Both the position numbers and the translations under genes were made by a program. The notes under the pieces are model-generated. The model was not told where the DNA came from. It was given only the letters and a program-made list of their open reading frames with translations, and did no database searches. A DNA stretch of 63,137 nucleotides, filler included, from Nemertoderma westbladi (Eukaryota; Animalia; Xenacoelomorpha): the NCBI GenBank assembly GCA_032718475.1. It is 4 parts of 4 records of this genome, joined end to end, with 100 filler letters (N's around TTAATTAATTAA, not from the genome) between each part and the next. Parts side by side here need not be neighbours in the genome. Positions count along the whole stretch, not along the records: positions 1 to 24,389 come from JAUCBJ010007304.1; 3 more parts are not named here. The stretch is one strand, 5' to 3'. The first letter of the stretch is position 1; every line of letters starts with the position of its first letter. This document shows, one piece after another, positions 1-63,137 of this stretch.

Positions 1-217
1 AATAATACAGTAGGCTTGACCGCAAATAAATTTAAGCCCACGAATCCAGTCTCCCGGTGTTATAAACGGGTCATTTGGACGCGCATGGACTGGCTTCGGC
101 TAATGTTTTTGGTTTGTTTTTGTATTAAATCTTGTCATCTTATAAAAGGCAGTTTATCAATAAAGACATATAAATTTCGGCAGGTTAAACTGCTGAAGGT
201 CTATAAAAGCGCGTACA
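1..217 (+). mobile_element. 3' end of LTR family 'S' (structured LTR), copy 1, truncated by window edge
   Basis: Shares the blocks CCAGTCT..GGACTGG, GCAGGTTAAACTGC and AAGGTCT..AAAGCGCG.ACA with four other copies. Ends ...GCGCGTACA at 217. The duplicated flank at 3517 (AGAAGATACC) shows the empty site, which fixes the 3' boundary. Confidence 0.8.
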
Positions 218-3200
218 AGAAGATACCATGGCAACAAATACAAATAAACTCTACTCATCCGAAACACACTTTCGTGTGGATGTTTAACAAAGATTGTAAT
301 TGAATAAGTATAATACATACGTATGCAATATAGAGCTGCATTATAAATAATATTACATTCAATGTTGAAGCACTAATTCAATATGGTAGTTTTGCGTGTA
401 GTGGTAACATATTTTATTGGGATTATGTACATAAAAATAATTGAAAACTCAAAATTCATAAACAAAATTATACATTCAACAGGATACAGTAGTCACATTA
501 TGCTCTGAAATTTATTTTAGTTTTAATTTCAACTTCGAACAAAAACTGAATGCAGCAATGGAAGCTGCTGACCCGTATTCGTCAACTAAGTAATAATATA
601 TACATCACAAAATAATATAAATTGCCGCAACACAAAAAGTTATGTGGAGCTTCCAAACGTGCTTGATCGAATTATTTCAGCAGAAAATAAATATTTTGTT
701 CAACCCGCCCACCCGCCGTTGAAATATTTAGAATCTAAAATATATTTTGCTTTTGGGTTTTGACAGTCGCCAATCCTCTTCGAGGATTGGCGAAAATTGG
801 CTGTTCAGAAAATATTATTGATGTTTGTAGATGTGCTCATTGTTATTTTGGAATTGCCTATCACAATAACTGTAGAGACATGGAATAACCATTGTGCAGT
901 AAGCTAAAGTGAATACAGTAGCATGTTGTGGCAACAAACAGATAACTATTTTGTATAAGGCATATTATATTATGTGTGCTGTGGTCCCACTTTACTGTAA
1001 CGAAATGAGTTATTATTTTATCAATAGCATTGAAAAGCCAAGAAGCAATACAATAAAGTCAAGAAATATACCGCAACATATTTTAACATCACACGATGGT
1101 AAATTTAGCTATGGATCTTGTCTCAGAGATAGACTCATGCTTGTGGTTGCTATGCATTCACACCTCCGTTGCTAAGGCTTCTAGCGGGCAATAAAAATAT
1201 TTTGCAAACAAATATTGTTTGAAATTACATATTTTCAACTAATATCAATCAACTGCTTTCTCGTTGCTATGGTTGATACCTAGTTGCTATGGAAACGAAC
1301 CCCTGTTGTTACGGTGTGGTTTTCAAATATATAATGTACTTGTGTAATCAAAAAAAGGTCCACATACAAATTTTCACCGATAACCAACTAATCGTTCCTC
1401 CGTTGCTATGCAAGATACTTGTTGCTATGGAAAATGACTACTGACTATTGCCAACTTTTGTCAGTCTATCACCTATATTGCATAGTAAGCATGACATAAA
1501 CATTTTCTACCGATTTCAGTTAACTGCGATGTGGTTGCTATGGAGTATAGCTTGTTGCTATGGTAAAAGACCCCCTGTTGCTATGGTGTGGTCCCTAAGT
1601 ATATCATACAATTCTAATAATCAATGTAGGTCTATATACAAATTTTCAACAAAAAGTAACCAACACTTTGTCCGTTGCCACTGTATGTACAGGAATACGC
1701 ATCTGTTGCCATGGAAACTGACTTCAGAGTCTGGCTAACTTCGCACATGTCTGTCTACCAACTACCCAGGCATACTGTAATCTTTCAACCGACATACAAT
1801 GAGACAACGCATTGACATTTTGGATGCAAGTTATATTTGTTTTAACAAAGATTTTGTAATAATTTTGAAGCAACCTTGCTAAATTTGGTTGAGGCGTTGC
1901 CATTGGCAACATGTCATACTTACTTTGGGATCTTAGAAATTTTTTTCCGCGTCAAAAACGGTCTACTAACTGTGGAGACAGAACCATTTACAACCGCGGT
2001 GAGGAATGCCTATTATAAGTTAAGTGCTTCTATTCATACAGTGTAGCCTCCATGGCAACAGAGATATACAACGCAAAATTATAAATGCAAAAAATTATGA
2101 AAAATAGCTAAAATGTGGATTTTTTTCAGGAAATCCTTAATAACTCGAGTCCATGTTAATGAAATTCGGAGATATTTAGTGCATTCGAAAGCTAAGAGTA
2201 TTATCTATCTTTATATGTAAAGAACTCGTCATGAAACCCACGGGAAGTTACATTTTAATGAGATCGTGTTTTTTTGTGAATTTGCGTGACACCAGAATAT
2301 TGCCGTTCAATCTTGAATAAAACTGAGCCATCGGCATGAAATTTAATAAATGATACATAATTAGTTGCGTAATCACATAATCTATCGATTGGGACAGAAA
2401 AATATTGAAAAAAATATGAATGGAAGCGGCCAAAAGCGTATTTAGTACATAATAAATAATTTATTTATAACTATTTATATTAGTTATAAATAGCATGTCA
2501 CTTGTATAAATTCGCGTAATTCATTGACGCCAGGCATGTCACATGATTATATTTTCATAATTTAATAAAAAATTTCATTCAAAAATGAGACAACTATATA
2601 ATTATTCTGTTTTGAAATGTAAATGTTGAGCGAGAAGCAACCAAATTACGTTTTTAATAACCTTTTCAACTCACCTGTAACTAGTCAAGATTTTATTATT
2701 TCTTTAAAAAATTACTTATACAAGTACACGGACAAGTATATTTTCATAATTGAGAAAAACCTATTCATCAGACCATGCCGTTGATGCTGTAGCTCGACTT
2801 AAAAAAGACGAAATTAACATTACAGTGAACGGGGAGCAGAATTTATAGAAAGGCCAATAGGAGCATTCTATCACTTTAATAACAACCAATTAGAAGCCGT
2901 ATCAACCATTTGGTAGCTAAAAAAATTTGAAGAGATGACTGTGCAAAATTTCACGTTTTGGTCTATAACTTTTGACCACGTGGATGAAAATTCTTGAAAT
3001 TACGTTCAAAAGTCTTAGAATTCTGCGCTGGTCACGATGGTATATAGTTTATGCCCCGTATTACCCCGGAACACCCTAAACAGGCCCGCCTGCATCGATC
3101 ACCTATATACCTCAGATTCCGATTCGATTCGACCAAAAGGTAATGCTCGTTCCTCGGCTTTTCGCTTAAAGGGGCCCGCCCTTTGCCATTTAGTGACTTT

Positions 3201-3253
3201 GTCAGTGCAAATTGGCAACACACAGTTGCCGGTATCTGCGGGCCGTTTCCAAC
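218..3253. repeat. ~3-kb non-coding transposon-like segment, copy A
   Basis: Near-identical to 3517-6559. Contains many GTTGCTATGG motifs and a 12-bp hairpin at 767-793. Possible CACTG-type terminus at 3207. Confidence 0.85.
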
Positions 3254-3516
3254 CAGCTGATACTATGAACTATGTACTTATTCTTTTTACTTTATTTATT
3301 CTACCCTGTTTATTTATTAGCCTATATTTATTCTTTTTACTGACCTTTGGCGGATCGGATAATTTCCTATAGTGCTACAGTACTGTACTACAGTAAGTCT
3401 CCTTCTACTCAATCAAACAATACGTAACACAGTACAGTACCGGTACAGCAGCCTAGGCCTATTTCAGAACAAATCGCTGTGCACAATAATAATTAAATAA
3501 ACAAAATTCCAGAAAC

Positions 3517-6500
3517 AGAAGATACCATGGCAACAAATACAAATAAACTCTACTCATCCGGAACACACTTTCGTGTGGATGTTTAACAAAGATTGTAATT
3601 GAATAAGTATAATACATACGTTTGCAATATAGAGCTGCATTATAAATAATATTACGTTCAATGTTCATGCACTAATTCAATATGGTAGTTTTGCGTGTGG
3701 TGGTAACATATTCTATTGGGATTATGTACCATAAAAATAATTGAAAACTCAAAATTCATAAACAAAAGTGATACATTCAACAGGATACAGTAGTCACATT
3801 ATGCTCTGAAAGTTAGTTTAGTTTTATTTTCAACTTCGAACAAAAACTGAATGCAGCAATGGAAGCTGCTGGCCCATTCTCAACTAAGTAATAATACTGT
3901 ATATACATGACAAAATAATACTGTTAAATTGCCGCAACACAAAAAGTTATGTGGAGCTTCCAAACGTGCTTGATCGAATTATTTCAGCAGAAAATAAATA
4001 TTTTGTTCAACCCACCCACCCGCCGATTGAAATATTTAGAATCTAAAATATATTTTGCTTTTGGGTTTTGACAGTCGCCAATCCTCTTCGAGGATTGGCG
4101 AAAATTGGCTGTTCAGAAAATATTATTGATGTTTGTAGATGTGCTCATTGTTATTTTGGAATTGCCTATCACAATAACTGTAGAGACATGGAATAACCAT
4201 TTTGCAGTACTGTAAGGTAAAGTGAATACAGTATTATAGTATGTGGCAACAAACAGATAACTATTTTTTATAAGGTCATATTTATTATGTGCGCTGTGGT
4301 CCCTCTTTACTGTAACGAAATGAGTTTTTATTTATCAATAGAAGTTAAGCCAAATATACCGCAAGATATAAAGGAATATTTTAACATCACACGATGGAAA
4401 ATTTAGCTATGGATCTTGTCCAGAGATAGACTCATGCTTGTGGTTGCTATGTATTCACACCTCCGTTGCTAAGGCTTCTAGCGGGCAATAAAAATATTTT
4501 GCAAACAAATATTGTTTGAACTGACATATTTTCAACTAATTTCAACCAACTGCTTTCTCGTTGCTATGGTTGATACCTAGTTGCTATGGAAACGAACCCC
4601 TGTTGTTACGGTGTGGTTTTCAAATATATAATGTACTTGTGTAATCAAAAAAAGGTAAACATACAAATTTTCACCAATAACCAACTAATTGTTCATCCGT
4701 TGCTATGCAAGATACTTGTTGCTATGGAAAATGAGTACTGACTATTGCCTACTTTTGTCAGTCTATCACCTATATTGCATAGTAAGCATGACATAAACAT
4801 TTTCTACCGATTTCAGTTAACTGCGATATGGTTGCTATGGAGTATAGCTTGTTGCTATGGTAAAAGACCCCCTGTTGCTATGGTGTGGTCCCTAAGTATA
4901 TCATATAATTCTAATAATCAATGTATGTCTATATACAAATTTTCAACAAAAACCCGCCAACCCTTTGTCCGTTGCCACTGTATGTACAGGAATACACATC
5001 TGTTGCCATGGAAACTGACTTCAGAGTCTGGCTAACTTCGCACATGTCTGTCTACCAACTACCGAGGCATACTGTAATCTTTCAACCGACATACAATGAG
5101 ACAACGCATTGACATTTTGGATGCAAGTTATATTTGTTTTAACAAAGATTTTGTAATAATTTTGAAGCAACCTTCCTAAATTTGGTTGAGGCGTTGCCAT
5201 TGGCAACATGTCATACTTACTTTGGGATCTTAGAAATTTTTTTCCGCGTCAAAAACGGTCTACTAACTGTGGAGACAGAACCATTTACAACCGCGGTGAG
5301 GAATGCCTATTATAAGTTAAGTGCTTCTATCCATACAATGTAGCCTCCATGGCAACAGAGATATACAACGCAAAATTATAAATGCACAAAATTATGAAAA
5401 ATAGCTAAAATGTGGAATTTTTTCAGGAAATCCTTAATAACTCGAGTCCATGTTAATGAAATTCGGAGATATTTAGTGCATTCGAAAGCTAAGAGTATTA
5501 TCTATCTTTATATGTAAAGAACTCGTCATGAAACCCACGGGAAGTTACATTTTAATGAGATCGTGTTTTTTTGTGAATTTGCGTGACACCAGAATATTGC
5601 CGTTCAATCTTGAATAAAACTGAGCCATCGGCATGAAATTTAATAAATGATACATAATTAGTTGCGTAATCACATAATCTATCGATTGGGACAGAAAAAT
5701 ATTGAAAAAAATATGAATGGAAGCGGCCAAAAGCGTATTTATTACATAATAAATAATTTATTTATAACTATTTATATTAGTTATAAATAGCATGTCACTT
5801 GTATAAATTCGCGTAATTCATTGACGCCAGGCATGTCACATGATTATATTTTCAAAATTTAATAAAAAATTTCATTCAAAAATGAGACAACTATAAAATT
5901 ATTCTGTTTTGAAATGTAAATGTTGAGTGAGAAGCAACCAAATTGCGTTTTTAATAACCTTTTCAACTCACCTGTAACTTGTCAAGATTTTATTTTTTCT
6001 TTAAAAAAAATGTTATCATAGTACACGGACAACTATATTTTCATAATCCAGAAAAACCTTTTCATCAGACCATGCCGTTGTTGCTGTAGCTCGACTTAAA
6101 AAAGACGAAATTAACATTACAGTGAACGGGAAGCAGATTTTAGAATTGGGCCAATGAGAGCGTTCTACTATTATAGGGCCTAAGGATGGCAACCAATTAG
6201 AAGCCGTACCAACCATTCGGTAGCTAGAATAACAAAAAATATTTTGTTAAAACAACGCACGTTTTGACCCATAACGTTTGACCACGTGGATGAAAATTCT
6301 TGAAATCACGTTCAAAAGTCTTAGAATTTTGCGCTGGTCACGATGGTATATAGTTTATGCCCCGTATTAGCCCGGAACAGCTTAAACAGCCCCATTTCCA
6401 CCGATCACCTATATACCTCAGATTCCGATTCGATTCGACCAAAAAGTAATGCTCGTTCCTCGGGTTTATGCTATAAGGGGCCCGCCCTTTGCCATTTAGT

Positions 6501-6559
6501 GACTTTGTCAGTGCAAATTGGCAACACATGTTGCCGGTATCTTGCGGGCCGTTTCCAAC
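3517..6559. repeat. ~3-kb non-coding transposon-like segment, copy B; truncates the BEL gag
   Basis: Colinear with 218-3253; the same spurious ORFs recur (e.g. 1448/4745 and 2248/5545). ...GTCAGTG at 6513 (CACTGAC on the minus strand) supplies the stop codon of the gag ORF. Confidence 0.85.
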
Positions 6560-8079
6560 AAGATATGATGTTTTGCGCTGCACTTTGCACACCTTGCATC
6601 GGAGTAACAGGTTCGCCGTTGGTGTCCTCGTCTGAGGCAATTATAACACAACCGCTTATCCCACATGACTTCACGTCTATCCTTTAATGATTTCTTTAGG
6701 AATTTATCACACATATTCAAACGGTGGGGCCCGTCGCACAGCACACATTTTGGTTTGATGTTACTTACCTTACTTTGAGTAACGTTGTGCACACTCGTTC
6801 TTTCTTCGGGCTTTCTTACTTGAATTCTCTTAGGAGACGTAGGGGGAGTTTTTCTTACCTGTTCTCTCCTGTCATTGGTTCGAGACTTGAATTTACTTAC
6901 GTCCTTAGTCGCTTTGTTGTCATAGTAAGATCTTTCAGTGTCTTTCCCGCTGTCTTCCTCTTGAGAAGCCTGGCTTTCGCCGTCGTCTGTATAACACACT
7001 GGTATTACCCTTCTCCTAGAAACGGGTTTCTCACTTACCTTGTTTTCCGGTGTCTTCTCTCTGGACTGCCTTAGGAGCTGTAATTTCACTTCTCCATCTA
7101 AGAATGACATGAGATCAGCCATGGTGGGGTCTCGTCGTTGTTGTTCCATCATATATAACACTTTCTTGTCCCAGCATGTACCTACTCCACCCTTGGGCAA
7201 AGTAGATGCTAAGGCTCCTACAACCATAGAATTCTGGTATTCATGAGACTTACCTAGCCAATCTAATTGTCTACAGATCTCCTGAATCTCGTCGGAAAAC
7301 TCTATAATCTCGCTGCTAAGAAACTTTCGGGGCGCCATTAATTTCACATATAAATACCTAGCTATGTTAGTCCTATTACCATACCTGATGTTCAGTGTAT
7401 CCCAAACTTGTCTTAATCCGTCTGGATGTCCAATAAACTTTAACGCCATTAACTTGGGAGATCCTTCCAAGCACTCGATGAGGAATCTAAGTTTCTCTCC
7501 ATTAGATAGTACAGAGTTCTGTATGTTATCTTTGTAATATTCATTAAAAGGTAACCATTTCATCTCATCTCCATTGAACTTGACGATCTCTCCCACCTTT
7601 ACCGCTTGCCGGGCTTCGGTTCTAGCCATTTGACGCGTAAAACTTTCTTGGGCCATCGTGTTATTTAATATCGAGTTATCGGTATATAAATTTCTCGGAT
7701 TATGATCAGGTCTATAGGGAATATCATTATCAACATGTCTATAATTACCCTTAATAGGGTTCACTATAGGAGTTTCTACTTCGCTAGCAGTATATATGCG
7801 TGTAGGCTCCACACCTTGCGCATGAGATACTTCAGACCTAACAGGTTGACACATTGTTGCCGGGGGTGGTGGTATACCCTTTTGTAAATTTACTAATTTA
7901 TCGCGTTCTAGCGCGATACTTTGCTGCACTTCTTGCAACTCTAACCTACTTCTTTTACGGTTCCCTTTAACTGTTGAACAGTCCCTTCTAACTCTCGGAC
8001 CTGTTGGGAGGAGCGCACTCGATTCTCCTCCATCTTTCCGAGGAGAATATCCATCCCCCGCCGTCTCTCGTCTACCCAA
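6508..8079 (-). mobile_element. BEL/Pao retrotransposon Gag, C-terminal part (capsid-like DUF1759 region plus three zinc knuckles); pol not present in window
   Basis: FNGDEMKWLPF...LSNGEKLRFLIECLEG is typical of BEL/Pao gag. Knuckles: CVLCDGPHRLNMC, CYNCLRRGHQRRTC and CAKCSAKHHILL. Confidence 0.9.
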
Positions 8080-9965
8080 TCAACCGCCGAAGCGGGATCC
8101 GCCAACGTCGTAGCGGGCAGACGAGGGACTACGGGCGATATATCCTTTATATTTCGCTCGGAGTCCAGGACCGACACTGTTTCAGGGGCTGTTCCTCTAG
8201 GCACAGATAATTTGGTGCTGTGTAAAGGGAATTTAAAGGTAGGTTCTGGGAGTACAGGTGTCTCTATCACCGAAGGGGTGATTTCAAGAACAGGCCTAAT
8301 TATTTCAGGCTCATCTACTATAGTAGGGAGTCTTTCTATTTTAATTATTTGGTCTGTGGGTTCTGTACTACCTAAGTTTGTGTTATTTAGTTGCCTTCTA
8401 ACAGCTGGGGGCAAATCAGGCAATTTCTGACGGTGGGACATTCTTTTACGTCTGCTTAGGCGAGATCGATTTCCTCCGCCTTCAGGATCGGTGGTATCGC
8501 CTTCCTCAGATGATGTATAACCTTGTCTTTTGGGAGTAGATCGATTCATCATCTGCATATTACTAGCTGTTAACTGTTTATTAAAGTTGTCTTGCCTCTC
8601 TTGAAGATTTTCCAACTCTAGTTGGGTTATCTCTTCAGATGCCCTCCGTTCTGCTTCTGACACTGCTATTTTTCTTTCCGCTTCGGCTGCTGCAGCTGCC
8701 GCTTTTGCTTCTGCCGCTTTTCTATCCGCTTCTGCCGCTGCCACTGCCGCTGCTGCTGTCTTTCTATCTTCTATACGTTTTTTCTTTACTTGTTCTTCTT
8801 GAACCTTAGCGATGCGGATGCTTTCATTGAATTTAGCTTGGTTCGCAGCTATCCTATCCACATCGATTGCGTCCAACACACGCTGGGCTCCTTCACTATT
8901 AGGGCTAAGCCCCTCTAGTCTTCTCCTCAACTCTTCATCTCCTACAAAACGTTGATAGTCCGACAGATAGATGTCAATGGCATCCCTCTTATGCGGCTTC
9001 TCTGCCGCCGCTTCACTTTCCACTTGGGAAAAAGTAGCGTCTGTTGATTCTCCATGGGTTGAGCGCTCATCCAGCTGGGCTTTCCACTGAGTCGTTCCTT
9101 GCACCTGGAGGCTCACCCGTTGAAACCAAGTCTTTACGGCAACTTGCAACGACGTGTCTTGTCTTCTTTTAGAAGCCTCCTCAAAGGCCGATAAGATTAG
9201 CCTGATTCGTAGAATTCTTTCTCTAACTTGATAAAGCAGCTGTCCCTGCTCTTGAGGTCCTTGGGGTTGTTGAAACAGTTGTTTTTCTAATCGCTCCATA
9301 GAGCTTACGAATCCCTGTACGTATCCGGCTGCGGACCTCTTCCACACAGCTGGATCGATGGTTTCCTTGGTTACTCCCATCCTGTGTATATCTTCCCAGG
9401 CAGCTTCTGATAAATCAAACGGGAGTCTGGGTCTGGGGAAGTTCCATTGCGACTCGACAATAGACTTCAGTTCTTCCCTTGTGTATCCCGCATAACTATC
9501 TTTAGTCGATCGCTTACTTCTCGCCCAATCGATCTGGTGTTCTTCCACCGCAATCAATAACCTAGTGAGTACGGCTGCAGGAAGGATGAGAAGGGGATCC
9601 GAATAAACCGCATCCGTCATCTTTGCTCCGCGCTCGGGTGTCAGCTCTACAGTATCCTCACTACTGGAGCTGTCGGGCCGTTGAGAAATAAGTTCTTGGC
9701 TCGCGGGTTGTTGTTGTTCCGCTGCTTCTTGGTCCCGCTTGACCTGAGCTCTAGTGCCTATGATAGACCTACAGCGCTTCACTAACTTCGCAAATTGCGA
9801 AATTGCTTCTACTAACCTAGGTTCTGACACAGCTACTGTAGGGGTTGCCTTTCTTACAGTAGGAGGGGTCTCAGACCTCGGTCTGGGATTCTCTATACTC
9901 CTATCTGAGAAACAGACTGTTGTTTCTAGGAGACTATCTGACAGAGTTTGCCTTGTGTCAGCCAT
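7941..9965 (-). mobile_element. N-terminal part of the BEL/Pao Gag (674 aa, coiled-coil, Ala/Glu-rich), joined to the downstream gag by a frameshift near 7945
   Basis: Same strand as and overlapping the gag ORF. The coiled-coil sequence ...QQLKGTVKEV continues as RLELQEVQQSIALERDKL in the -1 frame. Confidence 0.6.
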
Positions 9966-11282
9966 GTTTGATTGTACAGTTGAATGCCTACTGCTATATT
10001 ACAGTTAAAGCAAGTTTAGTAATTCAGTATCAACTGTTAGCCTAGTAATTAATTACCGATACTGCTACTTAGTGTAGCGTGATATATGTATAATATATTA
10101 GAATACCGGTATGCTTATAGTATATATATAAGTATTATTACAGACTAGGTTTGTCACAGGATACCGGTATGTAATTCCAGCACAAATATATATAAATATA
10201 TAATAGGCCTATCGTGAATACCGGTATGCAGCTTACACTTATAGTACATATAAGTATAATTATTAACTAAAATTAATTACAGAATACCGGTATGATTTCA
10301 GCCTAAATTTATAGAAATAAATATAATAAGCCTATCGTGAATACCGGTATATCAATTATTTTGGAATAATTGAATTTCTGAATTTTTAGGGGTTACTTGG
10401 TTACTTTAACTTACTTTATTACCGTTATTTAAGCAGTAGTCCAACTGATATTTAGACCTAATTGTTGTATGGCAGGCCTACTATTTATAAATCTTTGAGT
10501 TGATTTATAATATATATATACCCGTTTAATGGGTTTTGTCAATATTTGAAATAAATGTTATTATTTCTGGGGGGAGTCACTACACAGAAGCTGTGCGCTC
10601 TCAGTGGAGTGCTACTTGTTGGACACTAAAACAAATAATTCTAATTTACCTAAGTTACTTAATACTACAAATGACGTACAATTCGGGGTGAGATTACAAT
10701 CTCTAAATAAACACAAAAATTACAAGTACGAATTTTTAGGGTAATTTTACAAGAAGTCTACAAACCAGCCTAACAAAGGGTTAGAAATCTGGTTATTACA
10801 ACGGACAGAGTACTACGGTATTTGAAAATAATAAGTAGTAGTAAATATACTGCGTTGTCCAGATAGAAAAATACCACCGTCTGACGACTTATAGCCGTGG
10901 CGCTATAAGTACTACGTTATGTATCACGGAGTGTTCCTACCTAGAAGTTAATTACCGCGGTCTACCAGAACCAATGTGCCTATTAACCACTTTACAACAC
11001 AAATATACTGCCTACACACTAATCACCTTTGGAAAGCACTGTACACTAAACCCTAAATTAGGTACAAGTGCTTATACAATAAATAATCAGTAGTTAAATA
11101 TACTTGAACAGCTAAAAGAACCACAGTATCTGCCGGAGTGACCAAAGCATAAAATCTCCAGTCTTTACCTACGCCGAGCAGCCCTGATGTAGTACCGGAG
11201 TTAGTTTAACTATAACGGTATGTATAACAAGCACAATTACTGTAGGAATAAACTTGGGGATATGAATGTTGCGAATAATAGC

Positions 11283-11870
11283 ATAAACTCTGAATAATAA
11301 ATATTACGCTACGGGTACAGACTACTCAAACAAAATGCAGACCAAATACTGACAGACTACTATCAAGCCTAAACAAACTACGGTATATGCAGACTCCGAA
11401 ATGGTTAGTTAGTATGCGTTCTAACCTAGTAGTACGACTTATTCTTTCAGAGGGGGTTTACCTCACAGCACTGGAAGCCCCTACGTTCCCAACTGGCACT
11501 TTATCGGACATACACTCTACACACACCGAAATTTCCTCAGACCTAACAACAGCCAGACAACTATCCAGCCTACAAATTATCTAAATAAGAATTATACGCT
11601 ACCCGTACAGACTACACAAACAAAGTACAGACCAAACGATGGCAGACTACTATCAAGCCTAAATAAACTACAGTATATGCAGACTCCGAAATGATTAGTT
11701 AGTATGCGTTCTAACCTAGTAGTACGACTTATTCTTTCAAAGGGGGTTTACCTCACAGCACTTGAAGCCCCTACGTTCCTAACTAGCACTTTATCGGACA
11801 GATGCTCTACACACACTGCAATCCGTTCAGACTTAACAACAGTCAGACAACAATCTAGCCTACAAATTGT
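11283..11870. repeat. ~290-bp tandem duplication in the retroelement leader
   Basis: CAGACTACTATCAAGCCTAAA...GGGGGTTTACCTCACAGCACT...AGCCTACAAATT occurs twice in tandem. Confidence 0.85.
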
Positions 11871-12222
11871 CTGTACAATCTGAGCAGGCTTACACGCCTT
11901 CTGCTCAATATTGGCCTACAAATAAATAAAAACTGACAGAAATAAGTAAAATCTCAATAAAAAACCAGGGCTGCAGTCCCTGATTAATTATTAAGGCCTA
12001 CCGGTATATAATTATCGAATCGAATAATACTGCTGTACTTGTACTGTTGTAAGTACCAGTCCGGGTGATCTGGCAGTCAGGCCTACTGGTTACCGGTCGA
12101 CCGGTACTATCAACTTGATTGCTTACGCCGCAATCAAGAAGCAATAACTGTTACTGTTCTTACCAGAACAGTATTAAACTGTATTTTTTGCCTACCCTGC
12201 AATTAGACGAAACATCCGTTAT

Positions 12223-13371
12223 TGTTCGCGCTTTCAGACCTTTAGCAGTTTAACCTGCCAAATTTGGATGTCTTTTAGATGATAGATAGTCTTTAGCCTA
12301 TGACAAGTATTTGATACACTACATTAGCCGAAACCAGTCTATGCGCGATCATTCACCCGCTGGATATACCCGGGAGACTGGGTTCGGGAGCCTAACCGTA
12401 TTGCGGGGTAGGCCTACTGTATTATTCGACTGATCGTAATATATATAATCTCTGACAAATATTATTCACTTTCGGGAAATATTAACAGTTCCTTTAGGAC
12501 GTGGCGCTTTAAATATATAAACAGAGTTATGACTTAAACTAGACACAACGGGATGGCTATAGATTCACGTATATGGCGCATTCTTTAGGAGATGCTTCGT
12601 TATCAATCACGATCATACACAATACTGCACAATGCTGCACCCTAATCTGCCGACCTTCACTAATTTTAGTCACATATAAGGAGAACAACAGACAATACGT
12701 GTAGGGCCTATAAAATAGCATTAGATTCACTTCAAACCACTTAATGTAAGTCGCAATCGTTATATGTATCCGGTCTCTCTAACCTTTAGTATATCAAGAA
12801 GATTGGGGTGTCTGATTGTTTATCAGTATTCCAAATATAATATTCCATCAACAAATATAATGAATAACCGACAGTAAATAGCAGTACAAAGTTTAAGGTA
12901 TGAAGAAGATATGTTGTGTTATGTTATGATAACGGATATACGTTCTATAATTAAGCCTACTAATGTTGAACTAAAGACTGAAACACGGAGGTTCCACGCC
13001 GGTGTTGTAGGCTGTGGACAAAATCACATACTGACTCACTTCACTAGTTTCTATATACAATCTCCAACACAGAGGCAAAAAACGCTCTGATTGGTCGACC
13101 GAACAAAGAGAGAACAAAGAACAAAGAGATGTTCCACGTGGCAATATCAGCTGTTAGCCGTCGTCATGGTAGCTACACTGTTTCAAGAGGATCCGGCGTA
13201 TTGCGTCATAGAATTGCTAATCATGTCCGCTAAAGTACACATACAGAAGAAATGGCTTTTATGTCCTCTAAAACAACAATACAGTAAGGACACGGCCTTT
13301 TATGCCTGTTAAACCAACTACAGAGTACTTTACGGGGAAAATAACCGGCTAATTACGCAAAAGCCTTTACA
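12223..13371 (-). mobile_element. Full-length LTR family S copy 2 (1149 bp), probable 5' LTR of the BEL/Pao element
   Basis: On the minus strand it starts TGTAAAGGCTTTTGCG (matching 49410 TGTAAAAGCTTTTGCG) and ends GCGCGAACA. It lies 2.2 kb upstream of gag in the same orientation. The 5-nt flanks differ (GTTAT/GTCCA), so it is not a simple solo LTR. Confidence 0.75.
13030..13094 (-). promoter_or_regulatory. Putative LTR Pol II promoter: CCAAT box, TATA box and TCAGT initiator
   Basis: CCAATCAGAGCG (13094) is conserved in the copy at 49581. TATATA at 13057-13052 lies ~25 nt before TCAGT at 13034-13030. Confidence 0.55.
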
Positions 13372-13986
13372 GTCCAACCATTATAGAAAACATCAATGAG
13401 TTTATCAATCTGATCATTATTTTTTCATTTAAATTTTTATTTACTTCATGCATTGTTACAATATATACTTATAATTGCACATTATATTTTATGTGAATTA
13501 AAAACAGACAAATTTATGTTGATGAAGTAGGACGCCGCCTTGTTGCAATGCGAGTTGAGTGGCGGTTGCCCTAATCATTTGTTTTTGTTCAAATACGACT
13601 GATGTTGCGGATATAAAAGTTTAATGATTTAACAATTATTTGTTATTATTTGTTTCCAAATTCGTCCCATTATCATTCCAAAAGGAATAAAATTGCATAA
13701 AATTACTTTACATAAAAGTAGAGTGCATTTCTTTTGTCTCTCTTTTTATTACCGGAGTTTGATAGTCGGATTCCACGCCTATAAACGACTAAGTGAAATT
13801 TGGAACAAGATCTTGAAAGCGCAGTGAGTGACATATAGAGTTACTCCACAGTTGTAGAAAAACTACCTGTTGCTCTAAGTAATGGCGTTCTTTAATTAAT
13901 AAATGTAAGTTCCTGTACTTATAATATAGAACGCCTTGCTCTAAATACTTATTATTATTATTATTATTTTTAGCTTGTTATGTGAG

Positions 13987-13999
13987 GTTGCTATGCAAC
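13987..13999 (+). promoter_or_regulatory. RFX X-box upstream of LRRC6
   Basis: GTTGCTATGCAAC, ~160 nt before the ATG of a motile-cilia gene. RFX X-boxes are the established promoter element of ciliary genes. Confidence 0.65.
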
Positions 14000-14160
14000 A
14001 TACAAACACGACAGACAACTGATACAATCAGCAGCTGTGGCTTCTGTCCGTCTGTTGGTGCTGTTTTTTCGAATTCAGTAGGCCTTGCGGTATTGATTAA
14101 ATAAAGCTGTTTCGCATACCGGTAACTGTAGAAGTACGGTACAAATAAGTTCGACAAAAT

Positions 14161-15501
14161 ATGGTTAAAATCACAGAGCAATTACTCCGAAAACGTTCCG
14201 AACATAACAATTGCGAAATTTCTACCTTAGAAGAAGTTTCTTTGCATCAGGAAGATATCGAAAAAATAGAACATTTGGATAAATGGTGCCGGGAACTAAA
14301 GATCCTTTATCTGCAAGGCAATGTAATCGCAAAAATCGAGAACGTGAGCCGGTTAAAAAAGCTAGAGTACTTAAATCTCGCGCTGAACTGTATTGAGCGG
14401 GTTGAGAATCTGGAGGGGTGCGAGTCGTTGAATAAACTTGATTTAACCGTAAATTTTATTGGAGATATAACTTCGTTGTCGTCATTAAAAGGTAATATAC
14501 ATTTGAAAGAACTTTATTTAACTGGTAATCCTTGCGCACAGTACGACGGCTATAGGGAATATGTTATCTCCACGCTCCCCCAACTACAGTCGCTAGATGG
14601 GACCAGAATACACCGGTCACATCAGATAAAAGCCACTCAGGACGTCGAGGAAAAACTCCAAGCGCTGTGGCACCAACAGAACGAGAACATGTTAGAACGC
14701 CAGCGCCAGCGAATAGAGGCGAAACGCGTCGAAAAGGAAGCGAAACTAGTCGACGAAACGGACCTAACTGCGGAAGAGCGGGAGGCGAAACGACGCGACT
14801 TCTGGGCGGAGGAAAGCGGGTACACCCCGGAGGCGCGGGTCGAGATGCAGCGCCGGATCCGAGAGGAGAAAGGAGACGCGGTGGAGCGGCTGGAGAGGAG
14901 CGAACCGAGTCGCACCCGCTCGCTATTCAACGAGGACGGTCGGCCCTACAACGTGAACGAACCGAAGCTCGAGTTTAATCTCTCCGAGAACGATGAGAAA
15001 CAAAGTTACATTCTCGATCTGTCAGTTTACAAACACCTCGATTCGAGTCTGTTGGATGTGGACGTTCAACCCAACTATCTTCGGATTATCGTTAAAGGTA
15101 AAATATTCCAATTGCACCTCCGCAGGGAGGTGAATACGGACCGATCGAAAGCCCAGAGGTCTGGAGTTACTGGTCATCTGTTGCTGACTATGCCATTTAT
15201 GGATGCGTTTATTAAATCGCATACATCAGCAGTTACCGGCGATAGTAAGCTGGTTGGGCGTAGTAGCGATAGTAAGCTGGGGGGACGTAGTAGCGATAGT
15301 AATCTGGGTGGGCGTAGTAGCGATAGTAAGCTGGTTGGGCGTAGTAGCGATAGTGCAACTGATAGTTCGGGGGATACAGAGCAGGTAAGAGGGGCGTTAA
15401 ATAAAAGGGAATGGTTGGAGGTTGGGGATTTATCTTGGAAGAAAGATAAAGTTACCGAATCAGAATGTGTTGACGACTCAGATGTACCTCCCTTAATGTA
15501 A
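14161..15501 (+). CDS. DNAAF11: Dynein axonemal assembly factor 11 (LRRC6/tilB), intronless, 446 aa
   Basis: Starts MVKITEQLLRKRSEHNNCEISTLEEVSLHQ; has LRRs, an LRRcap (GNPCAQYDGYREYVISTLPQL), a CS-like domain (VDVQPNYLRIIVKGKIFQL) and the C-terminus DDSDVPPLM. Confidence 0.95.
   Translation: MVKITEQLLRKRSEHNNCEISTLEEVSLHQEDIEKIEHLDKWCRELKILYLQGNVIAKIENVSRLKKLEYLNLALNCIERVENLEGCESLNKLDLTVNFIGDITSLSSLKGNIHLKELYLTGNPCAQYDGYREYVISTLPQLQSLDGTRIHRSHQIKATQDVEEKLQALWHQQNENMLERQRQRIEAKRVEKEAKLVDETDLTAEEREAKRRDFWAEESGYTPEARVEMQRRIREEKGDAVERLERSEPSRTRSLFNEDGRPYNVNEPKLEFNLSENDEKQSYILDLSVYKHLDSSLLDVDVQPNYLRIIVKGKIFQLHLRREVNTDRSKAQRSGVTGHLLLTMPFMDAFIKSHTSAVTGDSKLVGRSSDSKLGGRSSDSNLGGRSSDSKLVGRSSDSATDSSGDTEQVRGALNKREWLEVGDLSWKKDKVTESECVDDSDVPPLM
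15238..15354 (+). repeat. 27-bp coding minisatellite (SSDSKLxGR x4) in LRRC6
   Basis: GTAGTAGCGATAGTAAGCTGGTTGGGC-like unit repeated about 4 times in frame. Confidence 0.9.
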
Positions 15502-17224
15502 ATTATGTTTGCTAATTGCTACAGTTTTGATTGCTCGAGGCCGTTAGCGTTTAAGTGGTTCCAATGATTGCATATTTATATTCTTCTATTATTGTTTGTT
15601 AAAGTTAAGTTATTTTTCTGAAGTATTTTTTATTGTAATGTCATATAATTATAAATAAGTCTTATAATTGTCACAAAGTATCTCAGTTATTGCGTTTTCC
15701 AGAGATAATAGGTCGTCTTTAAACCAGACACGTACTAACTGTGTTTGTTTGTATATATTCTTATTATAAAAGAAGTCTACAGTAGTTACTAGGTGGGATA
15801 AATATTTCTCCATTTGACGCAACACCGCCGCGGCCGCTATGAGGGAGGTGAATACCGCGGCCGCTCCTAAAGCCGCAGGCCATCGCTAACTATATAGGTT
15901 AACTTGGGATTCTGGGGGACTTTTCGATGAAGGAACAGACCAAATTTTTTTATTTTCTCACCAGGGGAGCGGCTCGGAATTCTAAGATATTAGCAACTCT
16001 AACATTATTAAATCTAACCCTTCGACGGACACGGCGGACAAAAATCCGTCATTTTTTCGACAATTTTAAAATTTTTTTGAAAGGCGCTCTACAGTGGCTC
16101 GAAAAAACCCTAGGTAATTGCTTAGCCGACGCCGGGATACGATAGAAGGGATTAATTAGTGAATTCGTTTTTTTTTTCAAAAAAGATTACCACGCCTTTT
16201 TTCAGAAAATGTCCGTCAAAGTTGAAAAAACGGACAAAATGACTTTGCGGGATCCGCTATAACTCGGCTAATATTAATCGTACGGGGACGAAAGTAACGC
16301 GGTTGGAAATGGGAAGAGTGGTACTACCTTCGTATCGAATGGGGGTAAGATATTTATTAAAATTTCGGGTGGAAAAAGGGGCTGTAAATTTGTACGTTTT
16401 TGTCCGTCTTTTTTGGAAAACTTATTTCCGAAATGTTTAATTCGACAACGCGGGTAGGAATCCACTAATTATTTTATGAAACTCTTAGAAGACCATTGGG
16501 GCTACGTTCCTATCGAATGGGGGTACAAAAAATATGTCGGCAATAGGGGCCAAAAAGGGCCAGAATTTGTAAAATAGTTTTTATCGAATAATTTTTTATT
16601 TTTAACTTTAGTTGGTTAAGGTACATTCTATACAGTCAATATCCATACGGGGAATTCAAATATGCTATCGGTTTTGCTCCAAGGATGATATTAAAAAAAT
16701 GAGGGCCAAAATTATAATTTCGCGCTTCAAACTTGCTTCGCGGGAAATCGTCTAGCTCGAAAACTACTTAACTTACGGGAGATTTGTTTACACAGACTTA
16801 TAGTGCGTTAAATTATCTATCTAACAACGTTAATCACAGCGCCGGAGGTATTATAAAACTGGAGCGGCAGGCGATCGTGTGAAATATAATATTTATAAAA
16901 AGGGACGAAACATTTTTTTTTTAACAAATCGCTATTCCATTATAATTTAGCGTATTGCGCCAAAAGTACCTGTAAAAAGTATCAAATTAACCCCGCTATC
17001 TTTTATCTTAACATATATAATTAAAATTACGAATTTTAAGGGTCGAAAAATATCGCGTTATTTTGGCCCTTTTTTTTAATTTTTTTGGGGCCAAAAATAA
17101 CCCCTTCTCAAAAGATTAAGAAAAAAATTACGGCAAAGAATATACCAATTTTATTGAATTTGGACCACCAGAACCGAAGTTAGAGCGATTTTAGTGAAAA
17201 AATAAAAATAATTTTAAATAAGAA

Positions 17225-17299
17225 TGGTCAATATTGGATTTCGAACCCGCGAACTTCGGTTTCATTAACGTGATTGATAACCACTAGACTATGTGACCA
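17225..17299 (-). other. tRNA-like relic or SINE head
   Basis: Minus strand reads TGGTCA...TAGTCTAGTGG (A box)...GGTTCGAAATCC (B box)...TGACCA. No convincing anticodon arm. Confidence 0.45.
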
Positions 17300-17492
17300 A
17301 GAGAATTTGAAATTTTCGAGTGACTATTTTTAAACATCAATAACTTCGGTTCTACAGGGCCGTTTAATCTGAAACTTTTTTCATTGCATAGAGGATAGAT
17401 TGTAGTGTGTGAAATAGGATAAAACTTGGGAAAAGACTTATGTGCACAAAGTGCAAAATGCACTTAAATCTAGTGAACATTTTTTCGATAGT

Positions 17493-18160
17493 TGTTCGCG
17501 CTTTTGAAGACCTTTAGCAGTTTAACCTGCCAAATTTTATATGTCTTTTAGTTAATTAAACCACTTTAGCATACGACAATAATTTATGCTAATACGCAAA
17601 ACATTAGCCGAAATCAGCCCATGCGCGATCATTCACCCGATGGATCTACACCCGGGAGACTGAATTCGGATGCTTGAATTGTATTATTACAGTGTAAGGT
17701 TGCAGTGTATACCTAATGTATTATTCGATAGATCGCTAATAATTAATCTCTGACAGATATTATTGGCTTTCGGGAAATATTAACAGTTCCTTTAGGACGT
17801 GGCGCTTTATCTATTTAAACAGAACTAAGACTTATACTAAAACGCAACGATACTGCTTATGATTAAAGTATAAAGCGTATTCTTTAGGAAATACTTTGTT
17901 ACCAATCACAATCATACACACTATTCTGCCGACCGTCAGTATATTTGATCACACATAAAGAGAGCAGTAATTGACTCACGTAGGGTCTGCTAAATAACAT
18001 TGGATTCAATACACACCACATTAATATAAATCGCAATTGTTATATATAGCCGGTCTCTCTAACCTGTAGTGTTATCAAGAAAATTGGGAATTGGGTGATT
18101 TATCCGTATTCTCCAAATAGCAATATTTCCATCAACAAATATTTACAATTAATAACTGAC
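17493..18160 (-). mobile_element. LTR family S copy 3 (3' portion), interrupted by the Gypsy insertion
   Basis: Colinear with 12223-12870 and ends GCGCGAACA. Homology stops exactly where the Gypsy LTR begins. Confidence 0.85.
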
Positions 18161-21100
18161 CGCCACCCAGTTGGGTAGCACCCACCATTCCCTTTGAGGC
18201 TGTGCCATAGGTCAGGACCGACCCTTCACCTTACTGCTGTTTTTATGTACATCATAGCCTACCGGTTGTTGTGTCTGTGTCTTCCATATTACCGCAGTAC
18301 CGCGTTTGTGCTGCATACCTATCTGTCCCATTATACTGCTATACAGTTATATGAGTTGTGATACATATACATTTGCCTTTGTTGCTGTTCATACACCAGC
18401 TTCTTCTTTACCTTGGCGTGGTGGCAGCTTGTGTTCGATCTCCACTGCCTTGATTACCTAATTTACTTAGTCTGTTATTCCAGTATTTGTATTCTACAAC
18501 TCTACCATTCTGCCATTACCGACACAGGTACTTCTAGCCACTAGGCCTATAGCAAATAGGCCTAGACGACGTTCCCAATCTGCTACACTACCGGTACTTT
18601 CACCAGGGAGAATTCAATTCCTTACAACTGTACAACAGCACCGGTCAGCCAGTGTTCGTTTACTGCATACCGGTACAGCTTTACCTGTTGCAGAACTGAC
18701 TGTCCCCAAAGTAATTATACCCGAATGCCGAACTGTTAGTTTTACCACTATCAAAATCAATCAAACTCAAAAGACGTTTTATTTATTCCAGTACTGCCTG
18801 TCAGCCTTCCCTGCCAATCTACGGTCCGTAGTCAGTCATCAGGTCATGGATCGGCCACAGTTCAAGTCACCACGTTTAGTTGCTCTAACAAAAACAGAAA
18901 CCATAACTACTTTTGAAAACTGGCGTCAGAGTTTACTGTTTAATATATCTCTTTCACCAGAGTTCAAACGCTTTACCCTCCCGGGCACAGTTTGGTTGCC
19001 AGCCACAGACCCTGATCCACACCGCGGTTTTACAAATGATGGCAACGATGTTCCTGCTGCTACCCGGCAGTCTGCTGCGGCGATTGCCCACAGTTTGGAA
19101 ATCATGCTGGGTTTTATCTCTAACCTTGCTCCCATAGTTGCTCGTGAGTCAATCATAAGAGATTCTACATCCTTCCAGTCCATATGGCAAACAATTCGCT
19201 TACATTATGGTTTTCAGCAAACAGGAGCTCAGTTTTTAGCATTCCTGGATCATAAGCTTGAGTTAGACGAACGCCCGGAGGACCTTTATCAACGCCTCCG
19301 TGCATTTATTGATGACAGTTTACTGTCCCCTGAAGTCGGCATACGCCATCATGGTATCGTTCCCACCCAGAAAGAATCTCTTGGTCCAGTAATGGAGAAT
19401 ACCATAGTTGTACTATGGCTTCACTTAGTCCATCCAGCACTACCACGATTAATTGCACAACGCTATGGCACTAACCTTCGTTTAGATACCATTGCTTCTA
19501 TAAAACCAGAGATTTCAGCTGCCCTTCCATCCTTATTGGCGGAACTCAACTCTTCTGAGATCCATACAATGCGGTCAAATGTTTACCGTCCTTCCAACCC
19601 CCGTCCCTCACGATTCCAGTCCCGGAATGGTCCACTTTCGGGTACCTCTGCGCGGTTCTCATACCCCCAGTTCACCCGACCCACACCTGTCAACACCCCT
19701 CGTACATTTGCTGGGCAACGGTCTCCCCCCGTCTGCCCCTTCTGTCAGCTTGCAGGTCGTCGCCATGACCACTTTCTCAGTAGTTATAAATCATTACCTG
19801 TGTCTGACCAACGTTTCCTATCTTCAGTTCGAAATGTTGACATTGTTGATGATTATGCAGATCCATATGCAGAATACAGTAGTATGCCTGAAGAACAGTG
19901 CCAGGATCAGTATTTAGAGGATTGTAGCCCATCCATCAACCGTGTAGCTGTTTCTCATTCCCCTATAATACAGTTATATTATGGGACAACAACTGTTGAT
20001 ATTCTTATAGACAGTGGCGCTGAATCTGATTTAATTCTAGACACGTTTGCCCATAGCCTTGGTGTTAAGGTTAGGCCCAATCACGACCAAGTACCAGCCC
20101 AGGCAGATGGGTCCTCCCGCCTTCGTGTAGTAGGTGATACCATTTTTACATTGGAGCGAAACGGACTCCAGTTCCTGTTCCGTGGTTTAGTCGTGAGTAA
20201 TTTGTCATCGCCAATCCTTGCAGGAATGCCATTTTTGATCTATAATGATATTAGCCTTCATCCGGCTACTCATAGTGTCAGTTTTAGCGATGGATCCACA
20301 CTCAGCTACCGTCCAGAAACCAATAAGTGCCATAATCCACCCCGGGTACGACAGGTCTCTACATCCTGTATCCTCAGAGCAGCCCCTCAATCATCTGTTG
20401 TATGGCCTGGTGATCACCTCAAGGTTCTCGTCCCTCCAGTTGTAGGTTCACACCCTGGTGTTTTGGTTGCTCCCCATACCAAATCATCACTTTCCCGACG
20501 CACCCCATCCAATTGGTTTGCACCAATGTCCCTACCAGTTGAAGACAACTATATATCTATTCCCAATCACTCTCCGGATCCTATCTTTATCCAGCGTAAT
20601 TCTCATGTTGGTGTCGTAACCCCCGTCATGGAGTCTCCTCCCGTGTCTCTCCTCCCAGGTCCAAGCGTTCCTCCAACCATACGATCAGTGAAGGTACCCC
20701 TTATTGATATGATTGAATCCGTTAAAATTGACCCTGACAACATTATGTCTTATCGCGAACGGGCACATTTCCATGATGTTCTCAAGTCATATGCATCCGT
20801 TTTCAATCCCCAGTATACTGGCTATAACGGCCAATCTGGCCCATTTGAGGCTGTTGTAAATATCGGTGCAACTCTGCCCCCCCAACGGAAAGGTCGTGTA
20901 CCCCAGTACTCTCGTAATCGCCTTGTGGAGCTTCAAGCAAGGTTTGATGAATTGGAACAGTTAGGTGTTTTTGCCACCCCAGAAAGTATTGGCGTTAATG
21001 TAGAGTATCTCAATCCCTCATTTCTTGTTTCAAAACCTAATGGTGGAACACGCCTCGTTACTGCTTTCACTGAAGTAGCAAAATTTTGTAAGCCTCAGCC

Positions 21101-24100
21101 TGCCCTTCTACCTGATGTAAATTCTACCCTTCGGGCTATTGGCCAGTTCAAGTATCTAATTAAGACAGACCTAACTAGCGCATTCTATCAAATACCTCTC
21201 CAGAAGTCCTCTATGCGTTATTGTGGTGTTGTCACACCGTTTCGAGGCGTCCGTGTTTATACACGTTGCGCCATGGGAATGCCTGGGTCTGAAACGGCTC
21301 TTGAAGAGCTTTTGACACGAGTCCTAGGAGATTTGCTCGTTTCTGGTTGCGTAATTAAGCTGGCTGACGACCTATATTGTGGGGGTAACACAGTTGATGA
21401 AGCTCATTCTGCCTTTAGCCAGCTCTTAAAAGCCCTCAGTGCCAATGGCCTTTGCTTGGCTGCGTCCAAGACCATTATCTGTCCAAAGTCCACCACCATC
21501 CTTGGCTGGGTATGGTCCCAAGGCACTATATCCGCTTCTTCACACATAACATCCGCTCTATCTAGTTGTGCTCGCCCCGACACCATGCGTTCCTTGCGTT
21601 CATTTATTGGTTCCTATAAGACCCTCACACGAGTTCTTCCCAGATGCTCTGCCTTGATTGGTCCACTTGATTCTCTTCTCACTTCATCACCCCATGAGCC
21701 AATACAGTGGAATGACGAGTCTACAGCTGTTTTCCATCGTGCACAGGCTGCTATACAATCTTGCCACACTGTCTCCCTCACCCAAACTACTGACGAATTA
21801 TTTATTCTTACTGATGCTGCATCAAGCAATGATGGCCTTGGAGCAATCCTTTATGCTAAGAGGGATTCCCGAATGTTAGTAGCAGGTTACTATTCGGCTA
21901 AGTTACAGACCCACCATCATACATGGTTGCCTTGTGAGCTAGAAGCCCTGGCCATTTCAAATGCTATCAAGCATTTCTCACCATTGATTCTTAATAGTTC
22001 ATTACCAACTCAAGTACTCACCGATAGCAAGCCTTGTGTACAGGCATACCAAAAGATGTCCCGTGGTATCTTTTCTAGCAGCCCTCGGATTTTTACTTTT
22101 CTTGCTACTGCAAGCCAGTTTCGTGTTCGGATCACCCATATCAGTGGTAACAGTAATCTTCCTGCTGATTTCCAGAGTAGGAACATTCTCCCATGTGAGT
22201 TACAGAGTTGTCAAATCTGCAAGTTCCTCGCCGAATCAGAAGAGTCACCAGTCGTCAGGGTCCTACCAGTTAAACCTGTCGTACAAGCTCATACCACACT
22301 AGCACCTAATAATTCTATTGATATTTGTCCCCGTCCAGTCTATGCTAATCGCAGTGCGTGGTTAGCTACTCAACGTGAAGACCCCGAACTTGCTCGGGTA
22401 TCGAGTTACCTTTCATATGGTACTCGCCCTGGCAAAAAGGACACTCACAGTCGTGATATCAAACGATATCTTGGATGTGCCATTATAGCTTCTGATGGTC
22501 TTCTTATTGTCCGCCATGACCGACCTTTTTCCTCCGTTCGTGAATCAATTGTTGTGCCCAGGAGCAGTCTACCAGGTTTGTTGATGTCTCTTCATTTGGA
22601 GCTTAATCATCCTTCCCGTACCCAGCTTCGGAAGGTTTTTCTCCGGTATTTCTTTGCCCTTGATCTGGATTCCACACTCGATACTACCATTAGATCATGT
22701 CATCAGTGTGTTGCACTTAGTACAGCTCCTCCACAATTAATACCACAATCAGCATCCAACCCACCTGCTGTTCTTGGTATTTCCTTTGCTGCAGACGTAT
22801 TTCGCCAACATCGACAGTACATATTGCTTGTTCGTGAGACATTATCATCATTTACCACATCATGTGAAATCGCAGATGAGCGTTCTGAAACCCTCCGTAA
22901 TGCTTTAATATTATTAACCTCAAACCTGGTTCCAATCAGTGGCCCCCCTGCCGTGATACGCGTGGATCCTGCACCAGCCTTCAAATCACTTGATGGTGAT
23001 GCCTTTCTTCTACGCCATAATATAAGACTGGAAATAGGTAATCCCAAGAATATAAACAAGAACCCAGTAGCGGAACATGCCATTGGTGAATTAAAACGGG
23101 AGCTACTCCGTCACCAGCCTGCAGGTGGTCCCTTCTCTGCTGTCGTATTAGCAGTATGCACTGCTCGCGTAAACGCCCTCCTGCGATCATCTGGTCTCTC
23201 TGCTCGTGAGATTCTATTCGCCCGCGATCAAAACACGGGTGATCAAATCCCAGTCAGTGATGTATCACTCTCCATCACTCAACGTCAACGCCGCGATGAA
23301 AACCATGATGCCAGTGCTCGTTCCAAAACACCTAGACCTCGTTTGTTACCCTCTTCACCCCCCATTAGGGTTGGTGATCTTGTCTACCTCCGAAGTGATG
23401 ATCATAAGTTACATGCTCGTTGTCGTTACCTAGTTGCCTCTATTGATGGTGAGTGGGCATCAATCCGCAAATTTGTGGGCACACAGTATCGCACCCTTGC
23501 CTATCGCGTGCCTCTCCATGATTGTTACTCAATACCATCTATTTCACCAGTGTGTAACCCCACACCCAGTGAATCTGATGATGATGACGTGGAGGTGCTT
23601 ACACCAGTTGACAAAATGGGTTCTGTCAAACCAGCTGAGGGCCATCGTAGTGATGGAGATGAATTTACTATACCCGCCCCATCAACACCTAGCTCTGAGA
23701 CCCCTCTCCCTTTGTCTCGAGCTGATTGCGATGAAGTCTCGCCAATCGTTGCTCCACCTGATCCCATCCCACCACAGGATGCAGCCTCTCGATGGCCGCG
23801 ACGCACCCGAAATCCTCCAAAATACTACGGGTATCCGAATCAGTGATGTCTCAAACATTAAATGCTCATCACATACTGCCCTTCCCTACATACGAGTTGA
23901 TTAATATACCTCAGCGAAACTCCTCTGACTCATTTATTAGAGAAGCTCCTATGACTCATTTATTAGTCATTATTTGGTGTTGGTGTTGGTTTGTACCATA
24001 TAATTAATACTTTACCTGACTCAGAACTTATATTAACGTGTATAGTTTAACGCTAGGTTGTTTGTGTTTGTGTTTGATAATTGTATATCCTACTGTAGTA

Positions 24101-24389
24101 TGTAGTTTAAAGTCTCCGTTTGTCATGATTGATTCTGGCACAGTTACTGTACCAGTAGTACCTAGGCCTTATTTACGAGTGTCGTTTATTTGCTTATTTT
24201 AGGTGTTGCGTCATTGGTCCACCCCCCCCCCCCCCCCCTTTTTTTACAAATTGATAGTATGGAATCTAAGCGAAGACAAAAGAAGTTGCGCCACCCAGTT
24301 GGGTAGCACCCACCATTCCCTTTGAGGCTGTGCCATAGGTCAGGACCGACCCTTCACCTTACTGCTGTTTTTATGTACATCATAGCCTA
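18161..24389 (+). mobile_element. Gypsy-type LTR retrotransposon, apparently intact and recent; 3' LTR runs into the gap
   Basis: 5' LTR 18161-18418; PBS TGGTGGCAGC at 18419 (tRNA-Leu-like); purine tract ending 24285; 3' LTR from 24289 is identical to the 5' LTR over the 101 visible nt. Confidence 0.92.
18846..23846 (+). CDS. Gag-Pol polyprotein (Gag, protease, RT, RNase H, integrase), 1666 aa
   Basis: Protease LIDSGA; RT KTDLTSAFYQ...MGMPGS...KLADDLY; RNase H TDAAS, ELEALA, TDSKP; integrase HHCC (H..NH..CHQC) and D-D-E (AADV, RVDP, VAEH). Domain order PR-RT-RH-IN is the Gypsy order. Confidence 0.95.
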   Translation: MDRPQFKSPRLVALTKTETITTFENWRQSLLFNISLSPEFKRFTLPGTVWLPATDPDPHRGFTNDGNDVPAATRQSAAAIAHSLEIMLGFISNLAPIVARESIIRDSTSFQSIWQTIRLHYGFQQTGAQFLAFLDHKLELDERPEDLYQRLRAFIDDSLLSPEVGIRHHGIVPTQKESLGPVMENTIVVLWLHLVHPALPRLIAQRYGTNLRLDTIASIKPEISAALPSLLAELNSSEIHTMRSNVYRPSNPRPSRFQSRNGPLSGTSARFSYPQFTRPTPVNTPRTFAGQRSPPVCPFCQLAGRRHDHFLSSYKSLPVSDQRFLSSVRNVDIVDDYADPYAEYSSMPEEQCQDQYLEDCSPSINRVAVSHSPIIQLYYGTTTVDILIDSGAESDLILDTFAHSLGVKVRPNHDQVPAQADGSSRLRVVGDTIFTLERNGLQFLFRGLVVSNLSSPILAGMPFLIYNDISLHPATHSVSFSDGSTLSYRPETNKCHNPPRVRQVSTSCILRAAPQSSVVWPGDHLKVLVPPVVGSHPGVLVAPHTKSSLSRRTPSNWFAPMSLPVEDNYISIPNHSPDPIFIQRNSHVGVVTPVMESPPVSLLPGPSVPPTIRSVKVPLIDMIESVKIDPDNIMSYRERAHFHDVLKSYASVFNPQYTGYNGQSGPFEAVVNIGATLPPQRKGRVPQYSRNRLVELQARFDELEQLGVFATPESIGVNVEYLNPSFLVSKPNGGTRLVTAFTEVAKFCKPQPALLPDVNSTLRAIGQFKYLIKTDLTSAFYQIPLQKSSMRYCGVVTPFRGVRVYTRCAMGMPGSETALEELLTRVLGDLLVSGCVIKLADDLYCGGNTVDEAHSAFSQLLKALSANGLCLAASKTIICPKSTTILGWVWSQGTISASSHITSALSSCARPDTMRSLRSFIGSYKTLTRVLPRCSALIGPLDSLLTSSPHEPIQWNDESTAVFHRAQAAIQSCHTVSLTQTTDELFILTDAASSNDGLGAILYAKRDSRMLVAGYYSAKLQTHHHTWLPCELEALAISNAIKHFSPLILNSSLPTQVLTDSKPCVQAYQKMSRGIFSSSPRIFTFLATASQFRVRITHISGNSNLPADFQSRNILPCELQSCQICKFLAESEESPVVRVLPVKPVVQAHTTLAPNNSIDICPRPVYANRSAWLATQREDPELARVSSYLSYGTRPGKKDTHSRDIKRYLGCAIIASDGLLIVRHDRPFSSVRESIVVPRSSLPGLLMSLHLELNHPSRTQLRKVFLRYFFALDLDSTLDTTIRSCHQCVALSTAPPQLIPQSASNPPAVLGISFAADVFRQHRQYILLVRETLSSFTTSCEIADERSETLRNALILLTSNLVPISGPPAVIRVDPAPAFKSLDGDAFLLRHNIRLEIGNPKNINKNPVAEHAIGELKRELLRHQPAGGPFSAVVLAVCTARVNALLRSSGLSAREILFARDQNTGDQIPVSDVSLSITQRQRRDENHDASARSKTPRPRLLPSSPPIRVGDLVYLRSDDHKLHARCRYLVASIDGEWASIRKFVGTQYRTLAYRVPLHDCYSIPSISPVCNPTPSESDDDDVEVLTPVDKMGSVKPAEGHRSDGDEFTIPAPSTPSSETPLPLSRADCDEVSPIVAPPDPIPPQDAASRWPRRTRNPPKYYGYPNQ

Positions 24390-24489
24390 NNNNNNNNNNN
24401 NNNNNNNNNNNNNNNNNNNNNNNNNNNNNNNNNTTAATTAATTAANNNNNNNNNNNNNNNNNNNNNNNNNNNNNNNNNNNNNNNNNNNN
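24390..24489. other. Assembly gap with six-frame-stop linker
   Basis: 44 N + TTAATTAATTAA + 44 N. Confidence 0.97.
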
Positions 24490-25214
24490 TATCTCGAGAA
24501 CTAAAAGAGATCTCTCTGTCGTTTTCAGATTTGAAATCTCCATTAAAATCTGCTCTAGATGCAATAAAAAACAAATTTCTGAATTTTTTTAGTGGGGGGG
24601 GGGGGGGGTACCCACCCCCTTAAAGTGTCAAGGCCTTACGTCGATATTTGTCGAATTTTACCTTTTTATAGGGTAGGATCCGGATTTCAAAATTATCAAT
24701 TAAGGGAAAGGAGCAGGTTACAGTAGCACGTTATTTTAACCAAAACAATAAACTAAAGTCAATAGAACAGGTTATAGTTTTATTTTTGGGAGTTATAAAA
24801 ATGTAAAAAAAATCGACTTCCGTAGGGACAATGTTAAATGTAGAATCCGGATCCGCGTTTTACTCTGACCCCTTTTTGTACAATTCCACACTTTAACACA
24901 TGTTCTATCAGCTGATGAAGTTTTGAACACTTTCACCAATGGGAAGTGATGATTATTGCGTGGTAAAGTGAAGCCCCATATCCCAGCGGACAATATTTAC
25001 TGCAGAAAGGCCATATGCCCTATGGTGAAGTGTTGAACACTTTAACTAATGGGAAGTTATGATTATTGCGTATTAAAGTGAAATGCAACAATGCTATTGG
25101 GCAATATTTTACTGCAGAAAGGCCCTGTATCTCAATATATCTTTGATAGGCTCTCCTGGACAATTACATTTGACTTACGGCCTTATGACACTTAGGCTCC
25201 GATATTCGACTAAC

Positions 25215-25922
25215 CTTGCGTTGTCTTATGTCTCTGCGTTTCTTGTTGTCTAAAATAACCAACTCCTTCCTGAGTTTATTAACTTTTTCGTCATCTGGTT
25301 GTATATGCGATGCCCTATCGCACCACGAGATGGCGTCACTGTACCTCTCCAACTCCTTCAAACAATAGCAACACCGAATCACCGCCTTGTAATGCTGTCC
25401 GTTCAACTGTAAAGCCTTTCGTGCGTCGTTTAAGCTGCTCCGATAGTTACCAAGGTGATAATTAGCGGCTGCCCTATTGGCATAAAGCACAGTTACTAGC
25501 TGAATGTCCCTTGAGTTTTGTTTCAACCCTTCTGTGTATGAAATAATCGCCCGCCGGTTATTTTTAGATTTAAAGTATAAATTCCCTTCCTCTTTATATT
25601 TCAGCGACTTTTCCTCAGGTGTGTCGCTTTCGTCCCATTGGATGGACTGCAGGGCCAACAGGTCCGGGTATTTTTCAGGGTTGCTATCGAAATCATCCGG
25701 TAAACTGCGCATAAACGCTGGCGTTTTATCAAATTCAGCCTCCCAATTCTCAGTATCCAAGACATCCTTATTGGCTCGTGACTTGGACTTATTAACTTTC
25801 TCGTTTATAAACTCATCTAACTCTCGGTCCAGACGTTCTGCCAGTTCTGCTGGAGTTTCTACCGGCTTGTCGTCTCCAACAGCAACTACTTCGTCCCCCA
25901 TAGCAACCATTTCGTCTCCCAT
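25215..25922 (-). CDS. TTC4: TPR co-chaperone TTC4/Cns1, first coding exon; remaining exons not seen
   Basis: FDKTPAFM..LP, LLALQSI, YKEEGNLYFK, LYANRAAANYHLGNYRSSLND (three TPRs). Donor AAG|GTTAGT at 25214; the C-terminal half is absent before the gap. The ORF-track TTG start was not used. Confidence 0.85.
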
Positions 25923-27052
25923 AGCGACAATCTCAGTTTCCGCAGAAACTACTTGCGGCAAAATGGAGTCCTCGGAACCAATTCACTTCATTCACTGCAA
26001 AAAATATAAAGATGAGATGCCGATAATCCTATTATTGAAATAAATAATTACCGGGCTGAGCACTGAGCAGTGCTCATTAACGGGGCCATTGAACTGTAAA
26101 TACAATTTCAAATCATTATTCATTCAAATTTTTTAACATATAAGATACATGAAAATCAATTTATTAAATTATCTGTAAAAGTGTTGCAAAATTGAGGAAT
26201 AAATTCTGTCTATATTTTTTTGGGGGTAAACAGGTAAATCATTTATGACCTGTATGTAGCAATTCAATGCTCTGAGCCTTCTGTTACCACTATTTCGGTT
26301 TATGGTCTCTACCGTAAACCGTACACCTAGAAATACTTCAGTGGTGATCATTTCTCTCACAAGTCCGCAAGAAGACATGAATTACAATAATGATGATATA
26401 TGGCTCATTAGAGAATAATGACTCTAAGAACAATAGATCAATCAAGTCAGAATAATTATTGAGTTCCCAGAATCGAAGTAGAATTAGATTAACAAAGTAA
26501 TTAATTCGTAATTCTCTACGGTAATTCGAGCCGTTCAGGAGTCGTTGTGGAACTTCTCGACATCAATCGAAATTTACCATGATTGATTATCGCTTGAACT
26601 TAATGATAATTTCTTATTGAAAAATTGATAGACACCGATGAAGTAGAGCCAGATATTACAGTTCTGCGTTGGCGTTTACATTCCCTTCCCTGAGTTCGTT
26701 AGAAAAATTATAACAATAAACGTCATTAGAGTGAAACAAAATTTAATGTATCAATAATAGGGTCACTATTATTACACAAAAATATTGGAAAATTAATTCA
26801 TTTAATAACATTCAGTCACAAATTAAGCACAATCGTTCACATTTCAGGTAGAAAAGGTCGGCATATAAAGTAAGAAAGTAAAGAGAGAGTCAATGGTGAT
26901 TGGACGTCGTTAGGAGTAACACAATGGAAGGAGGGTGGGGAGTCATTGGAGTTCTGGAATAGATTTACAGTTGGGTCGCAATTGTGGTACTTTTAATACG
27001 GAAATGAAACGATTGCATTGGATTGGTGAGCTACGTGTTCCCATAGCAACGA

Positions 27053-27802
27053 CTACTCCGTCTCTCCGGTGGTCCGGATGTCGTCGATCTTCAGTATCAT
27101 CCTAACGACCTGGGTTGCCAAGGAGATTTGCTGCTTCTTACTGACAAGGGTCTCTATGCAGTGCTGCAGCCGCATATCGTTGGTGCCGACTCCCAGACAG
27201 TCGACCCCCAGTCGAGGGTTGCCCTCCGCGATGTGGGCCGCCTTTATGGCGGTGAGACACTCGATGGGATTCAGCCCCGAGTTCTCCGCGAGCGCTCGGG
27301 GTATCACGTCCAACGCGTCCGAGAAGGCGCGCATCGCGTACTGCTCGACCGAGGCTATTGAGTTGGACGCCGTCTCCACCGCCACCGAGCAACTTATCTC
27401 GGAGGCGCCTCCACCGTAGACTATGCGGTTGTCTCGCACCAGATTCCGGACCACACACAAGGCGTCGTGCACGCTCCTCTTGGCTTCCTCCACTATCATC
27501 TTGTTTCCGCCCCGTATAAGGATAGTGACCGCCCGGGTGTTGTAGCACTGCTCTATAACGGTCATCCGATCTCTCGTCGTGCCGAACGACATCTCCCTAA
27601 CGGTGCCGGCTGTGCCCAGCTTCTCGGCCGTTAGCTCGCTGAATCTGGGGACTATGCGGCCGCCGGTTGCTATAGCGATCAGCTCGATCTCGGGGCCTCC
27701 GACCCAACGGATGGCCGGCAATCCGTTCTGCAACAGAAGATGGTTGGCCTCGTCGTCGAATCCCCACTGACAGACAGCGAGGTTGGCCCCGGTGTCCTTC
27801 AC
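27053..27802 (-). CDS. CCT5: T-complex protein 1 epsilon, exon 2
   Basis: [25 protein letters not shown]...[11 protein letters not shown]; acceptor ..CGCAG| at 27803. Confidence 0.96.
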
Positions 27803-27842
27803 CTGCGATTAATTAGCAAAATTAATAAACAGAAAAATGTAC

Positions 27843-28706
27843 CTGTCGGATTATAAACTCGTCGGACATAAACTATTGCCATAGCTGTCGGATTATAAAT
27901 TTGTCGGACATAAACTATTGCCATAGCTGACGGATTATAAACTTGTCTGACATAGGCCTAAACTATTGCCATAGCTGTCGGATTATAAACTTGTCGGACA
28001 TAAACTACTGCCATAGCTGTCGGATTATAAATTTGTCGGACATAAACTATTGCCATAGCTGACGGATTATAAACTTGTCTGACATAGGCCTAAACTACTG
28101 CCATAGCTGTCGGATTATAAACTTGTCTGACATAAACTACTGCCATAGCTGTCGGATTATTAACTTGTCTGACATAAACTACTACCACAGCTGTCGGATT
28201 ATAAACTTGTCGGACATAAACTACTGCCATAGCTTTCGGATTATAAACTTGTCGGACATAAACTACTGCCATAGCTGTCGGATTATTAACTTGTCGGACA
28301 TAAACTACTGCCATAGCTGTCGGATTATTAACTTGTCTGACATAAACTACTGCCATAGCTCTCGGATTATAAACTTGTCGGACATAAACTACTGCCATAG
28401 CTGTCGGATTATTAACTTGTCTGACATAAACTACTGCCATAGCTCTCGGATTATAAACTTGTCGGACATAAACTACTTCCATACCTGTCGGATTATAAAC
28501 TTGTCGGACATAAACTACTGCCATAGCTGTCGGATTATTAACTTGTCTGACATAAACTACTGCCATAGCTGTCGCATTATAAACTTGTCGGACATAAACT
28601 ACTGCCATAGCTGTCGGATTATAAACTTGTCGGACATAAACTACTGCCATATCTCTCGGATTATAAACTTGTCGGACATAAACTACTGCCATAGCTGTCG
28701 GATTAT
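27843..28706. repeat. 42-bp minisatellite (~20 copies) filling the single CCT5 intron (27803-28721)
   Basis: Unit CTGTCGGATTATAAACTTGTCGGACATAAACTACTGCCATAG. Confidence 0.95.
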
Positions 28707-28721
28707 GACAGACAGACATAC

Positions 28722-29585
28722 CTGTTTAATCATCTCAAGGAACTTTTCCTTCTCGTAGCCTCTCAACTCCTCGTAGTCCTCCACCGTTCCCACATCCAGA
28801 TGATGTTTCGTTTTCGGTTTGGGCGGCTCGAAGGGGCACGTTAGAATCGCGATCTTCGCGTTCTCGATAACCTTAGGCATCTGTGGATGACTCATATCTT
28901 TGTCGACCACGACGCCCCGAACCAACACGGTGTCCTCCATTCGTCCGCCGGTCTTCCCCTCAACCTTTATCAACTCGAAGTCGACGTCCTTCCTATCGAG
29001 GTCGGCAACCGATAGCACCGCATTCACCGCGATCTCCGCGAACTGTCGGTGGTGTTTCGATACGATTTTACTTCCCAACGAGGTTTTAGCAACTTGAATG
29101 AGATTCTCGGTGTTGGATTTATCGATAGCGAAGGTGTCTGCGATGGTGTCGAGATGTGCGATGGCGACCTTGGCGGCGCGTTCGTAGCCGTCGGCGATCC
29201 GGATCGGATGAATTCCGCGATCCAAGAGTGCCTCCGATGCGTCCAATAACGCTCCCGCCAGCACCACCACACCCGTTGTACCATCCCCAATCTCATCGTC
29301 CTGACTCTGCGACAACTCAACCAACAGTTTAGCTACCTGGTGTTCCACATCCATCTGTTTGAGTATAGTGGCTCCGTCGTTGGTTACGGTGACGTCACCA
29401 TCCGGACCTACCATCATCTTGTCCAATCCTTTGGGTCCCAGTGAGGTTTTCATCACGGATGTGACGGTTTTGGCCGCGAGAATGTGGGACTTATGAGCCT
29501 CGATGCCGGTGAGTCGTTTCTTCGATTCCTGATCTTTGAGTATAATGAAAGGACGGCCAAATTCGTCAACAGCAATCTGAGCCAT
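28722..29585 (-). CDS. CCT5: T-complex protein 1 epsilon, exon 1 (spliced product 537 aa)
   Basis: [48 protein letters not shown]; donor CAG|GTATGT at 28721, phase 0. Confidence 0.96.
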
Positions 29586-30442
29586 TATACAGTTATATTG
29601 CAGTAACCAGGTAACGATCGTGTGGAAGTAAAATGTCTGTTGTTAGTCTGTGGTGTAGTCCTGTAGTCTGACAGTGAGCCTACTGCAGTAAGGGGGTTTA
29701 GGTTTAGTTAGGTAGTTGGTCAGTTGGTGCAAGATCACACAAGCAAGAAATAGCAGAATAGGCTTATGAAGTTGGCAGTTGGCTATTTACCGGTACCGGT
29801 AACCTGTTATGACTGTATGAAGCAAGTCCACAATTATTATTTGCACGTGGGCAGGGTGGAGTGGTGTGGTGAGTGATTGTGATCAATGACTGTGTTCAGC
29901 AAACGAGTTAAGTAGGCCTCCCGGCCCGGTATGAGTTTCGAAATGAAATAATTACGGTACTTGATTTTCAATTTGTGATGCGAAAACTAACTAAGAGGAC
30001 GTGACCCTAACCATTGGCATTGAGTACAGCGTTCCGGAAATATCGGTGATACTGTATATTTTCATAAATTCTAAAAGAAATCTAAAATGTGGTTTTTCCC
30101 TTAAATATAAAGGCACAACAGTCCAACAGTGGTGGTTTTGTTGATTATAGTGAGAAGGCTCCTATTTTGTCGAAAGTTGTTTCTCAAAATTTTACTAAGG
30201 ACAGACAATATAATACTACTATTATTACATAGCAATAAAATACTATTATTATTACTATTTCTACAATGTCTCTCGTTGTATTTAGTCCAGCTACGGTTTA
30301 ATGGTTTGTTATACTGTAGGCCTATGTTACGTAAAGAAGACAGTAGATAAAGTATTTTTTTATAGGAAGACATCTCACTATAAACATGCAGTGTGAATAA
30401 TCTATTGTTTATTAACCTTATATTTATCTTCTAGGATCTACA

Positions 30443-30541
30443 TTAACCGTTGTCGACGGTGCTCTGGTGCTGGTGGACTGCGTCAGCGGTGTCTGCTTCC
30501 AGACGGAGACAGTCATCCGATAAGCGATAGCCGAACGCGTT
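30443..30541 (+). pseudogene. EEF2: Elongation factor 2 fragment with in-frame stop
   Basis: Translates [32 protein letters not shown]; the eEF2 consensus is [33 protein letters not shown]. Confidence 0.85.
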
Positions 30542-30899
30542 TGATTTATTATATTATGAAGTTGTTATATTATGGAGTTGCGACATCCAAATGAAGTAGT
30601 GTGAAAAATCCATCACCTGTTTTGTAAAAAAAAGGTGGGGTACTGAGGTGGGATGGTGTGACCTTTAACAGGTAATTCATCACCTATTAAAGACCCCCTA
30701 TTTTTCGTACTTCAGTAATGTTGTCCTGCGTACTGAATTACACATTATGTAGATAGATACCAGTGACTTGGGTGGGCACGCAACCATAGCCGTTGTAATT
30801 TGTCGTAATATTTATTTAAAAAAAAAAAAAATATTTATTAATATTTATTATATCAGTTGTCGTAATTTTGTATCTCTCAAGTTCAGTATCCCTTTCAAG

Positions 30900-31379
30900 C
30901 TGGTCTATTATATGTTATAGCCGGTCGTCCACGGGTACGCTTTCCATGTGTGTGGATCTAGATCTTGATGTAGATCTGGTAGGACCTTCTCCAGCAGTGC
31001 CCAATGAATCTTAATCTGCGTTCACGGAGGGTTGTTGATACAGGTGGTATTGTACCATAGAGCTCGGCGTTGGTCATGTGTTGTCTCCAGCTGATGTTTA
31101 CGGCTGCCCTTAGTAGTCTTGTGTAGCAACCATCAATTCGTTGTTCAAGTGATTTCGTCAGTGTCCAGGTCTCAACCCCCCCCCCCCCTCCCACCCCCGT
31201 ATAAAAAGTACTCTTTCTACTGTGGCTCGAAATAACTCAGTCTTCAGGTGCCTGATTTCCAGATGGTATCCATTTTTTATAGAGCTACCCAAGTGTAGTG
31301 TGAATTCCAGATCTTCACCCTTTGTGGCCGCCCTCATTGCGTAATCCAGTATAATTACAAATAGTCCTTCACTCCTCAT
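30900..31379 (-). mobile_element. Degenerate, internally deleted RTE-clade LINE fragment (second family)
   Basis: LFVIILDYAMR, ETWTLTKSLEQRIDGCYTRLLR, RRLRFIGHCWR. Confidence 0.8.
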
Positions 31380-31489
31380 CCAACATATACCAATAGTTTA
31401 ATTTTCTTGTTAATGACATTCTGACGTATTAGTTACAGTACTTATATACATTTTGTTTTTTTTGTATCAATCTTGCTTTATAATCTATA

Positions 31490-32519
31490 CTACTACTAGG
31501 ATCGGCATGCTGCATTGCAGCTGCATTTTTAAGAATGCTGTGCCGGCTTATCGACAAAATTGCACCGCCACAACTCCCTATCACCCATGACATTTGCTAG
31601 ATCATCCGCATCTTCAAGGCCAGTGTCCTTTAAGATGCGTCTCAAGAAAGTCATGGGCTGTCCACCATGCTTATTCACTCCATGAGGCTGCCAAAGTACA
31701 AGATTATGCACTGGTTGGTCCTCACGGCGAAAGCAATGTCCTGCAAAGCGGAGGCGATTTTGTTCTAGTGTCAAGCTTGGGGGAACCAATGAGACACCTC
31801 CAATGTTATATAGTGTCTGGTTGGAGATGTGTGCATTTTACTTGACACAATGAACCCGGCGTACCATTCTTGTGAATGTGCCATCCAGAGATTTGGTGTC
31901 CTCAGCAGTTAGAGCCCAGCATGGACTCCCATAGAGGAGTACTGGAACTACTGCTGCTCTAAATAATCGGACCTTAAGTTTCCGATTAATTCTCGGTGAC
32001 TTCCAAATCATGGAAGGCCTAATCAAGGCTGCCCATGCCTTTCCCTTACGTATTCGAAGGTCCTCACATGACTTCCGGATCCATGACCCCAGGTAACAGA
32101 AGTCGTCCACATGCTCAAGCATACCATCTTTTTAGCTTATGCTCATCCGATCAGAGACTTGCTGAGGACTTTCAAAGTTAACTGTCAAAATTTTGGTCTT
32201 TCTGGAGTTAATAAAAAGACCAACACTAGAAGCAGCATGTTCTAATGAGCTGAGGAGCCGTTGGGCTCCCTCTAGTAATTCTGAGAGTACTCCTAAGTCA
32301 TCAGCAAAGTCTAGATCAGTTAGGTACTTGGCAGGATTTCCTCGACTTCTGGAGCCAGTAGGTGGAGTTATCATCACCCCATCATCATTATGATGATCTA
32401 AGGACATGCGTAGAACATAGTCAACCACAATTATGAACAAGAATGTTGCAAGTGTGTCTCCCTGGAGGACGCCCCATAACACTTCAAATGGTTCTGTGTC
32501 ACCGTCAACAATCTAATAA
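31490..32519 (-). mobile_element. 5'-truncated RTE-clade LINE with frameshifts
   Basis: GVLQGDTLA, DLDFADD, RLRFAGHC; (TAG)n tail; 12-bp TSD TTATAATCTATA at 31478-31489 and 32520-32531; near-identical to 49808-50892. Confidence 0.92.
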
Positions 32520-33290
32520 TTATAATCTATAGTATATTTCGATGGACTGGTGCGATTGGAATTATTTACTCGTACTCCAGCATATCGGTAGATGGATGAC
32601 CTTTGACCTTTGTGGACTTTAGGAAAGCATTCTACTCAATCCATCTGTAGAGGTAAGTGATGGAAATCGTATGATCTCATTGCATTGAATTGTTATACTA
32701 GAAAGCTGGCTGGAAGGAGCCCGGGGAAGAATCCTATTTACAAGACTATTACAAAATAAACCTTGTCGGTCAGCAGTAAGTAAACTAAACAATTGTCTAA
32801 ACTATAAGGCGTGGGCTAGCTGACTTTGTGGCTCGTCCACATTATAAAAATAGGAAACTTTGCTATGACAACACACCGTTCTTTTAAATTTGCGTGATTT
32901 GATTTTTATGCTCGCACCACTATTTGTAAGAAATGTTAAAACTTATCTTTTACAGTATGCCAATGTAGTAATGGTATTAAAATACAATTAAATTAATTTA
33001 CACTATTAATGCTTCAGATAAAAAATGATGCTAATCCTATGTAATAAAAACAATAAGAATATTATTTTTATGAACTTTCTACATATATCCTATACAAAAT
33101 AATCAGCCCAATGATTCGTTGAATAATAATATAATCCTACTGCAGTTGTATATTTTATTTTGTTTATTAATACATATTACACTGCCTACTGCCTGTCTGT
33201 CTGTGTTCATGCTTACATAGTATTGGATTGCCTGTATATTTCGCCCACGGACGCCAGTGGCCAACCTGTTTCTGTGGTGTATTGTTTGGG

Positions 33291-36200
33291 ATGTCACAAG
33301 GGTCTCAACGCTGCTGCCAGTGTGGCACCACCCCTGATGGTAGTTGCATAACGGGGCGGTGTGGTTGCCACAAACGTCGGCGTCCTTGTATCAGTTGCGC
33401 ACAGTTTCTCACCGGAGGATGCAGGAACGAGTTCACTTCCAACATTCACACATTGTCGCCGCTGTCGCAACCACCCATTCCATAAACTTTTCCTCCCCGC
33501 ACGAGACGTTGGACACCATGGAACGGACTGGTTCAAACAGCCAGCTTTCGTTCGACTCACTAAGCGAAACGTTGGTACCTCAGTCAGGAAACGGAGACGA
33601 CGGCGCCAGCCAGTCTACCATCAACCAAGACGGCCACATTCCGCCCACAGACCCTGTCCCCGACTGTCCTCGTCGCTCAGTGAAACCCACAGACGCCCCA
33701 ACTGCCGGGGCAGCCGCCCAGGACACCACACCCTTTGGCAGTACGTGGGCATCAGCGACCGAGAACCAAACGAACCCCGACCCACAGGACTTAATGACTA
33801 GGGCCTACGGGGCCCCATTGGTTGGAAAGGGGGCCGCCCCGGATCTCTTACTACACCAGTGGAGGCGCGCTACTCAGTTGATCGGGTCCAAATACCGTCT
33901 GCCTGGTGGTGCATTGGGGCGGGACTTTGTTGAGCTGCTGGCCTCAGAGGCAACAGCCTTCCAGTCGGCGTTGCAACACAATGTGGCAAATGCCCGCTCA
34001 GAGAGTTTACTACTCACGGACTCGCTTCTACTCCATCTCTCCCTAAAGTAACAAAGGTGGCCGACATCCGCCGTCTCCTCTCACAAAGAATCGGTCTTTG
34101 GCGAGGCGGCCAAATGGTGGCCCTCCTCCAGGAGGCGGAGCGATGCTCTAAGAAGTTTGGTTCTGGCCATCGGGTCAGTCGTCAGCCGCCGGACAACGAG
34201 AAGGAACACACGATCCGTGTGTTTACCCGCCTTATGCTTGAGGGAAAAGTGCGAAGCGCTGTACGGTGGGTGACGGGCCGGGATTCTGGAGGCGTACTAG
34301 ACCCCAGCGATGACGTGGAGGTTGGGGGAAACAAGGTCAATGTCCTGGACGTGCTCAGAAGTAAACACCCCTCAGCGGCGGCACCTCCGGTTGGTTCTCT
34401 ACTGGATCTTGAAGATGAGCTACCGGTGCGAGTTGACGTCGACATAACGGCCGCCCATATAGAGTCGGCTGTCCGCCACCTCCACGGCGGGGCGGGACCT
34501 GCCGGTTCTGATTCCACCCGCTGGCAGGATTTTCTGCTAAGTTACGGGGCCCACAGCGAACGCCTACGCGAGGGAATTGCAGGCATCACTCGCAGTCTGG
34601 CGAACTCAGTAGTCCCGTGGGAGTCCACACGTGCCCTCATGTCTGGCCGGCTCATCGCCCTTGATAAGTGCCCTGGAGTGCGCCCAATTGGGATTGGCGA
34701 ATGCCTCCGCCGGATCATGGCACGAGCCATGGCGCAGACTACTGGCGACGACGTGACAACAACTTGCGGGGCTGAGCAGCTATCAGCCGGGACGTCCGCG
34801 GGAGTCGAGGCCGCCGTCCACACGATGGCCGACATCTTCGAGGAGCGGGCCGACGATGGTTGGGGGGTACTCCTGGTAGACGCCTCCAACGCATTCAACT
34901 CACTGAATAGGGTGGCAGCGCTGTGGAACGCCCGCCGTTTATGGCCAAGGTGTTCCTTGTTCTTATTCAACTGTTACCGAGGATACAGTATATTGGTTGT
35001 GAGAGGAACAGATGCGATATTATTCAGCGAGGAGGGAGCCATACAGGGGGACCCGCTCGCCATGCTGTTCTACGCAACAGGGGCCCTACCACTAGTCCGA
35101 TGCCTGCGTTCCTCGAAGACGCGACAGAACTGGTTTGCGGACGACTCGGCTGGTGCTGGGAGACTCGTGGACGTCCTGGAGTGGTTCCTTCAGCTCAAAG
35201 CCAACGGCCCAGCACTTGGTTACAAGCCGGAACCATCCAAGAGCTACCTGGTAGTGGCGCCGGCTTTTATGGAGGAGGCCAAGCGGATCTTCACGGGCCA
35301 CTCCATCAACGTGGTTACTGGCCACCGCTTCCTCGGGGGTTTCCTGGGTGGAGTGTCTGACAGGACGGCGTTCGTGGGGGCCAAGGTAGCTGCATGGGTC
35401 GACGCAGTAGACAAGCTGTCCGAGATGGCAGCCGAACAGCCGCAGGCTGCGTTTGCGGCCATGGCCTGCTCCCTCCAGAGGGAGTGGGCCTACCTTCAGC
35501 GGGTCACACCAAACTGCAGCGACCAATTCCGAATCCTCGAGGAGGCCATAGCCCAGCGTTTTCTGCCAGCCCTACTCGGAGGCGAAATATCCTGCTAACG
35601 AACGCCGGCTGTTCTCCTTGTCCCCCCGCATAGGAGGGATGGGCCTACGGGACCCTATAGTGGAAGCTACTCCTTCCTACGACACATCCCGGGCCGGAAC
35701 TCGGTCCCTCAGCCGGGCAATCATCGGGGTTGAACCCTTCTCCCTGGTAGATCACCTCGCTTGTCTTCAGGGGGCTCGCAAAGTGGGGCGAACACTACAG
35801 CTTGCACGGGAGGACACCGGGTTCAAGGAGGCGATCGAAGACATGTCACAGACCCGACGACGCACAGTACAACGAGCTGTTGACTACCGTACCAGCGGCT
35901 GGATTTCCTGTCTCCCCCATGCAGAGCATCACCTCGACCTTTCTCCTCGTGAGTTCCGGGATGCGGTGGCCATCCGCTATGGTCGGCCCCTCGCCTCGGT
36001 TCCGAGCCGGTGCGATGGGTGCGGGGCCCCCTTCGATCTTAACCACGGGTTAAATTGCAAGAAAGGAGGTCTCGTCATCCAGCGCCACAATGAGCTACGG
36101 GACGTTGTGGGCGACCTGGCGGCGGCGGCGTTCGGGCCCCGCAATGTTACTTGCGAGCCGGTCGTTCGGGAGCAGCAGGGGGTCGACGGAGCTTCTGGTC

Positions 36201-36631
36201 TTCGGTGTGACGTGGGCATTCGGGGGGCGTTTAACCCGCAGACCCAGGCGTTGATCGACATCAGGTTGGTTAACCTTGACGCCGGGTCTTATGCGGGGCG
36301 CTCCCCGATGTCAGTCCTCGAGTCAGCCGAAGACGAGAAGAAGCGGCTCTACTCCGACGCAGTCTGGGCGCGGCGTGGCGACTTCTCGCCATACGTTGCC
36401 TCCTGCGACGGAGTGTTGGCCCCCCAAGCGGACAAGCTCCTCAGGACCATTGCCCAGAAGCTCCACCGGACGTGGGGGAGACCCTACAGCATGGTGATGG
36501 GGTGGGTCCGTACCCGGGTCCAGCTGGCTATCGTACGCGGGGCTTCCCATTGCCTTAGAGGGTCGCGGACGAAATGGCGTAGCGGGCTCGGGCTGGACGA
36601 CGGCGCTGGGATACCAGGTGGCTTTGTGTGA
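33291..36631 (+). mobile_element. CRE-clade non-LTR retrotransposon (RT plus restriction-like endonuclease), near full length with three frameshifts
   Basis: N-terminal Cys cluster CCQC..C..GRCGC..CISC; RT motifs VRPIGIGE, DASNAFN, QGDPLA, FADD; C-terminal CDGC..H..C, RHNELRD, LRCD..DIRL, EDEKKRLY. Frameshifts near 33480, 34030 and 35590. Confidence 0.88.
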
Positions 36632-37230
36632 CAGGTGGTGTTGGTGCTAGTATTTTGCTAATTGATTAACAAACGTTTTGCTTAAACATTTTCCTGTGTG
36701 GTATTGTATGTAATAAATCTATCATGCATTTATTAGTATACAGAAAAAAAATTAATTGGTTTATTGACAACTCAACTATTTTCTGTCTAACCCCTGAGAG
36801 CTGATAAAGGATGTGTAGACTCAGCCAGCAGCCAGCAGCAGGAGGGGTGTAGTCAAGAAATTCTGCCTTGATGGAATTCTATCTCAGGCAGCCCTGTACT
36901 CAACCATTCCTACACAGCTAGCTGCTGCAGCAGCTCAGGGAGGAGTTGTTACTTTACCATTGCTTTTAATTTCGCGACAAAATAATTTCAAAAAACGAAA
37001 TATATCGAATACCACACATAGAATCGATCTGATATTTTGTAACGCGATTATGAACCACCAAAGCAATTTACTTTTAAAATTTCAACAAAATCGCCAGGCA
37101 GGAAGTGCCTGAACCTTGATAATTATCAGTCAGTCAGTGTTATATATCCTGAGATTTTTATAGTAAGTATCCCGCAGATTTTTACAGTAAGTATCCCGCC
37201 TGTCGAGCGGGCTCCTAATTATGTCATTCT

Positions 37231-37296
37231 GGTGTACTGCAAGGCAATAATACATTGACTCCATTACTATTTATAATTGTATTGGATTATGCAATT
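37231..37296 (+). mobile_element. Tiny RTE-like RT remnant
   Basis: GVLQG...TLTPLLFIIVLDYAI, frameshifted. Confidence 0.6.
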
Positions 37297-38675
37297 GCTT
37301 TTTTTTTTACGCTGGCAGCCTCCCCCCCCCCCCCAATTACACTGCTTCACCGCAAAACAGTAAAACAACTGCTTCACTTCATTTTCAACTTCAACAACTT
37401 TTTCAGTGATGACGCAAGCCGGGTCAGGAAGACTTCCTGATATTCTGGAATGGTGCATCTAATTTCTGAAACTCGACCCTGCCTGCAATTACGTTTCCAA
37501 ACAATGTAAACAATGCTTGGTAGTAGCCCTAGCATTAATGGAGAAGGCGAAGAGAGTATGCCAAGGGCACAACGTAAACATCGTTACTGGGCATCCTAAT
37601 TTAACTGTAGTAGAACTGTAGGAGCTTACTCGACCAACTGTAGTAGTAGATAAATATATGACTCCCAAAATAATTTGTATAGTTTTTGTGCAGGGATTGT
37701 ATTTGTAGAGCGTCAGACGTCCAACGCGGAGGTTACCAGTTCGATCACACTTGGATGTCATTGTCGACTTTGCAAAGCTGTGCCCAACAAAAGTTATGAT
37801 AATTTGTATCTGTTTCGGGGTATTAACAAAGTGATTTTGATCCAAAAAAGTGCTTCTGATAAATTTTTGGGTTTTATGCTAGATTGACTCGACTAATAAG
37901 AAGTTTGCTAAAGATAGAAGTCGAATCTTAAATGTGTTAGCAATTTATTTATTTTTCTTTATACCATTGTTATAATGAATAAAATAAAAGTGTTATTACA
38001 CAATATTATAATTAATTAATTGGACCGAGTAACACTAGAAAAACGATTCAAATAAGAAACTATTAATAACTTGCCGTCTAGACTCACGGCATTAACTGGC
38101 AACGGCATTCGTTAGGTAAAGATGACATTTGTGAATACAAATAACAATAAAAATAAACAATATTTGAGAAAATGACAACATTTTTCGCACAATGATCATG
38201 TCATTTTTCAAACGTGTTTCAACTTTCGGTCGATATGCTTTAATGATTATGATTAATGGAAAATTGGATAATTTATCTTTAATGTTCTATAATTGTCAAA
38301 AGCCAATATATAACTAGCCATAGTATAATTATAATTGTTGGCTAAGATGGCTTGCAGTTTTTGCTGCACGAAGGCCTAACTCGAGTTTGTGATACATACA
38401 ATTTGAAAATAACTATATAAGTGGTGGCAAAAAAAGTATACTTTTTTGTCGAGCGTTGCGAGACAAATAAGAAAACAAGATTTACCCCCCCCCCCCCTCC
38501 CCTCTGCAATATCACGTTCAATTCAATTATTTTTTATTTAGTAATGAGAAAATATCGAAGGTCATCGCCGGCTTGGGCCCATGTTTCGACAAATTATTTT
38601 TTTCACTTATGGAAAAATAAAAAACGACAAAATATGAAGGATATGAACTGCATACCTAAACTGAATGTAGTATAC

Positions 38676-38905
38676 TGATATATCTGTAGCGGTCCTAGTA
38701 AATATCTGTAGCGGTCCTAGTATATATCTGTAGCGGTCCTAGTAAATATCTGTAGCGGTCCTAGTAAATATCTGTAGCGGTCCTAGTATATATATATAGC
38801 GGTCCTAGTAAATATCTGTAGCGGTCCTAGTAAATATCTGTAGCGGTCCTAGTATATATCTGTAGCGGTCCTAGTAAATATCTGTAGCGGTCCTAGTAAA
38901 TTTCT
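38676..38905. repeat. 22-bp tandem repeat (~10 copies)
   Basis: Unit TATCTGTAGCGGTCCTAGTAAA. Confidence 0.95.
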
Positions 38906-39010
38906 GTTCCGAAACCCAGTCAAATATGCAGGCGCATATGTCATGTATAATACACCATGTCCCGGAATGTAGTGCTGTTATTGTACTATAGCGCTCGTAC
39001 TGCAGTGCTT

Positions 39011-41336
39011 ATTTAGCTACCACCTAGCTCATTTAGCTACCACCTAGCTCATTTAGCTACCACCTAGCACTTTTAGCTACCACCTAGCTCATTTAGCTAC
39101 CACCTAGCTCATTTAGCTACCACCTACCTCATTTAGCTACCACCTAGCTCATTTAGCTACCACCTAGCTCATTTAGCTACCACCTAGCACTTTTAGCTAC
39201 CACCTAGCTCATTTAGCTACCACCTAGCTCATTTAGCTACCACCTAGCACTTTTAGCTACCACCTAGCTCATTTAGCTACCACCTACCTTATTTAGCTAC
39301 CACCTAGCTCATTTAGCTACCACCTAGCACTTTTAGCTACCACCTAGCTCATTTAGCTACCACCTAGCACTTTTAGCTACCACCTAGCTCATTTAGCTAC
39401 CACCTACCTTATTTAGCTACCACCTAGCTCATTTAGCTACCACCTAGCACTTTTAGCTACCACCTAGCTCATTTAGCTACCACCTACCTTATTTAGCTAC
39501 CACCTAGCTCATTTAGCTACCACCTAGCTCATTTAGCTACCACCTAGCACTTTTAGCTACCACCTAGCTCATTTAGCTACCACCTAGCTCATTTAGCTAC
39601 CACCTAGCACTTTTAGCTACCACCTAGCTCATTTAGCTACCACCTACCTTATTTAGCTACCACCTAGCTCATTAAGCTACCACCTAGCACTTTTAGCTAC
39701 CACCTAGCTCATTTAGCTACCACCTACCTTATTTAGCTACCACCTAGCTCATTTAGCTACCACCTAGCTCATTTAGCTACCACCTAGCACTTTTAGCTAC
39801 CACCTAGCACTTTTAGCTACCACCTAGCACTTTTAGCTACCACCTAGCTCATTTAGCTACCACCTAGCTCATTTAGCTACCACCTAGCTCATTTAGCTAC
39901 CACCTAGCACTTTTAGCTACCACCTAGCTCATTTAGATACCACCTACCTTATTTAGCTACCTCCTAAGCACTTTTAGCTACCACCTAGCTCATTTAGCTA
40001 CCACCTAGCTCATTTAGCTACCATCTAGCACTTTTAGCTACCACCTAGCTCATTTAGCTACCACCTACCTTATTTAGCTACCACCTAGCTCATTTAGCTA
40101 CCACCTAGCACTTTTAGCTACCACCTAGCTCATTTAGCTACCACCTACCTTATTTAGCTACCACCTAGCTCATTTAGCTACCACCTAGCACTTTTAGCTA
40201 CCACCTAGCTCATTTAGCTACCACCTACCTTATTTAGCTACCACCTAGCTCATTTAGCTACCACCTAGCTCATTTAGCTACCACCTAGCTCATTTAGCTA
40301 CCATCTAGCACTTTTAGCTACCACCTAGCTCATTTAGCTACCACCTACCTTATTTAGCTACCACCTAGCTCATTTAGCTACCACCTAGCACTTTTAGCTA
40401 CCACCTAGCTCATTTAGCTACCACCTAGCTCATTTAGCTACCACCTAGCTCATTTAGCTACCACCTAGCACTTTTAGCTACCACCTAGCTCATTTAGCTA
40501 CCACCTAGCTCATTTAGCTACCATCTAGCACTTTTAGCTACCACCTAGCTCATTTAGCTACCACCTACCTTATTTAGCTACCACCTAGCTCATTTAGCTA
40601 CCACCTAGCTCATTTAGCTACCACCTAGCACTTTTAGCTACCACCTAGCTCATTTAGCTACCACCTAGCTCATTTAGCTACCACCTAGCTCATTTAGCTA
40701 CCACCTAGCTCATTTAGCTACCACCTAGCACTTTTAGCTACCACCTAGCTCATTTAGCTACCACCTACCTTATTTAGCTACCACCTAGCTCATTTAGCTA
40801 CCACCTAGCTCATTTAGCTACCACCTAGCACTTTTAGCTACCACCTAGCTCATTTAGCTACCACCTAGCTCATTTAGCTACCACCTAGCTCATTTAGCTA
40901 CCACCTAGCTCATTTAGCTACCACCTAGCTCATTTAGCTACCACCTAGCTCATTTAGCTACCACCTAGCACTTTTAGCTACCACCTAGCTCATTTAGCTA
41001 CCACCTACCTCATTTAGCTACCACCTAGCTCATTTAGCTACCACCTAGCTCATTTAGCTACCACCTAGCTCATTTAGCTACCACCTAGCTCATTTAGCTA
41101 CCACCTAGCACTTTTAGCTACCACCTAGCTCATTTAGCTACCACCTAGCTCATTTAGCTACCACCTAGCTCATTTAGCTACCACCTAGCTCATTTAGCTA
41201 CCACCTAGCTCATTTAGCTACCACCTAGCTCATTTAGCTACCACCTAGCTCATTTAGCTACCACCTACCTCATTTAGCTACCACCTAGCTCATTTAGCTA
41301 CCACCTAGCACTTTTAGCTACCACCTAGCTCATTTA
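39011..41336. repeat. 20-bp satellite (~115 copies) with three recurring variants
   Basis: Unit ATTTAGCTACCACCTAGCTC; variants ..TAGCACTTTT.. and ..TACCTTATTT.. Confidence 0.97.
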
Positions 41337-41379
41337 GGATGCAAGGCAGAGATGCGCCCTGGCTAGTCCCTTTAAAGCA

Positions 41380-41477
41380 TTCGTGCCGAAACGAAAGCTG
41401 CCCTGGCCCATGCGAGGATCGAACCCACGAGCTACAGGGGATGTGAATTCAATGCAACCACTACACCAAGGTGGAAC
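41380..41477 (-). mobile_element. tRNA-derived SINE head
   Basis: A box TGGTGTAGTGG and B box GGTTCGATCC; homologous to 59599-59700. Confidence 0.75.
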
Positions 41478-42587
41478 CTTGGTGTAGTTTTAATTGCGCC
41501 AATAAAATATAAGTTATTTTCGGTAAAATATACTTTTCATTTGCGGTTAAGACCCCTAGACCAGTTCCTATAATAATATTTACAAGAAGGTATTCCCCTA
41601 TATCAACAGTGCCGTAAAGCCAAAAAAGATTCTCAAATTATGGAAATCAAAGCGCAAATACGGATTGGTAGATTTCGAGATTTATTTCAGTCCAAATATA
41701 TCCAAACAATTAAACCACGTGCTATTACTTTTACCCTGAAAACAGCGAAAATATTATCCCCATTAATTGGATTGAATTGATTGAATGTGTCGATGTAATT
41801 TAATATTTTATTATTAATTTGTTACTTTTTGTCGGAGAATACCCCAAAATCGAGAAAAAGGATAACGTTTTCCCGAGGGAAAAAGTAAGCCTAATATAAG
41901 AAAATTTGAAAATATTTTTTGTCAAAATTATTAACTTTTATTACATGTTGAAAGAGCTCCGAAATGGAAAGGTTTGCACGTAATATGAGCAAAATCCGTT
42001 CACCGCAACCTTAGTGTCTGTAAGACGTATTACGAAACGGATCTCAATATCCAATATTGGTTCATGTAGTTGAGCTGCTCTCTACATAAGTAAATTCCAG
42101 TTCAGTAAATTATTTTATTCCAATTGTAACATTACCCGATGCCGTTAGTATTAACAGCGAGTTGTTATTTAGCACTTTACAACTTTAGAGGACATTACAG
42201 CATTGTATTGGCCTGTGCATTTAGTATTGTATTGTATTGGTGTATTATTATGTGGTAATGTCCCAACAGAGCGACTTTACAGTCACGCCATCATGGTTAC
42301 CATCACATAAACAATAATTGGTATTTATTATTAATTGCCTGACAGCGAAATAGGCCTACTGCATTACCTACCGGTCGCTATTAATAACCAGTGGCAATAA
42401 ACTATTAAGATGGCTCCAAACGCCACCATAAATATAAGCTAACTTTTTCATAACATAATTTATGTCACTTTTACATTTATTTATACAGCAACTAATTTAA
42501 TTTGTGCAGTTTCTATTACTTATAATATATATACAATCATTTCGTAATGTTACTATGTAACAATACTTCTGTAATTTGGAATAAAAC

Positions 42588-42731
42588 TACATGCATACTC
42601 GTTGCTAAGTACTTTACAGTGTTCTGATCCATGTGGCTTTATTTTCACTCACTCACTAACGTTCGTTCGTGTAACAAAGCCACTCGGATCATCACACTGT
42701 AAAGTGCTACTTTACACACAAGTATGTAAAT
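42588..42731. repeat. ~140-bp imperfect palindrome (MITE-like)
   Basis: ACTTTACAGTGT..TGATCC..GTGGCTTT pairs with AAAGCCAC..GGATCA..ACACTGTAAAGT. Confidence 0.75.
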
Positions 42732-43329
42732 AGTTATAACATTGAGTAATCTAGCATTGGGAATTTAAGAGTACAGTAATTGAAATCGCAGTAACTATGG
42801 AAGCAATATAGTAAAATACTGCAGTTCAATTTCCTTTGTAACACCACTACTTCGTTATATCCTATATTAAATAATTAAGCAACAAAGAAGAACCAATTTA
42901 ATAATAAAATTAGTATTTAAATTTTTTTTTCAATATTCTAACAGTATTAACCACGCTGGAGCCCGGAAAATCAAATACCTCAAAATATTGAAAAAAAGAA
43001 TATAGAAAAAAAATATAGAAAATATAGTCATTCACTCACCTACTGTATTCGTAGTTAACTAGAAATAATGATATGAGGCAACACCCGCAAAAATACAAAT
43101 AATTTGTATTAAATTACCGATATATAATAATGCTGTTAAATACAACATTACAGAAAAGCTACGATAATTATACGTCCGGCAATAAACAGTAACCGACTTG
43201 TTGTCGTAAATCAACAATAATTAATAGATACTGCTCAGTGCTCAGCTCATGTAGTCCGTTTGCACTACAGATAATATTTAGTCAGAAATCAGTAATGACA
43301 ACAAGAACTGTTTTTATTCTTTCATTGAG

Positions 43330-46014
43330 TTACCTGGAAGATTGCCATTTGTCTTCAAATTTTTGAAGCAGGGGCAACTTCTGTTTTGCAGGATCACCAG
43401 TCATATTAATGTCCATTGGATTGCCTTGCCTATGGTGACGGATATTGTCACTGAGGTTCCTACCGCCGACGCCGCCTCCGTCATATTCTTGGGCCGTACG
43501 GGCTGACGGATCCTGTGGGTATCTTTGGGCCGTATGGGCTGACGGATCCTGTGGGTATCTTTGGGCCCTATGGGGTGAAGGATCATGGAGGTATCTTTGG
43601 GTTGTATGGGGTGACGGATCCTGTGGGTATCTTTGGGTTGTATGGGGTGACGGATCCTGTGGGTATCTTTGGGTTGTATGGGGTGACGGATCCTGTGGGT
43701 ATCTTTGGGTTGTATGGGGTGATGGATCCTGCGGGTATCTTTGGGTTGTATGGGGTGAAGGATCCTGTGGGTATCTTTGGGATGTATGGGGTGAAGGATC
43801 CTGTGGGTATCTTTTGGTTGTATGGGGTGATGGATCCTGTGGGTATCTTTGGGTTGTATGGGGTGAAGGATCCTGTGGGTATCTTTGGGATGTATGGGGT
43901 GAAGGATCCTGTGGGTATCTTTGGGTTGTATGTGGTGAGGGGTCCATCTCAATAGGGACTATTTGCCTTGTATGGTGTGGGGGGTCACGTGGGAACTGTT
44001 GACTTTGGGATGATCCACCGGACCTCCTACTATTTTCACCTCGGGAATTATCATCATCATTGGATATATCCACAACGACATGACCAGACCTTTCTCTATT
44101 GCCACTGGATGTGGATTGCTGATTATCCTTATGAATATCAATTGATTCCTCTGACCTTTCTAATGCTGTATTAGTTTCAAAATTAGACATTGACACCATA
44201 CTGGGATTTAATTTCTGCATTCTGTACTTAATTAACGCCTGTGTTAACGCGTTAGAAACTTCAAAAGCCATTCCTGCTTCTTCTTCATTTGTTATTACAC
44301 AGTTGGTTAGACTCTTAAGGAAATTCTGCATTGCCTTAACTTTACCTATCTTATGGGATTCTGAGCTCAATACTGATTCTGTTTCAATATTGTTGGTAAT
44401 TGGCAATTTACTTTGTTGAATATTTTTTCTTTTTTTTGTGAACGCCTTTTTATATTCACTCCAATATACTTTACGGAATTCTACTTCGAGAACTAACTTC
44501 TCAGTTTCAATCTCCCTACGTTTTCGATGATAGCTCACATGTAGAGGATCAATCACCGATAGACTCTCCTCCAAATTTCGTACCTTTTTATTATATTCAA
44601 GAACAATCGGCTGTAACTCTTTCTCGATTTCTGGGTCGAGATTCTGAAAGTCGATTTCTTCTATTGCCACCTCATCAACTCCATGATTCTCCAATCTCCT
44701 TTCCATGTCTTCTATTCTCCTACGTTCTTTCTCTTGTTCCTTCTTTCGTTCATCCTCGCGTTCCTTTTCCTTTTTCAGAACAGTTTCCTCCAATTGCTTA
44801 AAACGTTCCTCGAACACAATTCCCCAATTTGGACCCGTATCAATCACCCCCGGAGCATCTTGAACTCGATGTGAAGCAATTTTAGCTGGAGGCAGACCAA
44901 ATGTCTGAAATTCTCTATGCTCAATCCAACTGGCCTTTCGCTTCACACAATCTCGCCAGGACTTATTGCGATCCCATCCTGCCCATTCAAATTGAAGACT
45001 AGGTGGGCCTGTCTCATCCCAATTATCAACTCTCTTAGGAACCTTAGGAACATGAACTGCATTATCACCCACTTCTTTAATTGTAATCTTTTGTCTGCCG
45101 TAGTAATCTTCTATATTCTTAGACAGTTTCGCTATCATATCTACCATACCACCTCCTTTTTTTAATTGGGAACTCATAAAGTAATACTGTTCGATGAAAT
45201 TTTCTTTGATATAATACATTCTGTGCTTAAAGCCAAGAAGGTGTACAGCAATCGTATGCTCATTACACTTGGCGTCGCAGAGAGTACATCGGTAGTTAGC
45301 CATGTTATTTTCATGAGGTCTTAAATCAATAACATATTCAATGCCTATCAATGGATCTTTGCAAGTTTCCACATTGGCATATAAATGTGGGTTCTGATAA
45401 GATGATTTCTTCACACTCGCCAATGCCGGATTAGCTGCCTGTTGTGCGAGTTTTTTCTTGTGCACTTTGCCTATCATGTGAGCTTGATATGAGATAAACC
45501 CGGTGCATTCGATATCACAGACTGCACATCGAATTTTATTGACATCCTGATTTGGATTGTCCAGGACAGGCCCTATATTGACCGCAACATTAGTCCCTTT
45601 AACCTCAGAGGGGGGTACCAATTCACTGTCCTCAATATTTACTATTGCAGGAGCTGGCTTTAGAGAAGATGACTGATCATCAAGTTTTTTCATTCCTTTC
45701 CATGGGTCAAAGTTCTTTGGTTTTGTCGGTGGTGGAATCTTGGGATTGGATTGATGTCGATCCTTGGGATAATCTGGTTGAGCCCGGACGTATTTTCTCC
45801 TGTCTGCGTGTACGAATGCATGAGAAGGGACTTGTTCTGATCTATTATTCCTAGGCGGTTGGTTATCCTGGTAAGATGAGTCTTTTTTCCTCTCTGATTT
45901 AAGTATATGCGACATGTTTGAACAATGTTTAAAATAGGCCGAAGACGATTTACACTCAACATTGCAAACCTCACAATAAATACTCTCTTCTATTTCTCCA
46001 GACATATTTATCAT
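43330..46014 (-). CDS. Multi zinc-finger protein (U1/matrin-like C2H2 fingers plus a PLIGxEY-type finger), coiled coil and C-terminal 12-aa repeats; ~894 aa in one exon
   Basis: CEVCNVEC..H..H, CAVCDIECTGFISYQAHMIGKVHKKK, PLIGIEYV..CTLC..HLLGFKHR. Acceptor TTTTGCAG at 46035 precedes the ATG. A possible donor CAG|GTAACT coincides with the stop. Confidence 0.8.
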   Translation of the reverse strand: MINMSGEIEESIYCEVCNVECKSSSAYFKHCSNMSHILKSERKKDSSYQDNQPPRNNRSEQVPSHAFVHADRRKYVRAQPDYPKDRHQSNPKIPPPTKPKNFDPWKGMKKLDDQSSSLKPAPAIVNIEDSELVPPSEVKGTNVAVNIGPVLDNPNQDVNKIRCAVCDIECTGFISYQAHMIGKVHKKKLAQQAANPALASVKKSSYQNPHLYANVETCKDPLIGIEYVIDLRPHENNMANYRCTLCDAKCNEHTIAVHLLGFKHRMYYIKENFIEQYYFMSSQLKKGGGMVDMIAKLSKNIEDYYGRQKITIKEVGDNAVHVPKVPKRVDNWDETGPPSLQFEWAGWDRNKSWRDCVKRKASWIEHREFQTFGLPPAKIASHRVQDAPGVIDTGPNWGIVFEERFKQLEETVLKKEKEREDERKKEQEKERRRIEDMERRLENHGVDEVAIEEIDFQNLDPEIEKELQPIVLEYNKKVRNLEESLSVIDPLHVSYHRKRREIETEKLVLEVEFRKVYWSEYKKAFTKKRKNIQQSKLPITNNIETESVLSSESHKIGKVKAMQNFLKSLTNCVITNEEEAGMAFEVSNALTQALIKYRMQKLNPSMVSMSNFETNTALERSEESIDIHKDNQQSTSSGNRERSGHVVVDISNDDDNSRGENSRRSGGSSQSQQFPRDPPHHTRQIVPIEMDPSPHTTQRYPQDPSPHTSQRYPQDPSPHTTQRYPQDPSPHTTKRYPQDPSPHTSQRYPQDPSPHTTQRYPQDPSPHTTQRYPQDPSPHTTQRYPQDPSPHTTQRYPQDPSPHTTQRYLHDPSPHRAQRYPQDPSAHTAQRYPQDPSARTAQEYDGGGVGGRNLSDNIRHHRQGNPMDINMTGDPAKQKLPLLQKFEDKWQSSR
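43487..43950 (-). repeat. 36-bp coding minisatellite (RYPQDPSPHTTQ, ~13 copies)
   Basis: In-frame tandem repeat visible in both DNA and protein. Confidence 0.95.
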
Positions 46015-46903
46015 TAGTTTTTTTTCTCTCGACACTGCAAAAGAAGGTGGAAAATAATTTATTGTGTGGCGTATATCCAACAAATGTTTTTGATTTTAAA
46101 GAAACTTCATAAAGTTTGATCACTGAAGACTGACAAATTTGTATTAAATGTATAATATGAGATTGGCAAAATACGATGATTGATATGCCAACTACACAAT
46201 ACAACATATTTATTCTTCACCAGGTCCCTATAGGCGGTGTGAATACAAAGGTTTTGTCAGTCGTCAGTGATATAACTTTTTTAAATTATATGTTTTGTAA
46301 TGTTATTGGACGAATGTAGAACTAAATATACAATCGTCGGTAACATTACTTTACGAGAAAACATATATTTAACTTATTTAAGGTATACAACTACTATTCA
46401 GAATTAGAAAAATTATTATTCGAAAAGTAGAAATCAATGTAATGCAATTCAATGCAATGCAATGCAATGCAAACATAAGACACCATACATTAAATTATTG
46501 TGAAACCCAATCAATTTTTTCCTGATAAGATTTATCATTATTAAATTCTATTCGGAATACCTAGGACGGCGGCGTGGAACGGGATGCGTTTATAGTACGA
46601 TAATGTCATTCTGTGTTTATATATGCGCATCCACGTAGACAGTGCGAAGGGTAATAAAGAAATGATGTCCCATATAAATCAAACTCATAAAGATCCGTTA
46701 CGGTTCACTTCTGCCATTCCCAAGTAGCAGCGCACTCTAATTTATATCATTGTTTAATCTGACAAAAACTTTTTATTAAGAAACAAACTCGTCTCCACTA
46801 CGGAACTCATCTTCGCTCTGATATAAAAATCGCCCTATAACGACATGAAAACAATTGTCAATAATAACATCGTTTCAATGTCCAGCGGAACACCTTTCAT
46901 GTT

Positions 46904-47003
46904 NNNNNNNNNNNNNNNNNNNNNNNNNNNNNNNNNNNNNNNNNNNNTTAATTAATTAANNNNNNNNNNNNNNNNNNNNNNNNNNNNNNNNNNNNNNNNN
47001 NNN
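46904..47003. other. Assembly gap with six-frame-stop linker
   Basis: 44 N + TTAATTAATTAA + 44 N. Confidence 0.97.
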
Positions 47004-47119
47004 GTTTAATTATAAGGACATATATCCTTTAACGCACCTGGCTTTTAATCGCTGCTAATTGATCATACATACTGACTGCTGAAACATTGCAAACTCATAA
47101 CAATCAGTGTTCAGTTGTT

Positions 47120-47791
47120 GTTTTATACTGCTATTTACTGTCAGTTCTTCATAATATGGTTGATGAATTATTATATTTGGAATAACGATAAATAACCCCA
47201 AAACCCAATATTCTTGATATACCGAAGGTAAGAGAGAAGGGTTACAGATAAACGATTGTGACTTATGTTAAAGTGGTTTGAAGTGAATCTCATGTTATTT
47301 GATAGACCCTACATAAGTCAGTCTGTGTTCCTTTTATATGTGACTAAAATCAGTGAAGATTGGCAGATTAGTGTGCAGTATTGTGCAGCATTGTGTATGA
47401 GTGAGTCTGTTAAAGAAGCAATTCCTAAAGAATGCGCCATATATGTGAATTATAATTAAGCCATATCGTTGTGAGTAGTTTAAGTCATAACTCTGTTTAT
47501 ATAGATAAAGCGCCACGTCCTAAAGGAACTGTTAATATTCCCGAAGGTGAATAATATTGTCAGAGATTATATAATACTGTCAGTCGAATAATACATTAGG
47601 CTTACATAGCAATAAAATTAAACCGTCGAACCCAATCTCCCGGGAATATCCAGCGGGTGAATGATCGCGCACAGATTGGTTTCGACTAGTGTAGTGAATC
47701 AAATACTTGTCATAGACTAAAAACCGATTTAATATCTAGAAGACATCTTAATTTGGTGGGTTAAACTGCCAAAGGTCTGAAAGCGCGAACA
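47120..47791 (+). mobile_element. LTR family S copy 4 (5' end probably in the gap)
   Basis: Reverse-complement homolog of 12223-12885; ends AAAGCGCGAACA. Confidence 0.85.
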
Positions 47792-49807
47792 GTTATCGAA
47801 AGGGGAGCCTTCGGGTCACCTCCGGCCTCGGCCGACTGTGTGCTTGCTTGCTACTCTACTGTAGGCCTATGTGTCACAAATGTCAAACATTGATGTCCGA
47901 ATTTGATTTTCTTTAATGATTGATTTAATGATATATGCTTGGTTCATTCAGACGTATCTTTTTGTATATCCCCAGGATGTCTCACTATATGGGGATGTCC
48001 CCAAATAGGGACATTTGGGGACATATACCACTATATCAGGCCAAATCACCTAATTAATTTTGAATTGAAATTCAACCTTAGAACAATGCGACGTGATTTA
48101 ATATTATTCAACATTGAAATATATTAAAATATATAAATGAAATGAATTTTTTCAACATTGAGATATAATTTAAATATATACAACATACTGATATTATTTA
48201 ACTAATTATTATTATGTGAATATAAAAAGTTATTCACTTCTACTGTAATTGACTTTCAATTCAACTTTACTTTAGATCAACTTTAATAGTAACTGAATCC
48301 GACTGGGCGTTATCAGTCGGTTGTATAATATATCGTAACGTAGCAATCTATACGCGGAAGTGTAAGTTTATTTGCAAACCTGAAACTTTTTATGTATTAT
48401 TGACATGTTATGTGTTGAAAATTATTATTCATCTAGTAATCCCTTCACCATGGCGACTAGTGAATGAGTCACACCTTTGATCTCCAGCTTTGAGGTCCCG
48501 TGTTCGATCCGATGTCAAGTCTGTAACCAGTCTGGTGTCATAGCAACGACTTATACTTTAGAACTTTACATAGAAACCGCGCACTCTACCGAGTTTTTCA
48601 AGCTCTAAAAAATGTTTAAAATCTTTTGGAGGTAATTGAAAAAATGTAGTTTCAGTGCTCCCACCAAATGCGTTTTTTAATTCTTGGCGCTGTTTCTAAA
48701 ATTTCGCGGGATTTGACTATTATTTAGCAAAAACTATGAAAATTGTGTTATTTCAAAATTTTCCACTCAATAGAATGAAATTTATAAATCTTTTAAGTTG
48801 TAACTTCAATTATAATGGTGGCGATATAAATAACTTGTATAAGTTGCGCCTGTTCCTTCTGAAGGGAACTTTTTAGTTTACTTTGCTACATTACGTTCCT
48901 TTTAAATCTAGTCAGATTAATTATTGTGAAGAATGATAGAACCAGACAGCATTCCCGACTGGGCTCTGATAATAATAATATTTGTCGACTATGAAAAGAA
49001 AAATTGAAAAATTTGTAGACTTATATAAATATTTCATACATTTAATATTTTTCTGACCTAAAAAGATATTGACGCAAAATAGGAAAGCGAGGCATATCGG
49101 TCTACTTATTTTCAACCACTTTTCTCTCCCATTTTTTTTATTTGATATTCGCGTAAATTTTCATACATTTATGGGGTGTGTACAAAACATAGACCTAAGA
49201 CCTAAGCTCCTACAAAAGTAAGACCCCCCTGGTACAAAAGTAAGACCCCCCCCAGGTACAAAAGTAAGACCCCCACTGGTACAAAAGTAAGACCCCCCTG
49301 GTACAAAAGTAAGACCCCCCCTGGTACGAAAGTAAGACTCCCCTGGTACAAAAGTAAGACCCCCTGGTACAAAAGTAAGACCCCCCTGGTACAAAAGTAA
49401 GACCCCCCCTGTAAAAGCTTTTGCGGACAAAATAAGTCATTTTGCGCAATATGCGCTAAATACTCTAAAAGGCTTATAATTGTACAACTACGTGTCTGTC
49501 AAAAAACTCAGAGTTGGGATGACAAAATCTACCAGCTGTTCCTTTGTGTGAGGAATCTGTTTTGTTGACATATATTTCAGCCAATCAGAGCGATCTAACT
49601 TCCTCTGTTTACAGTGGCCTATAAGAAATGACGCAATGCGGCAAATTCTGAGAATTCATTCATTCAGAATTCATTCATTCGGACATTCTGACTTTTGCCC
49701 TAACATCAGTGGCCTAGAGAGTCATAAGAACGCAAATCTATTAACTCTCAACGCATCATACGTAACACTGCACCTGACTCGCACAAACTGCAATACTGAT
49801 GTTGCAT

Positions 49808-50892
49808 GATACTGATGAAATTATTGCAGCAATCAGATCAGTATACGATGGTTCGACAACATTTGTGTCTACTGTTGACGGTGACACAGAACCATTTGAA
49901 GTGTTATGGGGCGTCCTCCAAGGAGACACACTTGCAACATTCTTGTTCATTATTGTGGTTGACTATGTTCTACGCATGTCCTTAGATCATCATAATGATG
50001 ATGGGGTGATGATAACTCCACCTACTGGCTCCAGAAGTCGAGGAAATCCTGCCAAGTACCTAACTGATCTAGACTATGCTGATGACTTAGGAGTACTCTC
50101 AGAATCATTAGAGGGAGCCCCACGGCTCCTCAGCTCATTAGAACATGCTGCTTCTCGTGTTGGTCTTTTTATTAACTCCAGAAAGACCAAAATCCTGACC
50201 GTTAACTTTGAAAGTCCTCAGCAAGTCTCTGATCGGATGAGCATAAGCTCAAAGGATGGTATGCTTGAGCATGTGGACGACTTCTGTTACCTGGGATCGT
50301 GGGTCCGGAAGTCAGGTGAGGACCTTCGAATACGTAAGGGAAAGGCATGGACAGCCTTGAATGGGCTTTCCAGGATTTGGAAATCACCGAGAATTAATCG
50401 GAAACTTAAGGTCCGATTATTTAGAGCAGCAGTAGTTCCAGTACACCTCTACGGGAGTCCATGCTGGGCTCTAACTGCTGAGGACACCAAATCTCTGGAT
50501 GGCACATTCACAAGAATGCTACGCCGGGTTCATTGTGTCAAGTACAATGCACACATCTCCAACCAGACACTATATAACATTGGAGGTGTCTCATTGGTTC
50601 CCCCAAGCTTGACACTAGAACAAAATCGCCTCCGCTTTGCAGGACATTGCTTTCGCCGTGAGGACCAGCCAGTGCATAATCTTGTACTTTGGCAGCCTCA
50701 TGGAGTGAATAAGCATGGTGGGCAGCCCATGACTTTCTTGAGACGCATCTTAAAGGACACTGGCCTTAAAGATGCGGATGATCTAGCAAATGTCATGGGT
50801 GATAGGGAGTTTTGGCGGTGCAATTTTGTTGACAAGCCGGCACAGCATTCTTAAAAATGCAGCTGCAATGCAGCATGCCGATCTTAGTAGTA
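49808..50892 (+). mobile_element. 5'-truncated RTE-clade LINE with open RT C-terminal frame
   Basis: GVLQGDTLA, DLDYADD; (TAG)n tail; TSD GATGTTGCAT at 49798-49807 and 50893-50902. Confidence 0.92.
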
Positions 50893-51436
50893 GATGTTGC
50901 ATCGTTAACACCGTTTTTTACTGTTTTATACTATTGTTAATTGTTATATATTAATGGTTGTTATATTTGGAGAATACTGATGAATAATCGTTAAATCCCC
51001 CTTAACTTTCTTAATTACTGAGGTAAGCAGAAGGGTGTATCAGTAGCAATTGTGGCTCAATTTATAGTGGTCTGTGTGAATTTAATGTTATTTCAAAACC
51101 CCCAACGTATGTGAGTCTCAATCCTCCTTATATATGACTAAAATCAGTGGCAGACGGCAAATCAGTGTGCGTTAGTGTGAATATTAGTGTAGAGTGTTAG
51201 TGTGAAGGTTAATAAAGCATTCCTAAAGAATGCGCCATTTGCGCTATCCTATTGCCACTAGTTGTAATTAGTGTCAGTCATAACTCTGCTTGATACTTAA
51301 AGCGCCAAGTCCTAAAGGAACTGTTAATATTTCCCCGAAAGTAAATATAGTTGTCGGAGATTATATGGTAGTGATCAATCGAATATTTCAAAGTAGCCTA
51401 CTGCAATACTGCTCCCTCTTTATAACAGAATCCAGT

Positions 51437-53798
51437 AAGGAAAACTAGAGTATACTCTCTGTAGCCGAGTAGGGGCACTTATTCCACGCGGTGGTACTCG
51501 TCTGATCCCGACGTATATATAATCATGGCCCTCTACCCAATGTAACATGCGAATAAATCGGTATGCGTACAGGCGTATAAGCTACATGATTGTCATACTC
51601 GTGCGTATGCGAGATTCAATGAGGGATCTCATGCAATTTGTGTCATGCTGAGAAATGAAGGGGTCCCAGTATCGTAGGAGGCATCTTTATCACCATTACC
51701 CCAACTTGTCTGCGTAAATAGCCAGTATCATCTATATCATATAGATGATTGGGGCACTCATAGATTGATGTAATAATGTATCTTCTAAACCCCATTCAAA
51801 AATCATGGACCTCTACCACTGCATTATATAGTCGAAAAGCCAAATCCTTGATATCTCAGTCAATTTAAATATTTCAAACACCATTACAGAAATGGATTTA
51901 ATTGGCTCAATTTATTTCATTATATTTGGTTAGGCCCCATAATCATTTCATTCCAGTATAGAATTTATTTCTTTGAAATTGGCACTACAAATTGAATATA
52001 AAAAATTGTAATAGTAAATGATATATGGGGTAAATTTGGAGATCAAATATGCCATATGGGTTTTTGGTTTTGTTGTTTTTCATATTATCTTCAAATAAAA
52101 AAAACTTGATGGAATAGTCATTGTGGCGTGCAAACCGCTTTAAAAAAAGATCCTTTCCTGACATCAAAGAGCATTATTATTTAAAGTAATAATAGCTCAC
52201 GTATGGTATTTTGAGTATTTGGCCTCTCGATGATATTACATTGAAGCATCTCAAAGTGACAATATATATTTAATCAGCTTTAAGAATATATTAACTTTTC
52301 ATCAGTTAAGTGAGATGTAGAAATTACTACTAATGCATTGCATCGACTCATCGACTCACAAACCATAGTCAAATATATTTCATTTAATTATGATTATTTA
52401 ATAATAATAAATATTGACATCTAATATATAATTATAAAATCAAGCAGGCAAATCCCTAATATCACAATATATGGGTTTATTATATATGATACAATGCTGT
52501 TGGAAATGTTGATAGGGTAGGTTTTCCCATGTAATAGCCTGTCAAGATACTATTAATAAATTCATTCGATGGATCATATTTGAATGGAAAATATAATTTT
52601 GTATTTCAATAATATGCAAGTAAGATTCTGTTAGATAGACAATTTAGGCAAAGAGGTTTACTACCCCCAACCCAATAAATATAGTTACAATGAAAATCAC
52701 CACCCCCAACCCGACCACCTCCCCAAGGTCGCTCCGGTCGCTTCGCTCCCTACGCTCCACTATTGCAATGTTAGCAAATTCCCAAGTTCTTTAATAAAAA
52801 ATTATATTTTGAGTATAGGTAAAGTTGTATATATTGATATATTGGCAAAACTACTCAACGTATTCAAAATCTGAATATAGCATTAGAAATGCATTGTATA
52901 GGAGAACATTTCTTACACTAAAAGATTTTCCATATCTGTTATAGTTTTTGAAATAGTCAGACATGAGCGAAGGATATATCAAATATTTATAGTAAAGTCT
53001 GATTTCACCAGTAGCTGTCATCGTCAATATGGATTGTCATATATCGTTAGAAACGGGTGATCAAACTGTACATTCACATTTTTTCAAAAACAAAATTCGA
53101 TGATCAGTTCTAGAGTTATTGTCAAATTACGGAAGGCTAATTTTGGAGGACCATATCACCGGTACCATTAGGCCTATTGAGTTAGAATCGATTTTAATCT
53201 ACTTGAGACATTCCTGTAAGTGTTTTTTAGTTTGAAAGTTTCATTCTAAAATGAATAGAAATAATTTTACCAAATTCCGATCTTTCGATCATATTGTAGA
53301 CCAGTTTTGACCTTGAAGAATTAACTTTTTCTGAAATTTTGTTTGACGTACCCCCCCTAAGTCGATGATGAGGAACACTTTTGCTGTGTTACACTTTTCG
53401 ATACGGTGACTCCTTCTGCGTCCGATTTGCCAAAAAACACGATCTTTGTACGATCGGCCATAATTGACCCTGAAAAAATGTATCAACTAAAATTTCGAAA
53501 TATGCAAAAGTTGCTCCTACCCCCAAGCTATCATATCATAAAAAAAAATTTGGGGGTCAAGCCTTTCGTTTTCGAGTTATTTAGAAAAAACTGAAAAATA
53601 TGATCTTTTACGATCAGGGCCAGATCAGGCACTTCTATTGCAGTTGATGGAATTTCCTTCTTATGGGAGGTACTCCTAACATTGTTCTATCGAATTATAA
53701 AAAAAAAATCGGGGGTCAAGCCTTTCGTTCTCGAGTTATTCGAGTTACCGTAACCTGATCTTTTGATCTTTTACGCGATCTTCGGGAGCCCTTTTGAC
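51437..53798. mobile_element. 2.4-kb non-coding insertion flanked by 13-bp direct repeats
   Basis: AACAGAATCCAGT at 51424-51436 and 53799-53811; internal duplication GGGGGTCAAGCCTTTCGTT near the right end. Confidence 0.6.
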
Positions 53799-54959
53799 AA
53801 CAGAATCCAGTCTCCTACATTCGTGGGTCATACGCCGCGCTAGACTGGCTTCAGCTGATGTCAATTAGTACGGGCAATAGTCAATTCATAAGACACTTAA
53901 ATTAGCAGGTTAAACTGTTAAAGGTCTAAATATTCCTTAATCAAAGAGTCATATTGGGTTTTAGCAGTGAATTTCACTTTAGTATGTAAAGTAATAAGTC
54001 AAGTAGGTTTGATGTCAAGAATGAGTTAGATTTTTAAGCTTAGATATAGAAAACGGCTTGGGATAATGACCCAAATGTGAATTATTTAGTTATAAAATAC
54101 TCACGAGATAATACCGAATTTGTATTTTGTTTTAATAGATAGTTTTGCTGTGCTGTGTTGTTTTAATTGTAGTTAAATAACAATTTTTATCAACTCAACT
54201 AGGAAATGGTAATGGGTCTTGGCGGTCTTACCTTTGTACTTTATACCATTACTTTTGGTTTTGTACCAGGGCGGTCTTACTTTTGTACCAGGGGGGGTCT
54301 TACTTTTGTACCAGGGCGGTCTTACTTTTGTACCAGGGGGGGGGGTCTTACTTTTGTACCTGGGGTGTCTTGCTTTTGTACCTGGGGGGTCTTACTTTTG
54401 TACCTGGGCGGTCTTACTTTTGTACCTGGGGGGGGGGTCTTACTTTTGTGCCAGGGGGTATGGTGTCTTACTTTTGTACCAGGGGCGTCTTACTTTTGTA
54501 CTTGGGTGTCTTACTTTTGTACCTGGGGGGTCTTACTTTTGTACCTGGGGGGGGTCTTACTTTTGTACCAGGGGGGTCTTACTTTTGTACCAGGGGGGGT
54601 CTTACTTTTGTACCAGGGGGTCTTACTTTTGTACCAGGGGGGGGGGTCTTACTTTTGTACCAGGAGGGGTCTTACTTTTGTACCAGGGGGGTCGTACTTT
54701 TGTACCTGGGGGTCTTACTTTTGTACCAGGAGGGGGGGTCTAACTTTTGTACCAGGGGGGTCTTACTTTTGTAGGGTCTTATGTCTTTGTTTTGTACATA
54801 CCCTACATTTATGCCTTCTAATGAAGGCATAAATGTATCTAGGCGCCCCCGAACCCTCCCCCTGGGTCCTCCCCCCCCCTGCACCCTCGGGGCCCCCCAC
54901 GCGGTCCGCCCTCGCGCCCCCTCTCCCGCCCCCCACAGAAACCCCGCCCCCCCTGGGCG

Positions 54960-55050
54960 ACACTTGTAAGCGTATGCCTTCATCATGGCGTGGAAGTGAA
55001 TGCGGTTGGGTACCACCCCTAGCTGTCGCATCCCGTTCCTTACTTCGTTC
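54960..55050 (-). pseudogene. Possible pentatricopeptide-repeat (PPR) coding fragment
   Basis: MRQLGVVPNRIHFHAMMKAYA resembles the PPR consensus M...G..P....(Y/F)..L...Y. It is very short and abuts the gap. Confidence 0.35.
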
Positions 55051-55060
55051 TACTCTGTTG

Positions 55061-55160
55061 NNNNNNNNNNNNNNNNNNNNNNNNNNNNNNNNNNNNNNNN
55101 NNNNTTAATTAATTAANNNNNNNNNNNNNNNNNNNNNNNNNNNNNNNNNNNNNNNNNNNN
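55061..55160. other. Assembly gap with six-frame-stop linker
   Basis: 44 N + TTAATTAATTAA + 44 N. Confidence 0.97.
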
Positions 55161-56237
55161 AATAGATTATCTACGAAATGTTATCTACAGCCATGCAATG
55201 GATCGGAAAAAATAAATTATTAATTCCATACTTAGCCCACATTTTGGATGATTTTTTCATGGCTGCCAATGATCGAAACACGTGTTTAGGACAACTGCAG
55301 GCATTTCAAAAAATGTGCCATGATGTAGGTATTCCGTTATCTGCCGAAAAAACTATTGGTCCATTTCAGGTAATTGCCTTTTTGGGTATCGAACTAGATT
55401 CAATGAATCAAGTCGCGAGACTTCCTATTGAGAAGTTACAAAAATCGTTTTCGGTCATTAATAACATTAAATCTAAACGGTGGGTCACAAAACGTGATCT
55501 GTTGTCAGCGATAGGATTATTAAACTTTGCAAAGTCAATAATAATTTCTTTGTCAAGTGATTATTCCGGGCCGAGCCTTTTTACGGAGGCTGATTTATCT
55601 GTCTACCACTGTTACTCGTTTACACCATCGAGTCCGACTAAAGAAGTGGGCGAGAGCCGATCTCAATGCCTGGGAAATGTTCTTGAAACACTATAACGGT
55701 TGTACAATGTTTATTGATGACTTCTGGACATCCAATGATACAATTGAACTCTTTTCAGATGCTGCACAAACTAAGGGTTACGGGGCTATTTTCGGGTCAC
55801 AAAGGTTTTATGGTGAATGGCCTGATCGTTGGAAGGAGTGCAGCAATATTTCTCTTCTTGAATTGTACCCAATTATGGTGATGCTCGAGATTTGGGGCCC
55901 GCTACTGATAGGAAAAAGGGTCATTTTCCGTACAGATAATGAAGGACTGGTATCAATTTTAAATAACAAATCCTCCAAGGACCACTATATTATGATATTG
56001 GTGCGCAAAATTGTAATAGCATCAATGCATCATAACCTTTTATTCCGAGCCAACCATATACCTGGAAAGTTTAACTCTAAATGCGATCTTCTTTCACGTC
56101 TACAGGTAGAATCATTTATGGCGATTTCCCCGAACGCCAACAAGGAACCAACGCTAATCCCTCGGGATCTACTGCCCAACGATTACTTCTTCGATACACA
56201 CAACCCATTGACGCGGCGTGGGAGGAGACTACTTTGA
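55161..56237 (+). mobile_element. DIRS/Ngaro retrotransposon RT-RNase H (partial, frameshift near 55550)
   Basis: HILDDFF, FLGIELDS, IIPGRAFLRRL, FSDAA, LLELYPI, RTDNE, HIPGKFNSKCDLLSR. Confidence 0.9.
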
Positions 56238-57070
56238 TTTCTTATGCAAACATATGGAGCAAGCTGCGATCGTTTCTATCGCAAACAATGAATACACAAC
56301 TCACACTGCCTTTAGATGTAACAATGCTAGGGTGTTTTATTGCATATTTGGACTCGATCAACCTTAGTAGGGCTACAATTTTAAATTATATGTCGGCTAT
56401 AGCCATGCCTCATCGATTACTTAATATGACAGACCCTACCAAATCTTTTTTTATTGCTAGAGCTTTGAATGGTTTAGGTAAATCCAATATATCGGTAGAT
56501 TCGAGACTTCCTATCACAAAACCAATTTTATCACGAATGTTGCATGTGTGCAGTTCTGTTTATCCTGATCCTTATACTAACTCGTTACTTAGATCTGTAT
56601 TTATATTAGCTTTTTATGGTTTTTTACGAGTAGGTGAATTCGCACCAAAAAAGGGTACTGACGAAGTGGTTATAAATAGAACAGATCTACAATACGACGG
56701 ACCTAGACTTATTATTACTATTAGAAAGTACAAACATCAAAAACACCCTTATGTACCAGCTAAATTAGAAATAACAAACAACCCTGAGCATAACCCAATG
56801 GGTATTATTCAGGATTATCTTGAAAAACGTCCAGACAAAGAGGGGCCGTTATTTATATGGCGGTCAGGTGACATTGTTTATAGGAATGAGTTTTTGTCAA
56901 TATTAACCAAAGTCCTTGGTTTTCTAAATTTATCTACAAAGCTTTATAAGTCTCACACTTTTAGAATCGGCGCTGCCACAGAAGCGGCCCGGGAAGGATT
57001 ATCTGATATTCAGATTAGAGAAAAGGGTCGGTGGTCCTCTAATGCCTTCTTGAAATATATTCGTCACTAA
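56081..57070 (+). CDS. Tyrosine recombinase of a DIRS/Ngaro element, overlapping the RNase H ORF
   Basis: RLPIT, FYGFLRVGE, SHTFRIGAAT, GRWSSNAFLKYIR (catalytic R-H-R-W-Y). Confidence 0.92.
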   Translation: MRSSFTSTGRIIYGDFPERQQGTNANPSGSTAQRLLLRYTQPIDAAWEETTLISYANIWSKLRSFLSQTMNTQLTLPLDVTMLGCFIAYLDSINLSRATILNYMSAIAMPHRLLNMTDPTKSFFIARALNGLGKSNISVDSRLPITKPILSRMLHVCSSVYPDPYTNSLLRSVFILAFYGFLRVGEFAPKKGTDEVVINRTDLQYDGPRLIITIRKYKHQKHPYVPAKLEITNNPEHNPMGIIQDYLEKRPDKEGPLFIWRSGDIVYRNEFLSILTKVLGFLNLSTKLYKSHTFRIGAATEAAREGLSDIQIREKGRWSSNAFLKYIRH

Positions 57071-57474
57071 TATAGTTCGTGTAGCAAATTTATTTTCCTT
57101 CAATTTGAATGGTACGAAACTTAATATTAATAATTAATTATAACATAAAAATTTTATTCGAGTTAGATATACTGTATATACTGTAGCATGAGTTTATATA
57201 ACGTTACTGTATTTACAAATTTGTATTGATCTTGGTTAATTTTTTTTTTTATGCACCAGTTTTTATTTATATGTTTTTGCTTGGGTGGGGTCATAGAAAT
57301 TTGTCATTTCTATGCTGGGTCTATATACCCTCACCCTTTGAAATATATGCCTTCTTTACAAGGCACTTTCACCCGTTAAACAATTGTTTCATATTTGCAA
57401 AGCGGAGCTGCGCAAAAAACAGGGATAGCACGTCTGTATCATAAATATTTGTTATGGATAAATAGTCCTAATAC

Positions 57475-58806
57475 TTATATAATTGTTATGGATAACTTCT
57501 TTATGATACGTGTGGTCTTCTTTATGATACGTGTGGTCTTCTTTATGATACATGTGGTCTTCTTTATGATACGTGTGGTCTTCTTTATGTAACGTGTGGT
57601 CGTCTTTACATTATGTGTGGTCTTCTTTATGATACGTGTGGTCTTCTTTATGTTACGTGTGGTCTTCTTTATGATACGTGTGGTCTTCTTTATGATACGT
57701 GTGGTCTTCTTTATGATACGTGTGGTCGTCCTGCGCGGGCATATACTGAACAAGAGTTTTTTTATCATAGGTCTTCGAAAATAAGTAAAAGCTGGTTGAT
57801 TTTCTTTACTTTCATCTTCCTCATTACCCAACTCTTTCTTAATTTTATTCAATTGTTCATTAATTTTCAGTAATTTATTTTTATTTCCCAGGACCTGTCT
57901 TAATATCTCTTCTCTATTTTCTTCATTTTCTTCCAATTGTTTAATAAATTTCCGCATTTGATTTTTGGTTCCTAATATTTGTCTCAATATCTCTTCTTTA
58001 TTTTCATCATTCTCTTCTAAATGTTTAATAAATTTCTGTAATTTAATTTTACTTCCTAGAACTTGGGTCAATGACGCCTCTTTATTTTCTTCATTTTCCT
58101 TTAAATGTTTAATAATTTTCCGCAATTGATTCTTATTTCCAAGTAATTGTCTCTTTATTTCCTCATTATCATCATTTTCATCCTCTCCTCCACTTTCCTG
58201 ATCTTCACTTTCTTCACCCTCTTTATAACCTTCACTTTCTTCATCCTCTTCATCCTCTTCCCCACCTCCACTTTCTTCATCCTCTGAAGGTGCTCTGAAG
58301 GTTCCTCTGAAGGTTTATCCCTCTTCCTGTTCTTCACTTTCTTCATTCTCTTCCTGTTTTTCACTTTCTTCATTCTCTTCCTAACATTCGCTTTCTTCAC
58401 CCTCTTCTTGACCTTCACTTTCTTCATCCTCTTCCTGATCTTCACTTTCTTCGTTCTCAACTTCACTCTCTTCAACTTCATCCTGACCCTCACTATTTTC
58501 ATTCTCCATCTCATCATCCTCTTCTTCTTCATCTTTCTCACTCAAATTTTCCTCATTTTCTAGGGGTAACTGTTTTTGTATCCCTTTCAAAATATTCATA
58601 ACTTTATGAAATTTATTTTCCATTGTCTGTTTTATCTCTAATATATCACGCTCATCTCTCTTTTTCTTTTCATCTTCACTAAAAATATCTTCGGATTTTT
58701 TAAATTTTTTTGGTAATGGAACCATTAGTTTTTCCTTTCTATGACGAGATAAATTGTCTTGTCTCATTTCTTTATTACAAACCAAACAACTTTCATGTCT
58801 ATGCAA
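57475..58806 (-). pseudogene. Single ~440-codon frame with two stops: N-terminal C2H2-like finger, acidic tract, 28-aa repeats and a KKTTRII repeat tail
   Basis: CLVCNKEMRQDNLSRH; the ORFs 58381-58806 and 57475-58125 are in the same frame, separated by stops at 58381 and ~58316. Confidence 0.55.
57497..57727. repeat. 21-bp tandem repeat (~11 copies)
   Basis: Unit TTCTTTATGATACGTGTGGTC. Confidence 0.95.
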
Positions 58807-59292
58807 TATATAGCAATGTCAATTGATAATATTGAATTTTAGCAAAATGATTTTACAAAATTTTAAATAAATAAAACTTTTATGAAAGTAAACAAAACTT
58901 TTTAAAATTTAAATTAGAGAATGAATGGGAATGCGTTGAACGGGGGCTATTATAGAGGGAGGCTAGAATGGATTATCCAATCAGAGTGCGATGGTGAGTT
59001 AGGCAGCCAATCAGGACTCGAGGGAGGAAAGTTAGACAGCCAATGAGAGAGCAGATGCGAGGACAGTGGTAAAGCTCATCCATGGTGAGATAACGTCACA
59101 CTAACTCTCAAGGATAGTTATATTCACCATTCAAATATCCCTCGCAAACCAGATTCCCCCAGTATCTAAAGTATTCCACTTCAATGCAAAATATATAGAG
59201 CTTTAGTTGGATTTAAACCTGAGCTTGTAAACTCTTTTGTGCTCGTATATTGAAATTTATTGTTCATATAATGCAATATAACTCAGCTATTT

Positions 59293-59538
59293 AGTCTGTG
59301 CCTCAGTGAGGCATAGTCTATGACTCAGTGAGGCCTAGTCTATGCCTCAGTGCCTCAGTGAGGCATAGTTTATGCCGCACTGAGGCATAGTCTGTGCCTC
59401 AGTGTCTCAGTGAGGCATAGTCTATGCCTCAGTGCCTCAGTGAGGCATAGTCTATGCCTCAGTGCCTCAGTGAGGCATAGTCTATGCCTCAGTGAGGCAT
59501 AGTCTGTGCCTAAGTGCCTCAATGAGGCATAGTCTGTG
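59293..59538. repeat. Tandem array of a palindromic unit
   Basis: CTATGCCTCA-G-TGAGGCATAG with an optional extra TGCCTCAG, ~9 copies. Confidence 0.9.
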
Positions 59539-59598
59539 TCATTTCTTAAATGAGTGTCTTACAAATTCGAACGGCAACGAACAAATTCGAAGGTTACT

Positions 59599-59700
59599 GT
59601 TCCACCTTGGTGTAGTGGTTGCGTTGAATTCACATCTCCCGTATGTCATGGGTTCTATCCCCGCATAAACCAGGGCAGTTTTCGTTCGGTCAGCAATAGG
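59599..59700 (+). mobile_element. tRNA-derived SINE head, second copy
   Basis: GTTCCACCTTGGTGTAGTGGTTGC.TTGAATTCACATC matches the reverse complement of 41380-41477. Confidence 0.75.
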
Positions 59701-61234
59701 CCTAACTTTGGAAAATGCAGTATTATTGCCTAGTAACCAATTCATGGCTACTATATGGTATTCACTTTGAGACATTTCGCCCTCTAGCGGCAGACTGGGG
59801 AACTTCAGACTACTCTGTGACTCTGCAAAAGATATAGCCCATATTGTAATACCGACTGCGGGGGGTCAAAATTAAGTAAACATATATCTAAATAAGTCTC
59901 AAACATCTTGCCTCATGGCTCGACCCTCAGAATTCTTAAGCAATATGGCTTCAAAGTTTTTAAGGAAAACTGGTAAACGAGAATTGTTAATTACGCATAC
60001 CTCGCAGTCTTAATTAATTAATTATACTATATAGTACGTAAGATCGTTTTGAGAATAGGAAACAGCGCCCTCGATAACCTCAGTACAAAGAAAATTAATA
60101 CGGATTAACCGGATATAGCTTGTTATTACAAAACATAAATTATAATACAGTAGAACAATTAGGGTTGTAAATAAAAACAAATTAAATTGAAGATAAACTG
60201 TATATATAAACTTATGTATTAAAAGAGGGCCCTATTTAATTATACAGCATACTAAAAATGGTTAGCGATACCATAATTAGATTATCGATAGTGATGAGGC
60301 TTCCTTAAATGAGGTAATCCTGATGCAGCGCTAAGAATTTTAAGATGGGGCCCCGATAAATTGCTCATTCATGCGTAACTGGTAACCTAGGCGATAGCTT
60401 GTCTAAAGTTTAGCCCCTTCGCTACCATTAACTCCAAAATAATTACCACTAAGGGAGCTGTATACCCTAGGGCTAAATAAGGCTGCAAGTCAATGGTTAG
60501 ATGCTTGCAATAATGATCTCATTTAGTAGCGGTAAGTAATATAAATACTAATTAATCTAAAAATCAATATACAACCGATATATAAAGTAAAAGTAATATA
60601 ATTAATTAATTTAAAATAAACTACAAATAAATAATTAATTTAAAATTAAATACAAATAAATAAAGTAAAATTAAATACAAATAATTAATTAAAATTAAGT
60701 ACAAATAAATAAGTATTAATTAATAAAAGAGCTGTGGTGTCACTTATGACACCCTCTTGTACCGGCTTTGCGACAGTTAGACATCACTGACAACATTGCG
60801 TATCAGATTGATAAATTAGGATAATCAATTAATCCCTAATTAGGAGTCGTAAGACATCTATTAGGGTTTAATTGTACTAATTAATTGATGACACCGGTTA
60901 ATTAGGGTCTAATTAGCCTAATTAGGAGGTGTCACCCAGACAGTCTGGCGCCAATGACACACAATGACACCCATAGGGTGTTATTGGGTGTCACCCAGAC
61001 AGTCTGGCGCCAGTCAGTGAGGTCTAACTGTAGCAAAGAGGAGCAAGACCCTACTACTATAGTAGTAATATATAAGTAGTAAGAGAGTAGTAGTAAGAGA
61101 ATAGTAATAGGTTTAATTAATGAATAAAAAGGTGACTTCGATAAGGAAAATGTGAGACACGGGAAATTAACAAGATATCTATCTACGCGGTATGAAATAT
61201 GCCTTGTTAGATTTATTCGCCAATTGAGACTGTG

Positions 61235-61507
61235 CTAAATTAAACTTTCCACTGCACGAAAATATAATACCCAGGTAAGTCTATACTGATTAACAACTCT
61301 TATTCCCAAAGGACCAAACATAACTACTGTACTTGGTAGAGCACCACCTTTCCTAAATATCACAATATTAGACTTCTCCATATTTACTTCCATTTTCCAA
61401 TAATTACAGTAAGAATAAAACACATCGAGTGAATTCTGCAAACCGCTGACAGAATCCGCTAATAAAACTACACCATCAGCAAAAAGTAGCAAAAGCAATT
61501 TCATCAT
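61235..61507 (-). mobile_element. Degenerate non-LTR (LINE) RT fragment
   Basis: LLFADGVVLLADSVSGLQNSLD..YCNYWKMEVNMEKSNIVIF (catalytic FADD mutated to FADG). Confidence 0.8.
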
Positions 61508-62557
61508 ACAAGAGTTATACAGAAGTAACTACAGTATATTGTCTGTAAACCGTCGTATACCGATGACCCGTCTCTATATTATATCGTGATCCTAAGGCTC
61601 TCATTTACTTCGTGGCTCGCCTCACCCCACAAGATACCCATTTGTCTATGGACGGGCGTTAAAAATAAATGTGATAGCTTCTAGCTACTGTATTTATTTT
61701 ATTTATGCACGCGTTACAGTGTATAAGCTACAGTACAGTATAATAAAGCAACAAAAAATTCATAAGACACCGGCAATCAACAAAACAGTAAGGTATATTA
61801 GTATTAGCTGGGCAAACCCACGAACTTCTTGGTTATGGAACGGTTTAGTAAATCTTCAGCTTTGCCATTATTCATTGCGCCACATAGGCACATGTGAATA
61901 AGCCTAACTACTGTACAGTACGTATTAATGAAAGTTGGTGGAGTGAGGGAGGTACAGTAAATATCGGTTTTGGAGTACCTCACAACAACAACAAAACCAA
62001 CAACATGAATAAAATAGTACAGGTTTCCGTTTATAACAATATTCTAAATAAAAAATTATTAACCCTATTAATACCGGCGGTGGGTGGTGGGGGTTGGGGA
62101 GTATATACCTCCTCCATTAATTTTTCAGATAGGGGGAACTTTCGACGCAAACAAAATTCATCCCTCTCCATAGTAAATTCGACGCAAATATCAGCTGATT
62201 ATTATCAAAAATAAAACCACAACCTGTTCTATTGACTTTAGTTTATTGTTTTGGATAGAAAAAATAATGTGCCACAGTAACCTAATCTGCTCCTTTCGCT
62301 AAATTTAGAATTTAACATTGAGACGAAATATTAATTCGGTGGGATTTGCGTCCAGTAAAATAAAAGTGGAGAATTTTCCGTTTTCCATAATATTTATAAA
62401 GATTGAAATTGAGTTGTTATTGAGACAAATATCAACACTTTCCACATTACTGTCCGGTATGAATAGGGTTAATTTTCCGTTAACATAAAACTATTAAGTC
62501 ATAACTACGCAGTATGAGTTGAGACACCGGCAGGTTGAGTTTCGCTGGGAAGTCAGT

Positions 62558-62691
62558 CTAAAGAACCAGAGTGATGAAGCCAGCTGCAGTCATTATGACG
62601 ACAAAGGGGATGACCAGGTTGTTGCCATGGTTGCATTTATCAGTATCGCAGCAGTGTACGGCGCATTTGGCGTCTTTCTCTAGCTTTTTGC
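62558..62691 (-). CDS. Terminal exon of a Ly6/uPAR (three-finger) GPI-anchored protein; not in the ORF track
   Basis: Acceptor TTTTTGCAG| (phase 1), then KKLEKDAKCAVHCCDTDKCNHGNNLVIPFVVIMTAAGFITLVL*: a CCxxDxCN motif followed by a hydrophobic GPI-signal-like tail. Confidence 0.8.
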
Positions 62692-62939
62692 CTGCAAAAA
62701 TGATGGAACGTACAGTAGTTGAGGTTAAATAAAATAATAGTTTTTATAATACAGGAATTACCCCAATTTAACACACGGATATGGATTTAACAAGGTGTTG
62801 TAAAATAAAGTCTAGTACTGGAGGTATTTATGTTAATCTTGTATACCATATTGGAGTATTAAAAGGGGTATAATATGGCGTAGATAAGTAATTAAGATTA
62901 GTAGATTAAGTATTATAATATTATTAATATTAATTCTAT

Positions 62940-63137
<198 letters not shown>

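Follow-up and report, generated by a model that had tools for sequence, protein, structure and literature searches.

A covarying RNA domain at the LTR end of a BEL/Pao-type element from Nemertoderma westbladi, a likely pseudoknot and possible start module for tRNA-free reverse transcription

Replication of the Belpaoviridae is described in the ICTV profile as poorly understood and tRNA-primed, with an 18-nt primer site for tRNA-Arg or tRNA-Gly and LTRs of 0.2-1.2 kb (PMC8742986). In the accessible part of one source, self-priming is described for the Tf1/sushi group and, among plants, predicted in the copia-type lines Tcn1 and TAR (PMC6317226). According to the accessible text of its report, Tf1 requires three duplexes, namely the primer with its site and each neighbour of that site with the LTR downstream of the primer (PMC10085805), and self-priming of Tj1 is presented likewise in what is accessible of PMC4600332. 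Similar excerpts describe a long-range pseudoknot beside the primer site of Ty1, the pairing of which affects reverse transcription (PMC3592414), and the retroviral U5-IR (PMC3601003). Among titles and abstracts, with most subscription journals outside the scope of the search, we found no work on BEL/Pao self-priming or on a pseudoknot at an LTR end.

We analyzed a window of 63,137 nucleotides from N. westbladi (GCA_032718475.1), by which we mean the whole stretch of four joined parts, filler included. It holds five copies of an LTR (copies 1 to 5), one of which, copy 2, retains its leader and gag. The element resembles the Belpaoviridae in its animal host, in its 1149-bp TGT...ACA LTR joined to gag, and in a gag with DUF1759 and zinc knuckles, but differs from them in that no TGG follows the 5' LTR and no tRNA-type primer site is apparent. 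With the Tf1/sushi group (Tf1/Tf2, Tj1; 'pretzel') it has in common, as far as the accessible sources describe that group, the lack of a tRNA-type site and a site after the 5' LTR that is complementary to RNA of the element itself. The sequences on both sides of this site can also pair with the LTR downstream of the primer, as those sources report for the group, which in copy 2 is a pairing potential only. The Tf1-like match between primer site and own LTR comprises 11 pairs, one of them G-U, at one 5' LTR, that of copy 2. However, Tf1/sushi elements are Ty3/gypsy chromoviruses, and the BEL/Pao-type Gag places the present element outside that group. Unlike in Tf1, the upstream duplex belongs to a domain of ~170 nt that covaries and resembles a pseudoknot, ~700 nt separate the primer from its site, and the candidate primer would lie ~95 nt downstream of an RNA start predicted from motifs, whereas the Tf1 primer is the RNA 5' end. 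Ty1 is a tRNA-primed copia element, and its pseudoknot, in the part of its description that is accessible, uses the first RNA bases and gag sequence rather than the LTR end. In retroviral U5-IR and U5-leader stems, the last U5 bases pair upstream, right before the primer site; these stems are simple and lie beside a tRNA primer, whereas here the partner loop is 115 nt away inside another stem.

The LTR copies and the element attached to copy 2

All five copies were located at the coordinates given in the initial annotation. The window start truncates copy 1 (1..217, +), leaving the 3' part of the LTR, and an unrelated 3-kb repeat follows it directly. Copy 2 (12223..13371, -) is a complete 5' LTR, and no target duplication encloses this LTR by itself. 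Copy 3 (17493..18160, -) consists of the 3' 668 bp of the LTR and ends at a Gypsy element, and copy 4 (47120..47791, +) is a 3' part whose 5' part adjoins the gap at 46904-47003. Copies 1, 3 and 4 are read as 3' or solitary LTRs. Copy 5 (49410..53930, +) is degraded, lacks at its end both the terminal ACA and the partner strand of the closing helix described below, and is interrupted by two insertions with target duplications, a LINE at ~49800-50900 and a second insertion at ~51438-53810. The possibility that copies 1 and 2 form the ends of an inverted-repeat element was considered and, at 72% identity, ruled out.

A 20-letter motif common to the copies occurs five times in the window against 0.02 expected. 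It was found at no place in viral contigs and at five places in metagenome contigs, all five being chance matches without flanking likeness. In the public run X1, summed contig depth ranged from 27,000 to 2.2 million inside copy 2 and was 26 beyond 13390, while at the other end of the LTR the adjoining 90 bases outside it had a depth of 65,000-74,000; these 90 bases are thus also repeated and therefore part of the element. The LTR family is highly repeated and has a sharp end at copy 2, contig depth being no copy number.

Promoter-like motifs of copy 2 (13030..13094, -) include CCAAT at 13094, TATATA at 13057 and an initiator-like TCAGT at 13034. CCAAT and TATATA align with copy 5, and the TATA and initiator motifs predict an RNA start near 13030. 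A 2.2-kb leader (9966..12222, -) joins the LTR to gag and is AUG-poor on its sense strand, with 5 AUGs against 37 expected (P 5e-11), compared with controls of 25 against 32 expected on the opposite leader strand and 27 against 29 in the DNA after copy 4. This depletion indicates that LTR and gag belong to one transcript, and it confirms the orientation first assigned; the LTR call was likewise upheld, with TATA, CCAAT and initiator-like motifs upstream and gag downstream. The BEL/Pao-type gag (6508..9998, -) comprises overlapping frames at 9998-7941 and 8079-6508 and contains zinc knuckles and a DUF1759 match (E 1.4e-12). Searching gag against 2509 longer candidates returned a single match, a polyprotein with PF05380, PF00078, PF03564, PF17921 and PF18701, which are BEL/Pao Pfam families, so that the element is provisionally filed with BEL/Pao on gag alone. 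A tblastn search of the window with a BEL/Pao polyprotein recovered gag only and no pol. Gag ends at an inserted 3-kb repeat, by which the copy 2 element is cut, and the matching 3' LTR is outside the window.

Several minor features were observed in and around the LTRs. Two bases past ACA, copies 3 and 4 carry the same 8 letters, TATCGAAA (17483-17490, -; 47794-47801, +), after which the DNA behind the two copies is unrelated; a target preference, a common target repeat and a shortened primer site are possibilities. A splice-donor-like AG/GT(A/T)AG is present in 4/4 LTR copies covering the site (12783, -; 18063, -; 47228, +; 51023, +) and an acceptor-like TGTCAG, near 12453, in copies 2-4, from which an intron within the LTR is possible. 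The R region (12885-12620) showed no convincing fold common to the copies. A second conserved domain (12445..12530, -), upstream of the structured domain described below, has a 9-bp helix of 12530-12522 with 12454-12445 that encloses a nearly invariant block; its 36/36 paired cells and one double change do not exceed the control (107/500 shuffles). The nearly invariant block at 12445-12580 (-), in which the words CCTAAAG and GCGCC are repeated, has homologues in other copies and the highest contig depth within the LTR.

Structured domain at the LTR end

The structured domain occupies the last 165-180 bases of the LTR, which in copy 2 corresponds to 12223..12387 (-). In copy 1 (+), stem A (42..97) pairs 42-44 with 95-97 and 46-52 with 87-93 and carries an inner stem of 53-56 with 67-70. 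The closing helix (79..214) pairs 79-84 with 209-214, its outer pair being A-U here and U-A in copies 2-4. The terminal hairpin (164..202) spans 176-197, with the loop GUUAAA at 184-189, inside AGAC (164-167) and GUCU (199-202). In copy 2 (-), stem A pairs 12385-12375 with 12340-12330, the inner stem 12374-12371 with 12359-12356 and the closing helix 12348-12343 with 12231-12226, and the hairpin lies at 12262-12241. The positions previously given for ACGCGC (79-84) and GCGCGT (209-214), and those at 47665 and 47783, proved correct. Stem A extends past a pyrimidine-pyrimidine mismatch by GAA/UUC in 5/5 copies and is longer than first proposed. Ahead of it, a hairpin folds in two of the five copies (copies 1 and 2). 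A middle stem predicted in copy 2 was rejected, being absent from copies 1 and 3.

The copies had been said to keep their pairing while their sequence diverges, and the alignment bears this out. In a covariation model of 32 pairs on the five-copy alignment (159 cells), with the structure drawn from these same copies, standard pairs filled 153/159 cells (96.2%) and double-sided changes were found in 5/32 pairs; two of these belong to stem A, while inner stem, closing helix and hairpin have one apiece. Shuffling gave 1.3 +/- 0.9 double-change pairs, with 1 of 500 shuffles reaching 5, and slid controls gave 0-2; as the shuffle ignores relatedness and the model comes from the same copies, the count is support and neither a probability nor a significance test. 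Two unpaired cells in the inner stem are due to a one-column slip in copy 1, and the four in the closing helix all belong to copy 5, where that strand is missing from the end. Inspection by eye showed an extra double change in stem A of copy 4, two pairs further out. By contrast, AGAC/GUCU, initially described as enclosing the hairpin, consists of four pairs that never vary and is no evidence of covariation. Read in the sense direction, stem A and the hairpin of copies 1-4 contain 0 non-pairing cells, and read in the antisense direction they contain 8, in agreement with the earlier claim that the G-U wobbles fit the sense strand only.

The closing helix had been proposed as a compensatory pseudoknot helix, and this claim stands in part. 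Its CGCGC loop strand is present in 5/5 copies and one double change (U-A to A-U) affects the outer pair in one of the four complete copies (copy 1), but copy 5 has no partner strand. Its 3' strand adjoins the integrase end, and conservation of that end could be the explanation. We consider it very likely that an RNA structure is under selection at the LTR end. The sense-strand, selected RNA of the initial annotation is well supported, whereas the formation of the pseudoknot helices together is something we infer.

Variation was also assessed in contigs of four public runs from four studies aligned over 12185-12400, X1 possibly being the window's own sample; the contigs are short, partners are unphased in the variant table, and a missing row is no proof of identity. 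Most of the 35 variant rows fall in loops and in the variable middle. Within the stem A 3' strand, variants (at least 4%) at 12340, 12338 and 12337 represent 18%, 22% and 22% of X1 depth, and variants are thus found at 3/3 positions at which a transition would yield a G-U, compared with 0/4 of the remaining ones. Hairpin variants at 12244 and 12256 preserve the pair, and one at 12262 breaks the outermost pair (28%). The contigs of the four runs showed no variant in either strand of the closing helix, in the inner stem, or from 12350 to 12381, loops included; since the invariance includes loops, part of the contig signal is plain conservation.

H-type pseudoknots consist of two crossing helices without common bases and with a middle linker of 0-2 bases. 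In 4/4 complete copies, stem A and the closing helix have no base in common and are separated by a 2-base linker, and A residues precede the closing strand. We consider it somewhat more probable than not that the two helices are formed simultaneously as such a pseudoknot. Nested folding of the same four copies gave the closing helix at 0.89-0.98 and stem A at a mean pair probability of 0-0.025, and RNAalifold assigned GGUCU as the partner of the stem A 3' strand, a rival pairing that accommodates the same G-U variants. These predictions speak for an alternative without a standing pseudoknot, in which the helices would alternate between two states, one containing stem A and the other the closing helix plus a nested extension, thereby switching the RNA between translation and packaging or priming; the two AGAC and two GUCU words would permit the exchange. 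We nevertheless judge such alternation unlikely, given the lack of a common base and the match of the 2-base linker and A-rich approach to H-type geometry. In addition, the energy of stem A plus closing helix is 2.5-6 kcal/mol below the nested minimum before the pseudoknot penalty and lies within that penalty of it, and the outer pair of UGUC/GACA, a second helix in the nested fold, is broken in ~31% of X1 and X2 depth. Stem A itself is taken as real because double changes hit its 5' strand. Support for the closing helix comes from a single double change, from its invariance and from its folding energy, for which reason pseudoknot and switch are not separated by these data.

Primer site, self-priming and other roles

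A TGG directly after the LTR was found at 0/4 complete LTR ends, and copy 2, judged by this missing start, is apparently without a tRNA-type primer site. The 11 bases right after its LTR (12212..12222, -), at the primer-binding position, are complementary to 12939-12929, and this candidate self-primer (12929..12939, -) would form 10 Watson-Crick pairs and one G-U with them. The comparison was made on one molecule, copy 2, which is the sole copy with its leader. In controls that, as all the priming complementarity tests, were chosen after the sequence was seen, an anchored run of at least 9 Watson-Crick pairs occurred at 19 of 2163 positions and an 11/11 Watson-Crick match at 1/2163; with G-U allowed, at least 11 pairs were common (99/2163). 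The G-U position of the duplex has a Watson-Crick partner in 3440.5/3459.5 of the contig depth spanning it in X1 and in 4386.4/4386.4 of that in X2.

Two leader segments could also pair with the LTR. The one at 12190..12203 (-) begins 20 bases past the LTR and is complementary to LTR 12413-12400 at 13 of 14 bases, a match equalled by 2/2210 leader positions. The other, at 12020..12030 (-), is 11/11 complementary to LTR 12429-12419, which holds the conserved AAUACA hexamer and adjoins 12400-12413; it is the sole perfect 11-mer among 2213 leader positions. A same-strand control produced equal match lengths as often (2/2210 14-mers and 3/2213 perfect 11-mers), and therefore only the position of the leader matches is unusual. 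When the whole 5' RNA was folded, the probability of both long-range duplexes was 0. After copies 1, 3 and 4, self-complementarity reached at most 5 pairs. A loose end in run X5, which may be an RNA run, follows a copy-1-type LTR end and has a primer site that differs from that of copy 2 at two central places, both of which are compensated by the upstream site of copy 5 (8/11 pairs, by eye, on different molecules), and leader variants in X1 and X2 fit a copy 3 loop variant (again by eye and on different molecules). Such cross-molecule compensation is suggestive only as a possible sign of co-change between primer and site. A primer made from a GT-AG splice joint was also considered: its best match was 8 Watson-Crick pairs in copy 2, matched by 3/25 controls, and 5 and 4 pairs in copies 3 and 4, and this reading was dropped. 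From the list of functions initially offered for the domain, self-priming has gained specific evidence, while hammerhead and HDV-type cores were not found. On balance, we think that the element probably primes its own reverse transcription.

Our main reading, to which we assign a probability of roughly 45%, is that the LTR end is likely an H-type pseudoknot that also serves as a start module for tRNA-free, self-primed BEL/Pao reverse transcription. The start-module role is proposed because of the three potential Tf1-like duplexes, of which the closing helix is the upstream one, and because the Ty1 pseudoknot lies beside the primer site; the connection between pseudoknot and priming would be one of position. 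At the 5' copy in the RNA, two pairings would form, one joining 12939-12929 to the 11 bases that directly follow the LTR and the other joining leader 12203-12190 to LTR 12413-12400. The closing helix would stop three bases ahead of the primer duplex and stack on stem A across the 2-base linker. Held in this way, the RNA would be cut by the element's RNase H after the primer, past 12929, and reverse transcriptase would extend the primer through ACA and thereby unwind the pseudoknot. Cleavage by RNase H is modeled on Tf1, where such a cut reportedly frees the primer. A broader version, which we regard as doubtful, would be a BEL/Pao lineage that does without host tRNA, using its own internal R stretch as primer and the LTR-end pseudoknot in place of the tRNA body to dock reverse transcriptase and RNase H, with an RNA class outside Rfam.

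The position of the domain at the 5' end of the genomic RNA and the conservation of CGCGC in 5/5 copies would also suit a packaging or dimerisation signal read by Gag, in which the GC-alternating loop pairs two RNAs and self-priming is independent; the accessible text on Ty1 adds that its 5' pseudoknot beside the primer site may contain packaging signals (PMC3592414). This role appears quite unlikely to us, since the loop is self-complementary over 4 bases only, compared with 6 for its match to the LTR end, and in copy 1 the change in the outer loop base is accompanied by one at the LTR end. Improbable too is a role in RNA processing or translation, where the domain would define or hide the poly(A) site or aid ribosome entry in a 3-kb 5' UTR. 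Copy 2 has no AAUAAA, AAUACA is found ~200 bases from the end in 4/4 complete copies and is in a region complementary to the leader 11-mer, and 13 AUGs lie upstream of gag; on the other hand, the hexamer is missing from copy 5, the gag AUG is 2.2 kb from the domain, and scanning fits an AUG-poor leader.

That the pairing works in single-stranded DNA, or represents protein-binding words near the integrase end rather than RNA, is in our view very improbable. Invariant columns in copies 1-4 amount to 49/64 paired and 50/97 unpaired ones, making much of the signal plain conservation, and G-T pairs form in DNA too. However, the strand left single during reverse transcription is the minus strand, which the polarity (0 versus 8) excludes, and double changes are not expected of binding words. 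A self-cleaving ribozyme seems barely credible. The 7-bp stem, whose loop pairs with the 3' end, is reminiscent of P1/P2 in HDV-type ribozymes, several bases in the loops do not vary, and HDV-like and hammerhead ribozymes of retroelements have in common with it a pseudoknot-like topology in a terminal region, but the catalytic core elements of both are absent here. HDV-like ribozymes have P3/L3 between the P2 5' strand and the P1 3' strand, where only 2 bases are present. The hammerhead core consists of CUGANGA and GAAA, and CUGANGA is absent from both strands in 5/5 copies. Moreover, the cyclic-phosphate end usual for such ribozymes cannot prime. Rfam gave no match across the whole window at gathering score; at E up to 10, searched in copies 1, 2 and 4, it returned one unrelated weak match each and no ribozyme. 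This agrees with the earlier statement that the domain belongs to no recognised family.

The case for a self-priming start module at the LTR end draws on sequence analysis of four complete copies and one leader. If true, a BEL/Pao element whose primer site is self-complementary and adjoins a covarying fold would represent a further origin of tRNA-free priming, and the RNA is compact (170 nt), its structure and role being directly testable.

Other features of the window

A DNAAF11 gene (14149-15501, +) is present as one uninterrupted frame in a single exon. Its best matches are animal proteins (47-48% identity over full length), for which reason the window was judged to be animal DNA. A CCT chaperonin gene (27053-29642, -) lies in two pieces with a tandem-repeat stretch between them, and from these two genes the host appears to have few introns and to evolve fast. 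The stretches 33344-36631 (+) and 55166-58314 contain long open frames that match no Pfam family.

Gaps with the TTAATTAATTAA spacer are located at 24390-24489, 46904-47003 and 55061-55160, the second of which conceals the 5' part of copy 4. The Gypsy-type element (18161-24389, +) has one open 1791-codon frame with RT and RNase H and a 5' repeat without the initial TG. Its terminal repeats are identical across 101 bases, up to the spacer gap, and the element is thus considered young. The 3-kb non-coding repeat is represented by two copies that are 94% identical (218-3256 and 3517-6562), with abundant GTTGCYATGG words and short inverted ends; one of them terminates the BEL/Pao gag. A truncated LINE likewise occurs in two copies, 97% identical (49800-50900, +, and 31490-32510, -), the first being inserted in LTR copy 5 with a 9-bp target duplication.
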